The translations under genes were made by a program, and so were the position numbers. Under the pieces are notes generated by a model. The model ran no database searches. It saw nothing but the letters and a program-made list of their open reading frames with translations, and was not told the origin of the DNA. 64,000 nt of DNA, taken from contig CAWIIP010000002.1 in assembly GCA_963836235.1 (NCBI GenBank), forward strand, positions 992,001 to 1,056,000, written 5' to 3'. The DNA comes from an uncultured Pseudomonadota bacterium. Its GTDB lineage: Bacteria; Oederibacteriota; Muellerivitia; Muellerivitales; Muellerivitaceae. The number at the start of each line of letters is the position of its first letter. Position 1 is the stretch's first letter. Below, one piece after another: positions 1-64,000 of this stretch.

Positions 1-1005
1 CAATTGGCGGGCCATATGGCTCACCAATCCCGCCACACGGTCATAAGCCATCCGGGTGGGCCCCAAAACTCCCAAAGCACCCACCACCTGGCCCTGGTAG
101 TAATAAGGTATATGAACAAAAGAAAAACTTCGCAAGGAGGCCTGCGATAATTCCCGGCCGATTTCGACGGCCAATCCCGGCTTGGTCCATTGACGGCCTA
201 GAATTTGGGCTAGGGATTGTTTTTCCTCCACCAATCGGACAACCTGTTCCATCATTTGATAATTATGGAACTCCGGTTGTTCCGTCAAGTAGGAAGCTCC
301 CTCGAGATGGACTTCCTCGCTATCAAATTGGAGAGCGCTCTCGATCAATTTGAGGGCCGTTTCGATTATGCCAAGTTTCGTCTTTTTCACCGACTCCACT
401 TCCCTCAAAAGGCTTTCCCGAATCTGGGACAGGGTCTTTCCGCCAAAACGGGAGTTCAAGAGTTGGGTGATTTTGACAATCTCCTTTAACCCGACTGGCC
501 CCTCTAACCAAACTATTTCTTCTTTTACCAGTCCCTGCCCGAGAACCAGGATGACCATGACCTTCTTTGAATCGATGGCAACGATCTTAAAATGGTCTAG
601 TGAAATTTCTTGGGGCACGTGGAAAACCGCAAGCCCCGCCAGATGGGTCATAGCCGAGAGAATCTTAGCCGTGTGACGCATAAGGGTCTCCACGGCCGCT
701 TTGGACTTTTGGTATTCCTGCTCGATTTGGTTTTTTTCCTTCAGATTCAAAGCCCGCGCCTGCATGAGCCGGTCGACATAGAAACGATAACCCGAATCAA
801 CGGGAATGCGTCCCGCCGAAGTATGGGGGTGGGTGAGATAGCCCCTCTTTTCCAAGTCCACCATGACGTTTCGGATGGTGGCCGAGGAGACATCCATTTT
901 TTCGGCGATCAACTGGGACCCCACCGGCTTGGCGGTGGCCACATATTGGTGGATGACTGAGGAAAGCACGCTTTCTTCCCGTTCATATAATGGTTCAAAA
1001 ACCAT
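1..1005 (-). CDS. hrcA: Heat-inducible transcription repressor HrcA (3' end runs off the window)
   Basis: Manual translation from the ATG at 1005: MVFEPLYERE...YVATAKPVGS...SSATIRNVMVDLEKRGYLTHPHTSAGRIP...GYRFYVD, and GPTRMAYDRV near base 1. AAGGAG RBS upstream. Not in the ORF track because there is no stop codon in the window. Confidence 0.95.
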   Translation of the reverse strand, partial: MVFEPLYEREESVLSSVIHQYVATAKPVGSQLIAEKMDVSSATIRNVMVDLEKRGYLTHPHTSAGRIPVDSGYRFYVDRLMQARALNLKEKNQIEQEYQKSKAAVETLMRHTAKILSAMTHLAGLAVFHVPQEISLDHFKIVAIDSKKVMVILVLGQGLVKEEIVWLEGPVGLKEIVKITQLLNSRFGGKTLSQIRESLLREVESVKKTKLGIIETALKLIESALQFDSEEVHLEGASYLTEQPEFHNYQMMEQVVRLVEEKQSLAQILGRQWTKPGLAVEIGRELSQASLRSFSFVHIPYYYQGQVVGALGVLGPTRMAYDRVAGLVSHMARQL

Positions 1006-1037
1006 AAAACTCAGCTCCTTAAGGTTTCAAGCCCTTC

Positions 1038-1065
1038 ATAATATGTAGGTAAAAAGGAAAGTCAA
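1038..1065 (-). promoter_or_regulatory. Candidate sigma70 promoter for hrcA
   Basis: Minus strand TTGACT-16 nt-TATTAT just upstream of the hrcA RBS. Confidence 0.45.
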
Positions 1066-1090
1066 CGCTGGATCGGGTGGTTAGAACGAG

Positions 1091-2200
1091 TTATGCGGCA
1101 AAAGTTTCCAAAATTCCATTTAAAACAAAATAGCCTTTGGAAGTTAACCTGTAGCGGCCTCCAGTTAAGGTTAGAAAGCCCTCTTTTAATAGTCGGTTGA
1201 GCTTGGCGTTCTTAGCAAAAGCATCGGAATGAATGTACCGATCGGCCTTGGCCTTCTCCACGCCTTCCCGGGTCCGCAATCCCAACATCAAGCTCTCCCA
1301 CTCACGAATGCTGTCGGAAAGATGTTCCAGTTGAAGAACTTCCCTTCCCTTCTGAATCCGGTCGATATATTCCATCAGGTCATCCCCGTGGCTATGTCTC
1401 AATCCGCCCACGGTTCCGACCGCCGAAAGCCCGAAACCCCAATAATCTTCCCCCCGCCAGATGTTCCAGTTGTGGCGGCAGGCCCTGTCAGGCTTGGCGA
1501 AATTGGAAACCTCATACTGTTCAAACCCCCGTTGGGCGAGATAGTCCTGGGCCCAGGCATATTCATCGGCCACCTCATCCTCGCTGGGAAGCGGCAACCC
1601 TTCGGTAACCTGTTTTGCCAAAGGAGTCCCTTCTTCCACCTGGAGGGCGTAAAGGGATAGATGCTCAGGGTTCAAGGCTACGACCTTCCGGAGAGATTCC
1701 TGAAACATAGCTAAAGTCTGTCCAGATAAGCCGAACATGAGATCAAGATTGATATTATCAAACCCCGCTTGCCGAGCATCGACGAAGGCCTTCTCCACCC
1801 GGTCCCACTCATGACCCCGGCCCAATTTTTTTAAGATCTCTTTTTGGAACGCCTGTGCCCCGAAGCTAAGGCGGTTGACTCCGAGCCAGCGGTAGCTTTG
1901 AAGCCTTTCACGGTCTACGGTTTCGGGATTGGCTTCCATAGAAATTTCAACCGAATCTTCAAAACCCGCTTTTCCCCGAAGAGCCCCAAGTACTTGTCCC
2001 AGCTTCTGCGGCAATAGCAAAGAAGGGGTTCCCCCGCCAAAATAAATGGTTTCTAGCGAATCCCTTAAGGACGAGGAAGCAATCTCTTTACAAACGGCAT
2101 CTACATAGTTCGACATCTTTCCTTCCAGACCGGCAAAAGAAGTAAAGTCGCAGTAGCTACAAATGGAACTACAAAAAGGAATGTGGACGTATGCGTTCAA
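1091..2200 (-). CDS. hemW: Radical SAM heme chaperone HemW
   Basis: YVHIPFCSSICSYCDF (CxxxCxxC), YFGGGTPS, YEVSNFA and HNWNIW motifs; conserved lepA-hemW-hrcA context. Confidence 0.92.
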   Translation of the reverse strand: MNAYVHIPFCSSICSYCDFTSFAGLEGKMSNYVDAVCKEIASSSLRDSLETIYFGGGTPSLLLPQKLGQVLGALRGKAGFEDSVEISMEANPETVDRERLQSYRWLGVNRLSFGAQAFQKEILKKLGRGHEWDRVEKAFVDARQAGFDNINLDLMFGLSGQTLAMFQESLRKVVALNPEHLSLYALQVEEGTPLAKQVTEGLPLPSEDEVADEYAWAQDYLAQRGFEQYEVSNFAKPDRACRHNWNIWRGEDYWGFGLSAVGTVGGLRHSHGDDLMEYIDRIQKGREVLQLEHLSDSIREWESLMLGLRTREGVEKAKADRYIHSDAFAKNAKLNRLLKEGFLTLTGGRYRLTSKGYFVLNGILETFAA

Positions 2201-2224
2201 CTTAACACCTCATTAAATGACGGC

Positions 2225-2947
2225 TCAATGAACGAAATGGAACATCCGGCGGAAATCGGGAATAAAATCATTACTGTGCCAGTAAACAAACCAAGCCTTT
2301 CCCTTTATCATTTTCTCATCCAACTGTCCCCAATAACGGGAGTCGTAACTGTTGTCCCGATTGTCCCCCATCATGAAGTAATGGCCGGGTTGGATCGTAA
2401 CAGGGCCGAAGTTAACTTTGACCGAATCCGGTCCATCCTGAGCCACTGCCATCATCGGTGTCATGATGTGTTTGACGTAAGGCTCGACCTGTTTTTCCCC
2501 GTTGATAAAAAGCTCAGCGTTTCTTAATTCCAGCACGTCCCCCGGCGTTCCCATGCAACGCTTGATGAAGTCCTTGGAAGGGTCTTCCGGAAATACGAAA
2601 ACCACGATGTCTTTTCTTTTGGGCTTTTCGAATTCCAGGAACCGGGCGGTTTTGTTCAGGAAGGAATAGCCATATTCAAACTTATTGACCAAGATGTAAT
2701 CCCCCACCAAAAGTGTGTCTTCCATGGAACCGGAAGGGATGGTAAAAGGTTGGATAAGTACGGCCTTTAGGGACAGGGCTACAGCCATGGCGATCCAGAA
2801 AGAATCGATGGTTTCAACCGCATTCGCGTAAGCCGGATTTTTGCGGAAAGAGGGAATTAACCATCGGATCACAATTTGGACAAGGGTAAAAACCCCAAAG
2901 AGGATCCAAAGGATAGAGTTCAAATTCTCCATAATGTTCATTTCCAA
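2225..2947 (-). CDS. lepB: Signal peptidase I
   Basis: IPSGSMEDTL (catalytic Ser), DFIKRCMG (catalytic Lys), MGDNRDNSYDSRYWG; follows lepA. Confidence 0.95.
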   Translation of the reverse strand: MEMNIMENLNSILWILFGVFTLVQIVIRWLIPSFRKNPAYANAVETIDSFWIAMAVALSLKAVLIQPFTIPSGSMEDTLLVGDYILVNKFEYGYSFLNKTARFLEFEKPKRKDIVVFVFPEDPSKDFIKRCMGTPGDVLELRNAELFINGEKQVEPYVKHIMTPMMAVAQDGPDSVKVNFGPVTIQPGHYFMMGDNRDNSYDSRYWGQLDEKMIKGKAWFVYWHSNDFIPDFRRMFHFVH

Positions 2948-2979
2948 ATTCCTTTCAAATTTGCTGTCATTTCGAGCCC

Positions 2980-3034
2980 TTCGACTTTGCTCACTGTAGG
3001 GGATGAAGACTTCAACCTACGGAAGTTTGTCGAA
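2980..3034. repeat. Nested imperfect inverted repeat (REP-like hairpin) between lepA and lepB
   Basis: TTCGAC...GTAGG..TGAAG-A-CTTCA.CCTAC...GTCGAA. Confidence 0.4.
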
Positions 3035-3070
3035 CCCGTTTAAATAAGTCTTTTATCAACCCTTGAAGTT

Positions 3071-4870
3071 TTACTCCTCGACTTTCAACACTGCCATAAA
3101 AGCTTCCTGTGGTATTTCGACGCTCCCGATGGACTTCATGCGCTTCTTTCCCTCTTTTTGTTTGTCCAAAAGCTTGCGTTTGCGTGAAATATCGCCCCCA
3201 TAACACTTGGCCAAAACGTCTTTCCGGCGGGCCCGGACCGTTTCCCGGGCGATGATCTTACCGCCGATGGCCGCCTGGATGGGCACCTCGAAAAGTTGTT
3301 GAGGGATAATTTCTTTCAGCTTTTCGGCGATCCCCCGGCCTCGGATTTCAGCCTTGTCCCGGTGAACCATGAAAGAAAGGGCGTCTACCGGTTCATTGTT
3401 CAGAAGGATATCCACTTTCACCACTTCCCCGACCTTGTATCCAATGGGTTCGTAATCCAACGACGCGTAACCCTTAGTGCAACTCTTGAGTTTGTCAAAG
3501 AAATCCATCACTACCTCAGCCAAGGGAAGCTCATAGGTAATAACCGCCCGGCTGGTATCCAGGAAATTCGTGTTTTTATGCAGGCCCCGCCGTTCCTGGC
3601 AAAGTGTCATGACCGAGCCGATATAGTCGGCGGGTACAATAATCTTGGCGTCAATGTAGGGCTCCTCAATTTCTTCGATTTCCGTGGGTCCGGGTAATTT
3701 GGAAGGATTGTCGATCGTAAAAGTTTCCCCGTTTGTCTTCTTGACCCGATAAACCACGCTGGGAGCGGTTGCGATAAGGTTGAGGTTATATTCCCTTTCC
3801 AGCCTTTCTTGCACAATTTCCATATGCAAAAGACCCAAAAATCCGCAACGAAACCCAAAAGACAAGGCCAAGGAAGTTTCGGGTTCATAAGAGAGCGCGG
3901 CATCAGAGAGTTTTAGTTTGGACAGGGCTTCCTTTAAGTCGTCATATTCATCCGAATTCACGGGGTAAAGCCCGCAAAAAACCATGGGGAGCACATCCTT
4001 AAAATCGGGAAGCGCCGCCGCCGTGGGGCGGATTTCATCGGTGATGGTATCCCCCACCTTGGCGTCTCGCACTTCCTTGACATTTGCGGCCACGTAACCG
4101 ACTTCGCCTGCCGCGAGCCTCTCGGTTTTTTCCATCTTGGGCTTGAAGACGCCCACTTCCTCCACCTCGAAGACTTTTCCGGTGGACATGAGTTTCATTT
4201 TACTTCCCTTGGCGATAGAACCATTCAAGAGCCGCACGAAGATGATGACCCCTCGGTAGATGTCGTACATAGAATCAAAAATGAGGCCCTTGAGCGGTTC
4301 GGCGGGTTCTCCCGTGGGAGGCGGCACCCGCTTCACGACCGCTTCCAGTATTTCCTCGATACCCAAACCCTCTTTAGCCGAGGCCGATATGGCTTCCTCC
4401 CCGGGTATGGCAAGCGATTCTTCCATTTGCTTCTTACAGCGCTCCACATCGGCGGCCGGCAGGTCGATTTTGTTGATGACGGGGACGATGGTTAGCTTTT
4501 GATCAAAGGCCAGAAAAGCATTCGCCAAGGTTTGAGCCTCGACCCCTTGGGAAGCATCAATGAGGAGTAACGCTCCCTCGCAGGCCTTAAGGCTCCGGGA
4601 AACCTCATAATTGAAGTCCACATGGCCCGGGGTATCAATCAAATTCATCTCATATTTTTGGCCATCCTTAGCCTTGTAGAAAAAACGCACCGCTTTGGCC
4701 TTGATGGTGATGCCCCGTTCCCGTTCCAAATCCATCTGATCCATCAATTGGGCTCGCATTTCCCGGGGCGGGATGGCCCCGGTAAACTCCAAAAGGCGGT
4801 CGGCAAGCGTGCTTTTACCGTGGTCGATATGGGCGATAATGCAGAAATTTCGGATATGCGAAAGCAACAA
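3071..4870 (-). CDS. lepA: Translation elongation factor 4 (LepA)
   Basis: [32 protein letters not shown] and C-terminal [19 protein letters not shown]. Confidence 0.98.
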
Positions 4871-4992
4871 AACGGGTTTCCTTTTTTAATAGGTTTTAAA
4901 GGGGGCTTAGTATAGCAGGATGTTTTAAAAGTCCAATGCGGGCTGTTTTTGGAACAGGACGGGAGTAATAATTCAAAACCGTTCGTTTAAAT

Positions 4993-5026
4993 AAAAAAGC
5001 AGCTTGCCTTACGGAAAGCCGCCTTT
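4993..5026 (-). terminator. Intrinsic terminator closing the OMP/lipoprotein operon
   Basis: Minus strand GCGGCTTTCC-GTAA-GGCAAGCTGC followed by TTTTTT, 12 nt after the stop at 5039. Confidence 0.65.
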
Positions 5027-5038
5027 ACTTTTTATCCA

Positions 5039-5896
5039 TCAATAAAACTGAACGTTATCAAACCAGAAATCGGTGTAAGTCGTCGAGCCCGCTCCATTAT
5101 CCCCGAACTTCCACAAAAGAAAAAGAACCTGTTTCTCAAACATGGGATTGGAGAGAAAAGCCGTGTTTTGATAATTTCCATAACCCGCATCCGTTTTGAA
5201 GCTGCTAAAAAGAAAGCTCACGGGTTTCCAACCGTCATTGACCGCGGGGTTCGTGGCCGGAAGATTAGCGGAAGTCCAAAAATAGTTGTAACAATTATTG
5301 CTAAAGTTTGGCGGACAAGTCCCTCCCTGATCGGTCGTGGGTGGAACCATGGGAGCGGATGCGATAGCAAACCGCTTTTGGGGATTATTGTCTCCTACCG
5401 TCACTCCCCCGGCCGTGCTATAGGGAAGTATTTTGACATCGAAGCGGATTCCGGTAAAAGAGGTTTGGGTCAGATCATAGTAGGGATTCGCGGCGTCATT
5501 TTTCATGAATCCGAAAACTTCCATAGCTGGATAGGTTGTTGGCAGGGGGTCGGTCTGCGGCCCGTAAATATGGACCGCATAAGCGCTTCCATCGCCTGGA
5601 TTAGGTATCAGGATATCGGGATTTTGGCTTCCATCGATCAAGTTGGCATGGCCTGCGGCACCACCATAGGTTTCCGAAAGGAAGTAGCCGCCATCGCCAT
5701 TTAAAAGAGTGGGGTTCATATTGAGCGTACCATTACTAAAATCGCTGATCACGCCTGAAGGCAAGGGAGTTGGGACGACCGCTGGTATGGCCGGCAGGGT
5801 TCCTTTACATCCCCCGGATAATAAGGCCATGGACAAAACAAGCAGGGTCAAAACCCCAAACCCAATCCATTTTTTTTTCATGAAAAACCCCCTCAC
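5039..5896 (-). CDS. Lipoprotein with CBM11/CIA30-like carbohydrate-binding beta-sandwich (paralog 3)
   Basis: Lipobox LLSGGC; ISDFSNG, YYDLTQTSFTGIRF, GGTC...CYNYF and C-terminal DFWFDNVQFY, shared with 5922..6827 and 14275..15051. Confidence 0.7.
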   Translation of the reverse strand: MRGFFMKKKWIGFGVLTLLVLSMALLSGGCKGTLPAIPAVVPTPLPSGVISDFSNGTLNMNPTLLNGDGGYFLSETYGGAAGHANLIDGSQNPDILIPNPGDGSAYAVHIYGPQTDPLPTTYPAMEVFGFMKNDAANPYYDLTQTSFTGIRFDVKILPYSTAGGVTVGDNNPQKRFAIASAPMVPPTTDQGGTCPPNFSNNCYNYFWTSANLPATNPAVNDGWKPVSFLFSSFKTDAGYGNYQNTAFLSNPMFEKQVLFLLWKFGDNGAGSTTYTDFWFDNVQFY

Positions 5897-5921
5897 GCCA
5901 TTAACTTAAGTCTACCACGAA

Positions 5922-6827
5922 TCAATAAAACTCTACCTGATCTATCCAAAGGTCAAGGGTACAGGTTCCCGGAGAATTATTGCGCCCTTCTTCCCATTGA
6001 AGCCAAAGTACCTGTTGAAGATTTACTCCGCTCAAAGTGGGTGGATTGGGTATAGCGCCCGCCACCAATTGGTGAAGGTCGCTGAATAGGTAGTTAAACT
6101 GTTTCCACTCCCCCCCAGTACCAGCGCTGTAATCAGCCGCAAAATGGTCGTAGCAAAGCTTTGGTCCCGCTGTACAGCCGCCGCCGCCCGCCACGGCCTG
6201 GGTCTGATAGACCGGAATGGAAAAAGTCCGGTGCAACGCGGTATCCCCAGGGCCAACCTTCATCATAAACTTGACCCCCGTCCAAGCACTCGCGTCATAA
6301 AAATTTCCTCCCTCGAATTGGGCTTGAAGGTCGACGGAGGGATATTCAAAATCTCCCAGGTCAGTAACGGCCCCATTCTCATGAAAGGCGTACCCGTCCC
6401 CGTTTGCTCCGAGGAAATCCGCGTCACTGCCGATAGTGACAAACGCGGAAATCGAACTATTCCATAGTATCGCTTGAAGTCCTGGCCCCTGGACGTTGCC
6501 TGTAGTAACGGCTTTCGCTAAGGTTGGAAAATTATTTATCACCATAAAAGCTGCCTTATTTGTGGAAGTAACAAGGGGAGGTTCATCTTTTAAGGTATAA
6601 GTAGGTGGGTTATTCAACTCGAACAGATTGCTATTAATATATTGCCATTCGTTGGAATTAAACTGATCTATCCGGCTCTGGTTATTGACCGCAGCGGGCA
6701 TGTTATAAGCTCCTACCGGAGCGGCACTGCTGTTGCATCCCAGAATGAGTGTAATACTGGCGGACGCAAGAACCCCAGCCAAGGCGAGAACCCAGGTTTT
6801 CGACAATAAATTAAAATTGGATGGCAT
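5922..6827 (-). CDS. Lipoprotein with CBM11/CIA30-like domain (paralog 2)
   Basis: Lipobox LILGC; FYDASAWTGVKF, GGGC...CYDHF, DLWIDQVEFY; start overlaps the upstream OMP gene by 17 nt. Confidence 0.7.
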   Translation of the reverse strand: MPSNFNLLSKTWVLALAGVLASASITLILGCNSSAAPVGAYNMPAAVNNQSRIDQFNSNEWQYINSNLFELNNPPTYTLKDEPPLVTSTNKAAFMVINNFPTLAKAVTTGNVQGPGLQAILWNSSISAFVTIGSDADFLGANGDGYAFHENGAVTDLGDFEYPSVDLQAQFEGGNFYDASAWTGVKFMMKVGPGDTALHRTFSIPVYQTQAVAGGGGCTAGPKLCYDHFAADYSAGTGGEWKQFNYLFSDLHQLVAGAIPNPPTLSGVNLQQVLWLQWEEGRNNSPGTCTLDLWIDQVEFY

Positions 6828-9252
6828 AGGTCACCTCCATGAATTGGTTATATAAAGTCCCCGGCAGGGCCTGCCCCACGTAAGGGAGTGCGTTGCCCCA
6901 AGTTAACCCGTAGTCGAAATAAAGCGTGGAGTTCCGGTCCATTCGGAAATCTTCCGAAAGCTTCCAGCTTTGGCGGCTGCCGTTGATATTGAAAGCCGTA
7001 TAGCCCACGCTTAAATCCGTATTATCGAATTGATAAGCGTAACGGGCCAAAGTCGTCCCTCCATAACCAGCCTCGGTACCGTTGATCTGTTCGACTCCGA
7101 AGGAAGCCGCCGTTTCCCACCAGGAGAATATTTCCGCCTGAATCCCGCCCAAAATCCAGTCGCTGGTCAGGGACCCGATGGCGCTGCTGGTTTGTTCATA
7201 CCGCACGTTGAACCCGATTTCTAGGTCGCCCGGAAGCCCGGTTGAGGGCGCCAAGTTGAACGAAGGCCCAATATTTACGTATTTAAAAGTACGCATCGGG
7301 TTAGGCACTCCCGCCACCGCGTCCACCGACACATAGCCCGTAGCTGGCAGGTTCACTACAAGGTTATCATTGATTTCCTGGACAAAGTAGACCGAGCCTG
7401 GAATTTTCAAGGCGTCCTTGTCCGTGGCTTTCACGTCAAAATCAAACCCGATCCCCTCTCGGTTGGGAGTCGCCAACCCGTAAGGGAAGGTATTGTCCTG
7501 GGTCCGGTCGTAAAAACCGAAAATACCACCGGCCCGGGGAACGTTGGAAAGAAAGAACTGGCTGCGAAGAGGAACGGATAAAAGATCCGGCGTGGCGGCG
7601 CCGTTGTAGAGGGACGCCGATCCCGGTTGGATGTCATCCTGGCGGGTCTGGGCCAAAGGAGAAAAATAGTTGGGGCCAACGTTCAAGTAATTAAAGGTGA
7701 TTTTGGAATGCCCAAAACGGAAATAAGGGCCGGCGAGGATGGCGTAATCGCTGACATCAGTTGAAGGATTCATCTTGTCGTCTTTGTAAGTGGAGAAAGC
7801 CCCTTCCCAAGTACCGCCAAACCCAGCGTCACCTTGTAATCCCACATCGAACGAAGGTTTGAAGCTGGAAATGACATATTGGTGGGCCCAGGTGGTTGGA
7901 TTAAAAGGCGAGTAGGGCGATCCCGGCTGCTCGCTGTAAATCGGCTCATCCAGCATAATCCCGTAGGCGTCGAGGGCCAATTGGAGCGAGAACCCGCCCA
8001 GGTACCAGCGCTTCAATTTAACTTCAGTATTGGCGGCGAAGATCCAATCGGTAAAATCCCCCGGGCCAAAGTAACTGCCCCCGCTGGCGTTATCGTTGAA
8101 CCCGCTGCGGATCATATTAGCCATGCCACCGACCTTGAAACGGTCGATAAAGGAGGAATCGGGCCAAAGAATATCCGTGCCGATCCTGAGACCCCTAAAG
8201 GGCCAATTGGGCTCGTCGTTCAGGAAGCTTTCGTATTTCGTGAAGTCATCTTCCCTCGCGATCATTTCGGGTTTGTAGCGCAAGTCCAGGTTATCCCTGT
8301 TCCACATCGTGAGCGGGGTATAGGACTCGTTGAAGTCTCCGACCGTGGCCGAAAGCCAGGGTGGGTTGAACTCCATATTAATTCGCCGGGCGACAAGCGA
8401 ATCGATTCCGACATTTGCGTCGGACTCAAAGGCCGATTCATAACGGATGATGGCATCCCACCGGATCTGTTTATCCACGATACCCACCGGTTCAAAATCA
8501 AGAAAGCCGAGGGCTGAGCGGGAGGAAGGGGTTAGGAACGAAAGTGCCTGGCTGTCACCATAATATTGCTGGGAGATCCCATAGGCCCTTCCCAACCCGT
8601 GCCAGCTGATAGTGGGATATTCGGTGATACCCATAATCCGCTTCCAAAGGTCATATTGCTTATTTTCCAGGTCGGCCTGGCGGTCCTGAAGGGACTTCAT
8701 ATCGCCCTGCACTCTTTTTAATTCATATTGATAGGCCTCTTCCAAACTGGACAAAGTGGCTTCGGCCTTGATCAGATCGTCCTGGCTTTCACTTTTGATT
8801 GGAGAAACGTAGGAAGGTGTGGCTGTAGGAACGGCAACGGCCGGAACCTCGGTCGGGGAAGCCGCCACAACAGGCGCTGGAAGTGGAGCCGATGGAGGAA
8901 CTGCTACTTCAGGAACCGCGGGAGGCGCCGGAGCGGCCGCGGGGCTTGAGGCGGAGGGAGCCGAGTTATCCGATGCCGGAGGCGGGGGGATGTCATCCGC
9001 CTGTGCCAATACAATTTCCTTCAGGTTCTCCCGAGCTTGAAAAACCAATCCAGCTACCTCCATTCGGGTCAAGGGAGCGGGAGAATTTTCGGTGGGCAGC
9101 AGGCCCGCCTGTTCCAACTGTTCAAGCTGGGCATAAGTGGGATCCCCTGTCGGGACTACCGGTGACGATCCGACGCCGGGAACCGTGGACGCCAAGGCGC
9201 CGGTCCCGAGGGCCATCAGGAGGAAAAGGTAAAGTTTAGAAATGCGCTTCAT
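6811..9252 (-). CDS. Large outer-membrane protein, SLH-like + coiled coil + putative beta-barrel (OmpM/SlpA-like, paralog C)
   Basis: Signal peptide; DPTYAQLEQLEQAGLL...LTRMEVAGLV (SLH-like); Pro/Ala linker; heptad segment LSSLEEAYQYELKRV; ends EVTYAIQF (BAM-type terminal Phe). Confidence 0.7.
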   Translation of the reverse strand: MKRISKLYLFLLMALGTGALASTVPGVGSSPVVPTGDPTYAQLEQLEQAGLLPTENSPAPLTRMEVAGLVFQARENLKEIVLAQADDIPPPPASDNSAPSASSPAAAPAPPAVPEVAVPPSAPLPAPVVAASPTEVPAVAVPTATPSYVSPIKSESQDDLIKAEATLSSLEEAYQYELKRVQGDMKSLQDRQADLENKQYDLWKRIMGITEYPTISWHGLGRAYGISQQYYGDSQALSFLTPSSRSALGFLDFEPVGIVDKQIRWDAIIRYESAFESDANVGIDSLVARRINMEFNPPWLSATVGDFNESYTPLTMWNRDNLDLRYKPEMIAREDDFTKYESFLNDEPNWPFRGLRIGTDILWPDSSFIDRFKVGGMANMIRSGFNDNASGGSYFGPGDFTDWIFAANTEVKLKRWYLGGFSLQLALDAYGIMLDEPIYSEQPGSPYSPFNPTTWAHQYVISSFKPSFDVGLQGDAGFGGTWEGAFSTYKDDKMNPSTDVSDYAILAGPYFRFGHSKITFNYLNVGPNYFSPLAQTRQDDIQPGSASLYNGAATPDLLSVPLRSQFFLSNVPRAGGIFGFYDRTQDNTFPYGLATPNREGIGFDFDVKATDKDALKIPGSVYFVQEINDNLVVNLPATGYVSVDAVAGVPNPMRTFKYVNIGPSFNLAPSTGLPGDLEIGFNVRYEQTSSAIGSLTSDWILGGIQAEIFSWWETAASFGVEQINGTEAGYGGTTLARYAYQFDNTDLSVGYTAFNINGSRQSWKLSEDFRMDRNSTLYFDYGLTWGNALPYVGQALPGTLYNQFMEVTYAIQF

Positions 9253-11491
9253 AAGTGAATCTCCAGATATTATCGTATTGCTGATAGCTTGGGTTTTCGG
9301 GCCAGGCGTAGGTGGTAAAAAAGTAATCCCCCCGGAAATTAATGCTGTCGCTTAGTGGATATTTAAACCCAAAAGCCAGGGTGGTCCGGGTAATGTCAAG
9401 GGATTGGGGTAGGAGACTATAGTTAACATCAATGTTGTTGTAAGCAGCGTTATCCTCAAAAAACGGATACTCACCCAAAGAAGTGGGGTTTCCATATCCA
9501 GTTAATATGTACTCCGACCCAGCCGAGGTCGTCCGTTCTAAGGCCGCAGACCAAATCACTGGGGTGATGATCGGAATGGGAATGTTGAAATCGGTTGCGA
9601 GGATAAGGGTATTGACGGTGAGGGAATTAACCCCGTCGCCCAAATCGGTGGTCTGGTGCTTGTAATCGAATTGGAAGTCATAGGTCCTGGATTTCATGGA
9701 GAAGGCCTTATCCAAGGATACTGTCAGGGCCGCCTCATAACCACCAAAGGTTCGGATCGTCGGGTCACCAAGAGCCAACACACCTGTACCAAGCTGGTTG
9801 AGAATGTAATCCGGCTGTATTTCATGAAAACCGCTCAACACATAAGAAGCTTGGGGTTTCAACCAGCCATCCTGTCCGATATCGGCAGAGAATCCGAGGA
9901 CTGTTCCTTCCCGGTTGGGGGTGGCGTCCCCATAAGGAAGCCTGTTTTCCGACAAGACATCAAAAGGCGCGAAAGAGGGTCGGTTGACATCCTGAAAGAC
10001 GAAGTTATTGAGGTACCCCGGCAAGGCATCGTCGATACCGAACATATTCGTGCTCAGGTAGTTTTGGAAACCTGCCAGAGGAGTGAAGGCGTTGGTTTGG
10101 GCACCGGGCGAGTAAAAATAAGGACCGATGCTCAGGTATTTGGCCGTGAAATGTGCGCCCAGGATGTTCAAGGACCCTTCCGCCACCATACCCCAATCCT
10201 CGAAAACCCGATTGTTCGCCAGGGGATCATTGGTTGTGTCGTCATATTGGGTAAAGGCCTTCTCCACCGTACCTGTTAGGTTTACCTTGTCGGCAAAAGG
10301 CAAGGTGACCCGCGCGTCCAAGCTTCCGATCTGGTATTGCTTGGCAAAGGTCGATGGAAAATCGGGGAGATAAGGTACGTTGGCGCTACCAGGATCCTGC
10401 CAGAGGAGTAACCCAACCCCTTTTAATTCCACGTTATCGCCCAGGAAGCTCAGGGAGTCTTGGCTCCCCGCGTAATAACTGGCGAAAGTAGAAGTCGTGG
10501 CGTCCTGCAGAGTCCCCGCCATGGCCTGCAACCCGAAACCGCTGAGAACGTCTTTCGACCAATCCCTCCCAGAAGCAAGTTGGAAGCCTCGCATATGCCA
10601 ATCAGGAGCATGATCCATATAGACCAGTTCCTCCGTGTCGATGCGGTTTCGATAGAAGGAAGTGGGTTCAATGAGGGTGTAAACCGGAGAGCCAGAGTTC
10701 CAAAGGGTGAGCGGGGTGTAGCTCTTAAAAAAGTCGCCGGCGGTCAGGTTGACGACCTCGTTGGTGTTAGAAAGGGAAAGCCACCTCAACTGGTACTCGG
10801 GCTGGATGGGATCCTGGTAATACATACCGATGGACCGCCAAAACCTTAAACGGGCTTCGAACAAAACATCAGGGACCGGAACGCTCTTCAAATCCATTTC
10901 CATAAAGATATCAGCGTTGTAATCCATGGGCGGATAGGCTGCGTCAGCTCCGAAGCCTCTGTAATTGTACATGTAGCCCCTGGAAAAGCCGTTCACGTCC
11001 GTTCCGGTGCGTTTCAAATATTCTTTTTGTAGCGCCGCGAAAACCTCGTTCCGGGCCCTGTCATCTAAAAGCTTGTTTTCCAACTGATCGACCTCGATCC
11101 CGAGGGTTGTCAATTCGGTCCGAAATTCTTCCACCAGCTCTTCCAAACTTTTGGCCGCTTGATCGGCTCCGGCGGCGGGAAGGGGGGCCATGCCCGGCAA
11201 ATCCATGCCGCCCGGCAGAGCCGGAGGCGCCGTGTCCAGAGGAGGAAGCCCGTTGGCTTGGGCCATCATCTCGGAAGCTTGGGCCGTCAAACCTACCACT
11301 TGGAAATTGGTCAGTTGGTCAACGGACTTTCCCGGATCTGAAACCAGCCCCGCGGCTACGAGGTCGGAAAGGCTCGTGTTGATCCAAGGATCCCGTTGCG
11401 TGGAGGACAAGGGACCGTGGGCTGCAAAAGCCGGGCAAGTGGCTACCGTTAAAAACACGGTCATTAAATTTTTTAATAGTCTTCGGTTCAT
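9236..11491 (-). CDS. Large outer-membrane protein, SLH-like + coiled coil + putative beta-barrel (paralog B)
   Basis: Signal peptide (AFA); LSDLVAAGLV; LEELVEEFRTELTTLGIEVDQLENK resembles the OmpM/SlpA stalk; SYTPLTLWN and PYGDATPNREG shared with paralog C; ends RFTYEAHF. Confidence 0.72.
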   Translation of the reverse strand: MNRRLLKNLMTVFLTVATCPAFAAHGPLSSTQRDPWINTSLSDLVAAGLVSDPGKSVDQLTNFQVVGLTAQASEMMAQANGLPPLDTAPPALPGGMDLPGMAPLPAAGADQAAKSLEELVEEFRTELTTLGIEVDQLENKLLDDRARNEVFAALQKEYLKRTGTDVNGFSRGYMYNYRGFGADAAYPPMDYNADIFMEMDLKSVPVPDVLFEARLRFWRSIGMYYQDPIQPEYQLRWLSLSNTNEVVNLTAGDFFKSYTPLTLWNSGSPVYTLIEPTSFYRNRIDTEELVYMDHAPDWHMRGFQLASGRDWSKDVLSGFGLQAMAGTLQDATTSTFASYYAGSQDSLSFLGDNVELKGVGLLLWQDPGSANVPYLPDFPSTFAKQYQIGSLDARVTLPFADKVNLTGTVEKAFTQYDDTTNDPLANNRVFEDWGMVAEGSLNILGAHFTAKYLSIGPYFYSPGAQTNAFTPLAGFQNYLSTNMFGIDDALPGYLNNFVFQDVNRPSFAPFDVLSENRLPYGDATPNREGTVLGFSADIGQDGWLKPQASYVLSGFHEIQPDYILNQLGTGVLALGDPTIRTFGGYEAALTVSLDKAFSMKSRTYDFQFDYKHQTTDLGDGVNSLTVNTLILATDFNIPIPIITPVIWSAALERTTSAGSEYILTGYGNPTSLGEYPFFEDNAAYNNIDVNYSLLPQSLDITRTTLAFGFKYPLSDSINFRGDYFFTTYAWPENPSYQQYDNIWRFTYEAHF

Positions 11492-11555
11492 CCCGATCCC
11501 AATGATTCTTTTTTATTACAACTCTCTACTAACCGTGAACAACGGCTAACCACCC

Positions 11556-14225
11556 TTAAAACAGGAACTTAAGCCTACTGAAATATTGGTCTCCTTGATA
11601 ATTATTGGCCGAAACGTAATTGTCCTGAAAATCGATGTGCTTGTAACGGAATTCGAATTTTCCGCTGCACCAGGGGATGTCATAAGCAAAACCCAAACCG
11701 AAGGCATGGGTGAGGTAATCCACTTGTGGATAGGTGTAAGCGGACTTCCAGGTTTCCACTCCCAGGTCCGCCATCAGGTCGATGTCGTGCAATACATTGA
11801 TCATCACGTCTGCGTCCCAAACCTTTTGATCGAACAAGTTAGGAATATTGGCGGAAAGGGCGGAGGGGTTAACGGAAGTCGAATAACTGCCGGTCAGGTT
11901 GGTGACCGCGTTCGAAGCGGCCCCAGAAACCTGGTTGTCGGTCATATAAAAAGTGCCATCAATGGGGGACTGGATTCCCATCCACTTGTTCAATTGAATC
12001 TTGGTTGTAAAAGTAAAATAGTTATACGTTTTGAGGTCTGTAATATTGGCATATTGGTTGACGGTGAGTTTGGAACCGCTTGCTTGCGTTATCGTCGTGG
12101 TGGCAATGGCCTGTCCGGCGGTTTGGGGAGTCAGGCTCAGGGTTCCACCGTTGTTGTAGATAGGAAGAATCAGCGGCAGGCGCTCCGAACTGAGGCGGAA
12201 CTGGTAGCGCACGTCGTCGTTGGAAATGTCATTGTCATTACGAAGGGTCTCGATATTATTGATATAGTCCTGCCGGAGCGGGTTCACGTTGGGCGCATAG
12301 TTCCCCCACAAGTCCAAGCCCCAAAGCCCTTCGTCGTCGGGGTAATAAAACCTCAACATAGTGAAAGGCTCAATCACGTTGTAACCCAGGGGATCGAGTT
12401 CGGCCACGCTTTCCTTCTTTTGGGTGAGGTCAAGGTTGACGACGATGGCGTCCAGGAAACTCGGCCAGTCCTTCATCCAAGTCTGCTTTCGGCCATTCCA
12501 CCCAAAATTAAACCGCCATCCGTAGCGGTCGCTTTGGAGGGTATCCGCCTCGGCTACGGCGCCATAAACGTCGTTGAAATCGCTGGGATTCCAGGCCATT
12601 CCATAATGAAAAAAGTTAATGCCGCTCATCATGACCCGGCTTTGGAAGTCCGCGTAATTCGCCCCCATGGAGAAGGCATAAAGGGTAAATGGATAAAAAA
12701 GCAGGGAGGCTTGGCCAGCCCCGTCTTCGATATATTGATGGCTTGCTTTGAAGGCATAGGAAGTTCCGTCCAACGCGTTTGTCGAGCTTGAATAGGCCGG
12801 CCCCACATAGACGCCTCCGTCGGAGAAATCGGATAATCCACCGTTGAGTTCAAGAAAGAAGGGGTCCAAGTTCACCTTCACGTCGGCGGCATAGTCCCTC
12901 AAATCCAACTGGGGCGATTGGTTGACGCCGAAATTATCGTTGATCCATTCGGTGGAAACCGATGTGCGGACAAGGTTGTTGGACCAAGGCTCGTCGATCT
13001 TGACAGCCTCTTCCCACCTCTGGGTCTGGGTAGGGCTGGTTCCCATGCGCCCTGCCAAGACGGTCATGCGGGCGTCCTGGCCCAACCAGGGAACTTGCTG
13101 GCCCACGGCATAAACGCCGTCGAACACCCGGTCCGTAGCGGACTGGACATTTCCGGCGCTAGGGGAATAGGCGGGGATATAGCTGACAGCTGTCATGTAA
13201 TCATCCCAATTCTTGGCGTTCTTGTCGTCATTGAAGTTTTTGATGTCGAAGGGGTCCTCGAAGCGTTTGATGGCATAGGTGGCAAAGCCCCGGCTGAAAT
13301 TATCCAGGGTGGTGCTGGGGTTGTAGGTCTCCACTGCGAAGGTGGTGTCCCACTTGCCCAAATCCCCATAAAGGAAGAAGGTGGTGCTGGGATTGGCGAT
13401 ATAGATGGATGCGGGCGCCGTCCCCACCCCGGTAGCGACGACCCCGGAGGCGTTCGAATATGGCACAATGGCTCCGAAACCGGTGGAAAGAGTCCCCTTT
13501 CCTCCCAGATCGGAGTACATCCCCATATCGATTTGCTGAACCTCCCGCATGGCGTTGTTCAAGGCGGGCGCTCCGTTGCTCAAGGGTCCGGTGACATTGA
13601 TATTTTCGAACCGCATACTTGTGTTCTCGTAAAAATGAGGCATCCCCACCGATTTATTGGCCTTCTTCCAGACGGCGTCCACCTCATCCTGCGCGGCTTT
13701 CAACTTATCCAGCTCGTCCTCCTGCTGTTGAACGCGGGTATCGTTCAAAGCCATTTGGGTACGGAGATAGGCCGCGGAGTCGCGAAGCTGTTTCAAGAGA
13801 TCATCGATTTCTTTTTTAAGCGTGTCGGAAATAACAGGTGTTGGCAGGGCGGGAACAACGGGAGGGTTTGAAGGAAGAAGAGTCGGGACCGTCATCGCCG
13901 GAGTGGCGAAAACGGGCAAGGGGGCCGGAGCTGAAACCTGGGGTGTAGGTGTCGGCAATGTGAATTCAGGGGCGGATATGCGGGCTTTGGCTTTCTCCGT
14001 ATAAAAAGCCAGTTCGAGCCTCGTGACATACTTGCCTTGATCCAACACTTCCTTATCTTGTGCGTCCAGCAGGCCATAATCCCCTAGTTTTTTCACCCGC
14101 TGATAAAGGGTTTGATCCGGTCCCAGTTCCTCCCAAGGATTGGCCCAGGCATAAGGAGTGTTTAGGGCCATTGTGAACGCAAAAAAGGAAAGGGCGGCCC
14201 ATAAAATTTTGACCTTTAATTTCAA
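11556..14225 (-). CDS. Large outer-membrane protein, SLH-like + coiled coil + putative beta-barrel (paralog A)
   Basis: Signal peptide (AWA); NPWEELGPDQTLYQRVKKLGDYGLL...VTRLELA (SLH TRAE-like); Pro-rich linker; coiled coil; ends SRLKFLF. Confidence 0.7.
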   Translation of the reverse strand: MKLKVKILWAALSFFAFTMALNTPYAWANPWEELGPDQTLYQRVKKLGDYGLLDAQDKEVLDQGKYVTRLELAFYTEKAKARISAPEFTLPTPTPQVSAPAPLPVFATPAMTVPTLLPSNPPVVPALPTPVISDTLKKEIDDLLKQLRDSAAYLRTQMALNDTRVQQQEDELDKLKAAQDEVDAVWKKANKSVGMPHFYENTSMRFENINVTGPLSNGAPALNNAMREVQQIDMGMYSDLGGKGTLSTGFGAIVPYSNASGVVATGVGTAPASIYIANPSTTFFLYGDLGKWDTTFAVETYNPSTTLDNFSRGFATYAIKRFEDPFDIKNFNDDKNAKNWDDYMTAVSYIPAYSPSAGNVQSATDRVFDGVYAVGQQVPWLGQDARMTVLAGRMGTSPTQTQRWEEAVKIDEPWSNNLVRTSVSTEWINDNFGVNQSPQLDLRDYAADVKVNLDPFFLELNGGLSDFSDGGVYVGPAYSSSTNALDGTSYAFKASHQYIEDGAGQASLLFYPFTLYAFSMGANYADFQSRVMMSGINFFHYGMAWNPSDFNDVYGAVAEADTLQSDRYGWRFNFGWNGRKQTWMKDWPSFLDAIVVNLDLTQKKESVAELDPLGYNVIEPFTMLRFYYPDDEGLWGLDLWGNYAPNVNPLRQDYINNIETLRNDNDISNDDVRYQFRLSSERLPLILPIYNNGGTLSLTPQTAGQAIATTTITQASGSKLTVNQYANITDLKTYNYFTFTTKIQLNKWMGIQSPIDGTFYMTDNQVSGAASNAVTNLTGSYSTSVNPSALSANIPNLFDQKVWDADVMINVLHDIDLMADLGVETWKSAYTYPQVDYLTHAFGLGFAYDIPWCSGKFEFRYKHIDFQDNYVSANNYQGDQYFSRLKFLF

Positions 14226-14274
14226 AAAAACCCCTGTTATTGGTTATCCATCAAAAACCCTCTGCAATATTTCG

Positions 14275-15051
14275 TCAAAAGAATTCGATTTCATCAACCC
14301 AATAATCAATTTTATAAGTTCCGGCGTGGTTATCGCCGCTATGATCCCACTTAATATAGATGAACTCTTTCAAATGATCGGTCAAATCCGGGGGAGTCAC
14401 AGGTGATCCCCAGCCCGATTCTCTTTTCAAATCGGAGAAGACGTAACTTTTAGAGATCCAATCATTGGAAGGATCCATCATGGCCCCAAAGTGGTTATAG
14501 CAATCGCTTTGGCAGGTTCCCCCGTCGGAACCCGGAAGGGTCGCGGCGGTTCCGATTCCAAAACGCCGTTTCATCGATTGGTCGTCCGCTGGGCATTTAT
14601 AATAAAATTTTATTCCGGTAAAGGCGCTGGCGTCGTAATAACCGCTGTCCTTAAACTTACCTTGGAGGGTGAAAGCTGGATAAACCGCGTTCCCCTGGTC
14701 CACCAAGCTTCCAAAAACATGGGCCGCCATCTTGGTTCCGTTGGCCCCACCCGCGACTATGAAATCGCTATTGATGGTGTTACCGCCGAAAGTAATCGTG
14801 GTCCAAGCGCCCGAGGCACCCCCATAAAGTTTAGAATTGATATTTTTGGAACCATCATCAAAGTTGGAGATAAGGCAGGCTTCCGAGGGAATATTCACTT
14901 TAGGTTTGTTGGCATCGGCGTTCTGCAAGCCCTGACCTAGGGAAGCGTATTTAGAACCCTCATTTACAAACACCGCTCCACAACCCGCAACGAGAGAAAT
15001 GATGGTGAAGCCGATTAACACGGAAGAAAAGCGGCCCGAACCCATATTCAC
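14275..15051 (-). CDS. Lipoprotein with CBM11/CIA30-like domain (paralog 1)
   Basis: Lipobox LVAGC; LISNFDDG, YYDASAFTGIKF, GGTCQSDCYNHF, DYWVDEIEFF. Confidence 0.72.
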   Translation of the reverse strand: MNMGSGRFSSVLIGFTIISLVAGCGAVFVNEGSKYASLGQGLQNADANKPKVNIPSEACLISNFDDGSKNINSKLYGGASGAWTTITFGGNTINSDFIVAGGANGTKMAAHVFGSLVDQGNAVYPAFTLQGKFKDSGYYDASAFTGIKFYYKCPADDQSMKRRFGIGTAATLPGSDGGTCQSDCYNHFGAMMDPSNDWISKSYVFSDLKRESGWGSPVTPPDLTDHLKEFIYIKWDHSGDNHAGTYKIDYWVDEIEFF

Positions 15052-15283
15052 CCCTTCAAGGAAAAATGGCCGGCCAAAGATGCCGGACCGGTTTAAAAAA
15101 GGATTAGTTCTAAGTTACTTATGCCAATATCCGAAAGGGATTTCGGCGTTTTAAGTATTGTGTCTTTTATTAACTTGGATGAATGGCCTTCGCAACATTT
15201 TTGAAACCTGCAAAGGTGTCAAAGCCCCGGTATTCTACTAAAAGGATTTATAACCTGGTACCTATTTTTTACTAGGCGAAAAC

Positions 15284-15357
15284 GGAACCGGTTTTTATGC
15301 CCCAACTAAAATCATCCGTCGTTTCCCTTGAAAAAACCGTTTTTATGAAACGTTCAA
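15284..15357. promoter_or_regulatory. Candidate LacI-family operator-like sites upstream of the OMP operon
   Basis: GGAACCGGTTTT (15284-15295) and TGAAACGTTCAA (15346-15357) are CG-centred near-palindromes; a related GGACCGGTTT lies at 15085-15094. Confidence 0.3.
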
Positions 15358-15376
15358 CAACCAGGATTGTTCTTAA

Positions 15377-18300
15377 TCAATGATGATCATCGTCAAGAAT
15401 TCCCTTGGACTCGGCGGTTCCATCATCTTCGTTGGATAGTTTCCTGTCCGTTGGTTTCACGCTTGAAGAGGATGAAATTTTTTTCATATAAGAAAAATCG
15501 AAAACCCTCAAAGATTGACCAGGTTTTTCCACCATAACGGCCGCCATATAGCGGTTGTCCCTGTCCGGCTGATCCTCCTTGGGTATATTCACAAACAAGC
15601 TTTTCACGAGCACCCTATTGCCCGAAGGAACATCAAAAGGACCAACCGTAGCCAAATCGACGTAATAATTTTTCAAGGTGTCGATTTGGTGTAACACCAA
15701 TCCCTTCAGGTTTTCGGGAGAGTTATTGCGAATTTCCACGCTAATGGGTACCGGAACACCCGCTGGAATTCTTTTGGGAGCGGTCAAAGATACTTCGATA
15801 GGCGAAAGTCCCTCGACTTGTTGCAAGGTCGAAAAAGCTTTTCCACCTGATATGGCCCATTCCATGGAACTATAAGGCCCCCGGACGCCATAAATAATCC
15901 GGTAAAGGTCGTGCCAAAACATTCCCAATCCTGAGTTTACCCCAAACCAATTGTGGAAGGTGTCAACTTCCCGGTCGTAAAGTTCTTCCGGTCCCGGTGG
16001 ATCGATGGATTTTTGAACCCAGTTAAAATCTACCATTTCCCCCATGGCGTACATTCCGTTCGATCGGGAGAGGTAACCCGGCCACTGTTTCTTCATGGAA
16101 GCCATGGTGCCACGGTCACCCTCGTAAAGCATAATGTGGTTATAATTGACCCCAGCATCAATGAACATGGCAGGATCCTGCCCATGTTGGTGTCCCATTT
16201 GCCATCCCAAAGTAAAGGTAAAAACCGGCTTGGACATCTTGGCCTCATCGAGAATGCTTTTTAAAGTCATGGCCACTTTATGGGCCCGCCACCATTGAAA
16301 GAGTTCCACTACTTGAGGATCTTCTTTTTGTTCAACTGTTTTAGCCAACCAGTGGATGCGCTCCTGTTTAGAAAGGGATAAGAAATTATCGGGTTCCGGC
16401 ACATTCAAATCTTTCACGAATTCATCCACCATTTCATACCCTGCCGTACCCGTGCGTACATAGTCCATGCCCACCATATCGATGTCGGGGTCCTTATCCA
16501 ACTCTTTGAGGAAATTGACAATGTCTTGGTGGCGCTTGGAATCCTCCAGAGAAATAAAACGGTTTTGTACGACAGAATCGGTATCCGGATCATAACCCAA
16601 CGAGAATTCGTAAGGCGCTTGGTTCCAAGCGTCCCCGACGACCTTAAATGTTGTCATATAACCCCCGAATTTAAGTCCCGCGACATGGGCGGCTTTGGCA
16701 TATTTGCGCCCCACTTCCATATCGCCGCGGCTAAAGGGAAAATCCTTGGCATTCAAGTGATCCCAAATGGAGGTTTGCCCCATGAGGTAACAATAAGCGT
16801 TCGCGCCCATGAATTGGGCCCACTCAATCGCATTGGAAGCCGTAAGGGAATCACTCCCATCCAACGCTGGAACCGCTCCTCTGATTAACTGCTTACCTCC
16901 TTCCATCGTCAAAGCCGCGTATCCCGGGTAAAGGCCGTTGGGTTTCAATGGAGATAAGGTAAAAGCGGACTCAAAAACCTTTGGTGATCCCCATCGGGGG
17001 GATGTTACCGTGACCTCGGCAATATAAGTTCCTGGAACCGGGTTATAGGGGATGGGCCAATTGCCCGCGAACTTTTTCGAATCCATGTCTCTTTTTAAAT
17101 TTAATTTAGACTGCCCATCCACCATGTTCACCGGTATACCGTTGTGGAAAACCTCGACCACCGCTTGCATTTCAGGAAAAGATGAAATTTCATCCTGGTT
17201 TAATCGTACCTCGAAAGGAACCATCTCAAATCTTAAGTAATTCCTTGTCGGCATAACCGCAATGACGTCGGGGATCATTTGTGAAACCATGGGAACCAAA
17301 AGGCCCATTCTTTTGGACTGGGGAAGAAGGGTTGCCTTGGCCCAAAAAAGCCCACCTCCAATAAATAAAGCTGCGGTTAAGGCCCACCGAAACGAATTCC
17401 GGCCTCGAAACCAACGCGGAATCTCAGCTATAGGAATCTGGGGCGCCGGAAATCTCCATTCCGACTGAGGTTGGGAGTTTGGAACTTCAACAAAAGGCAT
17501 GGGTGAGGTCGACGTTAGGGGCGTCGATTCGGTGAAAGTGGGCTTCAAAAAGGATTGAATTAATTCCCCTTCAGAAAGGGGCGCTGAAGGCGAAACGGCA
17601 TCTTCAACAACCCCACTTAGTTCTTGGACGCTGGTAACTTCTTCTCCACGTTCCACAACAGTTGTTTCTATCCTGGCAATGAAGGTTTCGGCGGGAATGG
17701 ATCTGTTCTGGACCGGAGGCGGATTGGGGGATTTACGTTGAAAAGCAGAACGAATTTTCATGGTGAAAATTTTGAACTTTTCATGAACAAAAAGAAAAGT
17801 TCTATCTCCTATAGAAGTTCTCTTTTGAGTAAATGGCCCCGGACCTTTGGACGTTTTTTGAGTCGATCCGGTTATCTTTTCGACGGCTTCCGCAGAAACC
17901 TTACCCCCGGACCGAAAAACAGAACCCGTTCCCCTTCCTAAAATCCGGACTCCGACGAACAAAACCGCCAGGATGGAAAGGATAAGTCCGAATGCCGCTC
18001 CAAGCTGCTGGCCGACAGCGTGAAAAAGATTGGAAGTCTTTTCCTTGAATGCGTTGAAGTTAGCGGAAATATTCAAGGAAACTGGTTCAACGGGTTTCGA
18101 TAAGCGGAATGGTTCTAACTCGGGTTGGTTGACCGGCGCCGCGACTTCCTGCGGCAATGGGTTTTCGCGAGTGAGACGGACAACCGCCTCCACATGATAG
18201 GTTTGGGGAAACATATCCAAAGGTTGGGCCCAATCCACAACGTAACCATGCTTTACCAACAACGCGAGATCCCGCGCCAAAGTGGAGGGATCACAAGAAA

Positions 18301-19600
18301 CATAAACCAGGCGCTCGGGATGGAACGCCGTCACTCTGGCCAGCACTTCCGGCAAGACTCCCTTTCGGGGGGGGTCCAAGATGGCTGCGTCAATCTGCGT
18401 CAGCCCTTTTTCTTTCAATCCCAGCAGGATGGGAGCCACGTCCCCTTCCAGAAAATCAATGTTGGACCGGTGGTTGAGTTCCGCGTTGATCTTAGCGTCT
18501 TCTACTGCCGGTCCGATTTCCTCCACCCCCACCACATAGTCGGATTTTTCCGAAACCGCCATGGCCAAGGTGCCGATGCCACTATAGAGATCCAGAATCG
18601 TTCCCCATTTTTTCTTGTGGATCGGGTCACCGAGAGCTTCCCTGACAATTGTATGAAGCATATCGGCTTGAAGCGTATTGACTTGAAGGAAGGACTTCAG
18701 CGAAACCTTTAGTTTTAGGTCATCAATGATTTCAAAATAATGATCGCGCCCCGCCAGGGTTCGGGTAGCCTGCCCAAAAACAATATTCGTTCTGGAGGCA
18801 TTGATATTTTGCAAAACTCCCACCAAGCCGGGCGTTTCTTCCACCAACTCTCGAGCGATTCGGGGAAGGATCCCCTCCAGTTCCTCGGGCATCAACGAGG
18901 CCTTTTGAACCCTTTCCTCTGGGACTTCAGTCCGGGTGACAAAAGCCAAAAGAAGTTCCCCGGTTTTGACCCCCTGCCGAACAGCCAAATGTCGAAGAAA
19001 TCCTGCGTGTTTTTTTTCTTGGTAGGGTGTCAGCCCCGATCGGTCGATCTTTTTGAGGACTTTTTGGATGAAGTCATTGATGGCGTCCCCCTGGATGGGA
19101 CATGTGTGGTAGGGGACCAAATGATGGGAACGGGGTTCGTAAATCCCAGAAACAAAATGCCCCTCCCGCATGGAAAGAACCGGCATGGCCTTGTTGCGAT
19201 AGGCAAAAGGCGAAGGTGAGGGCAGGCAAGGCTGGACGGTAACATTCTCAAGGCGGCCGATGCGCTTGAGAGCGTCCACAACGAATTGCCGCTTGGTTTG
19301 AAGTTGTCGGGGATAATTAAAATGTTGCCACTGGCACCCGCCGCATTCCTCAAAAATATCGCAGGGCGGTTCCACCCGGTCCGGCGAACGCCTTAACACG
19401 GAAAGAATTTCCGCCGTGGCGTAATGGTCCTTGACTTGCGTAATACGGGCCTTCACCCTCTCGCCCGGTAAACCACCTGGAACAAAAATAGCGAAATCCT
19501 GATAACGCCCAACTGAATCGCCCCCAAAAGCAAGGGAGGAAATTTCAATCTCAATTTGATCCCCGTGCCGAACGGGTTTAACGACACCGGTATTGTTCAT
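15377..19600 (-). CDS. rlmD: 23S rRNA m5U1939 methyltransferase RlmD fused to membrane segments and a putative glycoside-hydrolase-like domain
   Basis: First ~480 aa: TRAM domain, PPCDIFEECGGCQWQH, SFLQVN, LDLYSGIGT, DPPRKG, YVSCDPSTLARD, DMFPQTYHVE. The ~925-aa extension has two hydrophobic stretches and a DMVGMDYVRTG motif. Confidence 0.85.
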   Translation of the reverse strand: MNNTGVVKPVRHGDQIEIEISSLAFGGDSVGRYQDFAIFVPGGLPGERVKARITQVKDHYATAEILSVLRRSPDRVEPPCDIFEECGGCQWQHFNYPRQLQTKRQFVVDALKRIGRLENVTVQPCLPSPSPFAYRNKAMPVLSMREGHFVSGIYEPRSHHLVPYHTCPIQGDAINDFIQKVLKKIDRSGLTPYQEKKHAGFLRHLAVRQGVKTGELLLAFVTRTEVPEERVQKASLMPEELEGILPRIARELVEETPGLVGVLQNINASRTNIVFGQATRTLAGRDHYFEIIDDLKLKVSLKSFLQVNTLQADMLHTIVREALGDPIHKKKWGTILDLYSGIGTLAMAVSEKSDYVVGVEEIGPAVEDAKINAELNHRSNIDFLEGDVAPILLGLKEKGLTQIDAAILDPPRKGVLPEVLARVTAFHPERLVYVSCDPSTLARDLALLVKHGYVVDWAQPLDMFPQTYHVEAVVRLTRENPLPQEVAAPVNQPELEPFRLSKPVEPVSLNISANFNAFKEKTSNLFHAVGQQLGAAFGLILSILAVLFVGVRILGRGTGSVFRSGGKVSAEAVEKITGSTQKTSKGPGPFTQKRTSIGDRTFLFVHEKFKIFTMKIRSAFQRKSPNPPPVQNRSIPAETFIARIETTVVERGEEVTSVQELSGVVEDAVSPSAPLSEGELIQSFLKPTFTESTPLTSTSPMPFVEVPNSQPQSEWRFPAPQIPIAEIPRWFRGRNSFRWALTAALFIGGGLFWAKATLLPQSKRMGLLVPMVSQMIPDVIAVMPTRNYLRFEMVPFEVRLNQDEISSFPEMQAVVEVFHNGIPVNMVDGQSKLNLKRDMDSKKFAGNWPIPYNPVPGTYIAEVTVTSPRWGSPKVFESAFTLSPLKPNGLYPGYAALTMEGGKQLIRGAVPALDGSDSLTASNAIEWAQFMGANAYCYLMGQTSIWDHLNAKDFPFSRGDMEVGRKYAKAAHVAGLKFGGYMTTFKVVGDAWNQAPYEFSLGYDPDTDSVVQNRFISLEDSKRHQDIVNFLKELDKDPDIDMVGMDYVRTGTAGYEMVDEFVKDLNVPEPDNFLSLSKQERIHWLAKTVEQKEDPQVVELFQWWRAHKVAMTLKSILDEAKMSKPVFTFTLGWQMGHQHGQDPAMFIDAGVNYNHIMLYEGDRGTMASMKKQWPGYLSRSNGMYAMGEMVDFNWVQKSIDPPGPEELYDREVDTFHNWFGVNSGLGMFWHDLYRIIYGVRGPYSSMEWAISGGKAFSTLQQVEGLSPIEVSLTAPKRIPAGVPVPISVEIRNNSPENLKGLVLHQIDTLKNYYVDLATVGPFDVPSGNRVLVKSLFVNIPKEDQPDRDNRYMAAVMVEKPGQSLRVFDFSYMKKISSSSSVKPTDRKLSNEDDGTAESKGILDDDHH

Positions 19601-20213
19601 TCAAGTCCCTATAACCTCGCAGTCATGGTCACAGGCTCAATAAGTGACTCATCACTACGGTTGAAAAAATGGAATTTCTTTGGACCGCTCGCGCAGCTAA
19701 GAAAAACATTCTCATAGGCGATTAAGAAAAAATTTGAGCTGGTCTCTAACAAAACGTCAAAAATTATTTTTAAACACCTTGTTCAATATTATTTTAGCCG
19801 TTTTTCAACCGGGGGCAACCCGCTTCCCTTATTTTACTTGCGCTCTGTTGATGACTTTCAATCCATCTCAATGGCTTATAAAGACTTTTATCCAAACCCT
19901 ATTGAATCTACTACTCTTGGTGGGTTTAGCATTTTCCCCTACCATCCGTCCAGTTTCCGGGAGCCGAATAGGCTTCACACAGGCTTTACCATTCTTACTC
20001 ATTGCCTTTACGGAGAAAAATGGTTTCACCTGAATTTCAGGATGAGATTGGACTAGTACCGAAAGAGGAACTTATGGAGAAATTTGATGGAATTTTCGGA
20101 CTGCGATTAAGACCAGCATGAGATCGAAACAGGCATTAGGCCTAATAGCAGCCCAAGTCGGAACAACATTACTGCTTTAAGTTATACCTTTAAAACACGC
20201 AGCAAAGAATTTT

Positions 20214-20906
20214 TTACTTTTTTGGCGTCGGCGTCGGATTGGGCTTAGGTAAAGAGGAATCTCCTTCCAACCGAATATAATCCAGATACACAACCACAGG
20301 TTGGGTGAATCCATGGGTGTCTACCCAAAAACGCAAGGACCGTATGTTCGTCAAGTCGAGCCTTGCCTGAATCAAGTTATCTAAAGAGATCGAAATAGGA
20401 CTCGCTTTTTTAGACAACAAAAGTCCCGATGTTTCATAGAGGTTGGCGTGTGAATCGGCAACTTGAATGTGGTAGGTCACCGGTTGATCCTGCGCGTCAA
20501 AGGCATCCATCTTTAAATCCGTGTATTCCTGCCATTCATAGACTTTTAACTGGGTAACTGAGGTGGTATCCAAAGCGATTTCAGGCTGCCAAGTAGCCGT
20601 CGGAGTTGGAGCTTGCGCAGGAGAAATCGGGGTTGGAATGGGGAAAAATTGATTTTCGAGGAGAAAAGTAAGTTTGGCGCTGTACTTCCCGTGGGTTTTG
20701 TTTTCGGTGGATGTCTCCATATTAACGTAACCGCCCGTGGTCCATTGAAGATCGTCATCGGGGTATTCAAAATCGGTGATGACTTGGGTTTTAACAGTAT
20801 TTTTGTGTTGCTTAAAACTACGGGTCAAACCGAAGCCCATGGCCAAAACATATAACAAAACGGCGGCCAACAAAACAAAGCCAAGGATGGTCATGGTTCG
20901 ACGCAT
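20214..20906 (-). CDS. Membrane-anchored galactose-binding-fold/CBM-like protein
   Basis: N-terminal TM; VITDFEY...THGKYSAKLTF...WQEYTDLKMD...LDLTNIRSLRFW...VYLDYIRLEG pattern; directly downstream of the LacI gene. Confidence 0.6.
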   Translation of the reverse strand: MRRTMTILGFVLLAAVLLYVLAMGFGLTRSFKQHKNTVKTQVITDFEYPDDDLQWTTGGYVNMETSTENKTHGKYSAKLTFLLENQFFPIPTPISPAQAPTPTATWQPEIALDTTSVTQLKVYEWQEYTDLKMDAFDAQDQPVTYHIQVADSHANLYETSGLLLSKKASPISISLDNLIQARLDLTNIRSLRFWVDTHGFTQPVVVYLDYIRLEGDSSLPKPNPTPTPKK

Positions 20907-21089
20907 ATTGATTCCCAGAACATGATTTTAGAAGCGAAGCGGAGGGCATTGTATCAGCCGGGGTTGAGCCCTGCAACTTAGAACCTCGGATAAAACGAGA
21001 GGAAGAGACTCAAAGAAAGGCAAAATCCATCGTTTATCATCAGACTTCCGTTTCCGGACTTATATCTTTAGAGTCGCCTGGTCTTTTCG

Positions 21090-22127
21090 TTAAAACCACT
21101 TCTTCTTCGCGCCGCAGGATTGGCGCACAATCAACTGGGTCGGAACTAAAACTTGGCGGGGTTTTTCGTGATCTGGTTTTCTTATTTTTTCGAGGAGCAT
21201 CCGGGTGGCTTCCACGCTGATGGCCCGATAATCCTGCCGAATGGTCGTCAAGGAATAAGGAGGAGTAAAGGCTTCGGTAATGTCGTCAAACCCCACAATG
21301 GCGATGTCGGCACCTACCGTCAGGCCAGCCTCTTCCGCCTCATCCCAGGCTCCCAAAGCCATCAGGTCATTGGAGGCGAAAACGGCGGTGGGACGTTGTG
21401 GCAAGGCGAGAAGTTTTTTCATCCCTTCCGCGCCCGACTCACGAAGAAAATTACCGTTCACAATATAACCTTCGGGAATAGCCAGCCGATTCTTCTCCAT
21501 GGCCTGTTGAAACCCTTTCAACCGGTCCAAGGCGTTACGCGAAGTGCTCGTCTGACCTGAAATGAAAGCGATTTTTTGATGCCCTAATTTCATCAAGTGC
21601 TCCACCACTTGATTGGCCGCTTCCACATTATCACTGTCCACGTATTCCATGCGCGGGTCATCGGTACGATACCCGATTAAGACCACGGGTATGCGCTGAT
21701 CCATCATTTCAAGAACATCTTTTTCTTCGAGATAAGGCGAAACCATTAAGACCCCATCCACGGCATTGTGATAAACCTTGCGATAAACTTCTTGGGGATC
21801 AAAAACTCCCGCGATCGTGTTGATCAAAAGTCCATATTGGTTCTCCTGAACAACTTCATTGATTCCGTTTAAGAGACCCACATACCAGGCGCTTTGAAGA
21901 TTGAATTGATAGCCGGACCAAGAAAAGAACACCTCAATGAGGTTGGTTTGTTTAACGACCAAACCACGAGCGATGGGATTGGGTTTGAATTTAAGTTCCG
22001 CGATGGACTTTAAGACTTTCTGGCGCGTGTCCTCTTGGACATTAGGATTGTTGTTTAAAACGCGTGAAACCGTTGAAATGGAAACTCCGGATTTTTCAGC
22101 AACATCATAAATGGTTATAGCCACCAT
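21090..22127 (-). CDS. LacI-family transcriptional regulator
   Basis: TIYDVAEKSGVSISTVSRVLN HTH, PNPIARGL hinge, PTAVFASNDLMALG, IVGFDD. Start moved to the ATG at 22127 (AGGAG RBS). Confidence 0.95.
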   Translation of the reverse strand: MVAITIYDVAEKSGVSISTVSRVLNNNPNVQEDTRQKVLKSIAELKFKPNPIARGLVVKQTNLIEVFFSWSGYQFNLQSAWYVGLLNGINEVVQENQYGLLINTIAGVFDPQEVYRKVYHNAVDGVLMVSPYLEEKDVLEMMDQRIPVVLIGYRTDDPRMEYVDSDNVEAANQVVEHLMKLGHQKIAFISGQTSTSRNALDRLKGFQQAMEKNRLAIPEGYIVNGNFLRESGAEGMKKLLALPQRPTAVFASNDLMALGAWDEAEEAGLTVGADIAIVGFDDITEAFTPPYSLTTIRQDYRAISVEATRMLLEKIRKPDHEKPRQVLVPTQLIVRQSCGAKKKWF

Positions 22128-22143
22128 GGCTCCTATCGATAAT

Positions 22144-22157
22144 TGCAAGCGCTTATC
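22144..22157. promoter_or_regulatory. Candidate autoregulatory LacI operator
   Basis: TGCAAGCGCTTATC with a perfect AAGCGCTT core ~20 nt upstream of the LacI start codon. Confidence 0.55.
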
Positions 22158-22504
22158 TTTTAGACTTTACGTTTTCAACCTGCTTTCATGACAACCCAAA
22201 GCTATACGAAAAAACAAAATCGAGATGAACTCTTCCTCGCTTCATCAAAAAAGGACTTTCAATGGGCGGCCCGGAATATCGGGCAAAAAGCGAAAAACAA
22301 TTATAAGAAAATTCGGTCTTCACATAAGGCGAAAAACTAAAAGCCTTAAGCAAATTCAACCTTTAAATTATACCGTCCCAGTAAGGAAAAACACATCTTC
22401 CCTAATAGGTAAGATTCTTATTTCACGCTTATGCCATCTATTTTTCATGCCTGCTCTTTCTTTTTGGCTGTAAAATCCCTTGATTCAATTCTTATTTAAG
22501 GAAA

Positions 22505-23329
22505 TTGATGCCTCCATTCCTAAAAATCGCCGTTCAAGCCGCCAAAACCGCCGGACAAATCCACCGAAAACATTATGGAAAAGTCCGATACATCCGATTC
22601 AAGTCCAAAAATAAACTTAATCTTGTCACGGAAGTCGACGACGCTTGCGAAAAGAAAGTCCTGGCCATCCTTAAAAAGAAATTCCCTTTCCACAATTATT
22701 GGGGTGAAGAAAGCGGCCAACAAAGGAACCATTCAGCCTTTACCTGGCTGGTGGATCCTTTGGACGGTACTACGAATTATGCCCATTCCTATCCTTTCTT
22801 TTGCTGTTCAATTGCCTTGGTGCAAAACGAACGGCCGGTTGCCGGGGTTATTTATGACGCGCTTCGTGACGAGTGTTTTACCGCTGAAAAAGGACTTGGA
22901 GCTTTTCTGAACGGCAACCGATTATCGGTTTCCAATATCCCAACCCTGGCTGAAAGTTTAGTAAGCACGGGTTTCGCCTATGCCGTTCGGGAAACTCATT
23001 ACAACCTGGATAATTTCAAGAAATTTGTTTTGACAACCCAAGGAGTCCGAAGGGATGGTTCGGCCGCCATGAACCTGGCCTACGTGGCCGCCGGTCGTTT
23101 TGATGGCTTCTGGGAAAGAGGTATCCAAGCATGGGACATGGCGGCGGGTGTCCTCATGGTGACGGAAGCGGGGGGCAAAGTAACCGATATTACCGGCAAG
23201 CCCTTTGACCTGATGGCCGAAAATGCCCTGGCTACCAATGGCAAAATTCACCGCCAGATATTTGACATTTTAAAAAATGGAAAAGACGAAAAAGTTTGGC
23301 AGGCTAAGTTAGCAAAAAAATCAAAGTAA
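22505..23329 (+). CDS. suhB: Inositol monophosphatase family protein (SuhB-like)
   Basis: LVTEVD, GEES, WLVDPLDGTTNYAH, RRDGSAA, WDMAAG. Confidence 0.9.
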   Translation: MMPPFLKIAVQAAKTAGQIHRKHYGKVRYIRFKSKNKLNLVTEVDDACEKKVLAILKKKFPFHNYWGEESGQQRNHSAFTWLVDPLDGTTNYAHSYPFFCCSIALVQNERPVAGVIYDALRDECFTAEKGLGAFLNGNRLSVSNIPTLAESLVSTGFAYAVRETHYNLDNFKKFVLTTQGVRRDGSAAMNLAYVAAGRFDGFWERGIQAWDMAAGVLMVTEAGGKVTDITGKPFDLMAENALATNGKIHRQIFDILKNGKDEKVWQAKLAKKSK

Positions 23330-23358
23330 CCAATTCTCGAAAATGGACATTCATCTTC

Positions 23359-24231
23359 TTAGTTTGTCCATCCCATCAAAAAATCCTCGATCAAATAGGG
23401 CAAGTCATCGTGATAACCACCTTCTAAAAGGGTGAAAGTCGGTACGTTAAAATCCTTGAGCCACTTCCCCATTTTCCGATAATCCTTTTGAACCAAGCCA
23501 AACTGAGTTAAGGGATCTTTCTCGTAAGTATCAAATCCCATTGAAACACCTAACAGATCCGGCTTGAATTGACGGATTTTTTTCATGGCGCTTTCCATGG
23601 CAGAAAAGTAATCTTCTTCACGAGTTCCAGGCGGTAAGGGATAATTTACGCAATTGGCCCGGGACTGTCGGCCGGTACCGGGATAGGCAGGAAATTGATG
23701 GAGAGAAACATACATGAATTCCTCCTTTCCCAGACAAAAATCTTCCGTTCCGTTTCCATGATGGCAATCCAAATCCAAAACCGCGGTCTTTCCAACCAGT
23801 TTACGTTGGTTTACATCCTGGATGGCGATCGCCATGGAATTAAAGTAGCAAAAACCCATAGCGCTATGCGGGGTAGCGTGATGGCCTGGCGGGCGCATGA
23901 GCGAAAAAACCTTTTCTCCTTTCAAGGCTTTCGAAGCGGATTGAAGAGCGGCGCCCACTGCCAATAAACTGCATTCCCAAATTCCGGGAGCCCCGGGGGT
24001 ATCCGGATCAAAGTAACCTTCTTTTTCAACTTGATGAACAATTTGTTCGTCGTGAACGGCTTTAATTTTTTCCAAAGCTGCCGCTTGCGGCTCTTCAAAA
24101 ATATTTACCGGTAATAAGGTTTTTAAATGTTCGAGGGAACGCAAAACTCTTGAGGAGTGTTCGGGATGTCCTGGAATGTCGTACATCCCAGCCTTGATGG
24201 TGGAAAGAATCTTCAGGTTACTTTGGGCCAT
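23359..24231 (-). CDS. Histone deacetylase family (AcuC-like) Zn-dependent deacetylase
   Basis: GHPEH, RPPGHHA, GFCYFN, DLDCHHGNGT, LEGGY. Likely start is the ATG at 24231, overlapping the end of the PilZ gene. Confidence 0.9.
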   Translation of the reverse strand: MAQSNLKILSTIKAGMYDIPGHPEHSSRVLRSLEHLKTLLPVNIFEEPQAAALEKIKAVHDEQIVHQVEKEGYFDPDTPGAPGIWECSLLAVGAALQSASKALKGEKVFSLMRPPGHHATPHSAMGFCYFNSMAIAIQDVNQRKLVGKTAVLDLDCHHGNGTEDFCLGKEEFMYVSLHQFPAYPGTGRQSRANCVNYPLPPGTREEDYFSAMESAMKKIRQFKPDLLGVSMGFDTYEKDPLTQFGLVQKDYRKMGKWLKDFNVPTFTLLEGGYHDDLPYLIEDFLMGWTN

Positions 24232-24676
24232 TACGTTGGCGAATCTTTTCAGCCAGAAGATACTTGTCCAGGCGCATGACATCTTGGCGGTTAATCGCCA
24301 AAATTTTGATCCCGGCCCGGAAAGTACTGCCGTTGCTGCCTGAACTCTCGGACAAAACCCTGACCACTTCAGCCATGAGGGTGATGGGGGTTGGATAACC
24401 CGGCAAATAGAGGTGTATTTCTAAAGCCGAGTCCGCGGGAAAAGCTTCCTGACCCACCAGCGACATGCCCCCCATCGAAAGATCCCGGGTGACGGCATGA
24501 AAAGTAACAGATTTTTTGGACAATTCCGGCAAGTGATCCACGGAAGATTCCCGGTAAGCCGGGTCGGATAATATTTTCACCAGTTCGGCCTTCGGAAGCA
24601 GGAAATAGGTCACTTTGATTGAGGCGTCAATGCGCTCAAATTGCCTTTTTTCCATCCAACCCGTGCGAATCTCCAT
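24218..24676 (-). CDS. PilZ-domain c-di-GMP-binding protein
   Basis: RQFER (RxxxR) and DLSMGG (DxSxxG); GAGG RBS before the ATG at 24676. Confidence 0.85.
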   Translation of the reverse strand: MEIRTGWMEKRQFERIDASIKVTYFLLPKAELVKILSDPAYRESSVDHLPELSKKSVTFHAVTRDLSMGGMSLVGQEAFPADSALEIHLYLPGYPTPITLMAEVVRVLSESSGSNGSTFRAGIKILAINRQDVMRLDKYLLAEKIRQRNGPK

Positions 24677-24777
24677 CTTCGACACCTCTAAAATTAGCTG
24701 ACAGTTCACGTTCAACAGTCGAAAAGGCAACGCTCAAGAAAATTTCTAGAAATTCAACCTACTGATCGTGAACTTTT

Positions 24778-24990
24778 TTACTTCTTCCAATGAATACAGG
24801 AAACCGGGCAACAATCCATGGCCGATTGGATTTTGACTTCCGTATCCCCCTGGGGATTATAAACTTCCGAAAGGCCATCAGAAGTCATGCGAAAAACCTT
24901 CGGTGTTTCCACGACGCAGGCTTCACAGCCCGTGCATTCATTTTGGTCCACATAAGAAATACGGTTTAATTTTTTGGTTTCGTTGGTCAC
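24778..24990 (-). CDS. Small monocluster ferredoxin
   Basis: VDQNECTGCEAC...DCCPVSCIHW. Confidence 0.88.
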   Translation of the reverse strand: MTNETKKLNRISYVDQNECTGCEACVVETPKVFRMTSDGLSEVYNPQGDTEVKIQSAMDCCPVSCIHWKK

Positions 24991-24998
24991 CGGACCAC

Positions 24999-25985
24999 CT
25001 AAAATTGGACTCGAAGGCTAGTACTGCCCGCGATATCGGTTCCATTGGATTCTCCCACGATTGCCCAGTGAAGTCCCGCCCCAAAGTCGAAACCCAAAAC
25101 AAACTTGGGTTCAAAAAAGATCGGCGGAGCGCTACTGGCAACGTTCAGATTTACCGGAGTAGGCGTATTTGTCCCTCCAGGCACATTGACATTGCCGCTG
25201 CCGGTCATGGTTGAGGAAATGTTACCCGAACTTCTTTGAAATCCAACCGCGGCGAAAGGATAAACAACGCCAAGGTCCTTCCCGACTTGTATTTGAGCGC
25301 CAAAGCTTTTGGTTTCCCAATTCAAGTTATAGTTGTTATTGCCTGTAAAAGAAGTATTGGGATATAAAGTTCCTCCATCATTGTACGTGCCGCTTTGGTT
25401 GATTGCGGTGGCCAAGCTAAGGCTTCCTTTCATCTGATCCCAACTTACCCCCACTGTCACGGTGGGCGCGTAAATACTGTCCACTATTTTGTACCGCAAG
25501 TCCAAACCCCAACCATAGTAATTCGCGGCGATCCCAACATCGGGCAAACTCACCATCGGAAGATAATTGAATTTCACACCCATGTCCAAACCGTTCATTA
25601 AACCAATCCTTCCCGTAATGACGGGAAAAGGTGCCGGTATGAAAGACGGAATACTCAGGTTTGAACCAAGATTAATCGCTTCCAAAGACAAACTGTCGAG
25701 ATTAGGAATGTGAATTAAATCCGCACCGACGCCGATTCCTAATTCGATTCGTGGGCCCGACAGTATATCGAACACGCTCGCCGGAGTATTCCATCCAAGA
25801 GTGGTGAAAAAACCCATGCTTTTAGCGAAAGTTCCGTTCACATAATCGCTTATATTTTGGTAATCCGTCGTGGCTTGGTTTTGAAAATCGTTTTCGGCGG
25901 TCGCAATGGCTTTCACGGGACAAATACTCATGATTCCCACGATCCCAGCCGCGAGAAATACTCGGGGAATCTTTCGAAAAAACAT
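24999..25985 (-). CDS. Putative outer-membrane beta-barrel protein (DUF6588-like)
   Basis: Signal peptide, alternating beta-strand pattern, ends SLRVQF. Confidence 0.55.
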   Translation of the reverse strand: MFFRKIPRVFLAAGIVGIMSICPVKAIATAENDFQNQATTDYQNISDYVNGTFAKSMGFFTTLGWNTPASVFDILSGPRIELGIGVGADLIHIPNLDSLSLEAINLGSNLSIPSFIPAPFPVITGRIGLMNGLDMGVKFNYLPMVSLPDVGIAANYYGWGLDLRYKIVDSIYAPTVTVGVSWDQMKGSLSLATAINQSGTYNDGGTLYPNTSFTGNNNYNLNWETKSFGAQIQVGKDLGVVYPFAAVGFQRSSGNISSTMTGSGNVNVPGGTNTPTPVNLNVASSAPPIFFEPKFVLGFDFGAGLHWAIVGESNGTDIAGSTSLRVQF

Positions 25986-26047
25986 TCCAGGCCTTCCAGT
26001 GTTGGCGTAATAAAAAGCTTCGTTACCTTAAACTAGGATACCTTAAA

Positions 26048-26815
26048 ATGCTTCTGGATTTAAGCGGGAGGTTGACTTTGTTTTGGCCTGATAGCCCTTT
26101 GGTTTTGGGTACCTTCATGGAACGGCTTCACCGTTTTGGCGCCATCGTTAAGGTTCACGGACGGAGGGAATACTGTCACGTAACTAATTCGGGCCGTCTG
26201 AGGGAATTACTTTATCCAGGGGCCAAAGTGGCTCTGGTTGACCATCTCTCCCAACTTACAACTAAGAATTCAAAACCTAAAACTATTCGTAAGACCCGCT
26301 ATGCCGTCCGTTTGGCCTATTACCAAAAGAGATGGGTTTGCATCGAAGCCAATATCGCCCCCCTATTGTTGAAAGAAGCCTGGCAAAAAGGGTTGGTGAA
26401 AGAGTTGAAACCTTACGATCATCTCCAATCCGAGGTTCCCTTAAACGCCCATACCCGTTTTGATTTTCAAGCCCGCAATTTAAAAACAGGTGAAAAGGCT
26501 TGGGTCGAAGTAAAGTGTGTCACCTTGGTGGATGAAAAAAAGGTGGCCCGTTTCCCCGATGCTCCTTCTGAGCGTGCCTCAAAACATTTGAGAGAGCTGA
26601 TGTTGCAGTCCCGCAAACCCAATACCAAATGTTTTGTTTTCTTCATCCTTCAAAACCCTTTTGGAATCGCTGTAGGGCCTAAGAATGACACGGACCCGGT
26701 GTTTGGAGAAACCTTGAGAAAAGCTTCCAAGTCCAAGGTGTTCCTTAAAGCTTATCGCGCGAGGGTGAGTTTAAGTAAAGCTTGCCTAACCCGTCAAATT
26801 CCAGTTTTAGTTTAA
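26048..26815 (+). CDS. sfsA: DNA/RNA nuclease SfsA
   Basis: HVTNSGRLRELL, RFDF, WVEVKCVTL, FPDAPSERASKHLREL, DPVFGETL. Confidence 0.92.
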   Translation: MLLDLSGRLTLFWPDSPLVLGTFMERLHRFGAIVKVHGRREYCHVTNSGRLRELLYPGAKVALVDHLSQLTTKNSKPKTIRKTRYAVRLAYYQKRWVCIEANIAPLLLKEAWQKGLVKELKPYDHLQSEVPLNAHTRFDFQARNLKTGEKAWVEVKCVTLVDEKKVARFPDAPSERASKHLRELMLQSRKPNTKCFVFFILQNPFGIAVGPKNDTDPVFGETLRKASKSKVFLKAYRARVSLSKACLTRQIPVLV

Positions 26816-26831
26816 GATGTTTTTGAGGTTT

Positions 26832-27293
26832 TTAATCCTGGGGAACAGTTGAAATAATAAAGGCCGTCTGGTCAGCCTTCACGCCTAATAGGTTAAAGAA
26901 TTCGTCCCGTTCCTCATTCTTCAAACTCTTCAAATAAGCGCCATCATTATTTCGGATCAAAAAATTGGAAGACTTCATCAAATAGAGTTGGAATAAAAGC
27001 TTGTCCGATTCATAAAAATTGGCGATGACAATCGCGGCCGGAGGGCTATAAAGGAGGGGTTCCCACCCTTTTTTTCGCTTGTCAATAAAATCGTAAATTT
27101 GGCGGATTCTCGGCGGTTCCTCAATATAGCTGATCTGCTGGGCACGCTGTTTGAAGTCATTCTGGCAAACTTCAATTTTCGTGATGTGATTCATTCCAGG
27201 GAGGAAAACATTCCGGTCAAAACCTAAATACCAGACTCCGCCCAAAACCAATAAAAACAAGAAAACAACGAGGAAAATTCGACCAAATTTCAT
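26832..27293 (-). CDS. Hypothetical membrane-anchored protein
   Basis: N-terminal hydrophobic segment; 153-aa ORF filling the gap after sfsA. Confidence 0.6.
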   Translation of the reverse strand: MKFGRIFLVVFLFLLVLGGVWYLGFDRNVFLPGMNHITKIEVCQNDFKQRAQQISYIEEPPRIRQIYDFIDKRKKGWEPLLYSPPAAIVIANFYESDKLLFQLYLMKSSNFLIRNNDGAYLKSLKNEERDEFFNLLGVKADQTAFIISTVPQD

Positions 27294-27472
27294 GGCGAGT
27301 CCAAAAGTTCTTTTTCAATTCACTGGCACTGAGCCGTGATCGTTCCATCGATGTTATTTTATATTGTTTTTGAAATCTACCCTAGAGCTTTTACAGAACG
27401 AAAAAGTTAGCGGTCAGAAAACGGCACCCCTCCCAGCAGCCCGAATGGTCGGCCGTGGGGAAAGCCTTAACT

Positions 27473-27757
27473 CTATTTCTTTTCAACCAAATCCATGCCG
27501 CAGTTGGGGCATTTGCCGGGTTTGTCACTGGTATAGTCACCCATTGGACAGACCCAAACCGCTTTTTTAGTCTCGGCCTTAGCCGTCTTTTTTGTTTTTT
27601 TCCCTTTTTTGGCTTTAACCATCGGGGCGGCCGCCACTATAGGTTGAGTCGACACGACCGAAGATCCATTCCCGATAGCTTCATCGGCTTGGGCGAAAGA
27701 AATTCCTAGCACCAGAATCCCCGTCAGAACCACTCCGACTGCGAATAATTTCCTCAT
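27473..27757 (-). CDS. Secreted stand-alone heavy-metal-binding domain protein
   Basis: Signal peptide (AQA), Lys-rich linker, WVCPMGDYTSDKPGKCPNCGMDLV; AAGGAG RBS. Confidence 0.8.
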   Translation of the reverse strand: MRKLFAVGVVLTGILVLGISFAQADEAIGNGSSVVSTQPIVAAAPMVKAKKGKKTKKTAKAETKKAVWVCPMGDYTSDKPGKCPNCGMDLVEKK

Positions 27758-27905
27758 TTTCGACTCCTTTTTTTTGAAATCACTTCCAGGCTTTCAAGCC
27801 TTATTGTTCGGTAAGACTTATGCTACAGGGCAAGCCGAAAGGAACGGACTCAATTTACTCTAACCAGGCTATCCATTTCCAGAACCCCTTTGGTTTCGCC
27901 ATCTT

Positions 27906-28505
27906 TCAATTCTTCCCACGCCTTTGGGCGATGAGGGCTCCGATTGCCGTTCCTAAAAGGATAAAACCCAGCCAAAACAGGAACCAATGGGCGCTGTCGG
28001 TCCGGACCGATGGGAATTTGTTGCTGATGAACCAACCCGTTTCATAGCCAATAAACCCGCCTAAAGCGGAATAAAAGAGGATCCAAAAAAGCTCACCCAA
28101 TGTGGAATATTTCTTAGCAATTCCCCAAAGGGGCTGAACGAGGGGAAAATAAACAAAAATAAACAAAATTCCCAAGGCAATCTCATGGTTTTTGAGGGCG
28201 TTGAAATAAGGGCTGTTGGTTAAAAGAAGGCCGTAGGCGATCCAAAGATAGGCTGAAACTCCTAAGAGCCAGCTTAAAACAAAACTCACTGGCCACATCA
28301 CCGTGCCCAGGCACCCATCGGTCAGTTTCCAGCGGTACACATAAAGAAGCGGATAGGCTACCAGGAAGAAGAGGGCGTTATAGAAAAAGTTGAGATTCCA
28401 AAGATGATCCGCATAGGGATGGAGATGGATTTGAACCAGACCCGCCAGGGCCAGTCCTTCCCATAAGAACAGCCGCAATAGTGACCGGGAGGATTCCTTG
28501 CCCAT
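27906..28505 (-). CDS. Hypothetical polytopic membrane protein (paralog of 28515..29153)
   Basis: About 6 hydrophobic segments; RLFLWEGLAL, AYPLLYVY, AYLWIAYGL and QPLWG align with the neighbouring gene. Confidence 0.7.
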   Translation of the reverse strand: MGKESSRSLLRLFLWEGLALAGLVQIHLHPYADHLWNLNFFYNALFFLVAYPLLYVYRWKLTDGCLGTVMWPVSFVLSWLLGVSAYLWIAYGLLLTNSPYFNALKNHEIALGILFIFVYFPLVQPLWGIAKKYSTLGELFWILFYSALGGFIGYETGWFISNKFPSVRTDSAHWFLFWLGFILLGTAIGALIAQRRGKN

Positions 28506-28514
28506 GAAATTCCT

Positions 28515-29153
28515 TTAGCCTTTTCTGGTTTTATTCCCGAACCAAACCACGGCCGCTACGCCGGCTAAGATGAAGATGCTCCAAATAAGCCCTTGAATTT
28601 CCACATCTCCCAAGAAACTTCCCCACTTGGTGATAAGGGTCCGGCCCAGGTAAAGCCCACCCACTACCCCGGAAACTGAGTCCGAGATCATCCCCACCGA
28701 TGACCAAAAAGTAAAATTGATCCGGCTCAAACCCCAAAGATGCTCGAAGAAAAAGAAGTAGTCGATCACGTAAAAAGGCGCCAAGATCATCCAATAATCT
28801 TTGACCACCATGAAGCAGGAAGACTGCCCCAAAATGAAATGTGTTGTGTAAAGGATGTAAGTAATCCAAAGAAAACTAGACCCCATTAACAGAATCCGCA
28901 AAGCGAAACTTAAGGGGGAGATGAGAAATTTGAGGACCGAGGGAATCTTCATCTGGCTGTAAAAATAAATAATAGGATAGACCGTTATGAAAACCACCGA
29001 ATTACCGAGGAAAAAGAGGGGAGTCGGGTCAGGGGCGGGGGGAGCGTAAAGAAGGATATGGAGAAACCCTACGATGCCGAGGATTTCCCAAAGGATAAAA
29101 CGGGCGAAAGAAGGCGTTTGAGTCATGTTGGCTGGAACGGCTTCTTTGTTCAT
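28515..29153 (-). CDS. Hypothetical polytopic membrane protein
   Basis: About 6 hydrophobic segments; RFILWEILGI, VYPIIYFY, SFLWITYIL, EHLWG. Confidence 0.7.
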   Translation of the reverse strand: MNKEAVPANMTQTPSFARFILWEILGIVGFLHILLYAPPAPDPTPLFFLGNSVVFITVYPIIYFYSQMKIPSVLKFLISPLSFALRILLMGSSFLWITYILYTTHFILGQSSCFMVVKDYWMILAPFYVIDYFFFFEHLWGLSRINFTFWSSVGMISDSVSGVVGGLYLGRTLITKWGSFLGDVEIQGLIWSIFILAGVAAVVWFGNKTRKG

Positions 29154-29491
29154 CCCTTATTACCTTTCTCGGCCTTGAACTTTTCCGTCACATGCCCGCA
29201 CTTCGGGCAGTCGTAAAGCATGACCCATCCCTTGCGGCCCAAGTCATATTTTTTAACCTTCGCCTGGACCCTTGCGGCGCACCAGGAACAATAGGTGTTT
29301 TCCCAACGGGGCCGGGTGGTTCCCCATAAAAGCCCCAATCCCGAAGCCAAGGCGAGGAAGGCCACGGGCACTAATATCCCCGCCGTAAATCCATAGTGCA
29401 ACCACAAAAGACTGGTTCCCATCAGAAGGGCCAAAAACCACAAGAGGAAAAACTTTTCCCAGGGTACTCGCTTGAGAAAGGCGGAAAGCAT
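29150..29491 (-). CDS. Two-TM membrane protein with C-terminal zinc ribbon
   Basis: Two TM segments then CSWC...CPKCGH; start and stop overlap both neighbours. Confidence 0.65.
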   Translation of the reverse strand: MLSAFLKRVPWEKFFLLWFLALLMGTSLLWLHYGFTAGILVPVAFLALASGLGLLWGTTRPRWENTYCSWCAARVQAKVKKYDLGRKGWVMLYDCPKCGHVTEKFKAEKGNKG

Positions 29492-29856
29492 CAGGCTTTA
29501 ACTTTCCACTTACAGAATTCCACCAGATTTCCGCCCGGGTCACGAAAATTGGCTACATCTCCCCAATCGCTGAAAAAAATATGTGTTTTGATCCCTTTTG
29601 ATTTTACTTTTTCATTAGCAGCCACCAAATCCACAACGTTGATCCGAAGAATAAAAGGTGGATTATCCCTTTCGCGGATTTCCGTGGGAGAGGGTTCCCA
29701 TGCCTTTTCCAACAGCAAATAGGAACCCCCGAATTGGAAATTGGTCATTCCTGGTTTTTGGTACCGGACCGGAAGCTCAAGGATTTTGGAGTAAAATTCA
29801 ACGCAGGCTTCATAATTCTCGACCCGTAACAAGAAACCTGTTTTCTCAAATTTCAT
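29491..29856 (-). CDS. VOC/glyoxalase family protein
   Basis: LRVENYEACVEFYSKILEL...FRDPGGNLVEF. Confidence 0.85.
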   Translation of the reverse strand: MKFEKTGFLLRVENYEACVEFYSKILELPVRYQKPGMTNFQFGGSYLLLEKAWEPSPTEIRERDNPPFILRINVVDLVAANEKVKSKGIKTHIFFSDWGDVANFRDPGGNLVEFCKWKVKA

Positions 29857-29928
29857 TGGACGGCCTTTTCCCGCGTTAGTTAGAGTTGGCCCACATGGTA
29901 TATCAATTGTCGTTGGATAAACAAACCA

Positions 29929-31191
29929 CTATTGAATCTTGGGCTTCTGGAAAGAGGACATCTCGCTCTTCTGGTCATGGGATTTTTCCCGGGGATCGAG
30001 GGAAGCGGCCTTCTCTAGCTTGTGGAATCCGTATTTACGCTTGATGGCATCCACGCTTTTAAAAAGTGCTTCTTTTTTCTTGGAACTCATTTCCGGAAAC
30101 AACCACTGGGCCTCTTCATCCCCCTTCTCAAACTTGGAAAGGGACACTCCCAGGAGCCTTATCTTGCGTTTGCGGACATGTGATTCCCGGAACAGTTCGT
30201 AAGCGGTTGTCATGACCACCGCGTCGTCGCTTGTCTCGGGAATGGTCTTGGCCCGGGTGATGGTTTGGAAATCGTCATATCGTAGTTTCAATGTAATGGT
30301 TCGGGCCTTCTTTCCGATCCGCCTCAAGCGGTAACAACCCTTTTCTGAAAGCCAAGCCAGGGTCTGGTGGATTTGTTGGAGGTCCTCCGTGTCTTTCTCA
30401 AAAGTTGTTTCATGCCCCACGCTTTTGGCATTGTGGAAAGGATAGACCTCGGTGTCGCCCATTCCCCGGGCCGCTTCATGAAGCCATTGGCCCGCCGAAG
30501 GCCCGAAAGACTTTTGAAGCTTCGCCAGGGGTATGGACAAAATGTCCCCAATGCGATGAATACGCATCTCTTTCAGGCGAGGCTGAGTCTTCTCCCCCGC
30601 CCCATGTAGCCGTTCAATGGGTAAAGGAGCCAGGAATTTCTGTTCCTCCCCTTCCGGAACCACGACCACACCCGTGTTTTCAACCACCTTTTTACCCAAC
30701 ATGGCGGGATCGGGCTTGACGGTTTTCCCCGCGATCTTCGCCACATATTTGTTGGAAGCGATAGCAACCGTGCAGGAAAGTTGGGTTCGCTCAAAGACCG
30801 AATCCCTCACCCTTCTGGCCAGGGCCCAAAAGTCATTGCCATAAAGGGCCTCGCAACCGGTGAAATCCAAATAGAATTCGTCGATGGAGGCATATTCCAC
30901 CACGGGCGCGATACGCCGCAGAAGCACATAGACTTTGCGGGAGTATTTGGAATAAAGCTTGTGGTGCCCCGGAACGAAGAGGGCTTTGGAACAAAGCTTC
31001 TCGGCGGTCATGATCGGCATCCCGGACTTGATGCCGTACTTGCGGGCTTCGTAGGAGGCGGAAGCCACCACACCCCTTTCCCCCTTCCGTCCACCGACAA
31101 CAACCGGCTTGCCGTTCAAGGATGGGTCTACCAACCTCTCACAAGAGACAAAAAAAGAATTCATGTCGATATGGGCGATAATTCGGTTCAT
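29929..31191 (-). CDS. dinB: DNA polymerase IV
   Basis: IAHIDMNSFFVSCE, ASYEARKYGIKSGMP, SIDEFYLD, KSVGHETTF. Confidence 0.95.
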   Translation of the reverse strand: MNRIIAHIDMNSFFVSCERLVDPSLNGKPVVVGGRKGERGVVASASYEARKYGIKSGMPIMTAEKLCSKALFVPGHHKLYSKYSRKVYVLLRRIAPVVEYASIDEFYLDFTGCEALYGNDFWALARRVRDSVFERTQLSCTVAIASNKYVAKIAGKTVKPDPAMLGKKVVENTGVVVVPEGEEQKFLAPLPIERLHGAGEKTQPRLKEMRIHRIGDILSIPLAKLQKSFGPSAGQWLHEAARGMGDTEVYPFHNAKSVGHETTFEKDTEDLQQIHQTLAWLSEKGCYRLRRIGKKARTITLKLRYDDFQTITRAKTIPETSDDAVVMTTAYELFRESHVRKRKIRLLGVSLSKFEKGDEEAQWLFPEMSSKKKEALFKSVDAIKRKYGFHKLEKAASLDPREKSHDQKSEMSSFQKPKIQ

Positions 31192-31192
31192 G

Positions 31193-31208
31193 GTATACGC
31201 TAGTATAC
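31193..31208. promoter_or_regulatory. Palindromic GTATAC-N4-GTATAC site next to the dinB start codon (candidate SOS operator)
   Basis: GTATACGCTAGTATAC; overlaps a minus-strand TATACT -10-like hexamer. Confidence 0.45.
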
Positions 31209-31227
31209 TTATTGAAGCCGGTAATGC

Positions 31228-31257
31228 AATTGGGGGTTTTCTTTAAAAACCCCAATT
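31228..31257. terminator. Hairpin downstream of the IgGFc-domain gene
   Basis: AATTGGGGGTTTT-CTTT-AAAAACCCCAATT right after the stop at 31260. Confidence 0.45.
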
Positions 31258-31259
31258 CC

Positions 31260-32909
31260 TTAAGACCGCGTCAAAATAAACTTATCCCTCTTTACCACGT
31301 TCCCATTGCGTTGGACCACGTAGAAATAAATGCCCGAGGCCACAGGCGACCCCTTGGTATTGAGTCCGTTCCAATCGTATTCCCCACCGGAGACCGTGAC
31401 TTTTTGAACCAGTTCTCCCGATAGCGTGAAAAAAGAAACCATGTCATTGGGTTGCAGGCAATCCATTTTGAAGAAGCCTCCGAAGGCAGTCTTGGGATTG
31501 TAAGGAACGGGCCAAACGTGGATGACGCAAACAGGTGTTGGGGTCGACGTAATCGTGGGGCTGGGCGTCGGGGTAAGCGTTGGAAGGCTGGAAAAGATCA
31601 TGCCCGCGGGATAGCTGTAGGCATCGCGTACGTCAAACCCATAGGATTCCACTCCAAAGGGCTGAGGCCCCGAAAGTTGGTGAAACCCGGTGCCGATCGT
31701 CACCTGGGCGCTGGAGTAACCGCTAGCCCCCACGGCCGTGAAACTGCCGGGAGGAAGGGCCGTGCCATCCAGCAAAATTAATCCCACCGCCGAATTGAGG
31801 GCCGCCACATTCAGGAAATTATAGGTGAAGCCAGTGGAGGGGGCGACCGTCTGATAGGTAGTCCCATAATCCGAAATCGGCGGCACGGTGATTTCACTCG
31901 GGTCGGCCATGGCGACCCCACCATAGGTGGCACCCTCATAGGCATGGCTGTTGGAATATTGCACCACCAGAATGGGGGCTGTCGCCGTGACGTAAGAAGC
32001 TGTGGACAACATCTGCTCGAAAAAAGCGCCGGAGTTCAAGGTGGCTACGGCGGTGCCATTGACGTTGATCACCGTTCCATTGGCCGATGAAAGATAACGA
32101 AAGGTATCGGAACTGCGTCCAGCCAGGGGAATGGTGATAAAGGCCGTTCCCCATGTGGAAAGCGGCAGTTCCTGTTCTAACACCATGTTACAGGTTACAT
32201 AACTGACCGGCACGTCGGCGCAGGCGTTGGCGCCGAACAGGGCCACGGAATTGTTGGCGGACACCTGGGTACCCGTCAAATCGCTGCCCAGGTTCGGAGC
32301 CTGCAGCTGGTAGGCCTGGCCCTGGTTCAAGGCCACCGTATAAGCTGCACCGGCGGTATGGGAACCCACCGTAACGGCGGGCGTGATGGTGACGCTGGTG
32401 GAATTTTGGGAGGCCACCACCGCGAATTCACTGGAACCGATGGCCGTTGCGGCCCCACCGTTCACGTCCGCGGTATAACTGGCAACCCAATATTGGGTGC
32501 CTATGGCCCCCACCGGCAGGGCCAGGTAACCATCGGTGGCGTGTGGTTCATATTCCAAACCGTATATGGAAATAAGATTATCGGAGGTCACGTGGATGCC
32601 CAAGTCCTGCACCCCATCCACTGTTGTCAGCATGGCCCCTGAGGGCACCACCAGGGTCACGGCGGAATTGGCCGCCACGGAGAAAGACTGCACGTAGGAA
32701 ATTCCAGGTATTGAAACCTGCCCGCTGGCGTTGGTTGAAGAAACGATGAAAAGGTCCAGCGTTTGGGATGAAATCAAATATTGGGTGGGAAAGGTCAGCC
32801 AAAATTCGGTGCCCTGGGTGGAAACGGGCCCAGCCAGGGTGCGGGATGGGAGCCCCACCCAAGCTACCAAAACCATGAAACAAACTAAAAAGAAAAATCT
32901 CACTCGCAT
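31260..32909 (-). CDS. Secreted IgGFc-binding-domain protein with C-terminal T9SS-CTD/FlgD-Ig-like domain
   Basis: Signal peptide; STQGTEFWLTFP, TDGYLALPV, SDLTGTQVSAN, EQELPLSTWGT; PT linker; tail FTLSGELV...WNG...VASGIYFY. Confidence 0.8.
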   Translation of the reverse strand: MRVRFFFLVCFMVLVAWVGLPSRTLAGPVSTQGTEFWLTFPTQYLISSQTLDLFIVSSTNASGQVSIPGISYVQSFSVAANSAVTLVVPSGAMLTTVDGVQDLGIHVTSDNLISIYGLEYEPHATDGYLALPVGAIGTQYWVASYTADVNGGAATAIGSSEFAVVASQNSTSVTITPAVTVGSHTAGAAYTVALNQGQAYQLQAPNLGSDLTGTQVSANNSVALFGANACADVPVSYVTCNMVLEQELPLSTWGTAFITIPLAGRSSDTFRYLSSANGTVINVNGTAVATLNSGAFFEQMLSTASYVTATAPILVVQYSNSHAYEGATYGGVAMADPSEITVPPISDYGTTYQTVAPSTGFTYNFLNVAALNSAVGLILLDGTALPPGSFTAVGASGYSSAQVTIGTGFHQLSGPQPFGVESYGFDVRDAYSYPAGMIFSSLPTLTPTPSPTITSTPTPVCVIHVWPVPYNPKTAFGGFFKMDCLQPNDMVSFFTLSGELVQKVTVSGGEYDWNGLNTKGSPVASGIYFYVVQRNGNVVKRDKFILTRS

Positions 32910-32947
32910 TGGACATCCACTTCAAGGGCCGCCGTAGCCCACAAGGC

Positions 32948-35392
32948 TTATTCTTCCAGGGTGACTTCCACCTGAATGGTCTTCTTGCCCGTGGAAATAG
33001 GAATAACGTTCCCGGTGACGATTTGCCCTTCCACCTTGAGGGTTTTGACGCCCCTGCAGACGCCCTTGGGATTGGAAACATGAACTTGGTATTCCACGCC
33101 CCGGTAATTCCGGGTGATCTTGAATTCCTTCCATCCCCTAGGGATGCAAGGATCGATCTGAAGCCCGTTGAAGTCCGGTTTCACCCCCAAAAGGCCCTGG
33201 GAAACGGTCAGGAAAGTCCAGGCGGCGGTCCCGGTCAGCCAGGAGTTCTTGGCCTCGCCCGACGTGGCCGCGTCGCGCCCCGCGATCATTTGGGCGTAAA
33301 CGTAAGGTTCGCTCCGGTAGGTTTCGATCTGTTCCTCCTTCGCCGAAGGACAAATGGATAGGTAATATTCCAAGGCCCGGTCTCCATCGCCTAACAGGCA
33401 CCAGCCCAGGTTGATCCAGGTATTGTTGTGGCAGAAGATGCCGGCGTTTTCCTTGTAGCCGGGCGGGTAGCTGGTCACCTCTCCAAGATTTAGGTCATAA
33501 GTGCTATAGGCTGGCTGTTGCAGGATGACGCCGTTGGAAGTGTAAAGATGCTTGTGGACGCTCTCCAAGGCCTGCCGGGCCCGGCCGTTATCCTTGCCCG
33601 CCCCGCCCAACACGCACCAGCCCTGGCTTTCGATGAAGATTTTTCCTTCCGCATTGGCCTTGGAACCTACCGGCTTGCCCTTGGCGTCGTAAGCCCGGGT
33701 GTACCATTCCCCATCCCAAGCCTGCTCTTCGACCACCTTCAACATGCCGTCGAAAGCCTTCTGCATTCGGCCTTGGTCCTGGGGCTTCCTTAAATAATCG
33801 TAAAGCGAAGCCATCTCACGGGAAGCGTAGAGGAAGAGCCCCGCGATCATGACCGATTCGGCCTTGGAGCCCTTCACGTCCCCAGCCGTCTGGAAGGATT
33901 CGTTGGGCTCGGTGGAAAAGCAGTTCAGGTTCAGGCAGTCGTTCCAGTCCGCGTGGCCGATCAGGGGCAAACCCCGGTCACCGCAATTTTTCAGGGTATA
34001 AGCGATGCTGGTTTCCAGGTGGTGAAGGAGATTCTCTTTGGACCCCGGTTTGTCGGCGTAACCCACGGGCGCTTCCAGGATGGAAGTATCCCCTGTTTCC
34101 TTGATATAGGAGCAGGTTGAAAGGATAAGCCACAGGTGGTCGTCGTAAAAATCTCCGCCGATTTCGGCGTTGCCCTTTTTGGTGAGCGGCTGGTATTGGT
34201 GGTAGCAGGTTCCGTCGGAAAGCTGGGTACCGGCAATATCCAATATCCTCTGGCGGGCGCGTTCCGGAATCAGGTGCACGAAACCCAGTAGGTCCTGGTT
34301 GGAATCCCGGAAGCCCATGCCCCGGCCGATTCCGGTTTCGTACAGGCTGGCCGAGCGGGACAGGTTGAAGGTGGCCATGCATTGGTACTGGTTCCAGGTA
34401 TTGAGCATCCTCTGGGCGTGGGGGTCCGGGCATTCCACCTGGAATTTGGACAGGAGCCCTTGCCACAGCCCGTTGATGGCCTTGAAAGCCTCGTCCACCG
34501 CACCGGGTTTCTGGTACTTGGCCAGCAGTTCCTGGCCCTTTTTCTTGTTCATCACGAAAGGCTTGTCGAACTTGGGCAGGTCGCCCTGTTCCACATAAGC
34601 CAGGATAAAAGAGAAGGTTTCCGAAGCTCCCGGCCCTAGCTTCAAGTGAAGCTCGTGGGAGCCAATGGGATTCCATCCGTGGGCGATGGTTTTCTTCGAC
34701 TGCCCGGCGAAGGGAACGGAGGCCTCATGCAGGCCGTTATGGACCCCCACGAAGGCGTCGCGGGAAGTGTCAAACCCGGCCACTTCCTTGGTACAGGCGA
34801 AGAGGGCGTAATGACTGCGGCGCTCGCGGTATTCAGTTTTGTGATAAATGGCGGACCCTTCCACCTCGACTTCCCCGATGGAATAGGTGCGCTGGTAATT
34901 GGTCATATCGTTCAAAGCCTCAAAGAGGCAGAACTCCACGTAGGAGAAGAGCTTCAGGTCCTTCGTCGTTTTGCTATTGTTCTTGACCGTGGTCTTCCAG
35001 ATTTCCAAGTTCTCGCCCGGCGGCACGAAAAACAGCATCTCCACTTCCACGCCGTCCTTGGCGCCGAGAATTTTGGTATAACCCAACCCATGGCGGCATT
35101 CGTAGCGATCCAGCTTTGTCTTCGTAGGCTTCCAACCCGGGTTCCAGACAGTGCCGTTGTCGTTGATATAGAGGTAGCGGCCACCCAAATCCATAGGCGT
35201 GTTGTTGTAACGGTAGCGGGTCAGTCGGCGGAGCTTGGCGTCCTTCCAAAAACTGTAGCCCCCGGCGGTGTTGGTGCAAAGTCCGAAGAATTCATCTTGT
35301 CCGATGTAATTGAGCCAGGGAAGGGGTGTGTCGGGCCGGGTAATCACATACTCGCGGGCGGGATCGTCGAAATGGCCGTAAGGATTGGTCAC
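32948..35392 (-). CDS. GH94 glycoside phosphorylase, most like cellobiose phosphorylase
   Basis: REYVITRPDTPLPWLNY, RRLTRYRYNN, GRGMGFRDSNQD, ADWNDCLNLNCFS, ENAGIFCHNN, NSWLTGTAAW; no signal peptide. Confidence 0.92.
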   Translation of the reverse strand: MTNPYGHFDDPAREYVITRPDTPLPWLNYIGQDEFFGLCTNTAGGYSFWKDAKLRRLTRYRYNNTPMDLGGRYLYINDNGTVWNPGWKPTKTKLDRYECRHGLGYTKILGAKDGVEVEMLFFVPPGENLEIWKTTVKNNSKTTKDLKLFSYVEFCLFEALNDMTNYQRTYSIGEVEVEGSAIYHKTEYRERRSHYALFACTKEVAGFDTSRDAFVGVHNGLHEASVPFAGQSKKTIAHGWNPIGSHELHLKLGPGASETFSFILAYVEQGDLPKFDKPFVMNKKKGQELLAKYQKPGAVDEAFKAINGLWQGLLSKFQVECPDPHAQRMLNTWNQYQCMATFNLSRSASLYETGIGRGMGFRDSNQDLLGFVHLIPERARQRILDIAGTQLSDGTCYHQYQPLTKKGNAEIGGDFYDDHLWLILSTCSYIKETGDTSILEAPVGYADKPGSKENLLHHLETSIAYTLKNCGDRGLPLIGHADWNDCLNLNCFSTEPNESFQTAGDVKGSKAESVMIAGLFLYASREMASLYDYLRKPQDQGRMQKAFDGMLKVVEEQAWDGEWYTRAYDAKGKPVGSKANAEGKIFIESQGWCVLGGAGKDNGRARQALESVHKHLYTSNGVILQQPAYSTYDLNLGEVTSYPPGYKENAGIFCHNNTWINLGWCLLGDGDRALEYYLSICPSAKEEQIETYRSEPYVYAQMIAGRDAATSGEAKNSWLTGTAAWTFLTVSQGLLGVKPDFNGLQIDPCIPRGWKEFKITRNYRGVEYQVHVSNPKGVCRGVKTLKVEGQIVTGNVIPISTGKKTIQVEVTLEE

Positions 35393-35494
35393 AAAAGCTC
35401 CTTGAATTCAGGGATTGAGCGATGAATTTTACTGACAGAAGGGATGCGAAACTACCCAAAAGTGATGGGCAAATTTTGAAAAAAAGCCCGAATT

Positions 35495-36016
35495 TCAGGT
35501 TCGCTTAAAGGTCATCTTAAGAGAGCTTTTTGTGGGAGGGTTATTGGAGGGTTTTTGAAACTGGGGCCGGGCCGCTTCTTCCCGCAAGCGCTGGTCTTCA
35601 AGTGCCCGGAGGGTCTCAAAATCCTGCTTGTTGATGGCGGCGAAATGGAGGTCCCCCCGGAAAAGGGGCCGCCTAAGCTCCATAAAAGTTTCCGTTTTCT
35701 TGACTTTGGCCAAAAGCCTCAGCCGCGCCTTGTGGCGGGCTACGAAGAGTTCCAGTTCGACGATCTCATTCTTGGAAAACACGCTCCCCCCGGTAAGGTA
35801 CAATTCGCCATAGTTGGTGTTTTTATCCAAGACGTAGTAAAGACTCTCGTCCCGCTGGTTACTGGGCGGCCGGGGCTGGCCCTTTTTCTTTCGGGGCGTT
35901 TTCTTGACCTTCACGCGGTCGTATTTCACTTCCACCATGGAGACCACCCGGCCATTGTTGTATTTCTCAAGCCATCCGGTTTTTTGAGCCACGGTTCCTG
36001 TTCCCTTCAAGGACAT
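35495..36016 (-). CDS. Degenerate PilZ-like protein
   Basis: Aligns with 24218..24676 (KTGWLEK vs RTGWMEK; FRGDLHFAAINKQD vs FRAGIKILAINRQD) but lacks RxxxR and DxSxxG. Confidence 0.65.
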   Translation of the reverse strand: MSLKGTGTVAQKTGWLEKYNNGRVVSMVEVKYDRVKVKKTPRKKKGQPRPPSNQRDESLYYVLDKNTNYGELYLTGGSVFSKNEIVELELFVARHKARLRLLAKVKKTETFMELRRPLFRGDLHFAAINKQDFETLRALEDQRLREEAARPQFQKPSNNPPTKSSLKMTFKRT

Positions 36017-36114
36017 TCAAATGAAAAGCCGGTTAAAAGATACCACCAAACGGTTTACCTAACGGTAACTTTCTAAAATCTTGAGTTCGAATTTTAACAG
36101 TTAAACCGGAAACC

Positions 36115-36741
36115 TTAGGAAAATATCTTCGAAAGACTGGGCAAAACATTTTCCATCGTCAGCATTCTGATCTTCTCCCCTTTCCCTTCCCATCCCTCCA
36201 AGCGTTTTTGATGTTCCTGGATGATCGGACGGACGGAGCTTTCGGCGAAGACCGCCTTGAGGTGCAGCGACATTTGTTCTTCTGAGGGCCGGTTGGCCCC
36301 GGTCAAAAGCTTGGCAGCCCCATCTTGCGCGCAAGCCGTGACGAGAAAAGAGTTGCCGGTGAAGGAGTAAATTTCCAGGTTGCTGATGACAACTTTACCG
36401 CCCTCTTTCCCTTCCACCCAATTAGCCAAGACCAATGTGGATTTCTGGTCTGGCGCGAGGAAGGTGCGGGCCCAGAAGAAAAGGGTGGAGGCGTAGGAAT
36501 AATCTCCCAGCAAAACATAGCCTTCTTCCGAAAGCTTTTGGGTGAGTTCGGCCTGCCACTTAGGGGTCAAGCGTTCGGTCAATTCTTGGGGAGCCTTGAC
36601 CAACTGGACGGATATCTTCGCCATGCCGTCGAAGGGGTTGTTGGAGGAATTTTCTTTTTTTTGAAACGTTTTTTCCGTAATCAGGATGTAAGCAATCACC
36701 GCCAGGATTAAAGCCAGTAGAAGAATTCCTCCCGGTCCCAT
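36115..36741 (-). CDS. Hypothetical membrane-anchored protein
   Basis: Single N-terminal TM; starts 6 nt after the lemA stop. Confidence 0.7.
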   Translation of the reverse strand: MGPGGILLLALILAVIAYILITEKTFQKKENSSNNPFDGMAKISVQLVKAPQELTERLTPKWQAELTQKLSEEGYVLLGDYSYASTLFFWARTFLAPDQKSTLVLANWVEGKEGGKVVISNLEIYSFTGNSFLVTACAQDGAAKLLTGANRPSEEQMSLHLKAVFAESSVRPIIQEHQKRLEGWEGKGEKIRMLTMENVLPSLSKIFS

Positions 36742-36747
36742 ACTGAT

Positions 36748-37311
36748 TTAGAACTGCACCTTCGGCGCCGCCTGGGCCTCGTCCGTAGCCTTGAAATAGG
36801 AATCTCTCACTTTAAAACCGCCGACGGAAGCCATCAGGTTGGTTGGAAAACTTTGTACCTTCGTGTTGTAATCCTGCACCGCTTCATTGTAGCGCTGGCG
36901 GGTCACGGCAATTCGGTTTTCGGTTCCAGCCAATTCATCCTGGAGCCGCAGGAAACCCTCATTGGCCTTCAAGTCAGGGTATTTTTCCACCACCACCATT
37001 AATCGTCCTAAGGCGCCTTCCAAATCGTTGGCGGCCTTCACCTGCTCTCCCGATGTCTTGGCTTCTCCCCATTGGCTTCTCAATCGGGTGACTTCCTCCA
37101 GAACATCCGCCTCGTGCTTAGCGTAACCCTTGACCGTCGCCACCAGGTTGGGAATCAGGTCGTAACGGCGCTGGAGGTCGGTTTGGACATTGGCCCAGGC
37201 GCTGTCGATGGCCTGGTTGGACGAAACCAATCCGTTATAGGATCCCATCAGGGTCAATCCAAAAACCACCACAAATCCCAAAATCGCCCACAACCAAATT
37301 TTTGAAGACAT
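36748..37311 (-). CDS. lemA: LemA family protein
   Basis: YNGLV...AWANVQTDLQRRYDLIPNLV...YPDLKAN...LAGTENRIAVTRQRYNEAV. Confidence 0.95.
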   Translation of the reverse strand: MSSKIWLWAILGFVVVFGLTLMGSYNGLVSSNQAIDSAWANVQTDLQRRYDLIPNLVATVKGYAKHEADVLEEVTRLRSQWGEAKTSGEQVKAANDLEGALGRLMVVVEKYPDLKANEGFLRLQDELAGTENRIAVTRQRYNEAVQDYNTKVQSFPTNLMASVGGFKVRDSYFKATDEAQAAPKVQF

Positions 37312-37337
37312 GAATTCCTCCGAATTTTAAATGGCGT

Positions 37338-37919
37338 CTATTTCCCGTACAGCCCCATGATCTGCGTCCAGGCCAAGGTATGTTTGGCGATGGCTTTCAA
37401 CAACTGGTCTTTGGATTCCCCGGCCGGCAAATGAACCGGCCCGTCCAAGGCGTAAAGCTTGAAGTAATATCGGTGTAGTCCGCTGGGGGGACAAGGGCCG
37501 TCATAGCCGATTTTTTTGAAGTCATTGACCCCTTGCAGAATACCCGATGTGCTTTCCTCGTCCCGTGGATAGTTCTCCAAAAGCTCATAGGTGTTGCTCG
37601 TGGGTTCGGTCGGCTTCGCGGGGATATTGTAAATCACCCAATGAACCCAGGTTTGGGTCGGGGCATCGGGGTCGTCCACGATCAGGGCGAAATCCTTGGT
37701 TTTAGGCGGCACGCCATGCCAGCTTAGTTCCGGGGACATATTCTGTCCGTTACAAGAAACGTATTTGGGAGGAATCATGCCCCCATCCTTAAAAGAAGAG
37801 CTTTGGAGCCTGAGGGTCGATTTTTTCTTGATGCCGGTGTCCCCGACTGCCGGATTCAGGATCACGGACCACAGTAACAGGATAGCCCCCGTCAAAAAAG
37901 TTGATTTAAGCTTGAACAT
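37338..37919 (-). CDS. YbhB/YbcL (PEBP, Raf kinase inhibitor-like) protein, secreted
   Basis: Signal peptide; SPELSW, DDPDAP, WVHWVIYNIP, GYDGPCPP, HRYYFKLYALD. Confidence 0.92.
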   Translation of the reverse strand: MFKLKSTFLTGAILLLWSVILNPAVGDTGIKKKSTLRLQSSSFKDGGMIPPKYVSCNGQNMSPELSWHGVPPKTKDFALIVDDPDAPTQTWVHWVIYNIPAKPTEPTSNTYELLENYPRDEESTSGILQGVNDFKKIGYDGPCPPSGLHRYYFKLYALDGPVHLPAGESKDQLLKAIAKHTLAWTQIMGLYGK

Positions 37920-37942
37920 TCACGCCTCCCATTCCCATCTAA

Positions 37943-38641
37943 TTAGTTCACATTATCAATGATAGATTCGATGGCTCCGAGATATTTTTCAAAGGTGCCC
38001 AGAACATCAAGACTTTTGATCTTTTCCCCCTGTTTCAAGCGGTCCACGATTTCAAAGGGTTCCAAATCGAAAGAGACATGGTCTTTTAATTTCCGAAGAG
38101 CATCCATCTTTTTCACGGGTGGCGTGACCCCGTACAACCAAAGGGCGCTCTTGAAAAGGACGAGGAAAGTGGAAAGGGATTCCACCATGAGCTTTTCCAC
38201 CATTCCGGGCCGGGCTTCCGTCAGCATAAAATGGGTCCTCAACTGGAGAAGTTTACCTTGAAGCTCGTGTTCCATTTCCACCCGCAAGTGGTCGTGGGAA
38301 ATCAAAAGGTCCGCCACCGGGTCGGAGCCAAATAGGACCCGGTGATTGTGCTGGATATCCAGAATTTCAACCGGAAAGACCTCCACGAACTGCTTGAGAT
38401 GTTCCAGGTCCAGGAATAAAGGGGGAGGATTTCCCTGTTCTTTCCAGGGAACCGCTACCTTGGAAAGAAAAAGGAGAGTTTTCGAATGGAGGGAATGGGT
38501 CACCACCAATAGATTAATGTCTGAATTTTTTCCCGCGTGGTCCCCCGCCGCCGCCGAGCCATATAAGACTACCGACACCAGTTGGTTTCCCAAAAGGGTT
38601 TTAAGTTCCTCGACCATTTTTTCCGCTGTCCACTTCGCCAT
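37943..38641 (-). CDS. Pol-beta-like nucleotidyltransferase domain protein
   Basis: VVLYGSAAAGD...SDINLLVV motif plus a helical C-terminal domain. Confidence 0.8.
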   Translation of the reverse strand: MAKWTAEKMVEELKTLLGNQLVSVVLYGSAAAGDHAGKNSDINLLVVTHSLHSKTLLFLSKVAVPWKEQGNPPPLFLDLEHLKQFVEVFPVEILDIQHNHRVLFGSDPVADLLISHDHLRVEMEHELQGKLLQLRTHFMLTEARPGMVEKLMVESLSTFLVLFKSALWLYGVTPPVKKMDALRKLKDHVSFDLEPFEIVDRLKQGEKIKSLDVLGTFEKYLGAIESIIDNVN

Positions 38642-38667
38642 AACCTCACCTCAAAAAAAATTTTGAA

Positions 38668-38796
38668 TCAATGCCCTTGTCCGCCATCGCTCCCACCGCC
38701 GTCGAAGCCGGTATGCTTCAACAAGAAATTAACAAAGAGGGCCGAGGCAAGAAAAAGACCCGTCAACAAGAAGAACAAGTAATAGAAGTTTTGCAT
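38668..38796 (-). CDS. Small 42-aa single-TM protein with Gly-rich tail
   Basis: MQNFYYLFFLLTGLFLASALFVNFLLKHTGFDGGGSDGGQGH*. The ATG directly follows the TAA of the TPM gene; too short to appear in the ORF track. Confidence 0.5.
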   Translation of the reverse strand: MQNFYYLFFLLTGLFLASALFVNFLLKHTGFDGGGSDGGQGH

Positions 38797-39522
38797 TTAC
38801 CACCCCCCGCTAGCGCCGCCGCCACCGGACCCACCGCCGCCGAATCCGCCAAAACCTCCCCCCCCGCCTCCAAAACCACCGCCGCCCCATCCGCCGTAAA
38901 ACCCACCACCGCCCCAATAACCCCCACGGCCTCGCCTGGAATTGCTGATAATAAAAATGATAACGAAAAGAATGATTAAAATAACCTTGACCCAGTTGAC
39001 CCCGCCGGACCCTTCATCCCCCTGGTCTTGAACCTGGGTTTGGCCGCTGGCGTCCGGGGCGATCCTTTGAACGATAGCCTGAGCGGCATCCATCAAGCCC
39101 GCCCCGTACTGTTGTTGCTTAAAAGCGGGATAGATTTGCTGGCGCAGAATGTCCCCGGCGTCTCCGTCCGTCAGGACGCCTTCCAGCCCATAGCCCACTT
39201 CGATGCGGGCCCGCCGGTCCTGGATGGCGGCTAGGATCAGGACGCCGTTGTCCTTGCCTTTTTTGCCGATCCCCCAGGCCTTGAAAAGTTCCACCGCCGC
39301 CGCGTCCACATCCCCGCCTTCCACCGAGGGCAGGGTCACGACCGCTATTTCAGAACCTGTCTTTTGCTCAACCCCCCGTAGATAACTTTCCAGCGCCTGG
39401 GCTTGGTCGGCGGAAATGACATGCGCGAAATCATTGACGAATCCAACGGGGGTGGGCCAATGGTTCGCGGCCAAGAGGGGGCCGGTGATCGCACAGAAGA
39501 GTAACGGAATAAATTTTTTCAT
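38797..39522 (-). CDS. TPM-domain (YgcG-like) membrane protein
   Basis: VNDFAHVI, EIAVVT, WGIGKKGKDNGVLIL, RIEVGYGLEG, then a TM and a Gly-rich tail ending SGGGGASGGW. Confidence 0.93.
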   Translation of the reverse strand: MKKFIPLLFCAITGPLLAANHWPTPVGFVNDFAHVISADQAQALESYLRGVEQKTGSEIAVVTLPSVEGGDVDAAAVELFKAWGIGKKGKDNGVLILAAIQDRRARIEVGYGLEGVLTDGDAGDILRQQIYPAFKQQQYGAGLMDAAQAIVQRIAPDASGQTQVQDQGDEGSGGVNWVKVILIILFVIIFIISNSRRGRGGYWGGGGFYGGWGGGGFGGGGGGFGGFGGGGSGGGGASGGW

Positions 39523-39567
39523 AGTTGGAACAGTCTTTTAGGGGGACTTTTCGGAATTCGACTGGCG

Positions 39568-40029
39568 TTACTTTTTCTCGTAAATTCCCATCAATTCTGC
39601 CTGCTCCACAATACGCCTTTGGATGGACTTTTCAAGCTGGGGCCTTTTAACATTGTCCTCCAAATCCAAAAGGGCGGTGAGGGCGTAAATCTTAAAGAAA
39701 TAGGGGTGGGAGCCGCTCGGAGGCTCGGGCCCACGATAGCCCAGACCCCCGAAATCGTTCACGCCTTGCCGGATGCCGTTGGGAAGGGACTTCATGGGAG
39801 GAAAAGCCTCAGGCAGTAAGATGACGGTGGGGGGAATGTTATAAACCAGCCAATGGGTAAAGTCCCCGCTGGGCGCGTCTGGATCGAACATGATTAGGGC
39901 GAAACTTTTGGATCCGAGAGGCGCGTCATGCCACTCGATGGGCGGTGAAACATTGTCGCCGTCCGGCGTGTAATGGGCGGGGATATCACCGCCTTCCTTG
40001 AAAACCCTGCTCGTGATTCGAAAAGCCAT
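39568..40029 (-). CDS. YbhB/YbcL (PEBP) protein, cytoplasmic
   Basis: SPPIEW, FDPDAP, FTHWLVYNIP, GYRGPEPP; no signal peptide. Confidence 0.92.
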   Translation of the reverse strand: MAFRITSRVFKEGGDIPAHYTPDGDNVSPPIEWHDAPLGSKSFALIMFDPDAPSGDFTHWLVYNIPPTVILLPEAFPPMKSLPNGIRQGVNDFGGLGYRGPEPPSGSHPYFFKIYALTALLDLEDNVKRPQLEKSIQRRIVEQAELMGIYEKK

Positions 40030-40155
40030 TCGGAATCCCACCTTTTAGTTTCGCCCGTTTACCCCGGATAAAAACTATCCTTTATAGTAGTCCAAATGTC
40101 CTCAGATAGGCTTGGAATGTTTTGGTATCAGACAAAGCGATCTTTGTGGAGGATA

Positions 40156-40593
40156 TTATGGTTTCGGTCTGACCCGGGAAGCAATAACTCCTAAGCAAAC
40201 GTCCGAGACCACCTTTATTCTGGCTTTTTCCAGCTTGGCTTCCGCTTCCGGATGGGTGATGCCGGTTTGGAGCCAAACCACCTTAGGCCGTTTTTCCTCG
40301 GGCAAGGCCAGGACCTCGTCGGCCAAGGCGGGGATCACGTCCGGCCTGCGGAAAACATCAAGAATATCCACCTTCATCGGCAGGTCCTTCACGGCCGCAT
40401 AGGCCTTTTCCCCCAGTGACGATTGGATCTTGGGGTTCACGGGGTAAATCTTCATGCCCCTTTCCTGAAGCATGGCGGGAATCTGATAGGCTGGCCGGTC
40501 CATCTTGCTTTCGTCCTGCATGCCTTCCACGGCAATCGTCTTGGCATTTTTGACGATTTCGATCATTTCGGATTCATTGACGTTCATGGCCAC
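40156..40593 (-). CDS. CoA-binding protein (YccU-like)
   Basis: KTIAV, IYPVNPK, VDILDVFRR, VWLQTGI, VVSDVCL. Confidence 0.85.
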   Translation of the reverse strand: MAMNVNESEMIEIVKNAKTIAVEGMQDESKMDRPAYQIPAMLQERGMKIYPVNPKIQSSLGEKAYAAVKDLPMKVDILDVFRRPDVIPALADEVLALPEEKRPKVVWLQTGITHPEAEAKLEKARIKVVSDVCLGVIASRVRPKP

Positions 40594-41001
40594 CTCATTG
40601 GGAAGATACCTCTACTATAAGGAAGTGTCTTGGGGGAAAACAATAGTCCAACTGGACATGGGACAATGGCGGAAGATTACAGGCCTAAAGCCCGACGTCG
40701 ATCCCGCCCAAGAGGTTTTGTTCGGTGTAATCCATCAGGCCCACCTTGCCAGGTATTAGACGAAAGCGTTTAGACCCTCTGCGAATCCGGCGTTCAACTT
40801 ATTTTTTCTGAAAACAGAGGTTAAATCCGGGCGACCGGGGGAAATTTAGAAGAAAGCGAATCAGAAAAACAGATGGATCGAATCCGATTCGTTTCAACGT
40901 GCAAAAAATAAAAGCCACATCCTTCGAATATCTCCGGCAATGGAGATCAGGATATAAAATAAGGACGGAATTTTAATTTGAGAAAGGAAGGCGATCAAAT
41001 C

Positions 41002-41289
41002 ATGAGCTATCGAACCGACGTCGCCAATGCCATTGAAGGAAAGGCCCGATGCACAGCGGTTTTCGTCCATACCCAACCCGTGCGCATCGCCGTGGATGGA
41101 AAGTTCCTCTGGCGGGGGAAAGTGGAAGTATTCGACTTAAAAGGGCACCCCTACGCAAGGCGGGCCTTCGGATGGGCCATTAAACACAAAGAAAAGAAAA
41201 TCGAATATGTGACGGTCATCGGCATCCCGCCTTTAGATACCCCCCTCATGGCCGCGAAAGCCTATCTGGCGAACAAGAAAAGATACTAA
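41002..41289 (+). CDS. Hypothetical protein
   Basis: AGGAAGG RBS before the ATG at 41002; WRGKVEVFDLKGHP...AFGW. Confidence 0.6.
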   Translation: MSYRTDVANAIEGKARCTAVFVHTQPVRIAVDGKFLWRGKVEVFDLKGHPYARRAFGWAIKHKEKKIEYVTVIGIPPLDTPLMAAKAYLANKKRY

Positions 41290-41356
41290 AAAGCCGCTGA
41301 AAACATTTTACAAACGCCCCGTTAAAGTTTTCGCTTTGGGCGACGTTAGGAAAAAA

Positions 41357-41527
41357 ATGGATAACATCTCTAACTTACAACCCCCGTTGTCAGCGCAGGA
41401 TTCGACTTCGATCGCCCTCAAGGGTCTTTCCGACTTCAAACAACAGACGAACGATCTCCTCGCTTTGACCCAAGAAGCGGCCCTCACGCCCCCGAACCTC
41501 GGCACCAAGGTCGATCTCCAAGCTTGA
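41357..41527 (+). CDS. Small YjfB-like protein
   Basis: AGGA RBS; the C-terminus PPNLGTKVDLQA resembles the YjfB family tail. Confidence 0.45.
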   Translation: MDNISNLQPPLSAQDSTSIALKGLSDFKQQTNDLLALTQEAALTPPNLGTKVDLQA

Positions 41528-41987
41528 TTTCCTTTTGGAATTGATTGGAAGAATCCTTACGAAACTAGAAGCACGCTCCTGTTCCCCGGAGACGAGCCTC
41601 TTTTCTGATTACTATTCATGAATCTCTCACAATAGTGAGTTCATTCTGCCGGTCATACAGCATTTCAACTTATACTCAAATGTCGTACTCCAATCGTGAC
41701 CAAATCCCTTAGCGGCCATTCGAATCCCCCCCCGACTTACCATTCAAGCAGTCCATGGCGCCCTGGTTTTTTTCCAATACTTTTACGAGGCCAACTACAG
41801 GAATCTCGAACCTGGATGGATTATTTCATAAGGCAAAGACCGCCCGGAGCAGCTTTTGGAGGGGTTTTTTATTCGCGTTCCATATCATCTAATATTTCAT
41901 AGGTTCTGAACCACGCGATTTAACAAGCAGGTAAAAGAAAATTTTCGATCTGATGGGTAATCACAAACCGAAACCTTGAACCCGAAG

Positions 41988-44900
41988 TTAACGCAACACT
42001 ACGAGCTTGCCCAGCTTCTGGATCGTCCCAGTGGAGCTCGTTATTTCCAAGAAGTAAAAATATAGCCCGCTGGCGACCTGTGTCCCGGAAGAATTCTCCA
42101 AAGTCCAAGTTAGGATATTGAGCCCAGCATCTCCTTCCGTGGAAGTCTGATACAGCTTCTCCCCCGCAGGGGTGTAGAGGGTCAACTTCAACTGAGCCGC
42201 TTGGGCTAGTTGGATCTTAAAGTTGATTGGTTCCCCGCCCCTTGAAATATTCGGAGCGGCCACAACGGAGTTCAGCCATTGCGGAACGGGAGTTGGGGTC
42301 GGTGTTCCGCTATTACCATTTTCGGCGGCCACGGCCGCCGCTTTAGCGCCGTTGGGCGTGCAAGTCGGAAGAGGCCGGCAGGAAGGTGGCACCCCTCCGG
42401 AAACTGTCACTAGGTTTCCTTTCAAATAAAGGGCGTAGTGGCTATTGGTGGTATAGGTGGAAGCCGAAACGCAGGGGCTATACCAATCAGCCGTGCCAGG
42501 AACAAAGGGTTGGGAATCGGACCGGTTGATCAGTGTCTGGAGCCCGACCCAACTCGTCCCGCTGCTCAAAACCGTGCCGTCAGTGGTGGAGATGGTCATT
42601 TCCCAATTGGCCATTTGGTTCGTGGCGGGGCCGCAAGCGGGGGAGAAGCTGGCGGCGTTGAGGGCGACCCCCGTCAAGTTGTGGGAGCATGTGGGATTCC
42701 ACAAACATCCGCCCGTGGTGATCGAACCCACCAAGGCGACTCCGGAGGTGTTGTAGGGCCAGAACTTGATGGTGATATCGGATAACGTCACGGCGGCCCC
42801 CTTGTTGATGACGGCGAAGAGGGTATAGACCGTGTTGGTTCCGCAAGAACTGGTGTATTCCTCCAATTGCAGGTTGGCGGTACTGGTCCCGCAAACGGTT
42901 GTGGCGGTGGGCGTCGGGGTAATGGTGGGTGTGAGAGTACGCGTAGGGGTGCTAGTGGCAGTATTCGTCTTGGTGGGGCTGGCCGTTAGGGTCGGGGTTT
43001 TGGTGGCTGTTAAGGTTGGCGTCGCGGTCGGGGTGAAGGTTTTGCTATTGGTCGGGGTATTCGTCGTCGTGTTGGTTGCCGTGTTGCTGAAGGTGGGAGT
43101 AGAGGTCTTCGTCGGGGTCGCGGTGTTCGTTTTGGTTGGGGTATTGGTCGTAGTATTGGTGGGCGTTTTCGTGGCGGTGTTAGTTGTAGTATTCGTGGAT
43201 GTGTTCGTCGTTGTGTAGGTGGGTGTATTCGTTGTCGTATTCGTCGTTGTGTTTGTAGTCGTATTGGTCGGCGTGGTTGTATTCGTCGACGTGTTAGTCG
43301 TGGTGTTGGTCGATGTATTTGTCGTCGTGGCAGTTGTCGTGTTAGTGGGTGTATTCGTTGCCGTATTCGTAGGCGTATTCGTCGTGGTGTTTGTCGTTGT
43401 ATTCGTGGGCGTGTCAGTGGCGGTGTTGGTCGGTGTGTCAGTAGTCGTATTGGTGGGCGTGTCAGTGGTGGTATTAGTCGGTGTGTCAGTAGTTGTATTG
43501 GTGGGCGTGTTCGTTGTCGTATTCGTGGGCGTATCGGTAGTGGTGTTGGTGGGCGTATTAGTCGTGGTGTTAGTCGTTGTATTCGTGGGCGTGTCAGTGG
43601 TGGTGTTGGTCGGTGTATTGGTTGTTGTGGCAGTTGTCGTGTTAGTCGTCGTGTTGGTGGTGGTATTGGTCGTGGTGGCAGAAGGGGTGCCGGTGGGTGT
43701 AACCGTAGGCGTGAAAGTGGGGAAATTGAAGTCAGTCGCGTCAAACTTAGTAACAAAGGAATCCATTCCACCCGCAAAAGTCGTCTGATAAGCCCCGCTG
43801 GTCGTAAAGAAGTCCTGGCCGGTCGTGGAACCGGTGACATAGACATTTCCCGACCCATCCACGGCGATGCCGCCGCCGAAATATTCGCCGCCAACGATAG
43901 AACTTGAGAAGTCCGTTGTCCCGCCCAAATAGGTCGAATAGACCAGGTCATTTACACCATTACCCGCCGGATTCAGCGCCGCAACGAAATTGTCAAGTGG
44001 GCCCGACAAAACCGGTTGTTGGGCCCCGTTCGTCGTCGGGAAATTCGGCGAAGTTGTATTGCCCGACAAAAAAATGTTTCCCCCCTCATCCACGGCAATA
44101 TTAAAGCCATAATCAATCCCGTTCCCACCCAGGTAGGTGGAATAAAGTAAGCCCGTGTTGGCGCCAAGATTCACGGGATCGAGCTTGGCCACAAAAGCGT
44201 TATCAGTGCCCTTCGATGCCGTCTGATAAGCCCCGCTGGTCGTGGGGACGGTTCCGGTCGCTGCAGTGGTGTAACCTGTAAAATAAACATTATCCAACCC
44301 ATCCAACGCGATGGCCCGGCTTTTAACATTCGTTCCGAAGAAGGTCGAATAAATCAAATCGCTCGCCCCGCCACCGGCCGGATTCAATTTCGAAACAAAA
44401 CCCACAACACTGGTGCCGCCGCTAAAAGTCGTTTGATAGGCTCCCGAGGTCGTCGGGAAAGTCGTTGTCCAGGCGTCACCCGTCACATAAATATATCCCG
44501 AAGCGTCCACCTTAATGCCATAGGCTGCGTTTCCAGGGCTACCCGCGCCGGTCAGGTAAGTGGAATAGACCAACGAGGCCTTACCGCTCAAGAAAGGATT
44601 CATCTTTACCACATAAGGGCTTTCCTGGCCCGTGGACTCTGCCGGCTCGAAAGACCCGCTGGTCGTTGGAAAATTAGGAGTGTAATTATTGCCCGTCACG
44701 TAAAAATTTCCCGAATTATCCACGGCGATGCCTTGCCCCCAACCCTGCCCGCCAAGATAGCTCGAATAGATGAGGGCGCTTCCCGTTGAATTTAATACGG
44801 CGACAAAAGTATTTTCATTCGGATCTTGGGCAAGTAGCTGAAGGGCCCCGCTAGTCGCTGGAAAATTTTCGGACTGAGTTTCACCCGTTACGTAGGCATT

Positions 44901-46019
44901 TCCCGACCCGTCCACGGCGATGGCCATACCAAAATCGTTGCCCCCCCCGCCAAGATAGGTCGAATAGACCAAAGCGTTGCCCGCGGGGTCCAGTTTCGTG
45001 ATGTAAACATCGTCCCCCCCTTTTGAACTCGTCTGGTAGGCCCCGCTGGTCGCGGGAAAACCGGTACTTGCGTATCCTGTCGAATAGGCGTTTCCTGCCC
45101 CGTCTAAAACGATTCCTAATGCGTATGCGTCCCCGCTTCCACCCAGATATGTGGAATAGTCCAAAACTGGGTCGATAACCAATGGTTGAGTCTTGTCATA
45201 GTCCCCCACTGCGAATCCGATTTTTCCGTCTTGCCCGACAACATAACGACCCTCAACCGCCGTTCGTTGGCCGTTCTTTTCTTGATAAACCACTGGCGCC
45301 AGAAAGGACATTTTTCGACCGGTCATTTGAAAAATTAGGTTTCCGTTGGTGTCCACTTCGGCGTTGCGGGGGCCTTCATAGGCCAGCCCGATTACTCCGG
45401 GGTCCGCGCCTGGGGCGACGATGAAGTCATATTCCAGTTTTCGTTGATTGCCGTAATACCTCATGTCGACGCCCGAATAGACCCCCTTGACGCTAACCAT
45501 GGCATATTGGGGAATATTCGTGTGCCACTTCGAAGAATCGTTGCTGATGAAATAATTGCTTTTCCCCTCCGCCATTTCCGAACCTTCAAACGCGGCGAGG
45601 CGGTTTCCACCTGTGAGCTTCAAACGCAACACTTCAGGAGGGGCGGTTAAGACCGAGGATTGAGTGATGTGGCTTGGGTTCCCCCGGCCTTCAACCCCGC
45701 CCCCATTCGGATGACTCAGGCTGGGTCGTTTGAAAGAAAAAACCGCTTCGGCAGCCGTTAGATAAAGGGAGTAGCCGCTTCCCCGAGCGATAAATTTTAC
45801 CTGCGGATCGGTTTGGCCCAAATTGGGTTCGAACTGTAGGGGAAGTTTGCCGTAGTTTTCGTTCATTTTGAGTTGAACTGAATGGCCAGGAGCTTTGGAA
45901 CGGTACCCATTCGGTTGGCCCAAACGGGAAAGCGAGGAGTTCAACTCCGTTTGAGACGCAGCTCCGACCAGGAAAAGTACGGGTGATAGGACTAAAAAAA
46001 GGCGGAAGATTTTCTTCAA
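41988..46019 (-). CDS. Large secreted SBBP-repeat beta-propeller protein with Thr-rich linker, CBM3-like module and T9SS-CTD-like tail
   Basis: LPLQFEPNLGQ, LEYDFIVAPGADP, repeated YSTYLGG/IAVDGSGNAYVTG/FPTTSGAYQ; LSDITIKFW and YALYLKGNLV (CBM3-like); tail APN...YTPAGEKL...VASGLYFY...KLVVLR. Confidence 0.85.
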   Translation of the reverse strand: MKKIFRLFLVLSPVLFLVGAASQTELNSSLSRLGQPNGYRSKAPGHSVQLKMNENYGKLPLQFEPNLGQTDPQVKFIARGSGYSLYLTAAEAVFSFKRPSLSHPNGGGVEGRGNPSHITQSSVLTAPPEVLRLKLTGGNRLAAFEGSEMAEGKSNYFISNDSSKWHTNIPQYAMVSVKGVYSGVDMRYYGNQRKLEYDFIVAPGADPGVIGLAYEGPRNAEVDTNGNLIFQMTGRKMSFLAPVVYQEKNGQRTAVEGRYVVGQDGKIGFAVGDYDKTQPLVIDPVLDYSTYLGGSGDAYALGIVLDGAGNAYSTGYASTGFPATSGAYQTSSKGGDDVYITKLDPAGNALVYSTYLGGGGNDFGMAIAVDGSGNAYVTGETQSENFPATSGALQLLAQDPNENTFVAVLNSTGSALIYSSYLGGQGWGQGIAVDNSGNFYVTGNNYTPNFPTTSGSFEPAESTGQESPYVVKMNPFLSGKASLVYSTYLTGAGSPGNAAYGIKVDASGYIYVTGDAWTTTFPTTSGAYQTTFSGGTSVVGFVSKLNPAGGGASDLIYSTFFGTNVKSRAIALDGLDNVYFTGYTTAATGTVPTTSGAYQTASKGTDNAFVAKLDPVNLGANTGLLYSTYLGGNGIDYGFNIAVDEGGNIFLSGNTTSPNFPTTNGAQQPVLSGPLDNFVAALNPAGNGVNDLVYSTYLGGTTDFSSSIVGGEYFGGGIAVDGSGNVYVTGSTTGQDFFTTSGAYQTTFAGGMDSFVTKFDATDFNFPTFTPTVTPTGTPSATTTNTTTNTTTNTTTATTTNTPTNTTTDTPTNTTTNTTTNTPTNTTTDTPTNTTTNTPTNTTTDTPTNTTTDTPTNTTTDTPTNTATDTPTNTTTNTTTNTPTNTATNTPTNTTTATTTNTSTNTTTNTSTNTTTPTNTTTNTTTNTTTNTPTYTTTNTSTNTTTNTATKTPTNTTTNTPTKTNTATPTKTSTPTFSNTATNTTTNTPTNSKTFTPTATPTLTATKTPTLTASPTKTNTATSTPTRTLTPTITPTPTATTVCGTSTANLQLEEYTSSCGTNTVYTLFAVINKGAAVTLSDITIKFWPYNTSGVALVGSITTGGCLWNPTCSHNLTGVALNAASFSPACGPATNQMANWEMTISTTDGTVLSSGTSWVGLQTLINRSDSQPFVPGTADWYSPCVSASTYTTNSHYALYLKGNLVTVSGGVPPSCRPLPTCTPNGAKAAAVAAENGNSGTPTPTPVPQWLNSVVAAPNISRGGEPINFKIQLAQAAQLKLTLYTPAGEKLYQTSTEGDAGLNILTWTLENSSGTQVASGLYFYFLEITSSTGTIQKLGKLVVLR
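42898..43716 (-). repeat. Coding tandem repeat, ~12/24-bp units (TNTT, TNTTTDTP)
   Basis: About 270-aa Thr/Asn/Pro low-complexity linker with synonymous codon variation between units. Confidence 0.9.
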
Positions 46020-46550
46020 AAAATCACTCCGGAGAAATTTTATTTTTTTCAGGCCCTTGCAGGTGTCTGAAATATTTTTTGGATATTAACATTTAATTTC
46101 TGAATGGCAAACAATTACTTCAGAAAAATTTTAAAATTTACTTTTCTGTCGCTTGAACCATAAGGCCAAGGATCAACCGTTGCCTTGAAAAAGTTTAACG
46201 AATCACCTTCCTGGTTAAGGACGGACAATTTTTATTCCTTCTGTTTAAAGTAAATTCTGCCGCGGCTTAAAACGATATCTCGAAGTGCTGCCATGGGATT
46301 TCAATTGTGATTTCTCTGAAAAACTGGATTGGACTTCTATCCGCGATCAAGAGTATCAATAAGTCCTATTGAGTCCGGCAGTGCCTTTGCGGAAGCCTCG
46401 TACCGATTTTTTGCCAGGAAAGTGTAAAGGATCCGTTTCAATTACGTCGTTTGGGTTAATTGAACCTTGGAGTTATCGAGTCCCCGCCCGTGAAATATTC
46501 GGCGCAATCATGAAGAAAGGAAATAAACTTGGCGGTGTTTTTAAAAAAGA

Positions 46551-46592
46551 TTGACTTTAAATAACCAAAATGTTATATAACTAAAAAGTTAT
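46551..46592 (+). promoter_or_regulatory. Promoter and tandem inverted-repeat operator of the ArsR-SRPBCC operon
   Basis: TTGACT-17 nt-TATATA overlapped by two adjacent ATAAC-N6-GTTAT palindromes (46561-46576 and 46577-46592). Confidence 0.7.
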
Positions 46593-46610
46593 AATAAGGA
46601 GCCGAAAACC

Positions 46611-46961
46611 ATGCCAACCGACCAATTGAGCGCCACCTTCCAGGCTTTGGCCGATCCCACCCGCCGGGCCATGATGGCCCGCTTGACCCGGGGGGAAGCC
46701 TCGGTTCAGGAACTGGCCAAGCCCTTCCAAATGAGCCAACCGGCCATTTCCAAGCACGTGAAGGTGCTGGAGAAAAGCGGGCTCATCGCGCGCCGGAGCC
46801 TGGCCCAGCGAAGGCTTTGCAAACTGCAAACCAAGCCCATCAAGGACGCGGTGGAATGGCTAGAACACCACCGCAAGCTTTGGGAAGACCGTTTGGATCA
46901 ATTGGAGGGCTACTTGGAAGAAATTCAAAAGAAGGGGAAAAAACAGGGCCGTTCACTTTAA
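46611..46961 (+). CDS. ArsR/SmtB family transcriptional regulator
   Basis: FQALADPTRR, SQPAISKHVKVLEKSGLI. Confidence 0.92.
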   Translation: MPTDQLSATFQALADPTRRAMMARLTRGEASVQELAKPFQMSQPAISKHVKVLEKSGLIARRSLAQRRLCKLQTKPIKDAVEWLEHHRKLWEDRLDQLEGYLEEIQKKGKKQGRSL

Positions 46962-46979
46962 CCGGATAAGGAGGAACTT

Positions 46980-47468
46980 ATGACAACCGAGATAGGAAAT
47001 TTCAGGGAAAAGGCCCATCCGAAGGACCTGGTGCTTCGCCGGACCCTCAAGGCGCCTCGCAAGCTGGTTTTTGAGGTCTTCACCCAAGCCAAGCACTTGG
47101 CCCAGTGGTGGGCTCCCAAGCCTTTCACCACGCCCAAATGCGAGGTGGACCTTCGGCCCGGTGGAAAATGGAATTACACCTTCCGTTCCCCGGAAGGCCA
47201 GGAACACGACTGCCAGGCTATCTACCGGGAGGTGGAAGCACCCCGCAAGCTGGTCATGGAAACCTCCGTGCCCAGCCCCGCCGGTAAGCCTTTTTTCGCG
47301 CTCCGCCAGACGATCACCCTGGAGGAAAAGGGGGATCAAACGGAGCTCGTGTTGGCCTTTAAGGTGTTGGAAGCCAATCCCGGTTCCGAACCTTTCCTAG
47401 CGGGGATGAAACAAGGAACTAATGGAACTTTGGATAATCTTGAGGAATATCTGGCCTCAAAAAACTAA
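46980..47468 (+). CDS. SRPBCC/AHSA1 domain protein
   Basis: APRKLVFEVFT...LAQWWAP...DLRPGG...LDNLEEYL; typical ArsR-SRPBCC pair. Confidence 0.9.
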   Translation: MTTEIGNFREKAHPKDLVLRRTLKAPRKLVFEVFTQAKHLAQWWAPKPFTTPKCEVDLRPGGKWNYTFRSPEGQEHDCQAIYREVEAPRKLVMETSVPSPAGKPFFALRQTITLEEKGDQTELVLAFKVLEANPGSEPFLAGMKQGTNGTLDNLEEYLASKN

Positions 47469-47502
47469 AAAAAAGCCGGAAAAGGCATAGCCCTTTTCCG
47501 GC
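47467..47502 (-). terminator. Intrinsic terminator between convergent genes
   Basis: GCCGGAAAAGG-CATAGC-CCTTTTCCGGC with an A8 run on the left (U-tract on the minus strand). Confidence 0.75.
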
Positions 47503-47516
47503 CTAACTTTTAAATT

Positions 47517-48077
47517 TTAGCGGCTATAGAGCGCCGTAATTTTCGATTCCGCCAGCTTGTTGGCGTTGATGTAAAAACCCACCATGGCGGCCGAGGCGTT
47601 GGCGTCCAGGTCCAGGGACTTCACCTTGAGAGCATAGACAGTGAAAATATAGTGGTGGGGCGCTCCCGGGGGTGGGCAAGGCCCGCCGTAGCCTGGCTTG
47701 CCGAAATCGGTGCGCGATTGCACCAACCCCGCGATGGCGGTGCTGTCCGCCGGAAAGCCCTTGGGCAGGCTGCGTACCTTGGCGGGGATATTGAACACCA
47801 CCCAATGCCACCATCCGCTTCCCGTAGGCGCGTCCGGATCGTAGCAGGTCAGGGCGTAACTTTGAGTCCCCTCCGGGCCTTTGGTCCATCTCAAGCCAGG
47901 CGAAAGGTTGCCCCCTTTGCATCCAAAACTATTGAATATCTGTTCGTCGGACATGGTGGCTCCCTCTTTGATGTCGGAGCTCTTCAGTTCAAAAGCCAAA
48001 GCGGCCTGGGCCATCAGCCCGAAAACCACCGCCACCCCAAGCATGATCACGCCAATTTTTGTAAATTTCCCTTTCAT
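47517..48077 (-). CDS. YbcL-like secreted PEBP protein
   Basis: Signal peptide; FGCKGGNLSPGLRW, YDPDAPTGSGWWHWVV, GYGGPCPP. Confidence 0.92.
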   Translation of the reverse strand: MKGKFTKIGVIMLGVAVVFGLMAQAALAFELKSSDIKEGATMSDEQIFNSFGCKGGNLSPGLRWTKGPEGTQSYALTCYDPDAPTGSGWWHWVVFNIPAKVRSLPKGFPADSTAIAGLVQSRTDFGKPGYGGPCPPPGAPHHYIFTVYALKVKSLDLDANASAAMVGFYINANKLAESKITALYSR

Positions 48078-48360
48078 ATCCGCCTCCCCTTTTTGAAGTG
48101 AATCTCATCCGCACCTGCCAAGGTTAATTTCACTTGCCGCCAAAAATCAACGGCTACCAAGCGAAAAAGAGAAAAACCTTCCTAGCCCGAAACATAGAGC
48201 TGAGCACACTTTTAATCCTCCAATAAAAAGCCCGAGCTTTTTCAGTCCTGACTTTTTTGGAGAGGCTAATTTATTAGGTGGAAGTATCGTTGAAATTGAT
48301 GTTCAACGTGGCTTTGGTGTTCGGCGTAGAATATCTGAGATTAACGAAAATATTTCCCGG

Positions 48361-49461
48361 TTAGTGGTACTCGTAAACGCATTCTTGGCCGACCTTGCCG
48401 AAATCCTGGTAGGCGAGATAGGGATTCCCAGCCGCATTGGTGGCAAGCGAGCCTTCTTCTCCGTCACCCACGACGAAACCCTCAGTTCCGAAGGTTACCC
48501 ATCCACCCGTGGTGTATTCCAAAACCAGGTCGGTATCGGTGTAAGCGGACTGAACCGCCAGGTAAGGGGTTCCCGCGCCAACGGCAATGGCGGTAAGGTT
48601 GGTGCCGGGCGGGGAGATGCCGGGCGTTCCTAGCACGGCCCAGGAGGCACCGTTGAATTTCTGCACCGTGGCCCCGATCCCGTTAAATTGATCCGTGTAG
48701 GAAAAATAGGGAGTGCCGTTGTAAACCACGAGATGGGTGTTATAGATAATTCCGGCCGAAAACCCTTCGCTTCCAACCAGCGACCAGATGCTCCCATTGA
48801 GTTTCATGACTGTGGCCATTTGGTTGTCGAAGTTATCGCAGAAGCCCACATAGGGGGTGCCGCTCCGGGCATCTAGGGCGGAATAGGCGATGCCGCTCGG
48901 CGAAAAATCGGGGTTTCCAACCGTCGCCCAGGCTCCGCCTGTGTAATCCATGACCATGGCCAGGCCACCAGCGTCCTGATATGCCACGTAGGGTGTCCCG
49001 TTATAACCCGAAAGCGAAGGGCCGTAGCCGGTGGTAAAATTTAGCGATGGCAGGCTTACCCAAGAGCTTCCATTGAATGTCATGACCGCGATGTTGGTGG
49101 CCGGGAGTCCTTCCTCGAAGGCCACATAAGGGATATTGTTGTAAACATAAAGCGAGGTGTAATAGGCACCCGCCACAAAATCCGCGCCGCCCACCGTCAC
49201 CCAGGCTGTGCCATTAAAGCTCAAAACCGACAGGCTTTCGTTATTGTTATAGTCCGAATAAGCCACGTAAGGAGTGCCGTTGTTGGAAATATAGATTTGG
49301 GAATAATCCGCCCGACCCGGTGAAAGATCAAGGTTCCCCACGGGCTTCCAGGAGGGGATGGGGGTCGGCGTTGGAGCCGGAGTAGTGGGTGCGGTAAAAG
49401 TCTTGACGCAGGCCCAGGGAAGGCAGGCGGCGATGCAAAGCATGCACAAAAATTTTTTCAT
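48361..49461 (-). CDS. Lipoprotein with beta-propeller-like repeats
   Basis: Lipobox LPWAC, PT linker, about 7 repeats of W..VG...S.G......GTPYVA(Y/F).D. Confidence 0.7.
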   Translation of the reverse strand: MKKFLCMLCIAACLPWACVKTFTAPTTPAPTPTPIPSWKPVGNLDLSPGRADYSQIYISNNGTPYVAYSDYNNNESLSVLSFNGTAWVTVGGADFVAGAYYTSLYVYNNIPYVAFEEGLPATNIAVMTFNGSSWVSLPSLNFTTGYGPSLSGYNGTPYVAYQDAGGLAMVMDYTGGAWATVGNPDFSPSGIAYSALDARSGTPYVGFCDNFDNQMATVMKLNGSIWSLVGSEGFSAGIIYNTHLVVYNGTPYFSYTDQFNGIGATVQKFNGASWAVLGTPGISPPGTNLTAIAVGAGTPYLAVQSAYTDTDLVLEYTTGGWVTFGTEGFVVGDGEEGSLATNAAGNPYLAYQDFGKVGQECVYEYH

Positions 49462-49700
49462 ACGAAGTCTCCTTGATCATAAACAACGGCGGGGCGAGCC
49501 GGATAATTCCTCTCCTCCCTGCATACCTAACGTGTAGATACGGTCTAACTTAATGCAATAAGCAAGCCTAAAGTTGGTGTTCCGTGAAACGCCGGAATTT
49601 CCGTCAATCTTCGATTTTCAAAAACCCGCTACCGAAAGTTAGCATGTCAAATATTTGATAAAACCAAGGACCAACCAAGCACCGAAAAGTCGTCCTGAAA

Positions 49701-50123
49701 TTATTGCAGAAAGCCCTGGTAGAGCATGAAATAGACGAGAACTCCCGTGACCGAAACATAGAGCCAGATAGGAAGGGTAATGCGGGCGATTTTCTTGTGA
49801 TTCACGAAGTCCCCCCGCCGGGCACGGAGAATGGTGATGATGGCCAAAACAGGCACCAGCGCGGCCAAGGGCGTGTGGGTCCAAAGGACGATGAAATAAA
49901 GAATACGGGAAAAACCCTGGCCCTGGTAATAAACGATACCCGCCAAGGCGTGGTGGACCAGGTAGGAAACCAGAAAGACGATGGAGACCAAAAAGGCCGA
50001 GCCCATGCAGGCCCGGTGGGCCTCCCGGTTGCCCCGGCGGATAAAGTAATACCCCGTCAAGAGAAGGACGGTACTCAAAGCGTTCAGGCAGGCGTTGATC
50101 ATCGGCAGGATATTCAGGTTCAC
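49701..50123 (-). CDS. DUF420 (CtaM-like) membrane protein
   Basis: LPMINACLNA, HRACM, HKKIARITLPIWLYVSVTGVLVY. Confidence 0.9.
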   Translation of the reverse strand: MNLNILPMINACLNALSTVLLLTGYYFIRRGNREAHRACMGSAFLVSIVFLVSYLVHHALAGIVYYQGQGFSRILYFIVLWTHTPLAALVPVLAIITILRARRGDFVNHKKIARITLPIWLYVSVTGVLVYFMLYQGFLQ

Positions 50124-50743
50124 GTGTGTGACCTCGAGCTCATGAGATATTTGACGTCCTGACCAAGCTTTTTCATGTCGTCGGGGTTTTCCCCGTCATA
50201 CATCCCCCGGATGTTGCTGTCGGCGTCCACCAGGAGAATTCGGGTCGAATGGATGAATTCGAACCCCGGCACCTGGTCCGGGTTGGGATAGGCAGTCAAT
50301 TGGAAACCCTTGCCGATCACCTGGTAGATGTCCGCCTTTTTTCCCGTCAGGAAAAACCATTGGTTGTCCTCAGCGTTGTACTCCTGGGCGTAACTTTTAA
50401 GGGCTTCCACCGTGTCCCGTTCCGGATCGACGGTAAAAGTGACTAGTTTGAAATCCCCGTTCCCGCGCCATTGCTTCTGGAGCAGGCTCATTTGGGTGCT
50501 AATCAGGGGGCAGGAACCGGCGCAATGGGCGAAGATAAAATCCACCGCCCAAACCTTGCCCTTCAGCTCAGCGCTGGAAAACATCCGCCCGCTGCGGTCC
50601 TGGAAGGCAAAGGCCGGCGCAGGCGCCAGGGGTTTGGAAAACTTGTCCGAAGGCCGGGAAGCGAAGACCCGGTAGCCCAAAAACAACAGTCCGCCTCCCG
50701 TGAGGAGGATCAGTAACCCTACCTTCCAATCGAAGTTTTTCAT
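50120..50743 (-). CDS. SCO1/SenC copper chaperone
   Basis: DFIFAHCAGSCP (CxxxC), TVDPERDT, IHSTRILLVD. Confidence 0.92.
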   Translation of the reverse strand: MKNFDWKVGLLILLTGGGLLFLGYRVFASRPSDKFSKPLAPAPAFAFQDRSGRMFSSAELKGKVWAVDFIFAHCAGSCPLISTQMSLLQKQWRGNGDFKLVTFTVDPERDTVEALKSYAQEYNAEDNQWFFLTGKKADIYQVIGKGFQLTAYPNPDQVPGFEFIHSTRILLVDADSNIRGMYDGENPDDMKKLGQDVKYLMSSRSHT

Positions 50744-51492
50744 TTGGATTTGCCTTCGTTTGTTTTTTCAACCACCCAAGAGGAAAGAAAATAAAAGAAG
50801 AAGCCCATGCCCACCAGCGCCAATAGGGAAAACGAAAGACTGGGGATATCTCCCAAATCCGTTCCCGGAAAGAGCCCCCGCCTCACCCCCGCCACCCCAT
50901 AGGTGAAGGGATTGACCTTCATGGAAGCTTTCATCCAGCCCGATCCGCCCCCGGCGAAAATCGCGCCCGAGGCCATCCACATGGGCAACAGCACCATGTT
51001 CATGATGGTATGAAAGCCAGGAATCGAATCTATTTTCCACGCCAGCCAGAAGCCAAAGGCGTTGAGGACGAAGGACAATAAGAAGAGCGAAAGCACCAGC
51101 CCGGCCAGGGGCAGCGGCTCAAATGTGGCGCCCACGCCGAGGGCCACGGGAAGAAGAATCAGGCCCTGCAGGGTGGAGAGCGTGGCACCGCCCAATATTT
51201 TACCCATCACGATGGCCGCCCGGCTAACCGGGGCCACCATGACCGACTGCAGGAACCCCGCGTGGCGGTCCTCGATGACGGAGGCGTTGGAAAAAATACA
51301 GGTAAAAAGGATGCTCATTACCAGGGTACCCGGCAAAAAATAAGCCCGGTAATTGGCCATGGGGATGCCCGACCCCAATACCGCCCAAAAAAGTAAGGCG
51401 GTTCCCACCGCCCCCACTACCCTGCTGGGCTGCCGGTAGAAGCGCACGATTTCCCTTTGCCACAAGGTATAAGCGGCCAGCCAGAAGTTCAT
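50740..51492 (-). CDS. ABC-2 type permease
   Basis: Six TM segments; EDRHAGFLQSVMVAPVSR; NPFTYGV. Confidence 0.88.
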   Translation of the reverse strand: MNFWLAAYTLWQREIVRFYRQPSRVVGAVGTALLFWAVLGSGIPMANYRAYFLPGTLVMSILFTCIFSNASVIEDRHAGFLQSVMVAPVSRAAIVMGKILGGATLSTLQGLILLPVALGVGATFEPLPLAGLVLSLFLLSFVLNAFGFWLAWKIDSIPGFHTIMNMVLLPMWMASGAIFAGGGSGWMKASMKVNPFTYGVAGVRRGLFPGTDLGDIPSLSFSLLALVGMGFFFYFLSSWVVEKTNEGKSK

Positions 51493-52418
51493 TCTTTTTC
51501 CTCCGAGAAGCGCCGCCCTGTTTTATGGATAAAGACGTCTTCCAAGGTGGGCAGTCCCAGCGTGAGTGAAAGAACCTGGTCGGAAAAAGCTTCCATGAGC
51601 GGCGGTACCAGCTGGTAGGCCCTGGGCTGTTCCACCTGGATAAGCCCGGCCACCAGGAGGGCCTTCACTTTCAATTTGTCGGAAAGGGCGGTCATTAAGG
51701 ATTCCGGATTCTTCGCCCGGATGCGCAGTACTTCCCCGCCGATTTCGGCTTTCAGTTCTTCCGGTTTTCCTAGCGCGACTTTCTTTCCCTGGTCGAGGAT
51801 TAGAAGCCGGTCGCATCGGTCGGCTTCTTCTAAATAGTGAGTGGTTACCAGGACCGTCATACCCTGGCTTTTTCGGAGGGTTTCGAGTTGGCCCCAAAAA
51901 TCCTTTCGGGCCGCAGGGTCTAGGCCCGTGGAAGGCTCGTCCAAGATCATCAGCTCGGGGTCGTTGAGCAGGGCCTTGGCCAATTCAACCCGCCGTTGCA
52001 ATCCCCCGGAAAGGGTTTTTACCCGGTCTTTCGAACGGTCCTTCAGGCCCAAGCGTTCCAGGTCCCGGTCGATGCGCCGATCCAGTTCCTTGCCTGAGAG
52101 CCCGTAAAGATGGCCTTGGTGCGCGAGGTTTTCCCTCACCTTCAGCATTTTGTCCAGGGCGGGTAGTTGGAAGACGATCCCCATCTTGCGGCGGATGGCG
52201 ATCAAATCCTTGGCCAAATCCATCCCGAACATCTTCACTTGGCCGGGTCGGCAGGCAAAGAGCGTGGAGAGGACTTTGAAAGTCGTAGTCTTTCCCCCGC
52301 CGTTGGGGCCGAGGAACCCAAAGATTTCACCCTTTCCCACAGTAAAGCTCAATCCGTCGAGCGCGGTTTTGGAACCGTATTGGTAAGTGAGATTGTCGAC
52401 TTCTAGGACATTTTCCAA
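51489..52418 (-). CDS. ABC transporter ATP-binding protein
   Basis: GPNGGGKTT, LSGG, ILDEP, TTHY, PTLEDVF. Confidence 0.93.
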   Translation of the reverse strand: MENVLEVDNLTYQYGSKTALDGLSFTVGKGEIFGFLGPNGGGKTTTFKVLSTLFACRPGQVKMFGMDLAKDLIAIRRKMGIVFQLPALDKMLKVRENLAHQGHLYGLSGKELDRRIDRDLERLGLKDRSKDRVKTLSGGLQRRVELAKALLNDPELMILDEPSTGLDPAARKDFWGQLETLRKSQGMTVLVTTHYLEEADRCDRLLILDQGKKVALGKPEELKAEIGGEVLRIRAKNPESLMTALSDKLKVKALLVAGLIQVEQPRAYQLVPPLMEAFSDQVLSLTLGLPTLEDVFIHKTGRRFSEEKE

Positions 52419-52447
52419 AGGAGGACTTTCTTTTTTAAACTCAAAAC

Positions 52448-53302
52448 TTATGATTTATCCAACACCATCACGATGAAGAGAATCGGCAAGTAAGTGATCG
52501 AGAACCAAAAAAGCCCCTTGGCGTAATGAAGGCTTTTGTGCCAGGCGAGCAATCCGCTGTAAAAAAGGAAAGCTAAACTTAACACAAGGGCTATCCAAAA
52601 ATAAACGGGCCCGGTCATATGAAGCGCGGCAGGCAGCAGGGATGCGGGCAGAAGGGCGGCTGAATAAAGCACCGCCATGAGCCCCGTGGAGCCGCCTTTC
52701 GGGTCGATGACCGCCAGCATAGGAAATCCGCCCCGGGCGTAATCCTCCCGGTAAATCCAGCCGATGGCGAGGAAATGGGGCATTTGCCAGAGAAAGAGAA
52801 TGGAAAAGAGAACCCACCCATCCGGGCCTACGTGGTTTTGGGCCGCGGCCCAACCCATCATGGGGGGGATGGCCCCGGGGATGGCCCCCACGACCGTGCA
52901 AAGGGAGGTGATTCGTTTCAAAGGGGTGTAGAGAACCAGGTAGCTGAAAAGGGCGGCGAGCCCCAGGAAGGCGGTCAGCTCGTTGACGGTGAAAAAAAGA
53001 ATGAGGACGCCCGTCACGGAGAGTCCCAGGCCGTACCAAAAAGCGTGGGAGCTTTTCACCCGGCCCGCGGGGATGGGTCTTTTGCGGGTGCGTGTCATTT
53101 TACGGTCCTGCTCGACCTCGAACCATTGGTTCAAGGTGCCGCATCCGGCGGCCACGGCGGTGGTTCCCAACAAGGAAAGCAGCATCAGACCCCAGTTGAA
53201 AGGACGAGCGCAGCCCATGTAAAAACCCGCCAGGGTGGTTAAGAGGGCAAGTGAATTGAGTCGGGGTTTAGTGAGGGTGATGTAATCCCGGAGATTTTTC
53301 AA
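52448..53302 (-). CDS. ctaB: Protoheme IX farnesyltransferase (heme o synthase)
   Basis: LTKPR, DRKMTRTRKRPIPAG, YTPLKR, GAIPPMMGWAA, WQMPHF. TTG start after GAGG. Confidence 0.95.
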   Translation of the reverse strand: MKNLRDYITLTKPRLNSLALLTTLAGFYMGCARPFNWGLMLLSLLGTTAVAAGCGTLNQWFEVEQDRKMTRTRKRPIPAGRVKSSHAFWYGLGLSVTGVLILFFTVNELTAFLGLAALFSYLVLYTPLKRITSLCTVVGAIPGAIPPMMGWAAAQNHVGPDGWVLFSILFLWQMPHFLAIGWIYREDYARGGFPMLAVIDPKGGSTGLMAVLYSAALLPASLLPAALHMTGPVYFWIALVLSLAFLFYSGLLAWHKSLHYAKGLFWFSITYLPILFIVMVLDKS

Positions 53303-53445
53303 GAACCAACCTCTTGGGCCGCAAATTCGCGCGAATAAGCGCAAATAGGTAAAGAACGGAAAAAAGAAGCAAAATTCTCTATCGTCTTCCTATTTTTCAA
53401 ATCCATCGGGCTTTTCCTTTTAGGTTCAACTGCGTAAATTTGCGG

Positions 53446-54375
53446 CTAAGTTTTTTTAAAAAGATGAAAACTGTTCAAGGTCAAAACCAGCATGGAAGCC
53501 AGCGTGGCGGCACCCACGATGACGTGCACCGAAGTGGGTACGATGGCCTTTTGAGTGACGATGATGGCTATTCCCAGGAAACATTGGAGCCAAACCAGAA
53601 ACCCCGCCGCCGCCGCGGGGATGAACAATCCCTTTTCCTCGGGAAAGTGTATGCAGACGCGGTAGGCCGTGTGGGCGACGAACAAAAGAACGGCGAAGGC
53701 GCCGATACGGGTGTGGCTGAATTGAAGGGCGACCCGGGCGGACCAATCGGGGGGCAAAATCTGCCCGAAGGAAAGGGGAAAGTCCGGAATGGCCAGGCCC
53801 GACCCGCTGTGCCGGGTGACGGCGCCGATAACGATTTGCAGATAGACCAGGGCAGTGGTCCATGCGGTCCAGGGCCGGATAGGAGAAGGCCGGTCGGTCA
53901 GGCGGTGGGGTTGTTCCTCTATCCAGCCCTTTGAAGTCACCAAAGCGAGGGTGACGATGAGACAAAAGAAAATCTGGGCCAGCCCCGCGTGGGCCACCGA
54001 AACCTGGGTCGGCAGGTGCAGAAGAACCGTGACCCCGCCCAAAACCGCCTGAAGAAGAATGGCGCCCATGGCGCCCCAAGCCAAGCGCTTAACCCAAGAA
54101 CGTTCCTCGACCTTTTGAACCGTGATTGCCAACCCCAGCATCAGACAGGACACGGTTCCGGCTACCAGCCGGTGCCCATGCTCGAAAAGGACCCCTCCGG
54201 TCATGTGGGGAAAAAGGGTGCCGAAGGAAAGCGGCCAGTCCGGGACCGCCAGGCTGGAGCCTGTGCTGGTCACCAACGCCCCTGCCAAAAGCAGGACGAA
54301 GGTACAGCCAGCCGTCACCAGGGCGAAACGGTGCAGGCCCGGATGGTAGGTGGCTTTCGGTTCGTTGGAATTCAT
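53446..54375 (-). CDS. ctaA: Heme a synthase (COX15/CtaA)
   Basis: LAVPDWPLSFG, EHGHRL, LQAVLGG, His-containing VAHAG, FSHTR and SVHV. Confidence 0.88.
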   Translation of the reverse strand: MNSNEPKATYHPGLHRFALVTAGCTFVLLLAGALVTSTGSSLAVPDWPLSFGTLFPHMTGGVLFEHGHRLVAGTVSCLMLGLAITVQKVEERSWVKRLAWGAMGAILLQAVLGGVTVLLHLPTQVSVAHAGLAQIFFCLIVTLALVTSKGWIEEQPHRLTDRPSPIRPWTAWTTALVYLQIVIGAVTRHSGSGLAIPDFPLSFGQILPPDWSARVALQFSHTRIGAFAVLLFVAHTAYRVCIHFPEEKGLFIPAAAAGFLVWLQCFLGIAIIVTQKAIVPTSVHVIVGAATLASMLVLTLNSFHLFKKT

Positions 54376-54384
54376 TTCGGCCTC

Positions 54385-54418
54385 AAAAAATAAAGGCCCC
54401 GGGAAGGGTCCCGGGGCC
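54385..54418 (-). terminator. Terminator-like hairpin between the bc-complex genes and ctaA
   Basis: Minus strand GGCCCCGGGA-CCCT-TCCCGGGGCC followed by TTTATTTTTT. Confidence 0.65.
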
Positions 54419-54448
54419 AGGATGAATCAAGCTGTTGTGATTCGAAAC

Positions 54449-55237
54449 TTACTGGGCGGTGAAGGTGAAATTAACGCTTTGGGCTTCCCCGTCCTTGATC
54501 GTCACTTGTTGCGGCTGGGACTCCCCGTATTTCTCATGGACCGCCACCAGGCTGTAGGTACCCGCAGGCAATTGGGAAATCTTAAAAGTCCCGTCCGTGC
54601 CCGAAATGCTATAGAAGGGATTGGTGACCACACCAGCCACGCAATGCATCCAGCCGTGGACGTCGCATTTGAACTTCACCAAAACCTCAGGTTTCGTGAA
54701 TTTCTTCTCGGAGATCATGTTTTGGGTGGGCTGGCCCACGTTGAAGGGATCATTGACGACAGCCATGCAATGCACATTGTGCAGGGTGGGATCGCCGTTC
54801 ATGATGTCCAGGGGCTGGTTCACTTGGATGCCGAAGATATGCGGGCTATACATACAGCCCTTTTGGAGAAGGGTAACCGGCGTGGTGGGAGCCGAATAGC
54901 TTCCGGCGCCATCCTTGACGTAAACGAACACGTTGGCCAAGTCACCCTTATCGTCGGCGATGACCGTTTCATCTTTGCCCGAAGTGGCGTGCTGGGATTT
55001 GCAAACCGGGTCGGCATCGTAAGAAATGATGGCCGCGTTGGGGGCTTTACCGCTCAAGGTTACTTTTCCCGAAATGCTGGCGGTTCCCATGGCTCCAGCC
55101 GAAGCCGAAGAAGCTGCGCCCGATCCTCCGCCGCTGGCCGCCTTACCGAAATCATCGCTGTCGTCGCTGTTACCGCACCCGGCCAGGGTCAACAAACCTG
55201 CCATCGTCAAGAAGGCCAAGACTTTTCTTAAATCCAT
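54449..55237 (-). CDS. Lipoprotein with cupredoxin-like and carboxypeptidase-regulatory-like domains
   Basis: Lipobox LAGC; QKGCMYSPH, NGDPTLHNVH, KCDVHGWM, LPAGTYSLVAVHE. Confidence 0.8.
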   Translation of the reverse strand: MDLRKVLAFLTMAGLLTLAGCGNSDDSDDFGKAASGGGSGAASSASAGAMGTASISGKVTLSGKAPNAAIISYDADPVCKSQHATSGKDETVIADDKGDLANVFVYVKDGAGSYSAPTTPVTLLQKGCMYSPHIFGIQVNQPLDIMNGDPTLHNVHCMAVVNDPFNVGQPTQNMISEKKFTKPEVLVKFKCDVHGWMHCVAGVVTNPFYSISGTDGTFKISQLPAGTYSLVAVHEKYGESQPQQVTIKDGEAQSVNFTFTAQ

Positions 55238-55366
55238 CGCGCTACTCCTTCGCTTTTTAAAGTGGTTTTAATGAAGGTCGCCCTTTCGGGTTTCCTCAGG
55301 TGTCGCGTTCTTCAACCGGGCTATTACCTTATTCGGGTCTGAACCCCGAAATCAAGGCCGCAAAAA

Positions 55367-58201
55367 TCAGTTCGTCTCCCCTTTTCCCAGCATAAAGAGG
55401 TAATCCCGCAAGGCTTCGCGTTGTTTCAGGCTGTCGCCTCCGAAAGCCTTGGCGTCAGGCGCGGGCTGGTCCGCCGGCCAGAAGCCGGGCATATGGGTTC
55501 CGGGCTGCAGCGCGTCGGGATTCTTCAGCCATTCCGGTATCCAATCCGGCTTCAGGCGCTCGTGCACCTGTAACAAGTCAGGAGCCGCCGAATTAAGGTC
55601 CATGGGCATTTTGGTTCCCAACACATGGCACTTTTGGCACTGGAGCTTGGCGAAGAGGGCGTGAGCCTGGGTAAGGTCCTCCCCCTTCAGTTTGCGGGTG
55701 GCAACACTGGGGAAGGGGAACACCTGGTCGTCCTTCAGGTTGAAATAGGTGATGACATCGCTGACCTTATCGGGGGTCCAGGGGAAGCTGGGCATGCGGA
55801 TATGCAGCCAGGGCCGGATGGGATGGACGCCCGTCAGGAAATTGTGGAACCAGTCAATTTGGATCTTGGAACCTTCTTTGCGGAGGTTCGGCGGGGCCAT
55901 GGACAAGTCGACGCCTTCCTTCTCGTACATTTCGCGGATTTTGCCGCCCTGGTCCTCGATCAAATGGCAGCCACGGCAGTTGAAATTGGCGATGACACGC
56001 CGTCCCTTTTCGAGGATCGGGCCGTTGCCTTCGATGCCCGCTGTCATGTCGTCGGGAATATAGGTTTGGGTGAGACCCAGGACGGCCGTCATGATGGCCT
56101 CCCGGTCGTCGTCGCTCAGGTAGAAATTAGGCATCTTCAGCAGGTCACGGAAGGCCTGGACGGGGACCTTGTCCTTGTCATAGACCCGTGGATTCTTCAG
56201 CTTGGCCGCCAGGAAGCCCTCGTGGGTATGGGAAATTTCCGCCGGATCGGTAAAGCCGAAATCCAACTGGCTGACGCGCTTGGTGCCCCAGGTAGTCAGC
56301 TCGGTGCCGATACCGGGGGCGGTCTCGAAACCCTTGATCATATGGCAGGCGAAACAGGCGTACTTGTTGAGGGTCTTTTCACCCAAGTACATCTGTTTGG
56401 AGGTTTCATCCATCGCCAGCAGTTGGGCGTTGGCCGCCCCTTGGCCCACCTGGGGAGTCAGGTAATCCACGATCAGCCAGTCCCGGACGGCGGGATCGAA
56501 GTCGGGTGGGGCCGCGTCCTCGAATTCCTTGTTGCGCTTGGACATGAGGTAGGCCGTAATGTCGGAGGCCTCTTTGTCGGAGAGCCGCAGTGAAGGCATA
56601 CGGCTGTCGGGGTTGAAGTGCTGGGGATTCTTGATCCAGGAATAAATGAAAGGCGCGGTGAGCTTGCTGCCAATGGAGGAAAGGTCCGGCGCGAAATCCG
56701 CGTGATGGCTGGTGACGTCGTCGATGCCGTGGCAGGCCAGGCAACCCACGTCATGGAAGAGTTTCTTTCCTTCCGACACGCTCCCATACCCGGGCGCCAG
56801 GTTGGGGCTATAGTCCTCCGACTTACTGTAAATATAATCCACCAGCGCGTTTAGTTCGGCCTTGTTCTTGGCCATGATATCGGAGTCCGAATTGTTCGAT
56901 TGGTGGAAGAAACTGGGCATCTTGGCCGCCGCGTTGTAGGCCTTGGGGTCCCAGACCCACTTGAGAACGAAATCCTTCTTCAGCTTGCCCTTCACCTTGT
57001 ACAGCATGGGCCCGGCTTTGGTGAGGCCTTCCAAGTTTTTGACCTTGTGGCAGCCCACGCAGCCCCGGGTGACCATCAGTTCCCTTCCCCGGTTGAGCTT
57101 GGGGGCGAAATTGACCTGTTCCTGGGTGCCGTGGCACTTCAGGCAGGCTCCCTCGGTGAACTTTAAGGGGAGCATCACGCTTTGGACGGCTTCCGGTTCT
57201 TTCCAGTTATATTTTTTCTTCCAGAGCTTGGCTTCTTCCTCGTCGTTGGGAACGTGGGCGCAGGTATTGAAGGTCAGCGAAGGGCCCATGCCGCCGTGGC
57301 AGATGGTACAGCCCACCTTGTCCATCGGGTGGGGGCTAGTGGAACCCACGTAAAGTTCTAAGTGGGGATGGGACATGAAAACCTTGGGAATGCCGGGGTA
57401 ATGCTCTTCGTCGAAATCCTTCTTGTCGATGCCCTGATGGCAGGTCATGCAGCGGTCCACCCTCATGGTCCGGGCGAAATAGAGGTCTTCCGGGAGATTC
57501 TTCAGGACCACCTGCTGGATCTGGATAGTCGGCGACATGAAATCCAGCAGCATGGCGTTGCGGAAATAAAAGAGGAAGTTGAACGAAAGGCTTTGGATCT
57601 TTTTCTTCAGGGAATCATAATCAGTCGTCATTTTCGTGATCTTGGCCTGGACCGCGTCCCTTTGGGCGGTGATGTCGGTGACCTGCTTGGCGGCGGCGTC
57701 CCGGTCCTGTTGCAGGAGGAAAAGCTCCTGGGTGTAGCCAGCGGCCCCATCGATCTCGTCGTCCAGATGTTTCTTGAAGTTGTCCTCGTTCTTGCCGTTC
57801 TTGAGCCCTTCCGAATAGGCGTACTTGTCCGCGTCAACGTTGGCTTTCAACATCTGATACTGGGATTTTTTACTATATATCTTCGCGTCAAGCGACGCTT
57901 CTTTGGAAGCCAGTTCGTTCAGCGTGTCCTTATGGGATTTCAGGTCCGCATTGGCTTCCTTGAGGTCGGCCTTGAGCTGTTTGTATTGGTCCACGTCAAC
58001 CTGGGACGCCACCTCGTTCTTTTCAATAACGTCGTAGTGTCTTTGGAACCGCATGAACCGGCGCTCGTAGTTTTTCCAGTCGCGGTGGTAATCGAAATAA
58101 GCCATCAGCATCACGCAAACCAGTAGCACCAGGCTAGAGCCCAAGAACCACTGGGTCAGGGTTTTGCTGTTGTAGGCTCTCTCGTCTTTAAAATCCGCCA
58201 A
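55367..58201 (-). CDS. Membrane-anchored octaheme cytochrome c with coiled-coil stalk
   Basis: Eight CxxCH motifs: CMTCH, CTICH, CLKCH, CVGCH, CLACH, CFACH, CRGCH, CQKCH. Confidence 0.92.
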   Translation of the reverse strand: MADFKDERAYNSKTLTQWFLGSSLVLLVCVMLMAYFDYHRDWKNYERRFMRFQRHYDVIEKNEVASQVDVDQYKQLKADLKEANADLKSHKDTLNELASKEASLDAKIYSKKSQYQMLKANVDADKYAYSEGLKNGKNEDNFKKHLDDEIDGAAGYTQELFLLQQDRDAAAKQVTDITAQRDAVQAKITKMTTDYDSLKKKIQSLSFNFLFYFRNAMLLDFMSPTIQIQQVVLKNLPEDLYFARTMRVDRCMTCHQGIDKKDFDEEHYPGIPKVFMSHPHLELYVGSTSPHPMDKVGCTICHGGMGPSLTFNTCAHVPNDEEEAKLWKKKYNWKEPEAVQSVMLPLKFTEGACLKCHGTQEQVNFAPKLNRGRELMVTRGCVGCHKVKNLEGLTKAGPMLYKVKGKLKKDFVLKWVWDPKAYNAAAKMPSFFHQSNNSDSDIMAKNKAELNALVDYIYSKSEDYSPNLAPGYGSVSEGKKLFHDVGCLACHGIDDVTSHHADFAPDLSSIGSKLTAPFIYSWIKNPQHFNPDSRMPSLRLSDKEASDITAYLMSKRNKEFEDAAPPDFDPAVRDWLIVDYLTPQVGQGAANAQLLAMDETSKQMYLGEKTLNKYACFACHMIKGFETAPGIGTELTTWGTKRVSQLDFGFTDPAEISHTHEGFLAAKLKNPRVYDKDKVPVQAFRDLLKMPNFYLSDDDREAIMTAVLGLTQTYIPDDMTAGIEGNGPILEKGRRVIANFNCRGCHLIEDQGGKIREMYEKEGVDLSMAPPNLRKEGSKIQIDWFHNFLTGVHPIRPWLHIRMPSFPWTPDKVSDVITYFNLKDDQVFPFPSVATRKLKGEDLTQAHALFAKLQCQKCHVLGTKMPMDLNSAAPDLLQVHERLKPDWIPEWLKNPDALQPGTHMPGFWPADQPAPDAKAFGGDSLKQREALRDYLFMLGKGETN

Positions 58202-58216
58202 GTTGTTATCCTTACC

Positions 58217-59311
58217 TTAGATATTGAAGAAGAATTCCGGTATCCCGACGATGTACTTCAGGTTAAAGGCCCACCGCAACAGCATCTTGATGGGAAGGGC
58301 CGCCATCAGGATCATCAGGTTGAGCAGCACCCCATAACGCACGATCCCCAACTTCTCCAGCAATCCGCTGAGATAGGGAATTTTTTTCGTCAGGAGCGGC
58401 GGCAAGGCAATGAAATAAAAACCCAGGACTAAAAAGCCGGGGAGTTCCCGGATCAGGATATTCTTCGGCAGGCCCATCCCGGTGAACCCCAGCCACTTGA
58501 CCCAGAAATACTCGCTCAAGTTGACGTTGTTCAAAACTAGGACCTTGTGGGGATCCCAATCCTCGAAAGGCCCAAAGAAGTTCCAGCCCGGGCCCCGCAG
58601 GAAGGTTCCCAGGAAGATCAAGGTGACCCACAAGATCAGGAAGCCGAAGAGGAAAGGAATGATGGCGAACTTTCTTTCGTTGAAGGTGTAATAACCGGCG
58701 CCCTTGGGGTTCTTGTCGATATAGGGAATGGCCATGAGCCCCACGATAATGAGAGTCGGAAACACCACGCCCGCCAGCCAGGGATCGTAATAAACCAGCA
58801 TTTCTTGCAATCCCAAAAAGTACCAGGGCGCTTTGGAGGGATTGGGCGTCCAAGCGGGGGTAGCCGCCTCTTCCAAGGGAGCGTGCAGGCAGAGGGACCA
58901 AACTAGCAGCGCCACGCCCGCCACGATGGTGGCGATGAACTCGATGAACACCAAGTCGGGCCAAACATAGACCTTTTTGTCGGAGGTTTCCTTTTCCACG
59001 GGCGGCTGGCCCTGGGCCAAGCGCCGGTCGTTCACGACCCCCTGGCGGAAGGAAAGCCATGTGAAGAACCCGACGGAAAAAACCATGATGAAGATGGGGA
59101 CGTTGTCCGGCTTGGTGGAAATGTCCCGGAAATGGTCGTTGAACATGGCCAATCCCAGGGCCACCAGCACTCCCCCCAACAGCTTCAGGGCGAACTTGGG
59201 TTCGGTCCATCTGTCGCGGAAATGGATCATGGCCACGAAGCCGATCACGGAACCGAAAAAGTAGGTGACCGGGCTGAAAAGGGCGTTGATGAAATGGACG
59301 ATGAATTGCAT
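58217..59311 (-). CDS. Cytochrome b C-terminal / subunit IV-like protein
   Basis: VWPDLVFIE, APLEEAATP, PNPSKAPWYFLGLQE (PEWY-equivalent motif). Confidence 0.85.
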   Translation of the reverse strand: MQFIVHFINALFSPVTYFFGSVIGFVAMIHFRDRWTEPKFALKLLGGVLVALGLAMFNDHFRDISTKPDNVPIFIMVFSVGFFTWLSFRQGVVNDRRLAQGQPPVEKETSDKKVYVWPDLVFIEFIATIVAGVALLVWSLCLHAPLEEAATPAWTPNPSKAPWYFLGLQEMLVYYDPWLAGVVFPTLIIVGLMAIPYIDKNPKGAGYYTFNERKFAIIPFLFGFLILWVTLIFLGTFLRGPGWNFFGPFEDWDPHKVLVLNNVNLSEYFWVKWLGFTGMGLPKNILIRELPGFLVLGFYFIALPPLLTKKIPYLSGLLEKLGIVRYGVLLNLMILMAALPIKMLLRWAFNLKYIVGIPEFFFNI

Positions 59312-59329
59312 GGTTCCTCTTTTAAAAGA

Positions 59330-60160
59330 TTAGAGCGGCCCGGAAATTCCACCGTCTTTGCGCACCCGCCAGAAATGGATGGCCATCAGGGTGGCGGCGA
59401 CGATCGGGATAAACACGCAGTGAAGCACGTAAAAACGCAACAGGGTCGGTTCCCCGACGAAGTGGCCACCCAAAAGGGCAAAATGGATGTCGGAACCTCC
59501 ATGGACCAATTTGACCCCCCCGATCTGGATGAGGGAAGCGCCCGGGCCTTCATAACCCATGAAGGGTGTGGCGCGAGCCATGTTGGTCCCCACCGTAATG
59601 GCCCACATGGCCAACTGGTCCCAGGGCAAAAGGTAACCGGTAAAGGAAAGAAGCAGGGTCAGGAGGAGGAGAACCACCCCGATGACCCAGTTGAACTCAC
59701 GGGGCGGTTTGTAGGAACCGGTCATGAAAACCCGGAACATATGGAGCCAAACGGCGATGACCATGGCGTGGGCGGCCCAGCGGTGCAATTCACGCATGAT
59801 TCCCAAGGGCACATGCTCCCGCAAGGCCACAATGTCGTAATAGGCGTACTCGGCCGTGGGGCGGTAATAAAACATAAGCAATACACCCGTTACCGTTAGA
59901 TTCAAGAACAGGAAAAAAGACAACCCGCCCATACACCAGGTGTAGCTCATCTTGACGCCGGAGTGGCGAGCCTTGACAGGATGTAAGTGCAAGAAAACAT
60001 TCGAAAGAACCGCCATGATCCGGTTGCGGGGCGTATCGGGATAACCGTGGCGGAAGATGGATTTCCAGATTTGGCCTTCGGCGATGGCTTTCTTAACGGC
60101 TTCCGGCGAGGGCCGGTTTTCCATCGATTGTTTGATCGTTTTTTTCAAATCATCCAGCAT
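59330..60160 (-). CDS. Cytochrome b6-like N-terminal subunit
   Basis: WCMGGL (heme ci Cys), [33 protein letters not shown]...AIHF. Confidence 0.92.
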
Positions 60161-60193
60161 TTCTTCTCTCTCCTTCTTTGTTCAACAGCAAAA

Positions 60194-61225
60194 CTAAGCT
60201 TTATAATCCAAAAAGGATCCTGGTAGGCCCCATTGACCCAACTCAGATTGAAACTTGACGCTCTCATCAACCTCAATCTGCCCGTCATCCGCCAAGGTGA
60301 TTTGGAACCGCTCCAGGGGACGCGGGGCGGGCCCTTCAAAGTTCACGCCCGTAATGTAATAGCCGCTCCCGTGGCAGGGGCATTTGAATTTTTGTTCCGC
60401 CTGGAGCCAGTTGGGAGTACAGCCCAAATGGGTGCAGATGGTGGAAAGGGCGTAAAAACCCTGGTCGTTTCGGACGATCCAAACCCGATGAGCATCCTTA
60501 TAACGCTCATCTACGCCCGGATTGTAGGTGACCGGGAAGCCCGCTTTGAATTTGAGGGGCGGCTCAAAAGTGACGTTAGGAAAAGCGAATCGGAGCATCG
60601 TGCTAAGAGCACCCAAGCTGGCCGCCGTAAAGGCCACCCAGGCCCAGCCTAATAAGGAAAGAAAGGAACGGCGTGTAACTCCGGAACCAAGGGAAATTTC
60701 CCCGGAAACTTCGCTGTGCGAAAGGCTTCCGGCCTTATGCCGGAACAATTCCGCAACGGTTAGATAAAGAAGATAAAGGACAACCAGGACGAAGGCGAAA
60801 ACGGCCGAAGTAATGACCATCTGCGCAATAGTTTTGGACGCAGACATATCCATTCCGGTATTAGCGAACAAAAAGGCGAAAAACAACAGAGCCACGCCCG
60901 TTGCGGCAAATAGAGTTCCGAGGAGGAAGGCCAGGGAAAAAGCCGTTTCTCCTGCCGGTTTAGACTCGGAATGACCATGGGCCTCAGCTTCTTTTTTGGC
61001 TTGACGGTATTCTTTGAAGGTTTTAAGGAGGAAAGTCCCGGTCAGGAAAGCCACGTAAGCGAAGAGACCCAGGGCCAAGGTTACCCCCAAGGTGATGATC
61101 GTCGAACTGGCGGAGGCAGGGTCCGAAAGGGGTGCGTCATCGGCGAAAAGGGGCTTTTCCGAAAATCCGAAAAATATCAGGGGAAAAAGAAAAAAACGGT
61201 ATCGATGGACCCAGCTTGAAGTCAT
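60194..61225 (-). CDS. Rieske iron-sulfur subunit with polytopic N-terminal extension
   Basis: CTHLGC and CPCHGSGY, EGPAPRPL; internal TRRSFL Tat motif after three extra TM segments. Confidence 0.92.
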   Translation of the reverse strand: MTSSWVHRYRFFLFPLIFFGFSEKPLFADDAPLSDPASASSTIITLGVTLALGLFAYVAFLTGTFLLKTFKEYRQAKKEAEAHGHSESKPAGETAFSLAFLLGTLFAATGVALLFFAFLFANTGMDMSASKTIAQMVITSAVFAFVLVVLYLLYLTVAELFRHKAGSLSHSEVSGEISLGSGVTRRSFLSLLGWAWVAFTAASLGALSTMLRFAFPNVTFEPPLKFKAGFPVTYNPGVDERYKDAHRVWIVRNDQGFYALSTICTHLGCTPNWLQAEQKFKCPCHGSGYYITGVNFEGPAPRPLERFQITLADDGQIEVDESVKFQSELGQWGLPGSFLDYKA

Positions 61226-61268
61226 TCAAAAACTCCGGTAATTCTTTTAGGAGGATTGGAACTCTCGC

Positions 61269-61293
61269 AAAAAAAATCCACCCTTCGGGTGGA
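61269..61293 (-). terminator. Terminator-like hairpin upstream of the Rieske gene
   Basis: Minus strand TCCACCC-GAA-GGGTGGA followed by T8. Confidence 0.55.
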
Positions 61294-61327
61294 GTGAAGA
61301 GACGATAAGACTCGAAAAACAGAGCGT

Positions 61328-61357
61328 ATTTTAGACGAGGTGTTTTTAGAGTGTCAA
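61328..61357 (-). promoter_or_regulatory. Candidate sigma70 promoter upstream of the Rieske operon
   Basis: Minus strand TTGACA-18 nt-TAAAAT. Confidence 0.5.
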
Positions 61358-61590
61358 GGAGATAGAAAGCTTGGCGGTGTCCTAATTTGACTCTTTTTCA
61401 AACAGTTTCACGTTAGTTTTTTGGGGAACAAAACAACATGAATTTTATGCGTGACAAAGTTAATTTGCGGGCTCTGAAATTCCAAATGAATATCCACGCT
61501 CGTGACGAGCATAGAATTTCGTGAAATTTTTTCGGAGATGGACCAGAATTTTAAACCACTAACCGTTGATAACCTTACAACTTATGAAAG

Positions 61591-64000
61591 TTAGCGAATG
61601 ACCAGTAACTTTGCGATGGAGCGGTGACCATCGACAGTGACGACGATGTAATAGATACCATCCGCTAAAGGCCTGCCCGATTTATCGGTTAGCTCCACCT
61701 TTACTGCTGTGCCTGAAGGCACATTCCAGAAAGTCTCATCCTGCACTTTCCGGAAAGCGATGGTGAAAATCTCCACACGTACATCTCCCAAACCTTGGTA
61801 AGCGGGCGGTAACACACTCACCGTCGGGCCTGTAACCGGGTTGGGGTACACCACCACGCCGGAGCTACCCGTCGGACTAGTCGTAGGAGTTTCGGTTGAT
61901 GTGAAAACAACGGTGGAAGTGGCGGTAACTGTATTCGTAGGCGTGTTGGAAGGCGTTGACGTCACCGTTACGATGGTAATCACCGCCCCGGTCACGGGTA
62001 AACCGCTAAAGAGCACCGCTTGCCCATTCGTTCCGGCCCCGTTTGTCACACTGAACTGGTAGTTCCCTGTCGGCGCGCTATTTGAAAAGTTCACCACCAC
62101 TTGGTAAGTCACCGCACCGTTACTCGGCTGGATGGTCCCGTTAAAATTAAAGGTTGCCGTCGTTCCTCCTGTGAAACTCGCGGTAGAGATAACCGTTCCA
62201 TTGTCCACCAGTGATACGGAAGTGATCCCCGTGGGAGAAGCCCCCGACTCGGTAAGGGTCAAACTGCTCAAAGTAACAGGATTGTTGCCCGGATTGACCA
62301 GTTGAATTTGCTGAACTGATACGTTGGAGGTTCCCGGTATCTGTGAAGAATTGGAGGGTGGGCTTGACCCTTGCGAGGCTTGTACCGTCACTACCGTGGG
62401 AGTGGGAGTCAATGTGATCGTGGAAGTGACGGTATAAGTTGCCGTATTGATCAGGGTATTGGTGGGAGTAGATGTAACCGTTGGAGTCGTAGTTTTAGTT
62501 GGGCTATTAGTGAGTGTGGATGTGGCGGTGGCGCTATTCGTCGGCGTACTCGTCATCGTGGGTGTGATAACCAAGGTATTGGTCGTCGTCGCCGAAGGCG
62601 TGGCAGTGGCAGTACGAGTGGTCGTTGCTGTGGGGCTATTGGTAGGCGTGGCCGTCAGTGTGTTCATGGCCGTATTGGTCGCGGTAGAAGTGGCGGTATT
62701 TGTCGGCGTATCCGTCATCGTGGGGGTGATGACCGATGTATTGGTCGTCGTCACTGAAGGCGTGCCGGTAGCCGTGCGGGTAGTTGTGAAGCTTGGCGTC
62801 GCCGATGAAGTCGAAGTGGCGGTTGAAGTAGGGCTATTGGTGAGCGTGGCCGTCTGAGTGTTCATGGCCGTATTGGTCGCGGTAGAAGTAGTGGTACTGG
62901 TGGGGCTGGAAGTCGTCGTATTCGTCGCCGTATTCGTCCGGGTGACTGTTGCGGTGTTGGATGGGGTTGAGGTGGCGCTATTTGTCAGCGTATCCGTCAC
63001 CGTGGGCGTGATGACCGAGGTATTCGTCGTCGTCGCTGAAGGCGTGCCAGTAGCCGTGCGGGTAGTTGTCGATGTTGTAGTCCCGGACGCGGTTGAAGTG
63101 GTCGTTGCCGTGGGACTATTGGTGGGGGTGGCTGTCAGGGTGTTCATGGCCGTATTGGTCGCGGTAGAAGTAGTGGTACTGGTGGGGCTGGAAGTCGTCG
63201 TGTTCGTCACTGTATTCGTTCGGGTGGCGGTCGCCGTGCCGGTGGGCGTATTGGAAGGCGTTGAGGTCGAAGTGTTCACCACCGTGTTGGTTGAAGTTGA
63301 ACTTGCGGTGCTGGTGGGTGTATTGGTACGGGTCGCAGTCGCGGAGGCCGTGGTAGTACCCGTTGGACTTGAAGTAAGCGTATTAGTCGCTGTATTCGTC
63401 CTAGTCGCCGTGGGGCTGGAGGTAGGGGTTGAACTGGGAGTCGCCGTCGCCGTATTGGCCACAGTGTTAGTCGCTGTTAATGTAGCCGTCTTCGTGGCCG
63501 TAGCCGTCGGGCTTGAGGTGGCAGTCAATGTTGATGTATTGGTGGGACTATTGGTCCTGGTTGCGGTAGGGGTAGAGGTGGACGTATTGGCAACCGTGTT
63601 GGTTGGTGTGGATGTCGCCGTCTTCGTGGCGGTGGCACTGGGACTGTTGGTGGGGGTACTCGTGCGAGTTGCGGTCGGACTATTCGTTCGGGTGAAGGTT
63701 GGAGTAGCGGTAGGCGTCGAACCACTGGACACTGAAGCGACGAAACTGACCACACTTTCGGCCGGTAGGGTATAAGTAAAGCTTCCACCGCTCACCACCA
63801 CTGACGTCTGCTGGACCAGATTCAGGGACGAACTGGTAATCCATGGATAAACCGTGGAGACACTCAGGTCGCTATATTTGAAGGTCTCGTTCTCGGTGGA
63901 GCCGGTATTGCCGTTGATGGCCACGATCACGACCTTGCCCGCGGAAGAGCTGTAATAGGCGGAGACGGAAACTCCCGCCGAAGGCACCTCGGTGGCGCCA
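61591..64000 (-). CDS. Secreted modular GH30-type glycoside hydrolase (5' part outside the window) with long Thr-rich linker and T9SS-CTD-like tail
   Basis: Frame stays open to the window edge. VSVSAY...KVVIVAIN...WITSSSLNL...[14 protein letters not shown] resembles the C-terminal beta-domain of GH30 xylanases; tail YPNP...IFTIAFRKV...LADGIYYI...KLLVIR. Confidence 0.75.
62392..63722 (-). repeat. Thr/Ser/Asn-rich coding repeat with higher-order duplications
   Basis: The block TGTTCATGGCCGTATTGGTCGCGGTAGAAGT recurs at 62661, 62859 and 63141 (spacings 198 and 282 bp). Confidence 0.9.

What the first reader, a model, noticed from the sequence alone, without database searches (positions are those of the whole stretch)
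15377..19600. RlmD rRNA methyltransferase fused in-frame to membrane segments and a glycoside-hydrolase-like domain
Seen: an intact RlmD (about 19600-18160) continues without a stop through a hydrophobic stretch (~17940-18005), a low-complexity linker and a second hydrophobic stretch (~17340-17390) into ~650 aa with an Ig-like segment, a DMVGMDYVRTG motif and an Ig-like tail. Known: RlmD is normally a soluble protein of about 450 aa; D-Y-(I/V)-R motifs occur in GHL10/DUF187 and DUF4015 TIM-barrel putative hydrolases. Inference: either a membrane-tethered rRNA modification enzyme linked to a glycan-binding or glycan-cleaving domain (it sits between the LacI gene and the OMP operon), or a recent fusion of two neighbouring genes.
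Basis: partly seen in the sequence, partly recalled or inferred. Interest (0 to 1): 0.7.

Follow-up and report, generated by a model that had tools for sequence, protein, structure and literature searches.

The report
Membrane-anchored RlmD fused to exported glycosidase-like enzyme
In an uncultured soil and peat bacterium, the only gene for the ribosomal-RNA methyltransferase RlmD is permanently joined, through a floppy tether and an internal export signal, to an uncharacterised sugar-cleaving-type enzyme that works outside the cytoplasm; the join is old and conserved, but its purpose is unknown.

Summary
Window 15377-19600 (-) is one 1407-aa ORF.

**RlmD half.** Residues 1-480 are an intact RlmD (TIGR00479, 396 bits against a cut-off of 184; all Fe-S, SAM and catalytic motifs present). 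It is the only RlmD in this genome.

**C-terminal half.** Residues 770-1407 fold confidently (pLDDT 92.8) as β-sandwich, TIM barrel, β-sandwich. The best structural match is the GHL10 enzyme Cwp19 (Z 21.3). A profile-profile comparison with real GHL10 proteins gives 96.5% probability, although Pfam's GHL10 model does not detect it.

**Junction.**
- A partly conserved, fast-evolving linker.
- A signal-peptide-like segment (residues 729-756: basic n-region, short hydrophobic core, A-x-A).
- Standalone relatives carry an N-terminal signal-peptide-like segment (seen in four of seven) or membrane anchor, so the glycosidase-like half is most likely exported.

**Age and spread.** The fusion is neither recent nor an artefact.
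- It is one open frame in all 25 distinct complete relatives examined.
- It is the sole RlmD in 26 of 31 genomes of the family.
- Both halves are under strong purifying selection.
- A distant lineage keeps a catalytically dead RlmD-like module in the same position.

**Context and open question.** The gene sits in a conserved LacI-linked cluster of envelope proteins. Why the two halves are joined is unknown. Nothing was found in print with the searches made.

The parts
15377..19600 (-). Whole fused ORF, 1407 aa plus stop
18161..19600 (-). RlmD module (residues 1-480): TRAM, Fe-S central domain and SAM methyltransferase domain
   Evidence: TIGR00479 at 396.2 bits against cut-off 183.55. Pfam TRAM and PF05958.
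19403..19573 (-). TRAM domain (residues 10-66)
   Evidence: PF01938, E 3.7e-12. Coordinates checked.
19334..19363 (-). Three of the four Fe-S cluster cysteines, CDIFEECGGC (C80, C86, C89). The fourth, C167, is at 19100-19102.
   Evidence: Invariant in 26 of 26 aligned fused proteins. Coordinates checked. The assignment of these cysteines to the cluster rests on recalled RumA knowledge.
18188..18595 (-). Catalytic part of the methyltransferase: SAM loop LDLYSGIGTL (18566-18595), DPPRKG (18359-18376), nucleophile Cys436 in VSCDP (18293-18295), Glu471 in HVE (18188-18190)
   Evidence: Present in 24 of 24 intact-type fused proteins and absent in 2 of 2 f9 proteins. Coordinates checked. The roles of the motifs are recalled from RumA literature.
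18032..18118 (-). Conserved linker motif LEPFRLSKPVEPVSLNISANFNAFKEKTS (residues 495-523)
   Evidence: Alignment: FRL and flanking residues recur in most family members.
17936..18004 (-). First hydrophobic segment (residues 533-555), strongly hydrophobic here but not universal
   Evidence: Kyte-Doolittle 2.61. A segment at KD>=1.3 in this position occurs in 14 of 24 intact-type proteins.
17417..17935 (-). Variable S/P/T/E-rich linker (residues 556-728)
   Evidence: Composition. 31-54% identity and dN/dS 0.14-0.44 between close relatives. Total spacer length 142-425 aa.
17333..17416 (-). Internal signal-peptide-like segment RWFRGRNSFRWALTAALFIGGGLFWAKA (residues 729-756): basic n-region, ~15-residue hydrophobic core, A-K-A
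   Evidence: A hydrophobic segment sits before the C-domain in 26 of 26 proteins. A-x-A occurs in 23 of 24 intact-type proteins and V-x-A in 1. Cleavage is inferred, not shown.
16955..17266 (-). N-terminal β-sandwich of the exported part (residues 779-882)
   Evidence: AlphaFold2 model, strands at model residues 10-113, pLDDT mostly above 90.
15809..16936 (-). (β/α)8 barrel, distant GHL10-like glycoside-hydrolase fold (residues 889-1264), with GMDYVR at 16454-16471
   Evidence: model. Cwp19 5oq2 at Z 21.3. Foldseek hits to GH66, GH5 and GH2. hhalign to GHL10 at 96.5%.
15476..15799 (-). C-terminal β-sandwich (residues 1268-1375)
   Evidence: Profile match to the C-terminal β-domain of a GH20 enzyme, E 0.0016. 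Weak Transglut_C and CARDB hits in relatives.
15380..15475 (-). Low-complexity acidic tail (residues 1376-1407)
   Evidence: pLDDT below 50. Sequence.

Best explanation
This is a real, old, in-frame gene fusion that encodes one membrane protein working in two compartments.

**Shown**
- The N-terminal 480 residues are a complete RlmD, the 23S rRNA m5U1939 methyltransferase. It is the only RlmD in the genome.
- The C-terminal 640 residues are a β-sandwich, TIM barrel, β-sandwich module. It is distantly related to GHL10 glycoside hydrolases such as Cwp19.
- The two are linked by a 250-residue spacer and a signal-peptide-like hydrophobic segment.
- The arrangement is conserved, and both halves are under purifying selection across a family of the FCPU426 lineage.

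**Inferred**
- RlmD stays in the cytoplasm.
- The segment at residues 729-756 was the signal peptide of a once-separate secreted enzyme. It now inserts N-in/C-out and exports the glycosidase-like half to the periplasm, where it acts on an envelope or imported glycan together with the neighbouring LacI-linked cluster.
- The long flexible linker lets the tethered RlmD reach pre-50S rRNA.
- The conserved A-x-A may still be cut by signal peptidase I, which would separate the two halves after export (about even odds).
- The join most likely arose once by loss of the rlmD stop codon. It persists because the exported half now depends on rlmD's start. A real functional coupling is possible but not shown.
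For: **RlmD identity**
- TIGR00479 at 396 bits against a cut-off of 184.
- All motifs intact in 24 of 24 intact-type proteins.
- Sole RlmD over the cut-off in G000.
- The RlmD match lies in a 1278-1542-aa frame in 26 of 31 family genomes. Second RlmD-like hits occur only in G007 and G011.

**C-domain**
- AlphaFold2 pLDDT 92.8, pTM 0.91.
- Foldseek glycoside-hydrolase hits at E 1e-14.
- Cwp19 at Z 21.3 with 301 residues aligned.
- hhalign to 8 real GHL10 proteins: 96.5%, E 8.7e-10.

**Export**
- Four of seven standalone relatives inspected in the phylum start with a signal-peptide-like segment: L013, L014 and L015 and L081.
- Other family members start with an N-terminal anchor.
- A hydrophobic segment with a K/R-rich N-flank precedes the domain in 26 of 26 proteins.
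- A-x-A in 23 of 24.

**Real and old**
- One frame in 25 of 25 distinct complete relatives from independent assemblies.
- dN/dS: RlmD 0.04-0.13, C-domain 0.04-0.16, linker 0.14-0.44.
- The frame stays open through linkers of 142-425 aa with many indels.
- Fused forms are one clade on the ML tree, SH-aLRT 89.

**Dead module**
- L019 and L020 lack the SAM loop, DPPRKG, the catalytic Cys and the Glu, but keep TRAM and four Cys.
- pN 0.21 against pS 0.75.
- The fold matches RlmCD and RumA.

**Context**
- LacI, u1, fused gene, d1, d2. The downstream pair d1-d2 follows the fused gene in 21 of 24 loci.
Against: - No experiment and no RNA or protein data exist. Public DNA contigs cover the gene only in patches and not 17799-18092.
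- In this window's protein a second, strongly hydrophobic segment (533-555) lies upstream. If both segments span the membrane, the C-domain would be cytoplasmic.
- No dedicated topology or signal-peptide predictor was available. The calls rest on Kyte-Doolittle windows, flank charges and the -3/-1 rule.
- The signal-peptide-like segment is internal, 728 residues from the N-terminus, so cleavage is unproven.
- The test for internal starts has low power, because Shine-Dalgarno use is weak even at the true start.
- One database protein (P0206, 721 aa, on an 82-kb contig) starts inside the linker and could be a split form. Its DNA could not be examined.
- The single-origin clade has only moderate support, and both fused groups sit on long branches.
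- Pfam's GHL10 model does not detect the domain.
Confidence: 0.78

Rival explanations
1. One ORF, two independently translated proteins. RlmD with a tail is made from the first start, and the exported enzyme is made from an internal start just before the signal-peptide-like segment. The full-length fusion would be a by-product.
For: In the f9 forms the hydrophobic segment is preceded by Met-Met-Lys-Arg, exactly like a signal-peptide N-terminus. P0206 was called from a Met inside the linker.
Against: - An in-frame start with a 5-nt or longer Shine-Dalgarno within 60 codons upstream of the segment occurs in 1 of 26 proteins, no more than the ORF-wide background.
- There is no SD before MMKR in L019 or L020.
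- Intact-type proteins have no conserved Met there.
- Without selection for read-through, stops and frameshifts should have accumulated in 142-425-aa, poorly conserved linkers. None is seen in 25 of 25 distinct relatives.
Confidence: 0.07
2. Two-pass topology in this organism. Both hydrophobic segments span the membrane, the 190-residue loop is periplasmic, and the glycosidase-like domain is cytoplasmic next to RlmD.
For: Segment 533-555 is strongly hydrophobic (KD 2.61), more so than segment 741-759 (KD 1.52).
Against: - Orthologous domains in relatives that lack the first segment (10 of 24 intact-type proteins) have a single segment.
- Four of seven standalone forms inspected in the phylum carry signal-peptide-like N-termini and seven wider family members carry an N-terminal anchor.
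- The loop next to the first segment and the N-flank of the second are K/R-rich, which favours a cytoplasmic loop.
- The first segment ranges from absent to strong among close relatives, which is unlike an obligatory membrane span.
Confidence: 0.1
3. Assembly or sequencing artefact, or a very recent accidental fusion private to this genome.
For: The genome is a metagenome-type assembly. One 96%-identical relative shows a frameshift, but inside the C-domain (P0152 plus P0208).
Against: - The same single frame occurs in 25 of 25 distinct complete relatives from many independent assemblies and studies.
- About 54 database clusters of 1000-1500 aa come from several sources.
- Public contigs are identical where they cover the gene, with no indels.
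- Synonymous sites between genera are saturated.
Confidence: 0.01
4. Functional coupling. The RlmD module, active or dead, is a cytoplasmic RNA- or ribosome-binding head that controls, localises or times the exported glycosidase. One polypeptide would link ribosome biogenesis to envelope glycan remodelling.
For: - A catalytically dead RlmD-like module is kept under purifying selection in front of the same exported domain (pN 0.21 against pS 0.75; 68% identity between genera).
- That module keeps TRAM and the four cysteines.
- No active RlmD was found elsewhere in those two genomes, which are 83% and 89% complete.
- A conserved motif follows RlmD in the linker.
Against: - No mechanism is known for signalling through a single span and a disordered linker.
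- Constraint on the dead module could simply reflect the need to stay folded and soluble in front of an essential export signal.
- Most families of the phylum manage with separate genes.
Confidence: 0.12

Closest known systems
RlmD/RumA of E. coli (PDB 1UWV, 2BH2) and RlmCD of S. pneumoniae (PDB 5XJ1, 5ZQ0)
   Same: The N-terminal 480 residues match the RlmD equivalog model end to end. They carry TRAM, four Fe-S cysteines, the SAM loop, DPPRKG, the nucleophile Cys and the Glu. The degenerate f9 module still matches these structures best.
   Different: Known RlmD proteins are soluble and about 430-460 aa (recalled). This one continues for 930 more residues through hydrophobic segments into an exported domain. 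Among proteins of 841-2400 aa, 54 of 56 RlmD hits belong to this lineage.
Cwp19 of Clostridioides difficile, the solved GHL10 (PF02638) domain (PDB 5OQ2)
   Same: - Best structural match to the barrel: Z 21.3, rmsd 4.0, 301 residues.
- Profile-profile homology to GHL10 at 96.5%, with the D-Y-I-R strand aligned.
- Near-invariant D1046-Y, Y at β6 and G at β7 parallel the Asp196-Tyr197, Tyr297 and Gly328 that the Cwp19 paper highlights (PMC5765458, passages read).
   Different: - About 13% identity.
- Pfam's GHL10 model gives no hit for the window's protein and 17-bit sub-threshold hits in only 3 of 60 relatives.
- This family has β-sandwich domains on both sides instead of CWB2 repeats.
- The substrate is unknown. 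Cwp19 is reported as a peptidoglycan lytic transglycosylase (PMC6016235, title and abstract start seen in the listing).
Standalone members of the same C-domain family (about 600-750 aa, all 'hypothetical protein')
   Same: Same three-domain exported module at 30-38% identity. There are 197 representative clusters. They are present in 77 of 99 genomes of the phylum.
   Different: They start with an ordinary signal-peptide-like segment or an N-terminal anchor and have no methyltransferase. Genomes G037, G031 and G036 carry separate rlmD genes elsewhere.
PgaB C-terminal domain (GH153, PDB 6AU1, 4F9D) and other clan-like TIM-barrel glycosidases (GH5, GH42, GH66)
   Same: Similar barrel, Z 17-19.5. 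Foldseek E 1e-12 to 1e-14.
   Different: No sequence-level relation was detected. The usual β7 glutamate position appears to be glycine, as in GHL10. This rests on the hhalign register and is not structurally verified.

Membership tests
RlmD (TIGR00479, 23S rRNA m5U1939 methyltransferase) | Full-length match above the curated equivalog cut-off | tested here: met
   396.2 bits against cut-off 183.55, profile positions 3-432 of 432.
RlmD (TIGR00479, 23S rRNA m5U1939 methyltransferase) | N-terminal TRAM domain | tested here: met
   PF01938, 46.3 bits, residues 10-66.
RlmD (TIGR00479, 23S rRNA m5U1939 methyltransferase) | Four cysteines of the 4Fe-4S cluster | tested here: met
   C80, C86, C89 and C167 are invariant in the alignment. 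Their role is recalled from the RumA structure.
RlmD (TIGR00479, 23S rRNA m5U1939 methyltransferase) | SAM-binding loop, DPPR(K)G, nucleophile Cys and general-base Glu | tested here: met
   LDLYSGIGTL, DPPRKG, VSC436DP and HVE471 are present. The roles of the motifs are recalled.
RlmD (TIGR00479, 23S rRNA m5U1939 methyltransferase) | Methylates U1939 of 23S rRNA | not testable with these tools
   Needs an enzyme assay or complementation of an rlmD mutant.
GHL10 (Pfam PF02638) | Match to the Pfam model above its gathering score (27.9 bits) | tested here: not met
   No hit at E<=10 for residues 770-1407. The PF02638 search of G000 found nothing. 3 of 60 relatives reach only 17 bits.
GHL10 (Pfam PF02638) | Detectable homology to bona fide members | tested here: met
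   hhalign of A1 (94 sequences) against 8 PF02638-positive proteins: probability 96.5%, E 8.7e-10, 306 columns.
GHL10 (Pfam PF02638) | (β/α)8 barrel closest to the solved GHL10 structure | tested here: met
   5oq2_A ranks first of 48,161 chains, Z 21.3. The next rows (Z 19.5-18) are other glycoside-hydrolase barrels.
GHL10 (Pfam PF02638) | Active-site hallmarks named for Cwp19: Asp-Tyr after β4, Tyr after β6, Gly in place of the β7 Glu | tested here: inconclusive
   Near-invariant D277-Y, Y390 and G418 (domain numbering) fall on the aligned GHL10 positions. This rests on a 14%-identity alignment, with no superposition of side chains.
GHL10 (Pfam PF02638) | Glycoside-cleaving activity | not testable with these tools
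   Needs a purified domain and substrates.
Sec-type cleavable signal peptide | Basic n-region, 7-15-residue hydrophobic core, small residues at -3 and -1 | tested here: met
   RWFRGRNSFRW / ALTAALFIGGGLFW / AKA. A-x-A in 23 of 24, V-x-A in 1. The rule itself is recalled, and no SignalP-type predictor was run.
Sec-type cleavable signal peptide | Located at the N-terminus of the precursor | tested here: not met
   It starts at residue 729. Cleavage of such an internal segment is therefore only a hypothesis.

The most novel reading that the evidence does not exclude
The RlmD head is more than a passenger. Active or catalytically dead, it is a cytoplasmic RNA/ribosome-binding module that governs an exported GHL10-type glycosidase, so one polypeptide ties ribosome biogenesis or translation state to remodelling of the cell envelope. 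The selectively maintained pseudo-RlmD of the f9 lineage would be the purely regulatory form.
Probability: 0.12. Interest if true: 0.85.

Novelty: new variant of a known kind. Interest (0 to 1): 0.6.

Why it matters
1. **Location of ribosome maturation.** A housekeeping rRNA-modification enzyme that exists only as the cytoplasmic head of a membrane protein is unusual. It raises a testable question about where late 50S maturation happens in these cells.
2. **Hidden enzyme family.** More than 50 public entries of 1,000-1,500 aa are named simply 'RlmD'. That name hides an exported enzyme family with no Pfam model and no solved structure: 197 clusters, all 'hypothetical'.
3. **Pseudoenzyme retention.** The pair of an intact fusion and a dead-RlmD fusion is a natural experiment on how a fused enzyme decays into a retained pseudoenzyme.
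4. **Polyprotein-like strategy.** If the A-x-A is cut, this is a bacterial way of making a cytoplasmic and a periplasmic protein from one ORF.
5. **Envelope biology.** The conserved LacI-linked cluster of Pfam-less envelope proteins around the gene is a lead into the envelope biology of an uncultured soil and peat lineage.

Tried and rejected
- **RNA evidence.** No RNA holder is listed for this stretch. The three DNA runs, all from one study, give only short contigs and leave 17799-18092 uncovered. Read support at the first hydrophobic segment was therefore not obtained.
- **Profile of the C-domain against PDB sequences.** No barrel hit. Only the C-terminal β-sandwich matched, against a GH20 tail at E 0.0016 and arrestin-like folds at E about 0.1.
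- **Pfam on the linker and C-domain.** Nothing at E<=10.
- **P0014 (1102 aa).** Its C-domain groups with the dead-RlmD forms. Its N-terminal 480 residues could not be shown to be RlmD-like (hhalign probability 9%), so I do not count it as a third dead-RlmD case.
- **G095.** Its '1245-aa frame' turned out to be an ordinary 644-aa standalone gene.
- **G001 (same genus, 80% complete).** Neither half was found. This is uninformative.
- **Promoter and terminator scan.** Only one minus-strand promoter-like site, upstream at 19818-19791, and none inside the linker. Counts were at or below shuffled expectation, so the scan carries no weight.
- **First IQ-TREE run.** The run on 139 rows did not finish. 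It was replaced by FastTree and by a 37-row ML tree.

Full report
**Observation.** Window 15377-19600 on the minus strand is a single ATG-started ORF of 1407 codons.
- an RlmD-type N-terminus;
- a hydrophobic stretch at residues 533-555 (nt 17936-18004);
- a second hydrophobic stretch at residues 741-759 (inside nt 17333-17416);
- the motif GMDYVR (nt 16454-16471);
- all-β segments on both sides of an α/β core.

**N-terminal module.**
- Residues 25-471 match the NCBIfam equivalog model for RlmD at 396.2 bits, against a cut-off of 183.55.
- Pfam finds TRAM at residues 10-66 and the U5-methyltransferase domain at residues 302-478.
- Four cysteines (C80, C86, C89, C167), the SAM loop LDLYSGIGTL, DPPRKG, Cys436 in VSCDP and Glu471 in HVE are all present. 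Their roles are recalled from the RumA literature.
- In the window's own genome this is the only match above the model's cut-off. The other two matches score 38 and 23 bits.

**C-terminal module.**
- Residues 770-1407 and the 289-residue stretch before them match no Pfam family, even at E 10.
- An exhaustive search of 1.84 billion representatives finds only 197 clusters at E<=0.001, most of them 600-750 aa. Public sources call these 'hypothetical protein'.
- AlphaFold2 on a 94-sequence alignment gives pLDDT 92.8 and pTM 0.91. The model has a β-sandwich (model residues 10-113), an eight-stranded α/β barrel (about 120-495) and a second β-sandwich (499-606).
- Foldseek places it among multi-domain glycoside hydrolases: GH66 dextranase at E 1.7e-14, then GH5, GH2, GH13 and GH14. 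Global TM-scores are low.
- The Foldseek-independent aligner ranks Cwp19 of C. difficile first (5oq2_A: Z 21.3, rmsd 4.0, 301 residues). GH5, GH42, GH29, GH156 and PgaB follow at Z 18-19.5.
- The Cwp19 paper (PMC5765458, passages read) identifies that domain as GHL10. It highlights Asp196-Tyr197, Tyr297 at β6, and Gly328 replacing the usual β7 Glu.
- Three of 60 family members give sub-threshold GHL10 hits of 17 bits.
- I collected 8 proteins that pass PF02638 from genomes of the same phylum and compared profiles. hhalign gives 96.5% probability, E 8.7e-10 and 306 columns, and this family's GLDYIR falls on GHL10's HLDYIR.
- The barrel is therefore a distant relative of GHL10 that Pfam's model misses. 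It has no sequence-detectable solved structure.

**The junction.**
- After RlmD comes a motif conserved in most relatives, LEPFRLSKPVEPVSLNISANFNAFKEKTS (residues 495-523).
- The first hydrophobic segment follows.
- Next is an S/P/T/E-rich stretch that evolves fast: 31-54% identity in close pairs, dN/dS 0.14-0.44.
- Then comes RWFRGRNSFRW-ALTAALFIGGGLFW-AKA (residues 729-756).
- All 26 aligned fused proteins have a hydrophobic segment at this last position, with 1-5 K/R in the 15 residues before it.
- In the 24 proteins with intact RlmD, the segment ends in A-x-A in 23 cases and V-x-A in 1, followed by (T/D)-L.
- By the recalled n/h/c and -3/-1 rules this is a signal peptide in everything but position.
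- Four of the seven standalone relatives inspected in the phylum begin with signal-peptide-like segments (L013, L014 and L015; L081).
- Seven N-terminally extended members of the wider family begin with a membrane anchor plus a low-complexity spacer.
- I therefore infer that the C-terminal module is extracytoplasmic and that segment 729-756 is the former signal peptide of a once-separate gene.
- The first hydrophobic segment is not universal. At KD>=1.3 it is present in 14 of 24 intact-type proteins, with scores from 1.37 to 2.61, and it is absent in close relatives of some carriers.

**Distribution and age.**
- Among relatives, the C-domain was found in 33 of 41 genomes.
- Across the GTDB phylum it was found in 77 of 99 genomes.
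- Long frames occur only in family f1 (29 of 30 other genomes have the domain), in f2 (1 of 1) and in f9 (2 of 2). Sixteen other families carry 594-754-aa standalone genes. The apparent exception, G095, is a 644-aa gene.
- In f1, 30 of 31 genomes have an RlmD match. In 26 of them it lies in a frame of 1278-1542 aa. The 4 shorter frames are probably cut by contig ends, which I did not check. Only G007 and G011 show a second RlmD-like match.
- All 25 distinct complete relatives I extracted carry both halves in one frame.
- Spacers range from 142 to 425 aa, so many indels have kept the frame.
- dN/dS is 0.04-0.13 for RlmD and 0.04-0.16 for the C-domain.
- Among proteins of 841-2400 aa in a 5.8-billion-sequence collection, 54 of 56 RlmD hits belong to this lineage, and several are named simply 'RlmD'.
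- Record titles of relatives name 'candidate division FCPU426'.

**The degenerate form.**
- In f9 (L019, L020) the N-terminal module still matches TIGR00479 over positions 3-427, but at only 74-90 bits.
- It keeps TRAM and the four cysteines. It has lost the SAM loop (deleted), DPPRKG (HTKSEK), the catalytic Cys (VTESAA) and the Glu.
- The two genera differ at saturated synonymous sites (pS 0.75) but at pN 0.21. That gives 68% identity, against 73% for the C-domain.
- An AlphaFold2 model of moderate confidence (pLDDT 64.8) matches RlmCD (E 2e-26) and RumA (E 2e-19) over about 470 columns.
- There the spacer is only 62 residues including the hydrophobic segment.
- No other RlmD above cut-off was found in those genomes, which are 83% and 89% complete.
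- On a FastTree of 139 C-domains, the intact-fused and dead-fused groups are each well-supported clades within one 47-row clade.
- On an ML tree of a 37-row subset (10 of 25 intact-fused, 3 dead-type, 16 standalone, 8 outgroups), all fused forms are one clade with SH-aLRT 89.6.
- A single fusion followed by catalytic decay in one lineage is the best reading, but it is not proven.

**Artefact and alternative-start checks.**
- Public contigs agree with the window wherever they cover it, with no indels, but they are patchy.
- A start codon with a Shine-Dalgarno of 5 nt or more within 60 codons upstream of the signal-peptide-like segment occurs in 1 of 26 proteins. There is none before the MMKR of f9.
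- The power of this test is limited, because SD use is weak at the true start.
- One 96%-identical relative is split by a frameshift inside the C-domain, not at the junction (P0152 plus P0208 on one contig).
- P0206 may be a split form, but I could not check it.

**Context.**
- The order LacI, u1 (230 aa), fused gene, d1 (258 aa), d2 (889 aa), d3, d4 recurs. d1 and d2 follow the fused gene in 21 of 24 loci, and two of the misses are short contigs.
- None of u1 or d1-d6 has a Pfam match.
- Atlas leads, which are not proof, point to an SLH-domain outer-membrane β-barrel for d2 (score 0.97) and, weakly, to CBM30 or galactose-binding-like modules for d1 (score 0.91).
- The glycosidase-like half thus belongs with a sugar-regulated envelope cluster, and rlmD is the foreign element.
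- In genomes with standalone C-domain genes, rlmD lies tens to hundreds of kilobases away.

**How it most likely works.**
- Shown: the architecture, its conservation, the intact RlmD motifs and the GHL10-like fold.
- Inferred:
  - RlmD is cytoplasmic and tethered.
  - Segment 729-756 inserts N-in/C-out and exports the glycosidase-like module.
  - The long flexible linker gives the enzyme reach to its rRNA substrate. This is consistent with the linker collapsing where catalysis was lost.
  - Signal peptidase I may cut after A756 (roughly even odds).
- The fusion may be a frozen accident, kept because the exported half depends on rlmD's start. The selectively maintained dead module keeps open a real functional role for the head.

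**Unexplained.** Segment 533-555 is strongly hydrophobic in this protein. If it spans the membrane, the topology above fails. Its patchy distribution argues that it does not span, but this needs an experiment.

**Novelty.**
- Searches for 'RlmD + transmembrane + fusion' returned 4 unrelated papers. 'rRNA methyltransferase + membrane-anchored + glycoside hydrolase' returned 0.
- The 134 FCPU426 papers are ecology surveys, judging by the 15 listed (listing only).
- Three earlier notes of this scan on other genomes (e1-5111474, e1-760557, e1-1502165) reached the same core reading. I saw them after my analysis, and they are not independent evidence.
- One of them says that a 'whole phylum' carries the fusion. 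Under the GTDB phylum used here, the fusion is confined to 3 of 23 families.

Noticed in passing
window 5039-15051 (-): Six consecutive same-strand ORFs (285, 301, 813, 751, 889 and 258 aa) have no Pfam match. d1, d5 and d6 look like paralogs, and so do d3 and d4 (cross-hits). d2 resembles SLH-domain outer-membrane β-barrel proteins, and d1 weakly resembles CBM30 or galactose-binding-like modules (atlas leads). The cluster is syntenic across the family.
   Followed up: partly
window 20214-20906 (-): A 230-aa protein (u1) with an N-terminal hydrophobic segment and no Pfam match. It is conserved between the LacI gene and the fused gene in 20 of 24 loci.
   Followed up: partly
L034 1775-3247 (-): Relatives carry an extra, divergently oriented 490-aa gene between u1 and the fused gene. 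Its C-terminus looks like that of an outer-membrane protein. The window has only a 600-nt gap there.
   Followed up: no
P0152 + P0208 (one 497,966-nt public contig): In a relative whose RlmD half is 96% identical, the gene is called as 943-aa and 475-aa pieces. The break is a frameshift near residue 910, inside the C-domain. It could be real decay or a long-read indel.
   Followed up: partly
P0206 (721 aa, 82-kb public contig): A 71%-identical C-domain protein whose called start lies inside the linker. It is a possible natural split form or an upstream frameshift.
   Followed up: no
G007:C94:5576-6661: One family member has a second RlmD-like match (196 bits summed) in an 821-aa open frame, besides the fused gene.
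   Followed up: no
P0205 (1011 aa): The only long RlmD-like hit outside this lineage combines a pseudouridine-synthase domain (PF00849) with the U5-methyltransferase domain.
   Followed up: no
G042:C28:48166-50040: The C-domain match in this family member contains one in-frame TGA. It was not examined.
   Followed up: no
L013, L014, L015: In three distant genomes the standalone C-domain gene lies next to a GTPase whose N-terminus resembles LepA/EF4. The motif was recognised from memory and not tested.
   Followed up: no
L081 1190-3565 (-): Next to the standalone C-domain gene of G095 lies a 791-aa secreted protein that looks like a glycosidase with carbohydrate-binding modules. This was judged by eye only.
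   Followed up: no
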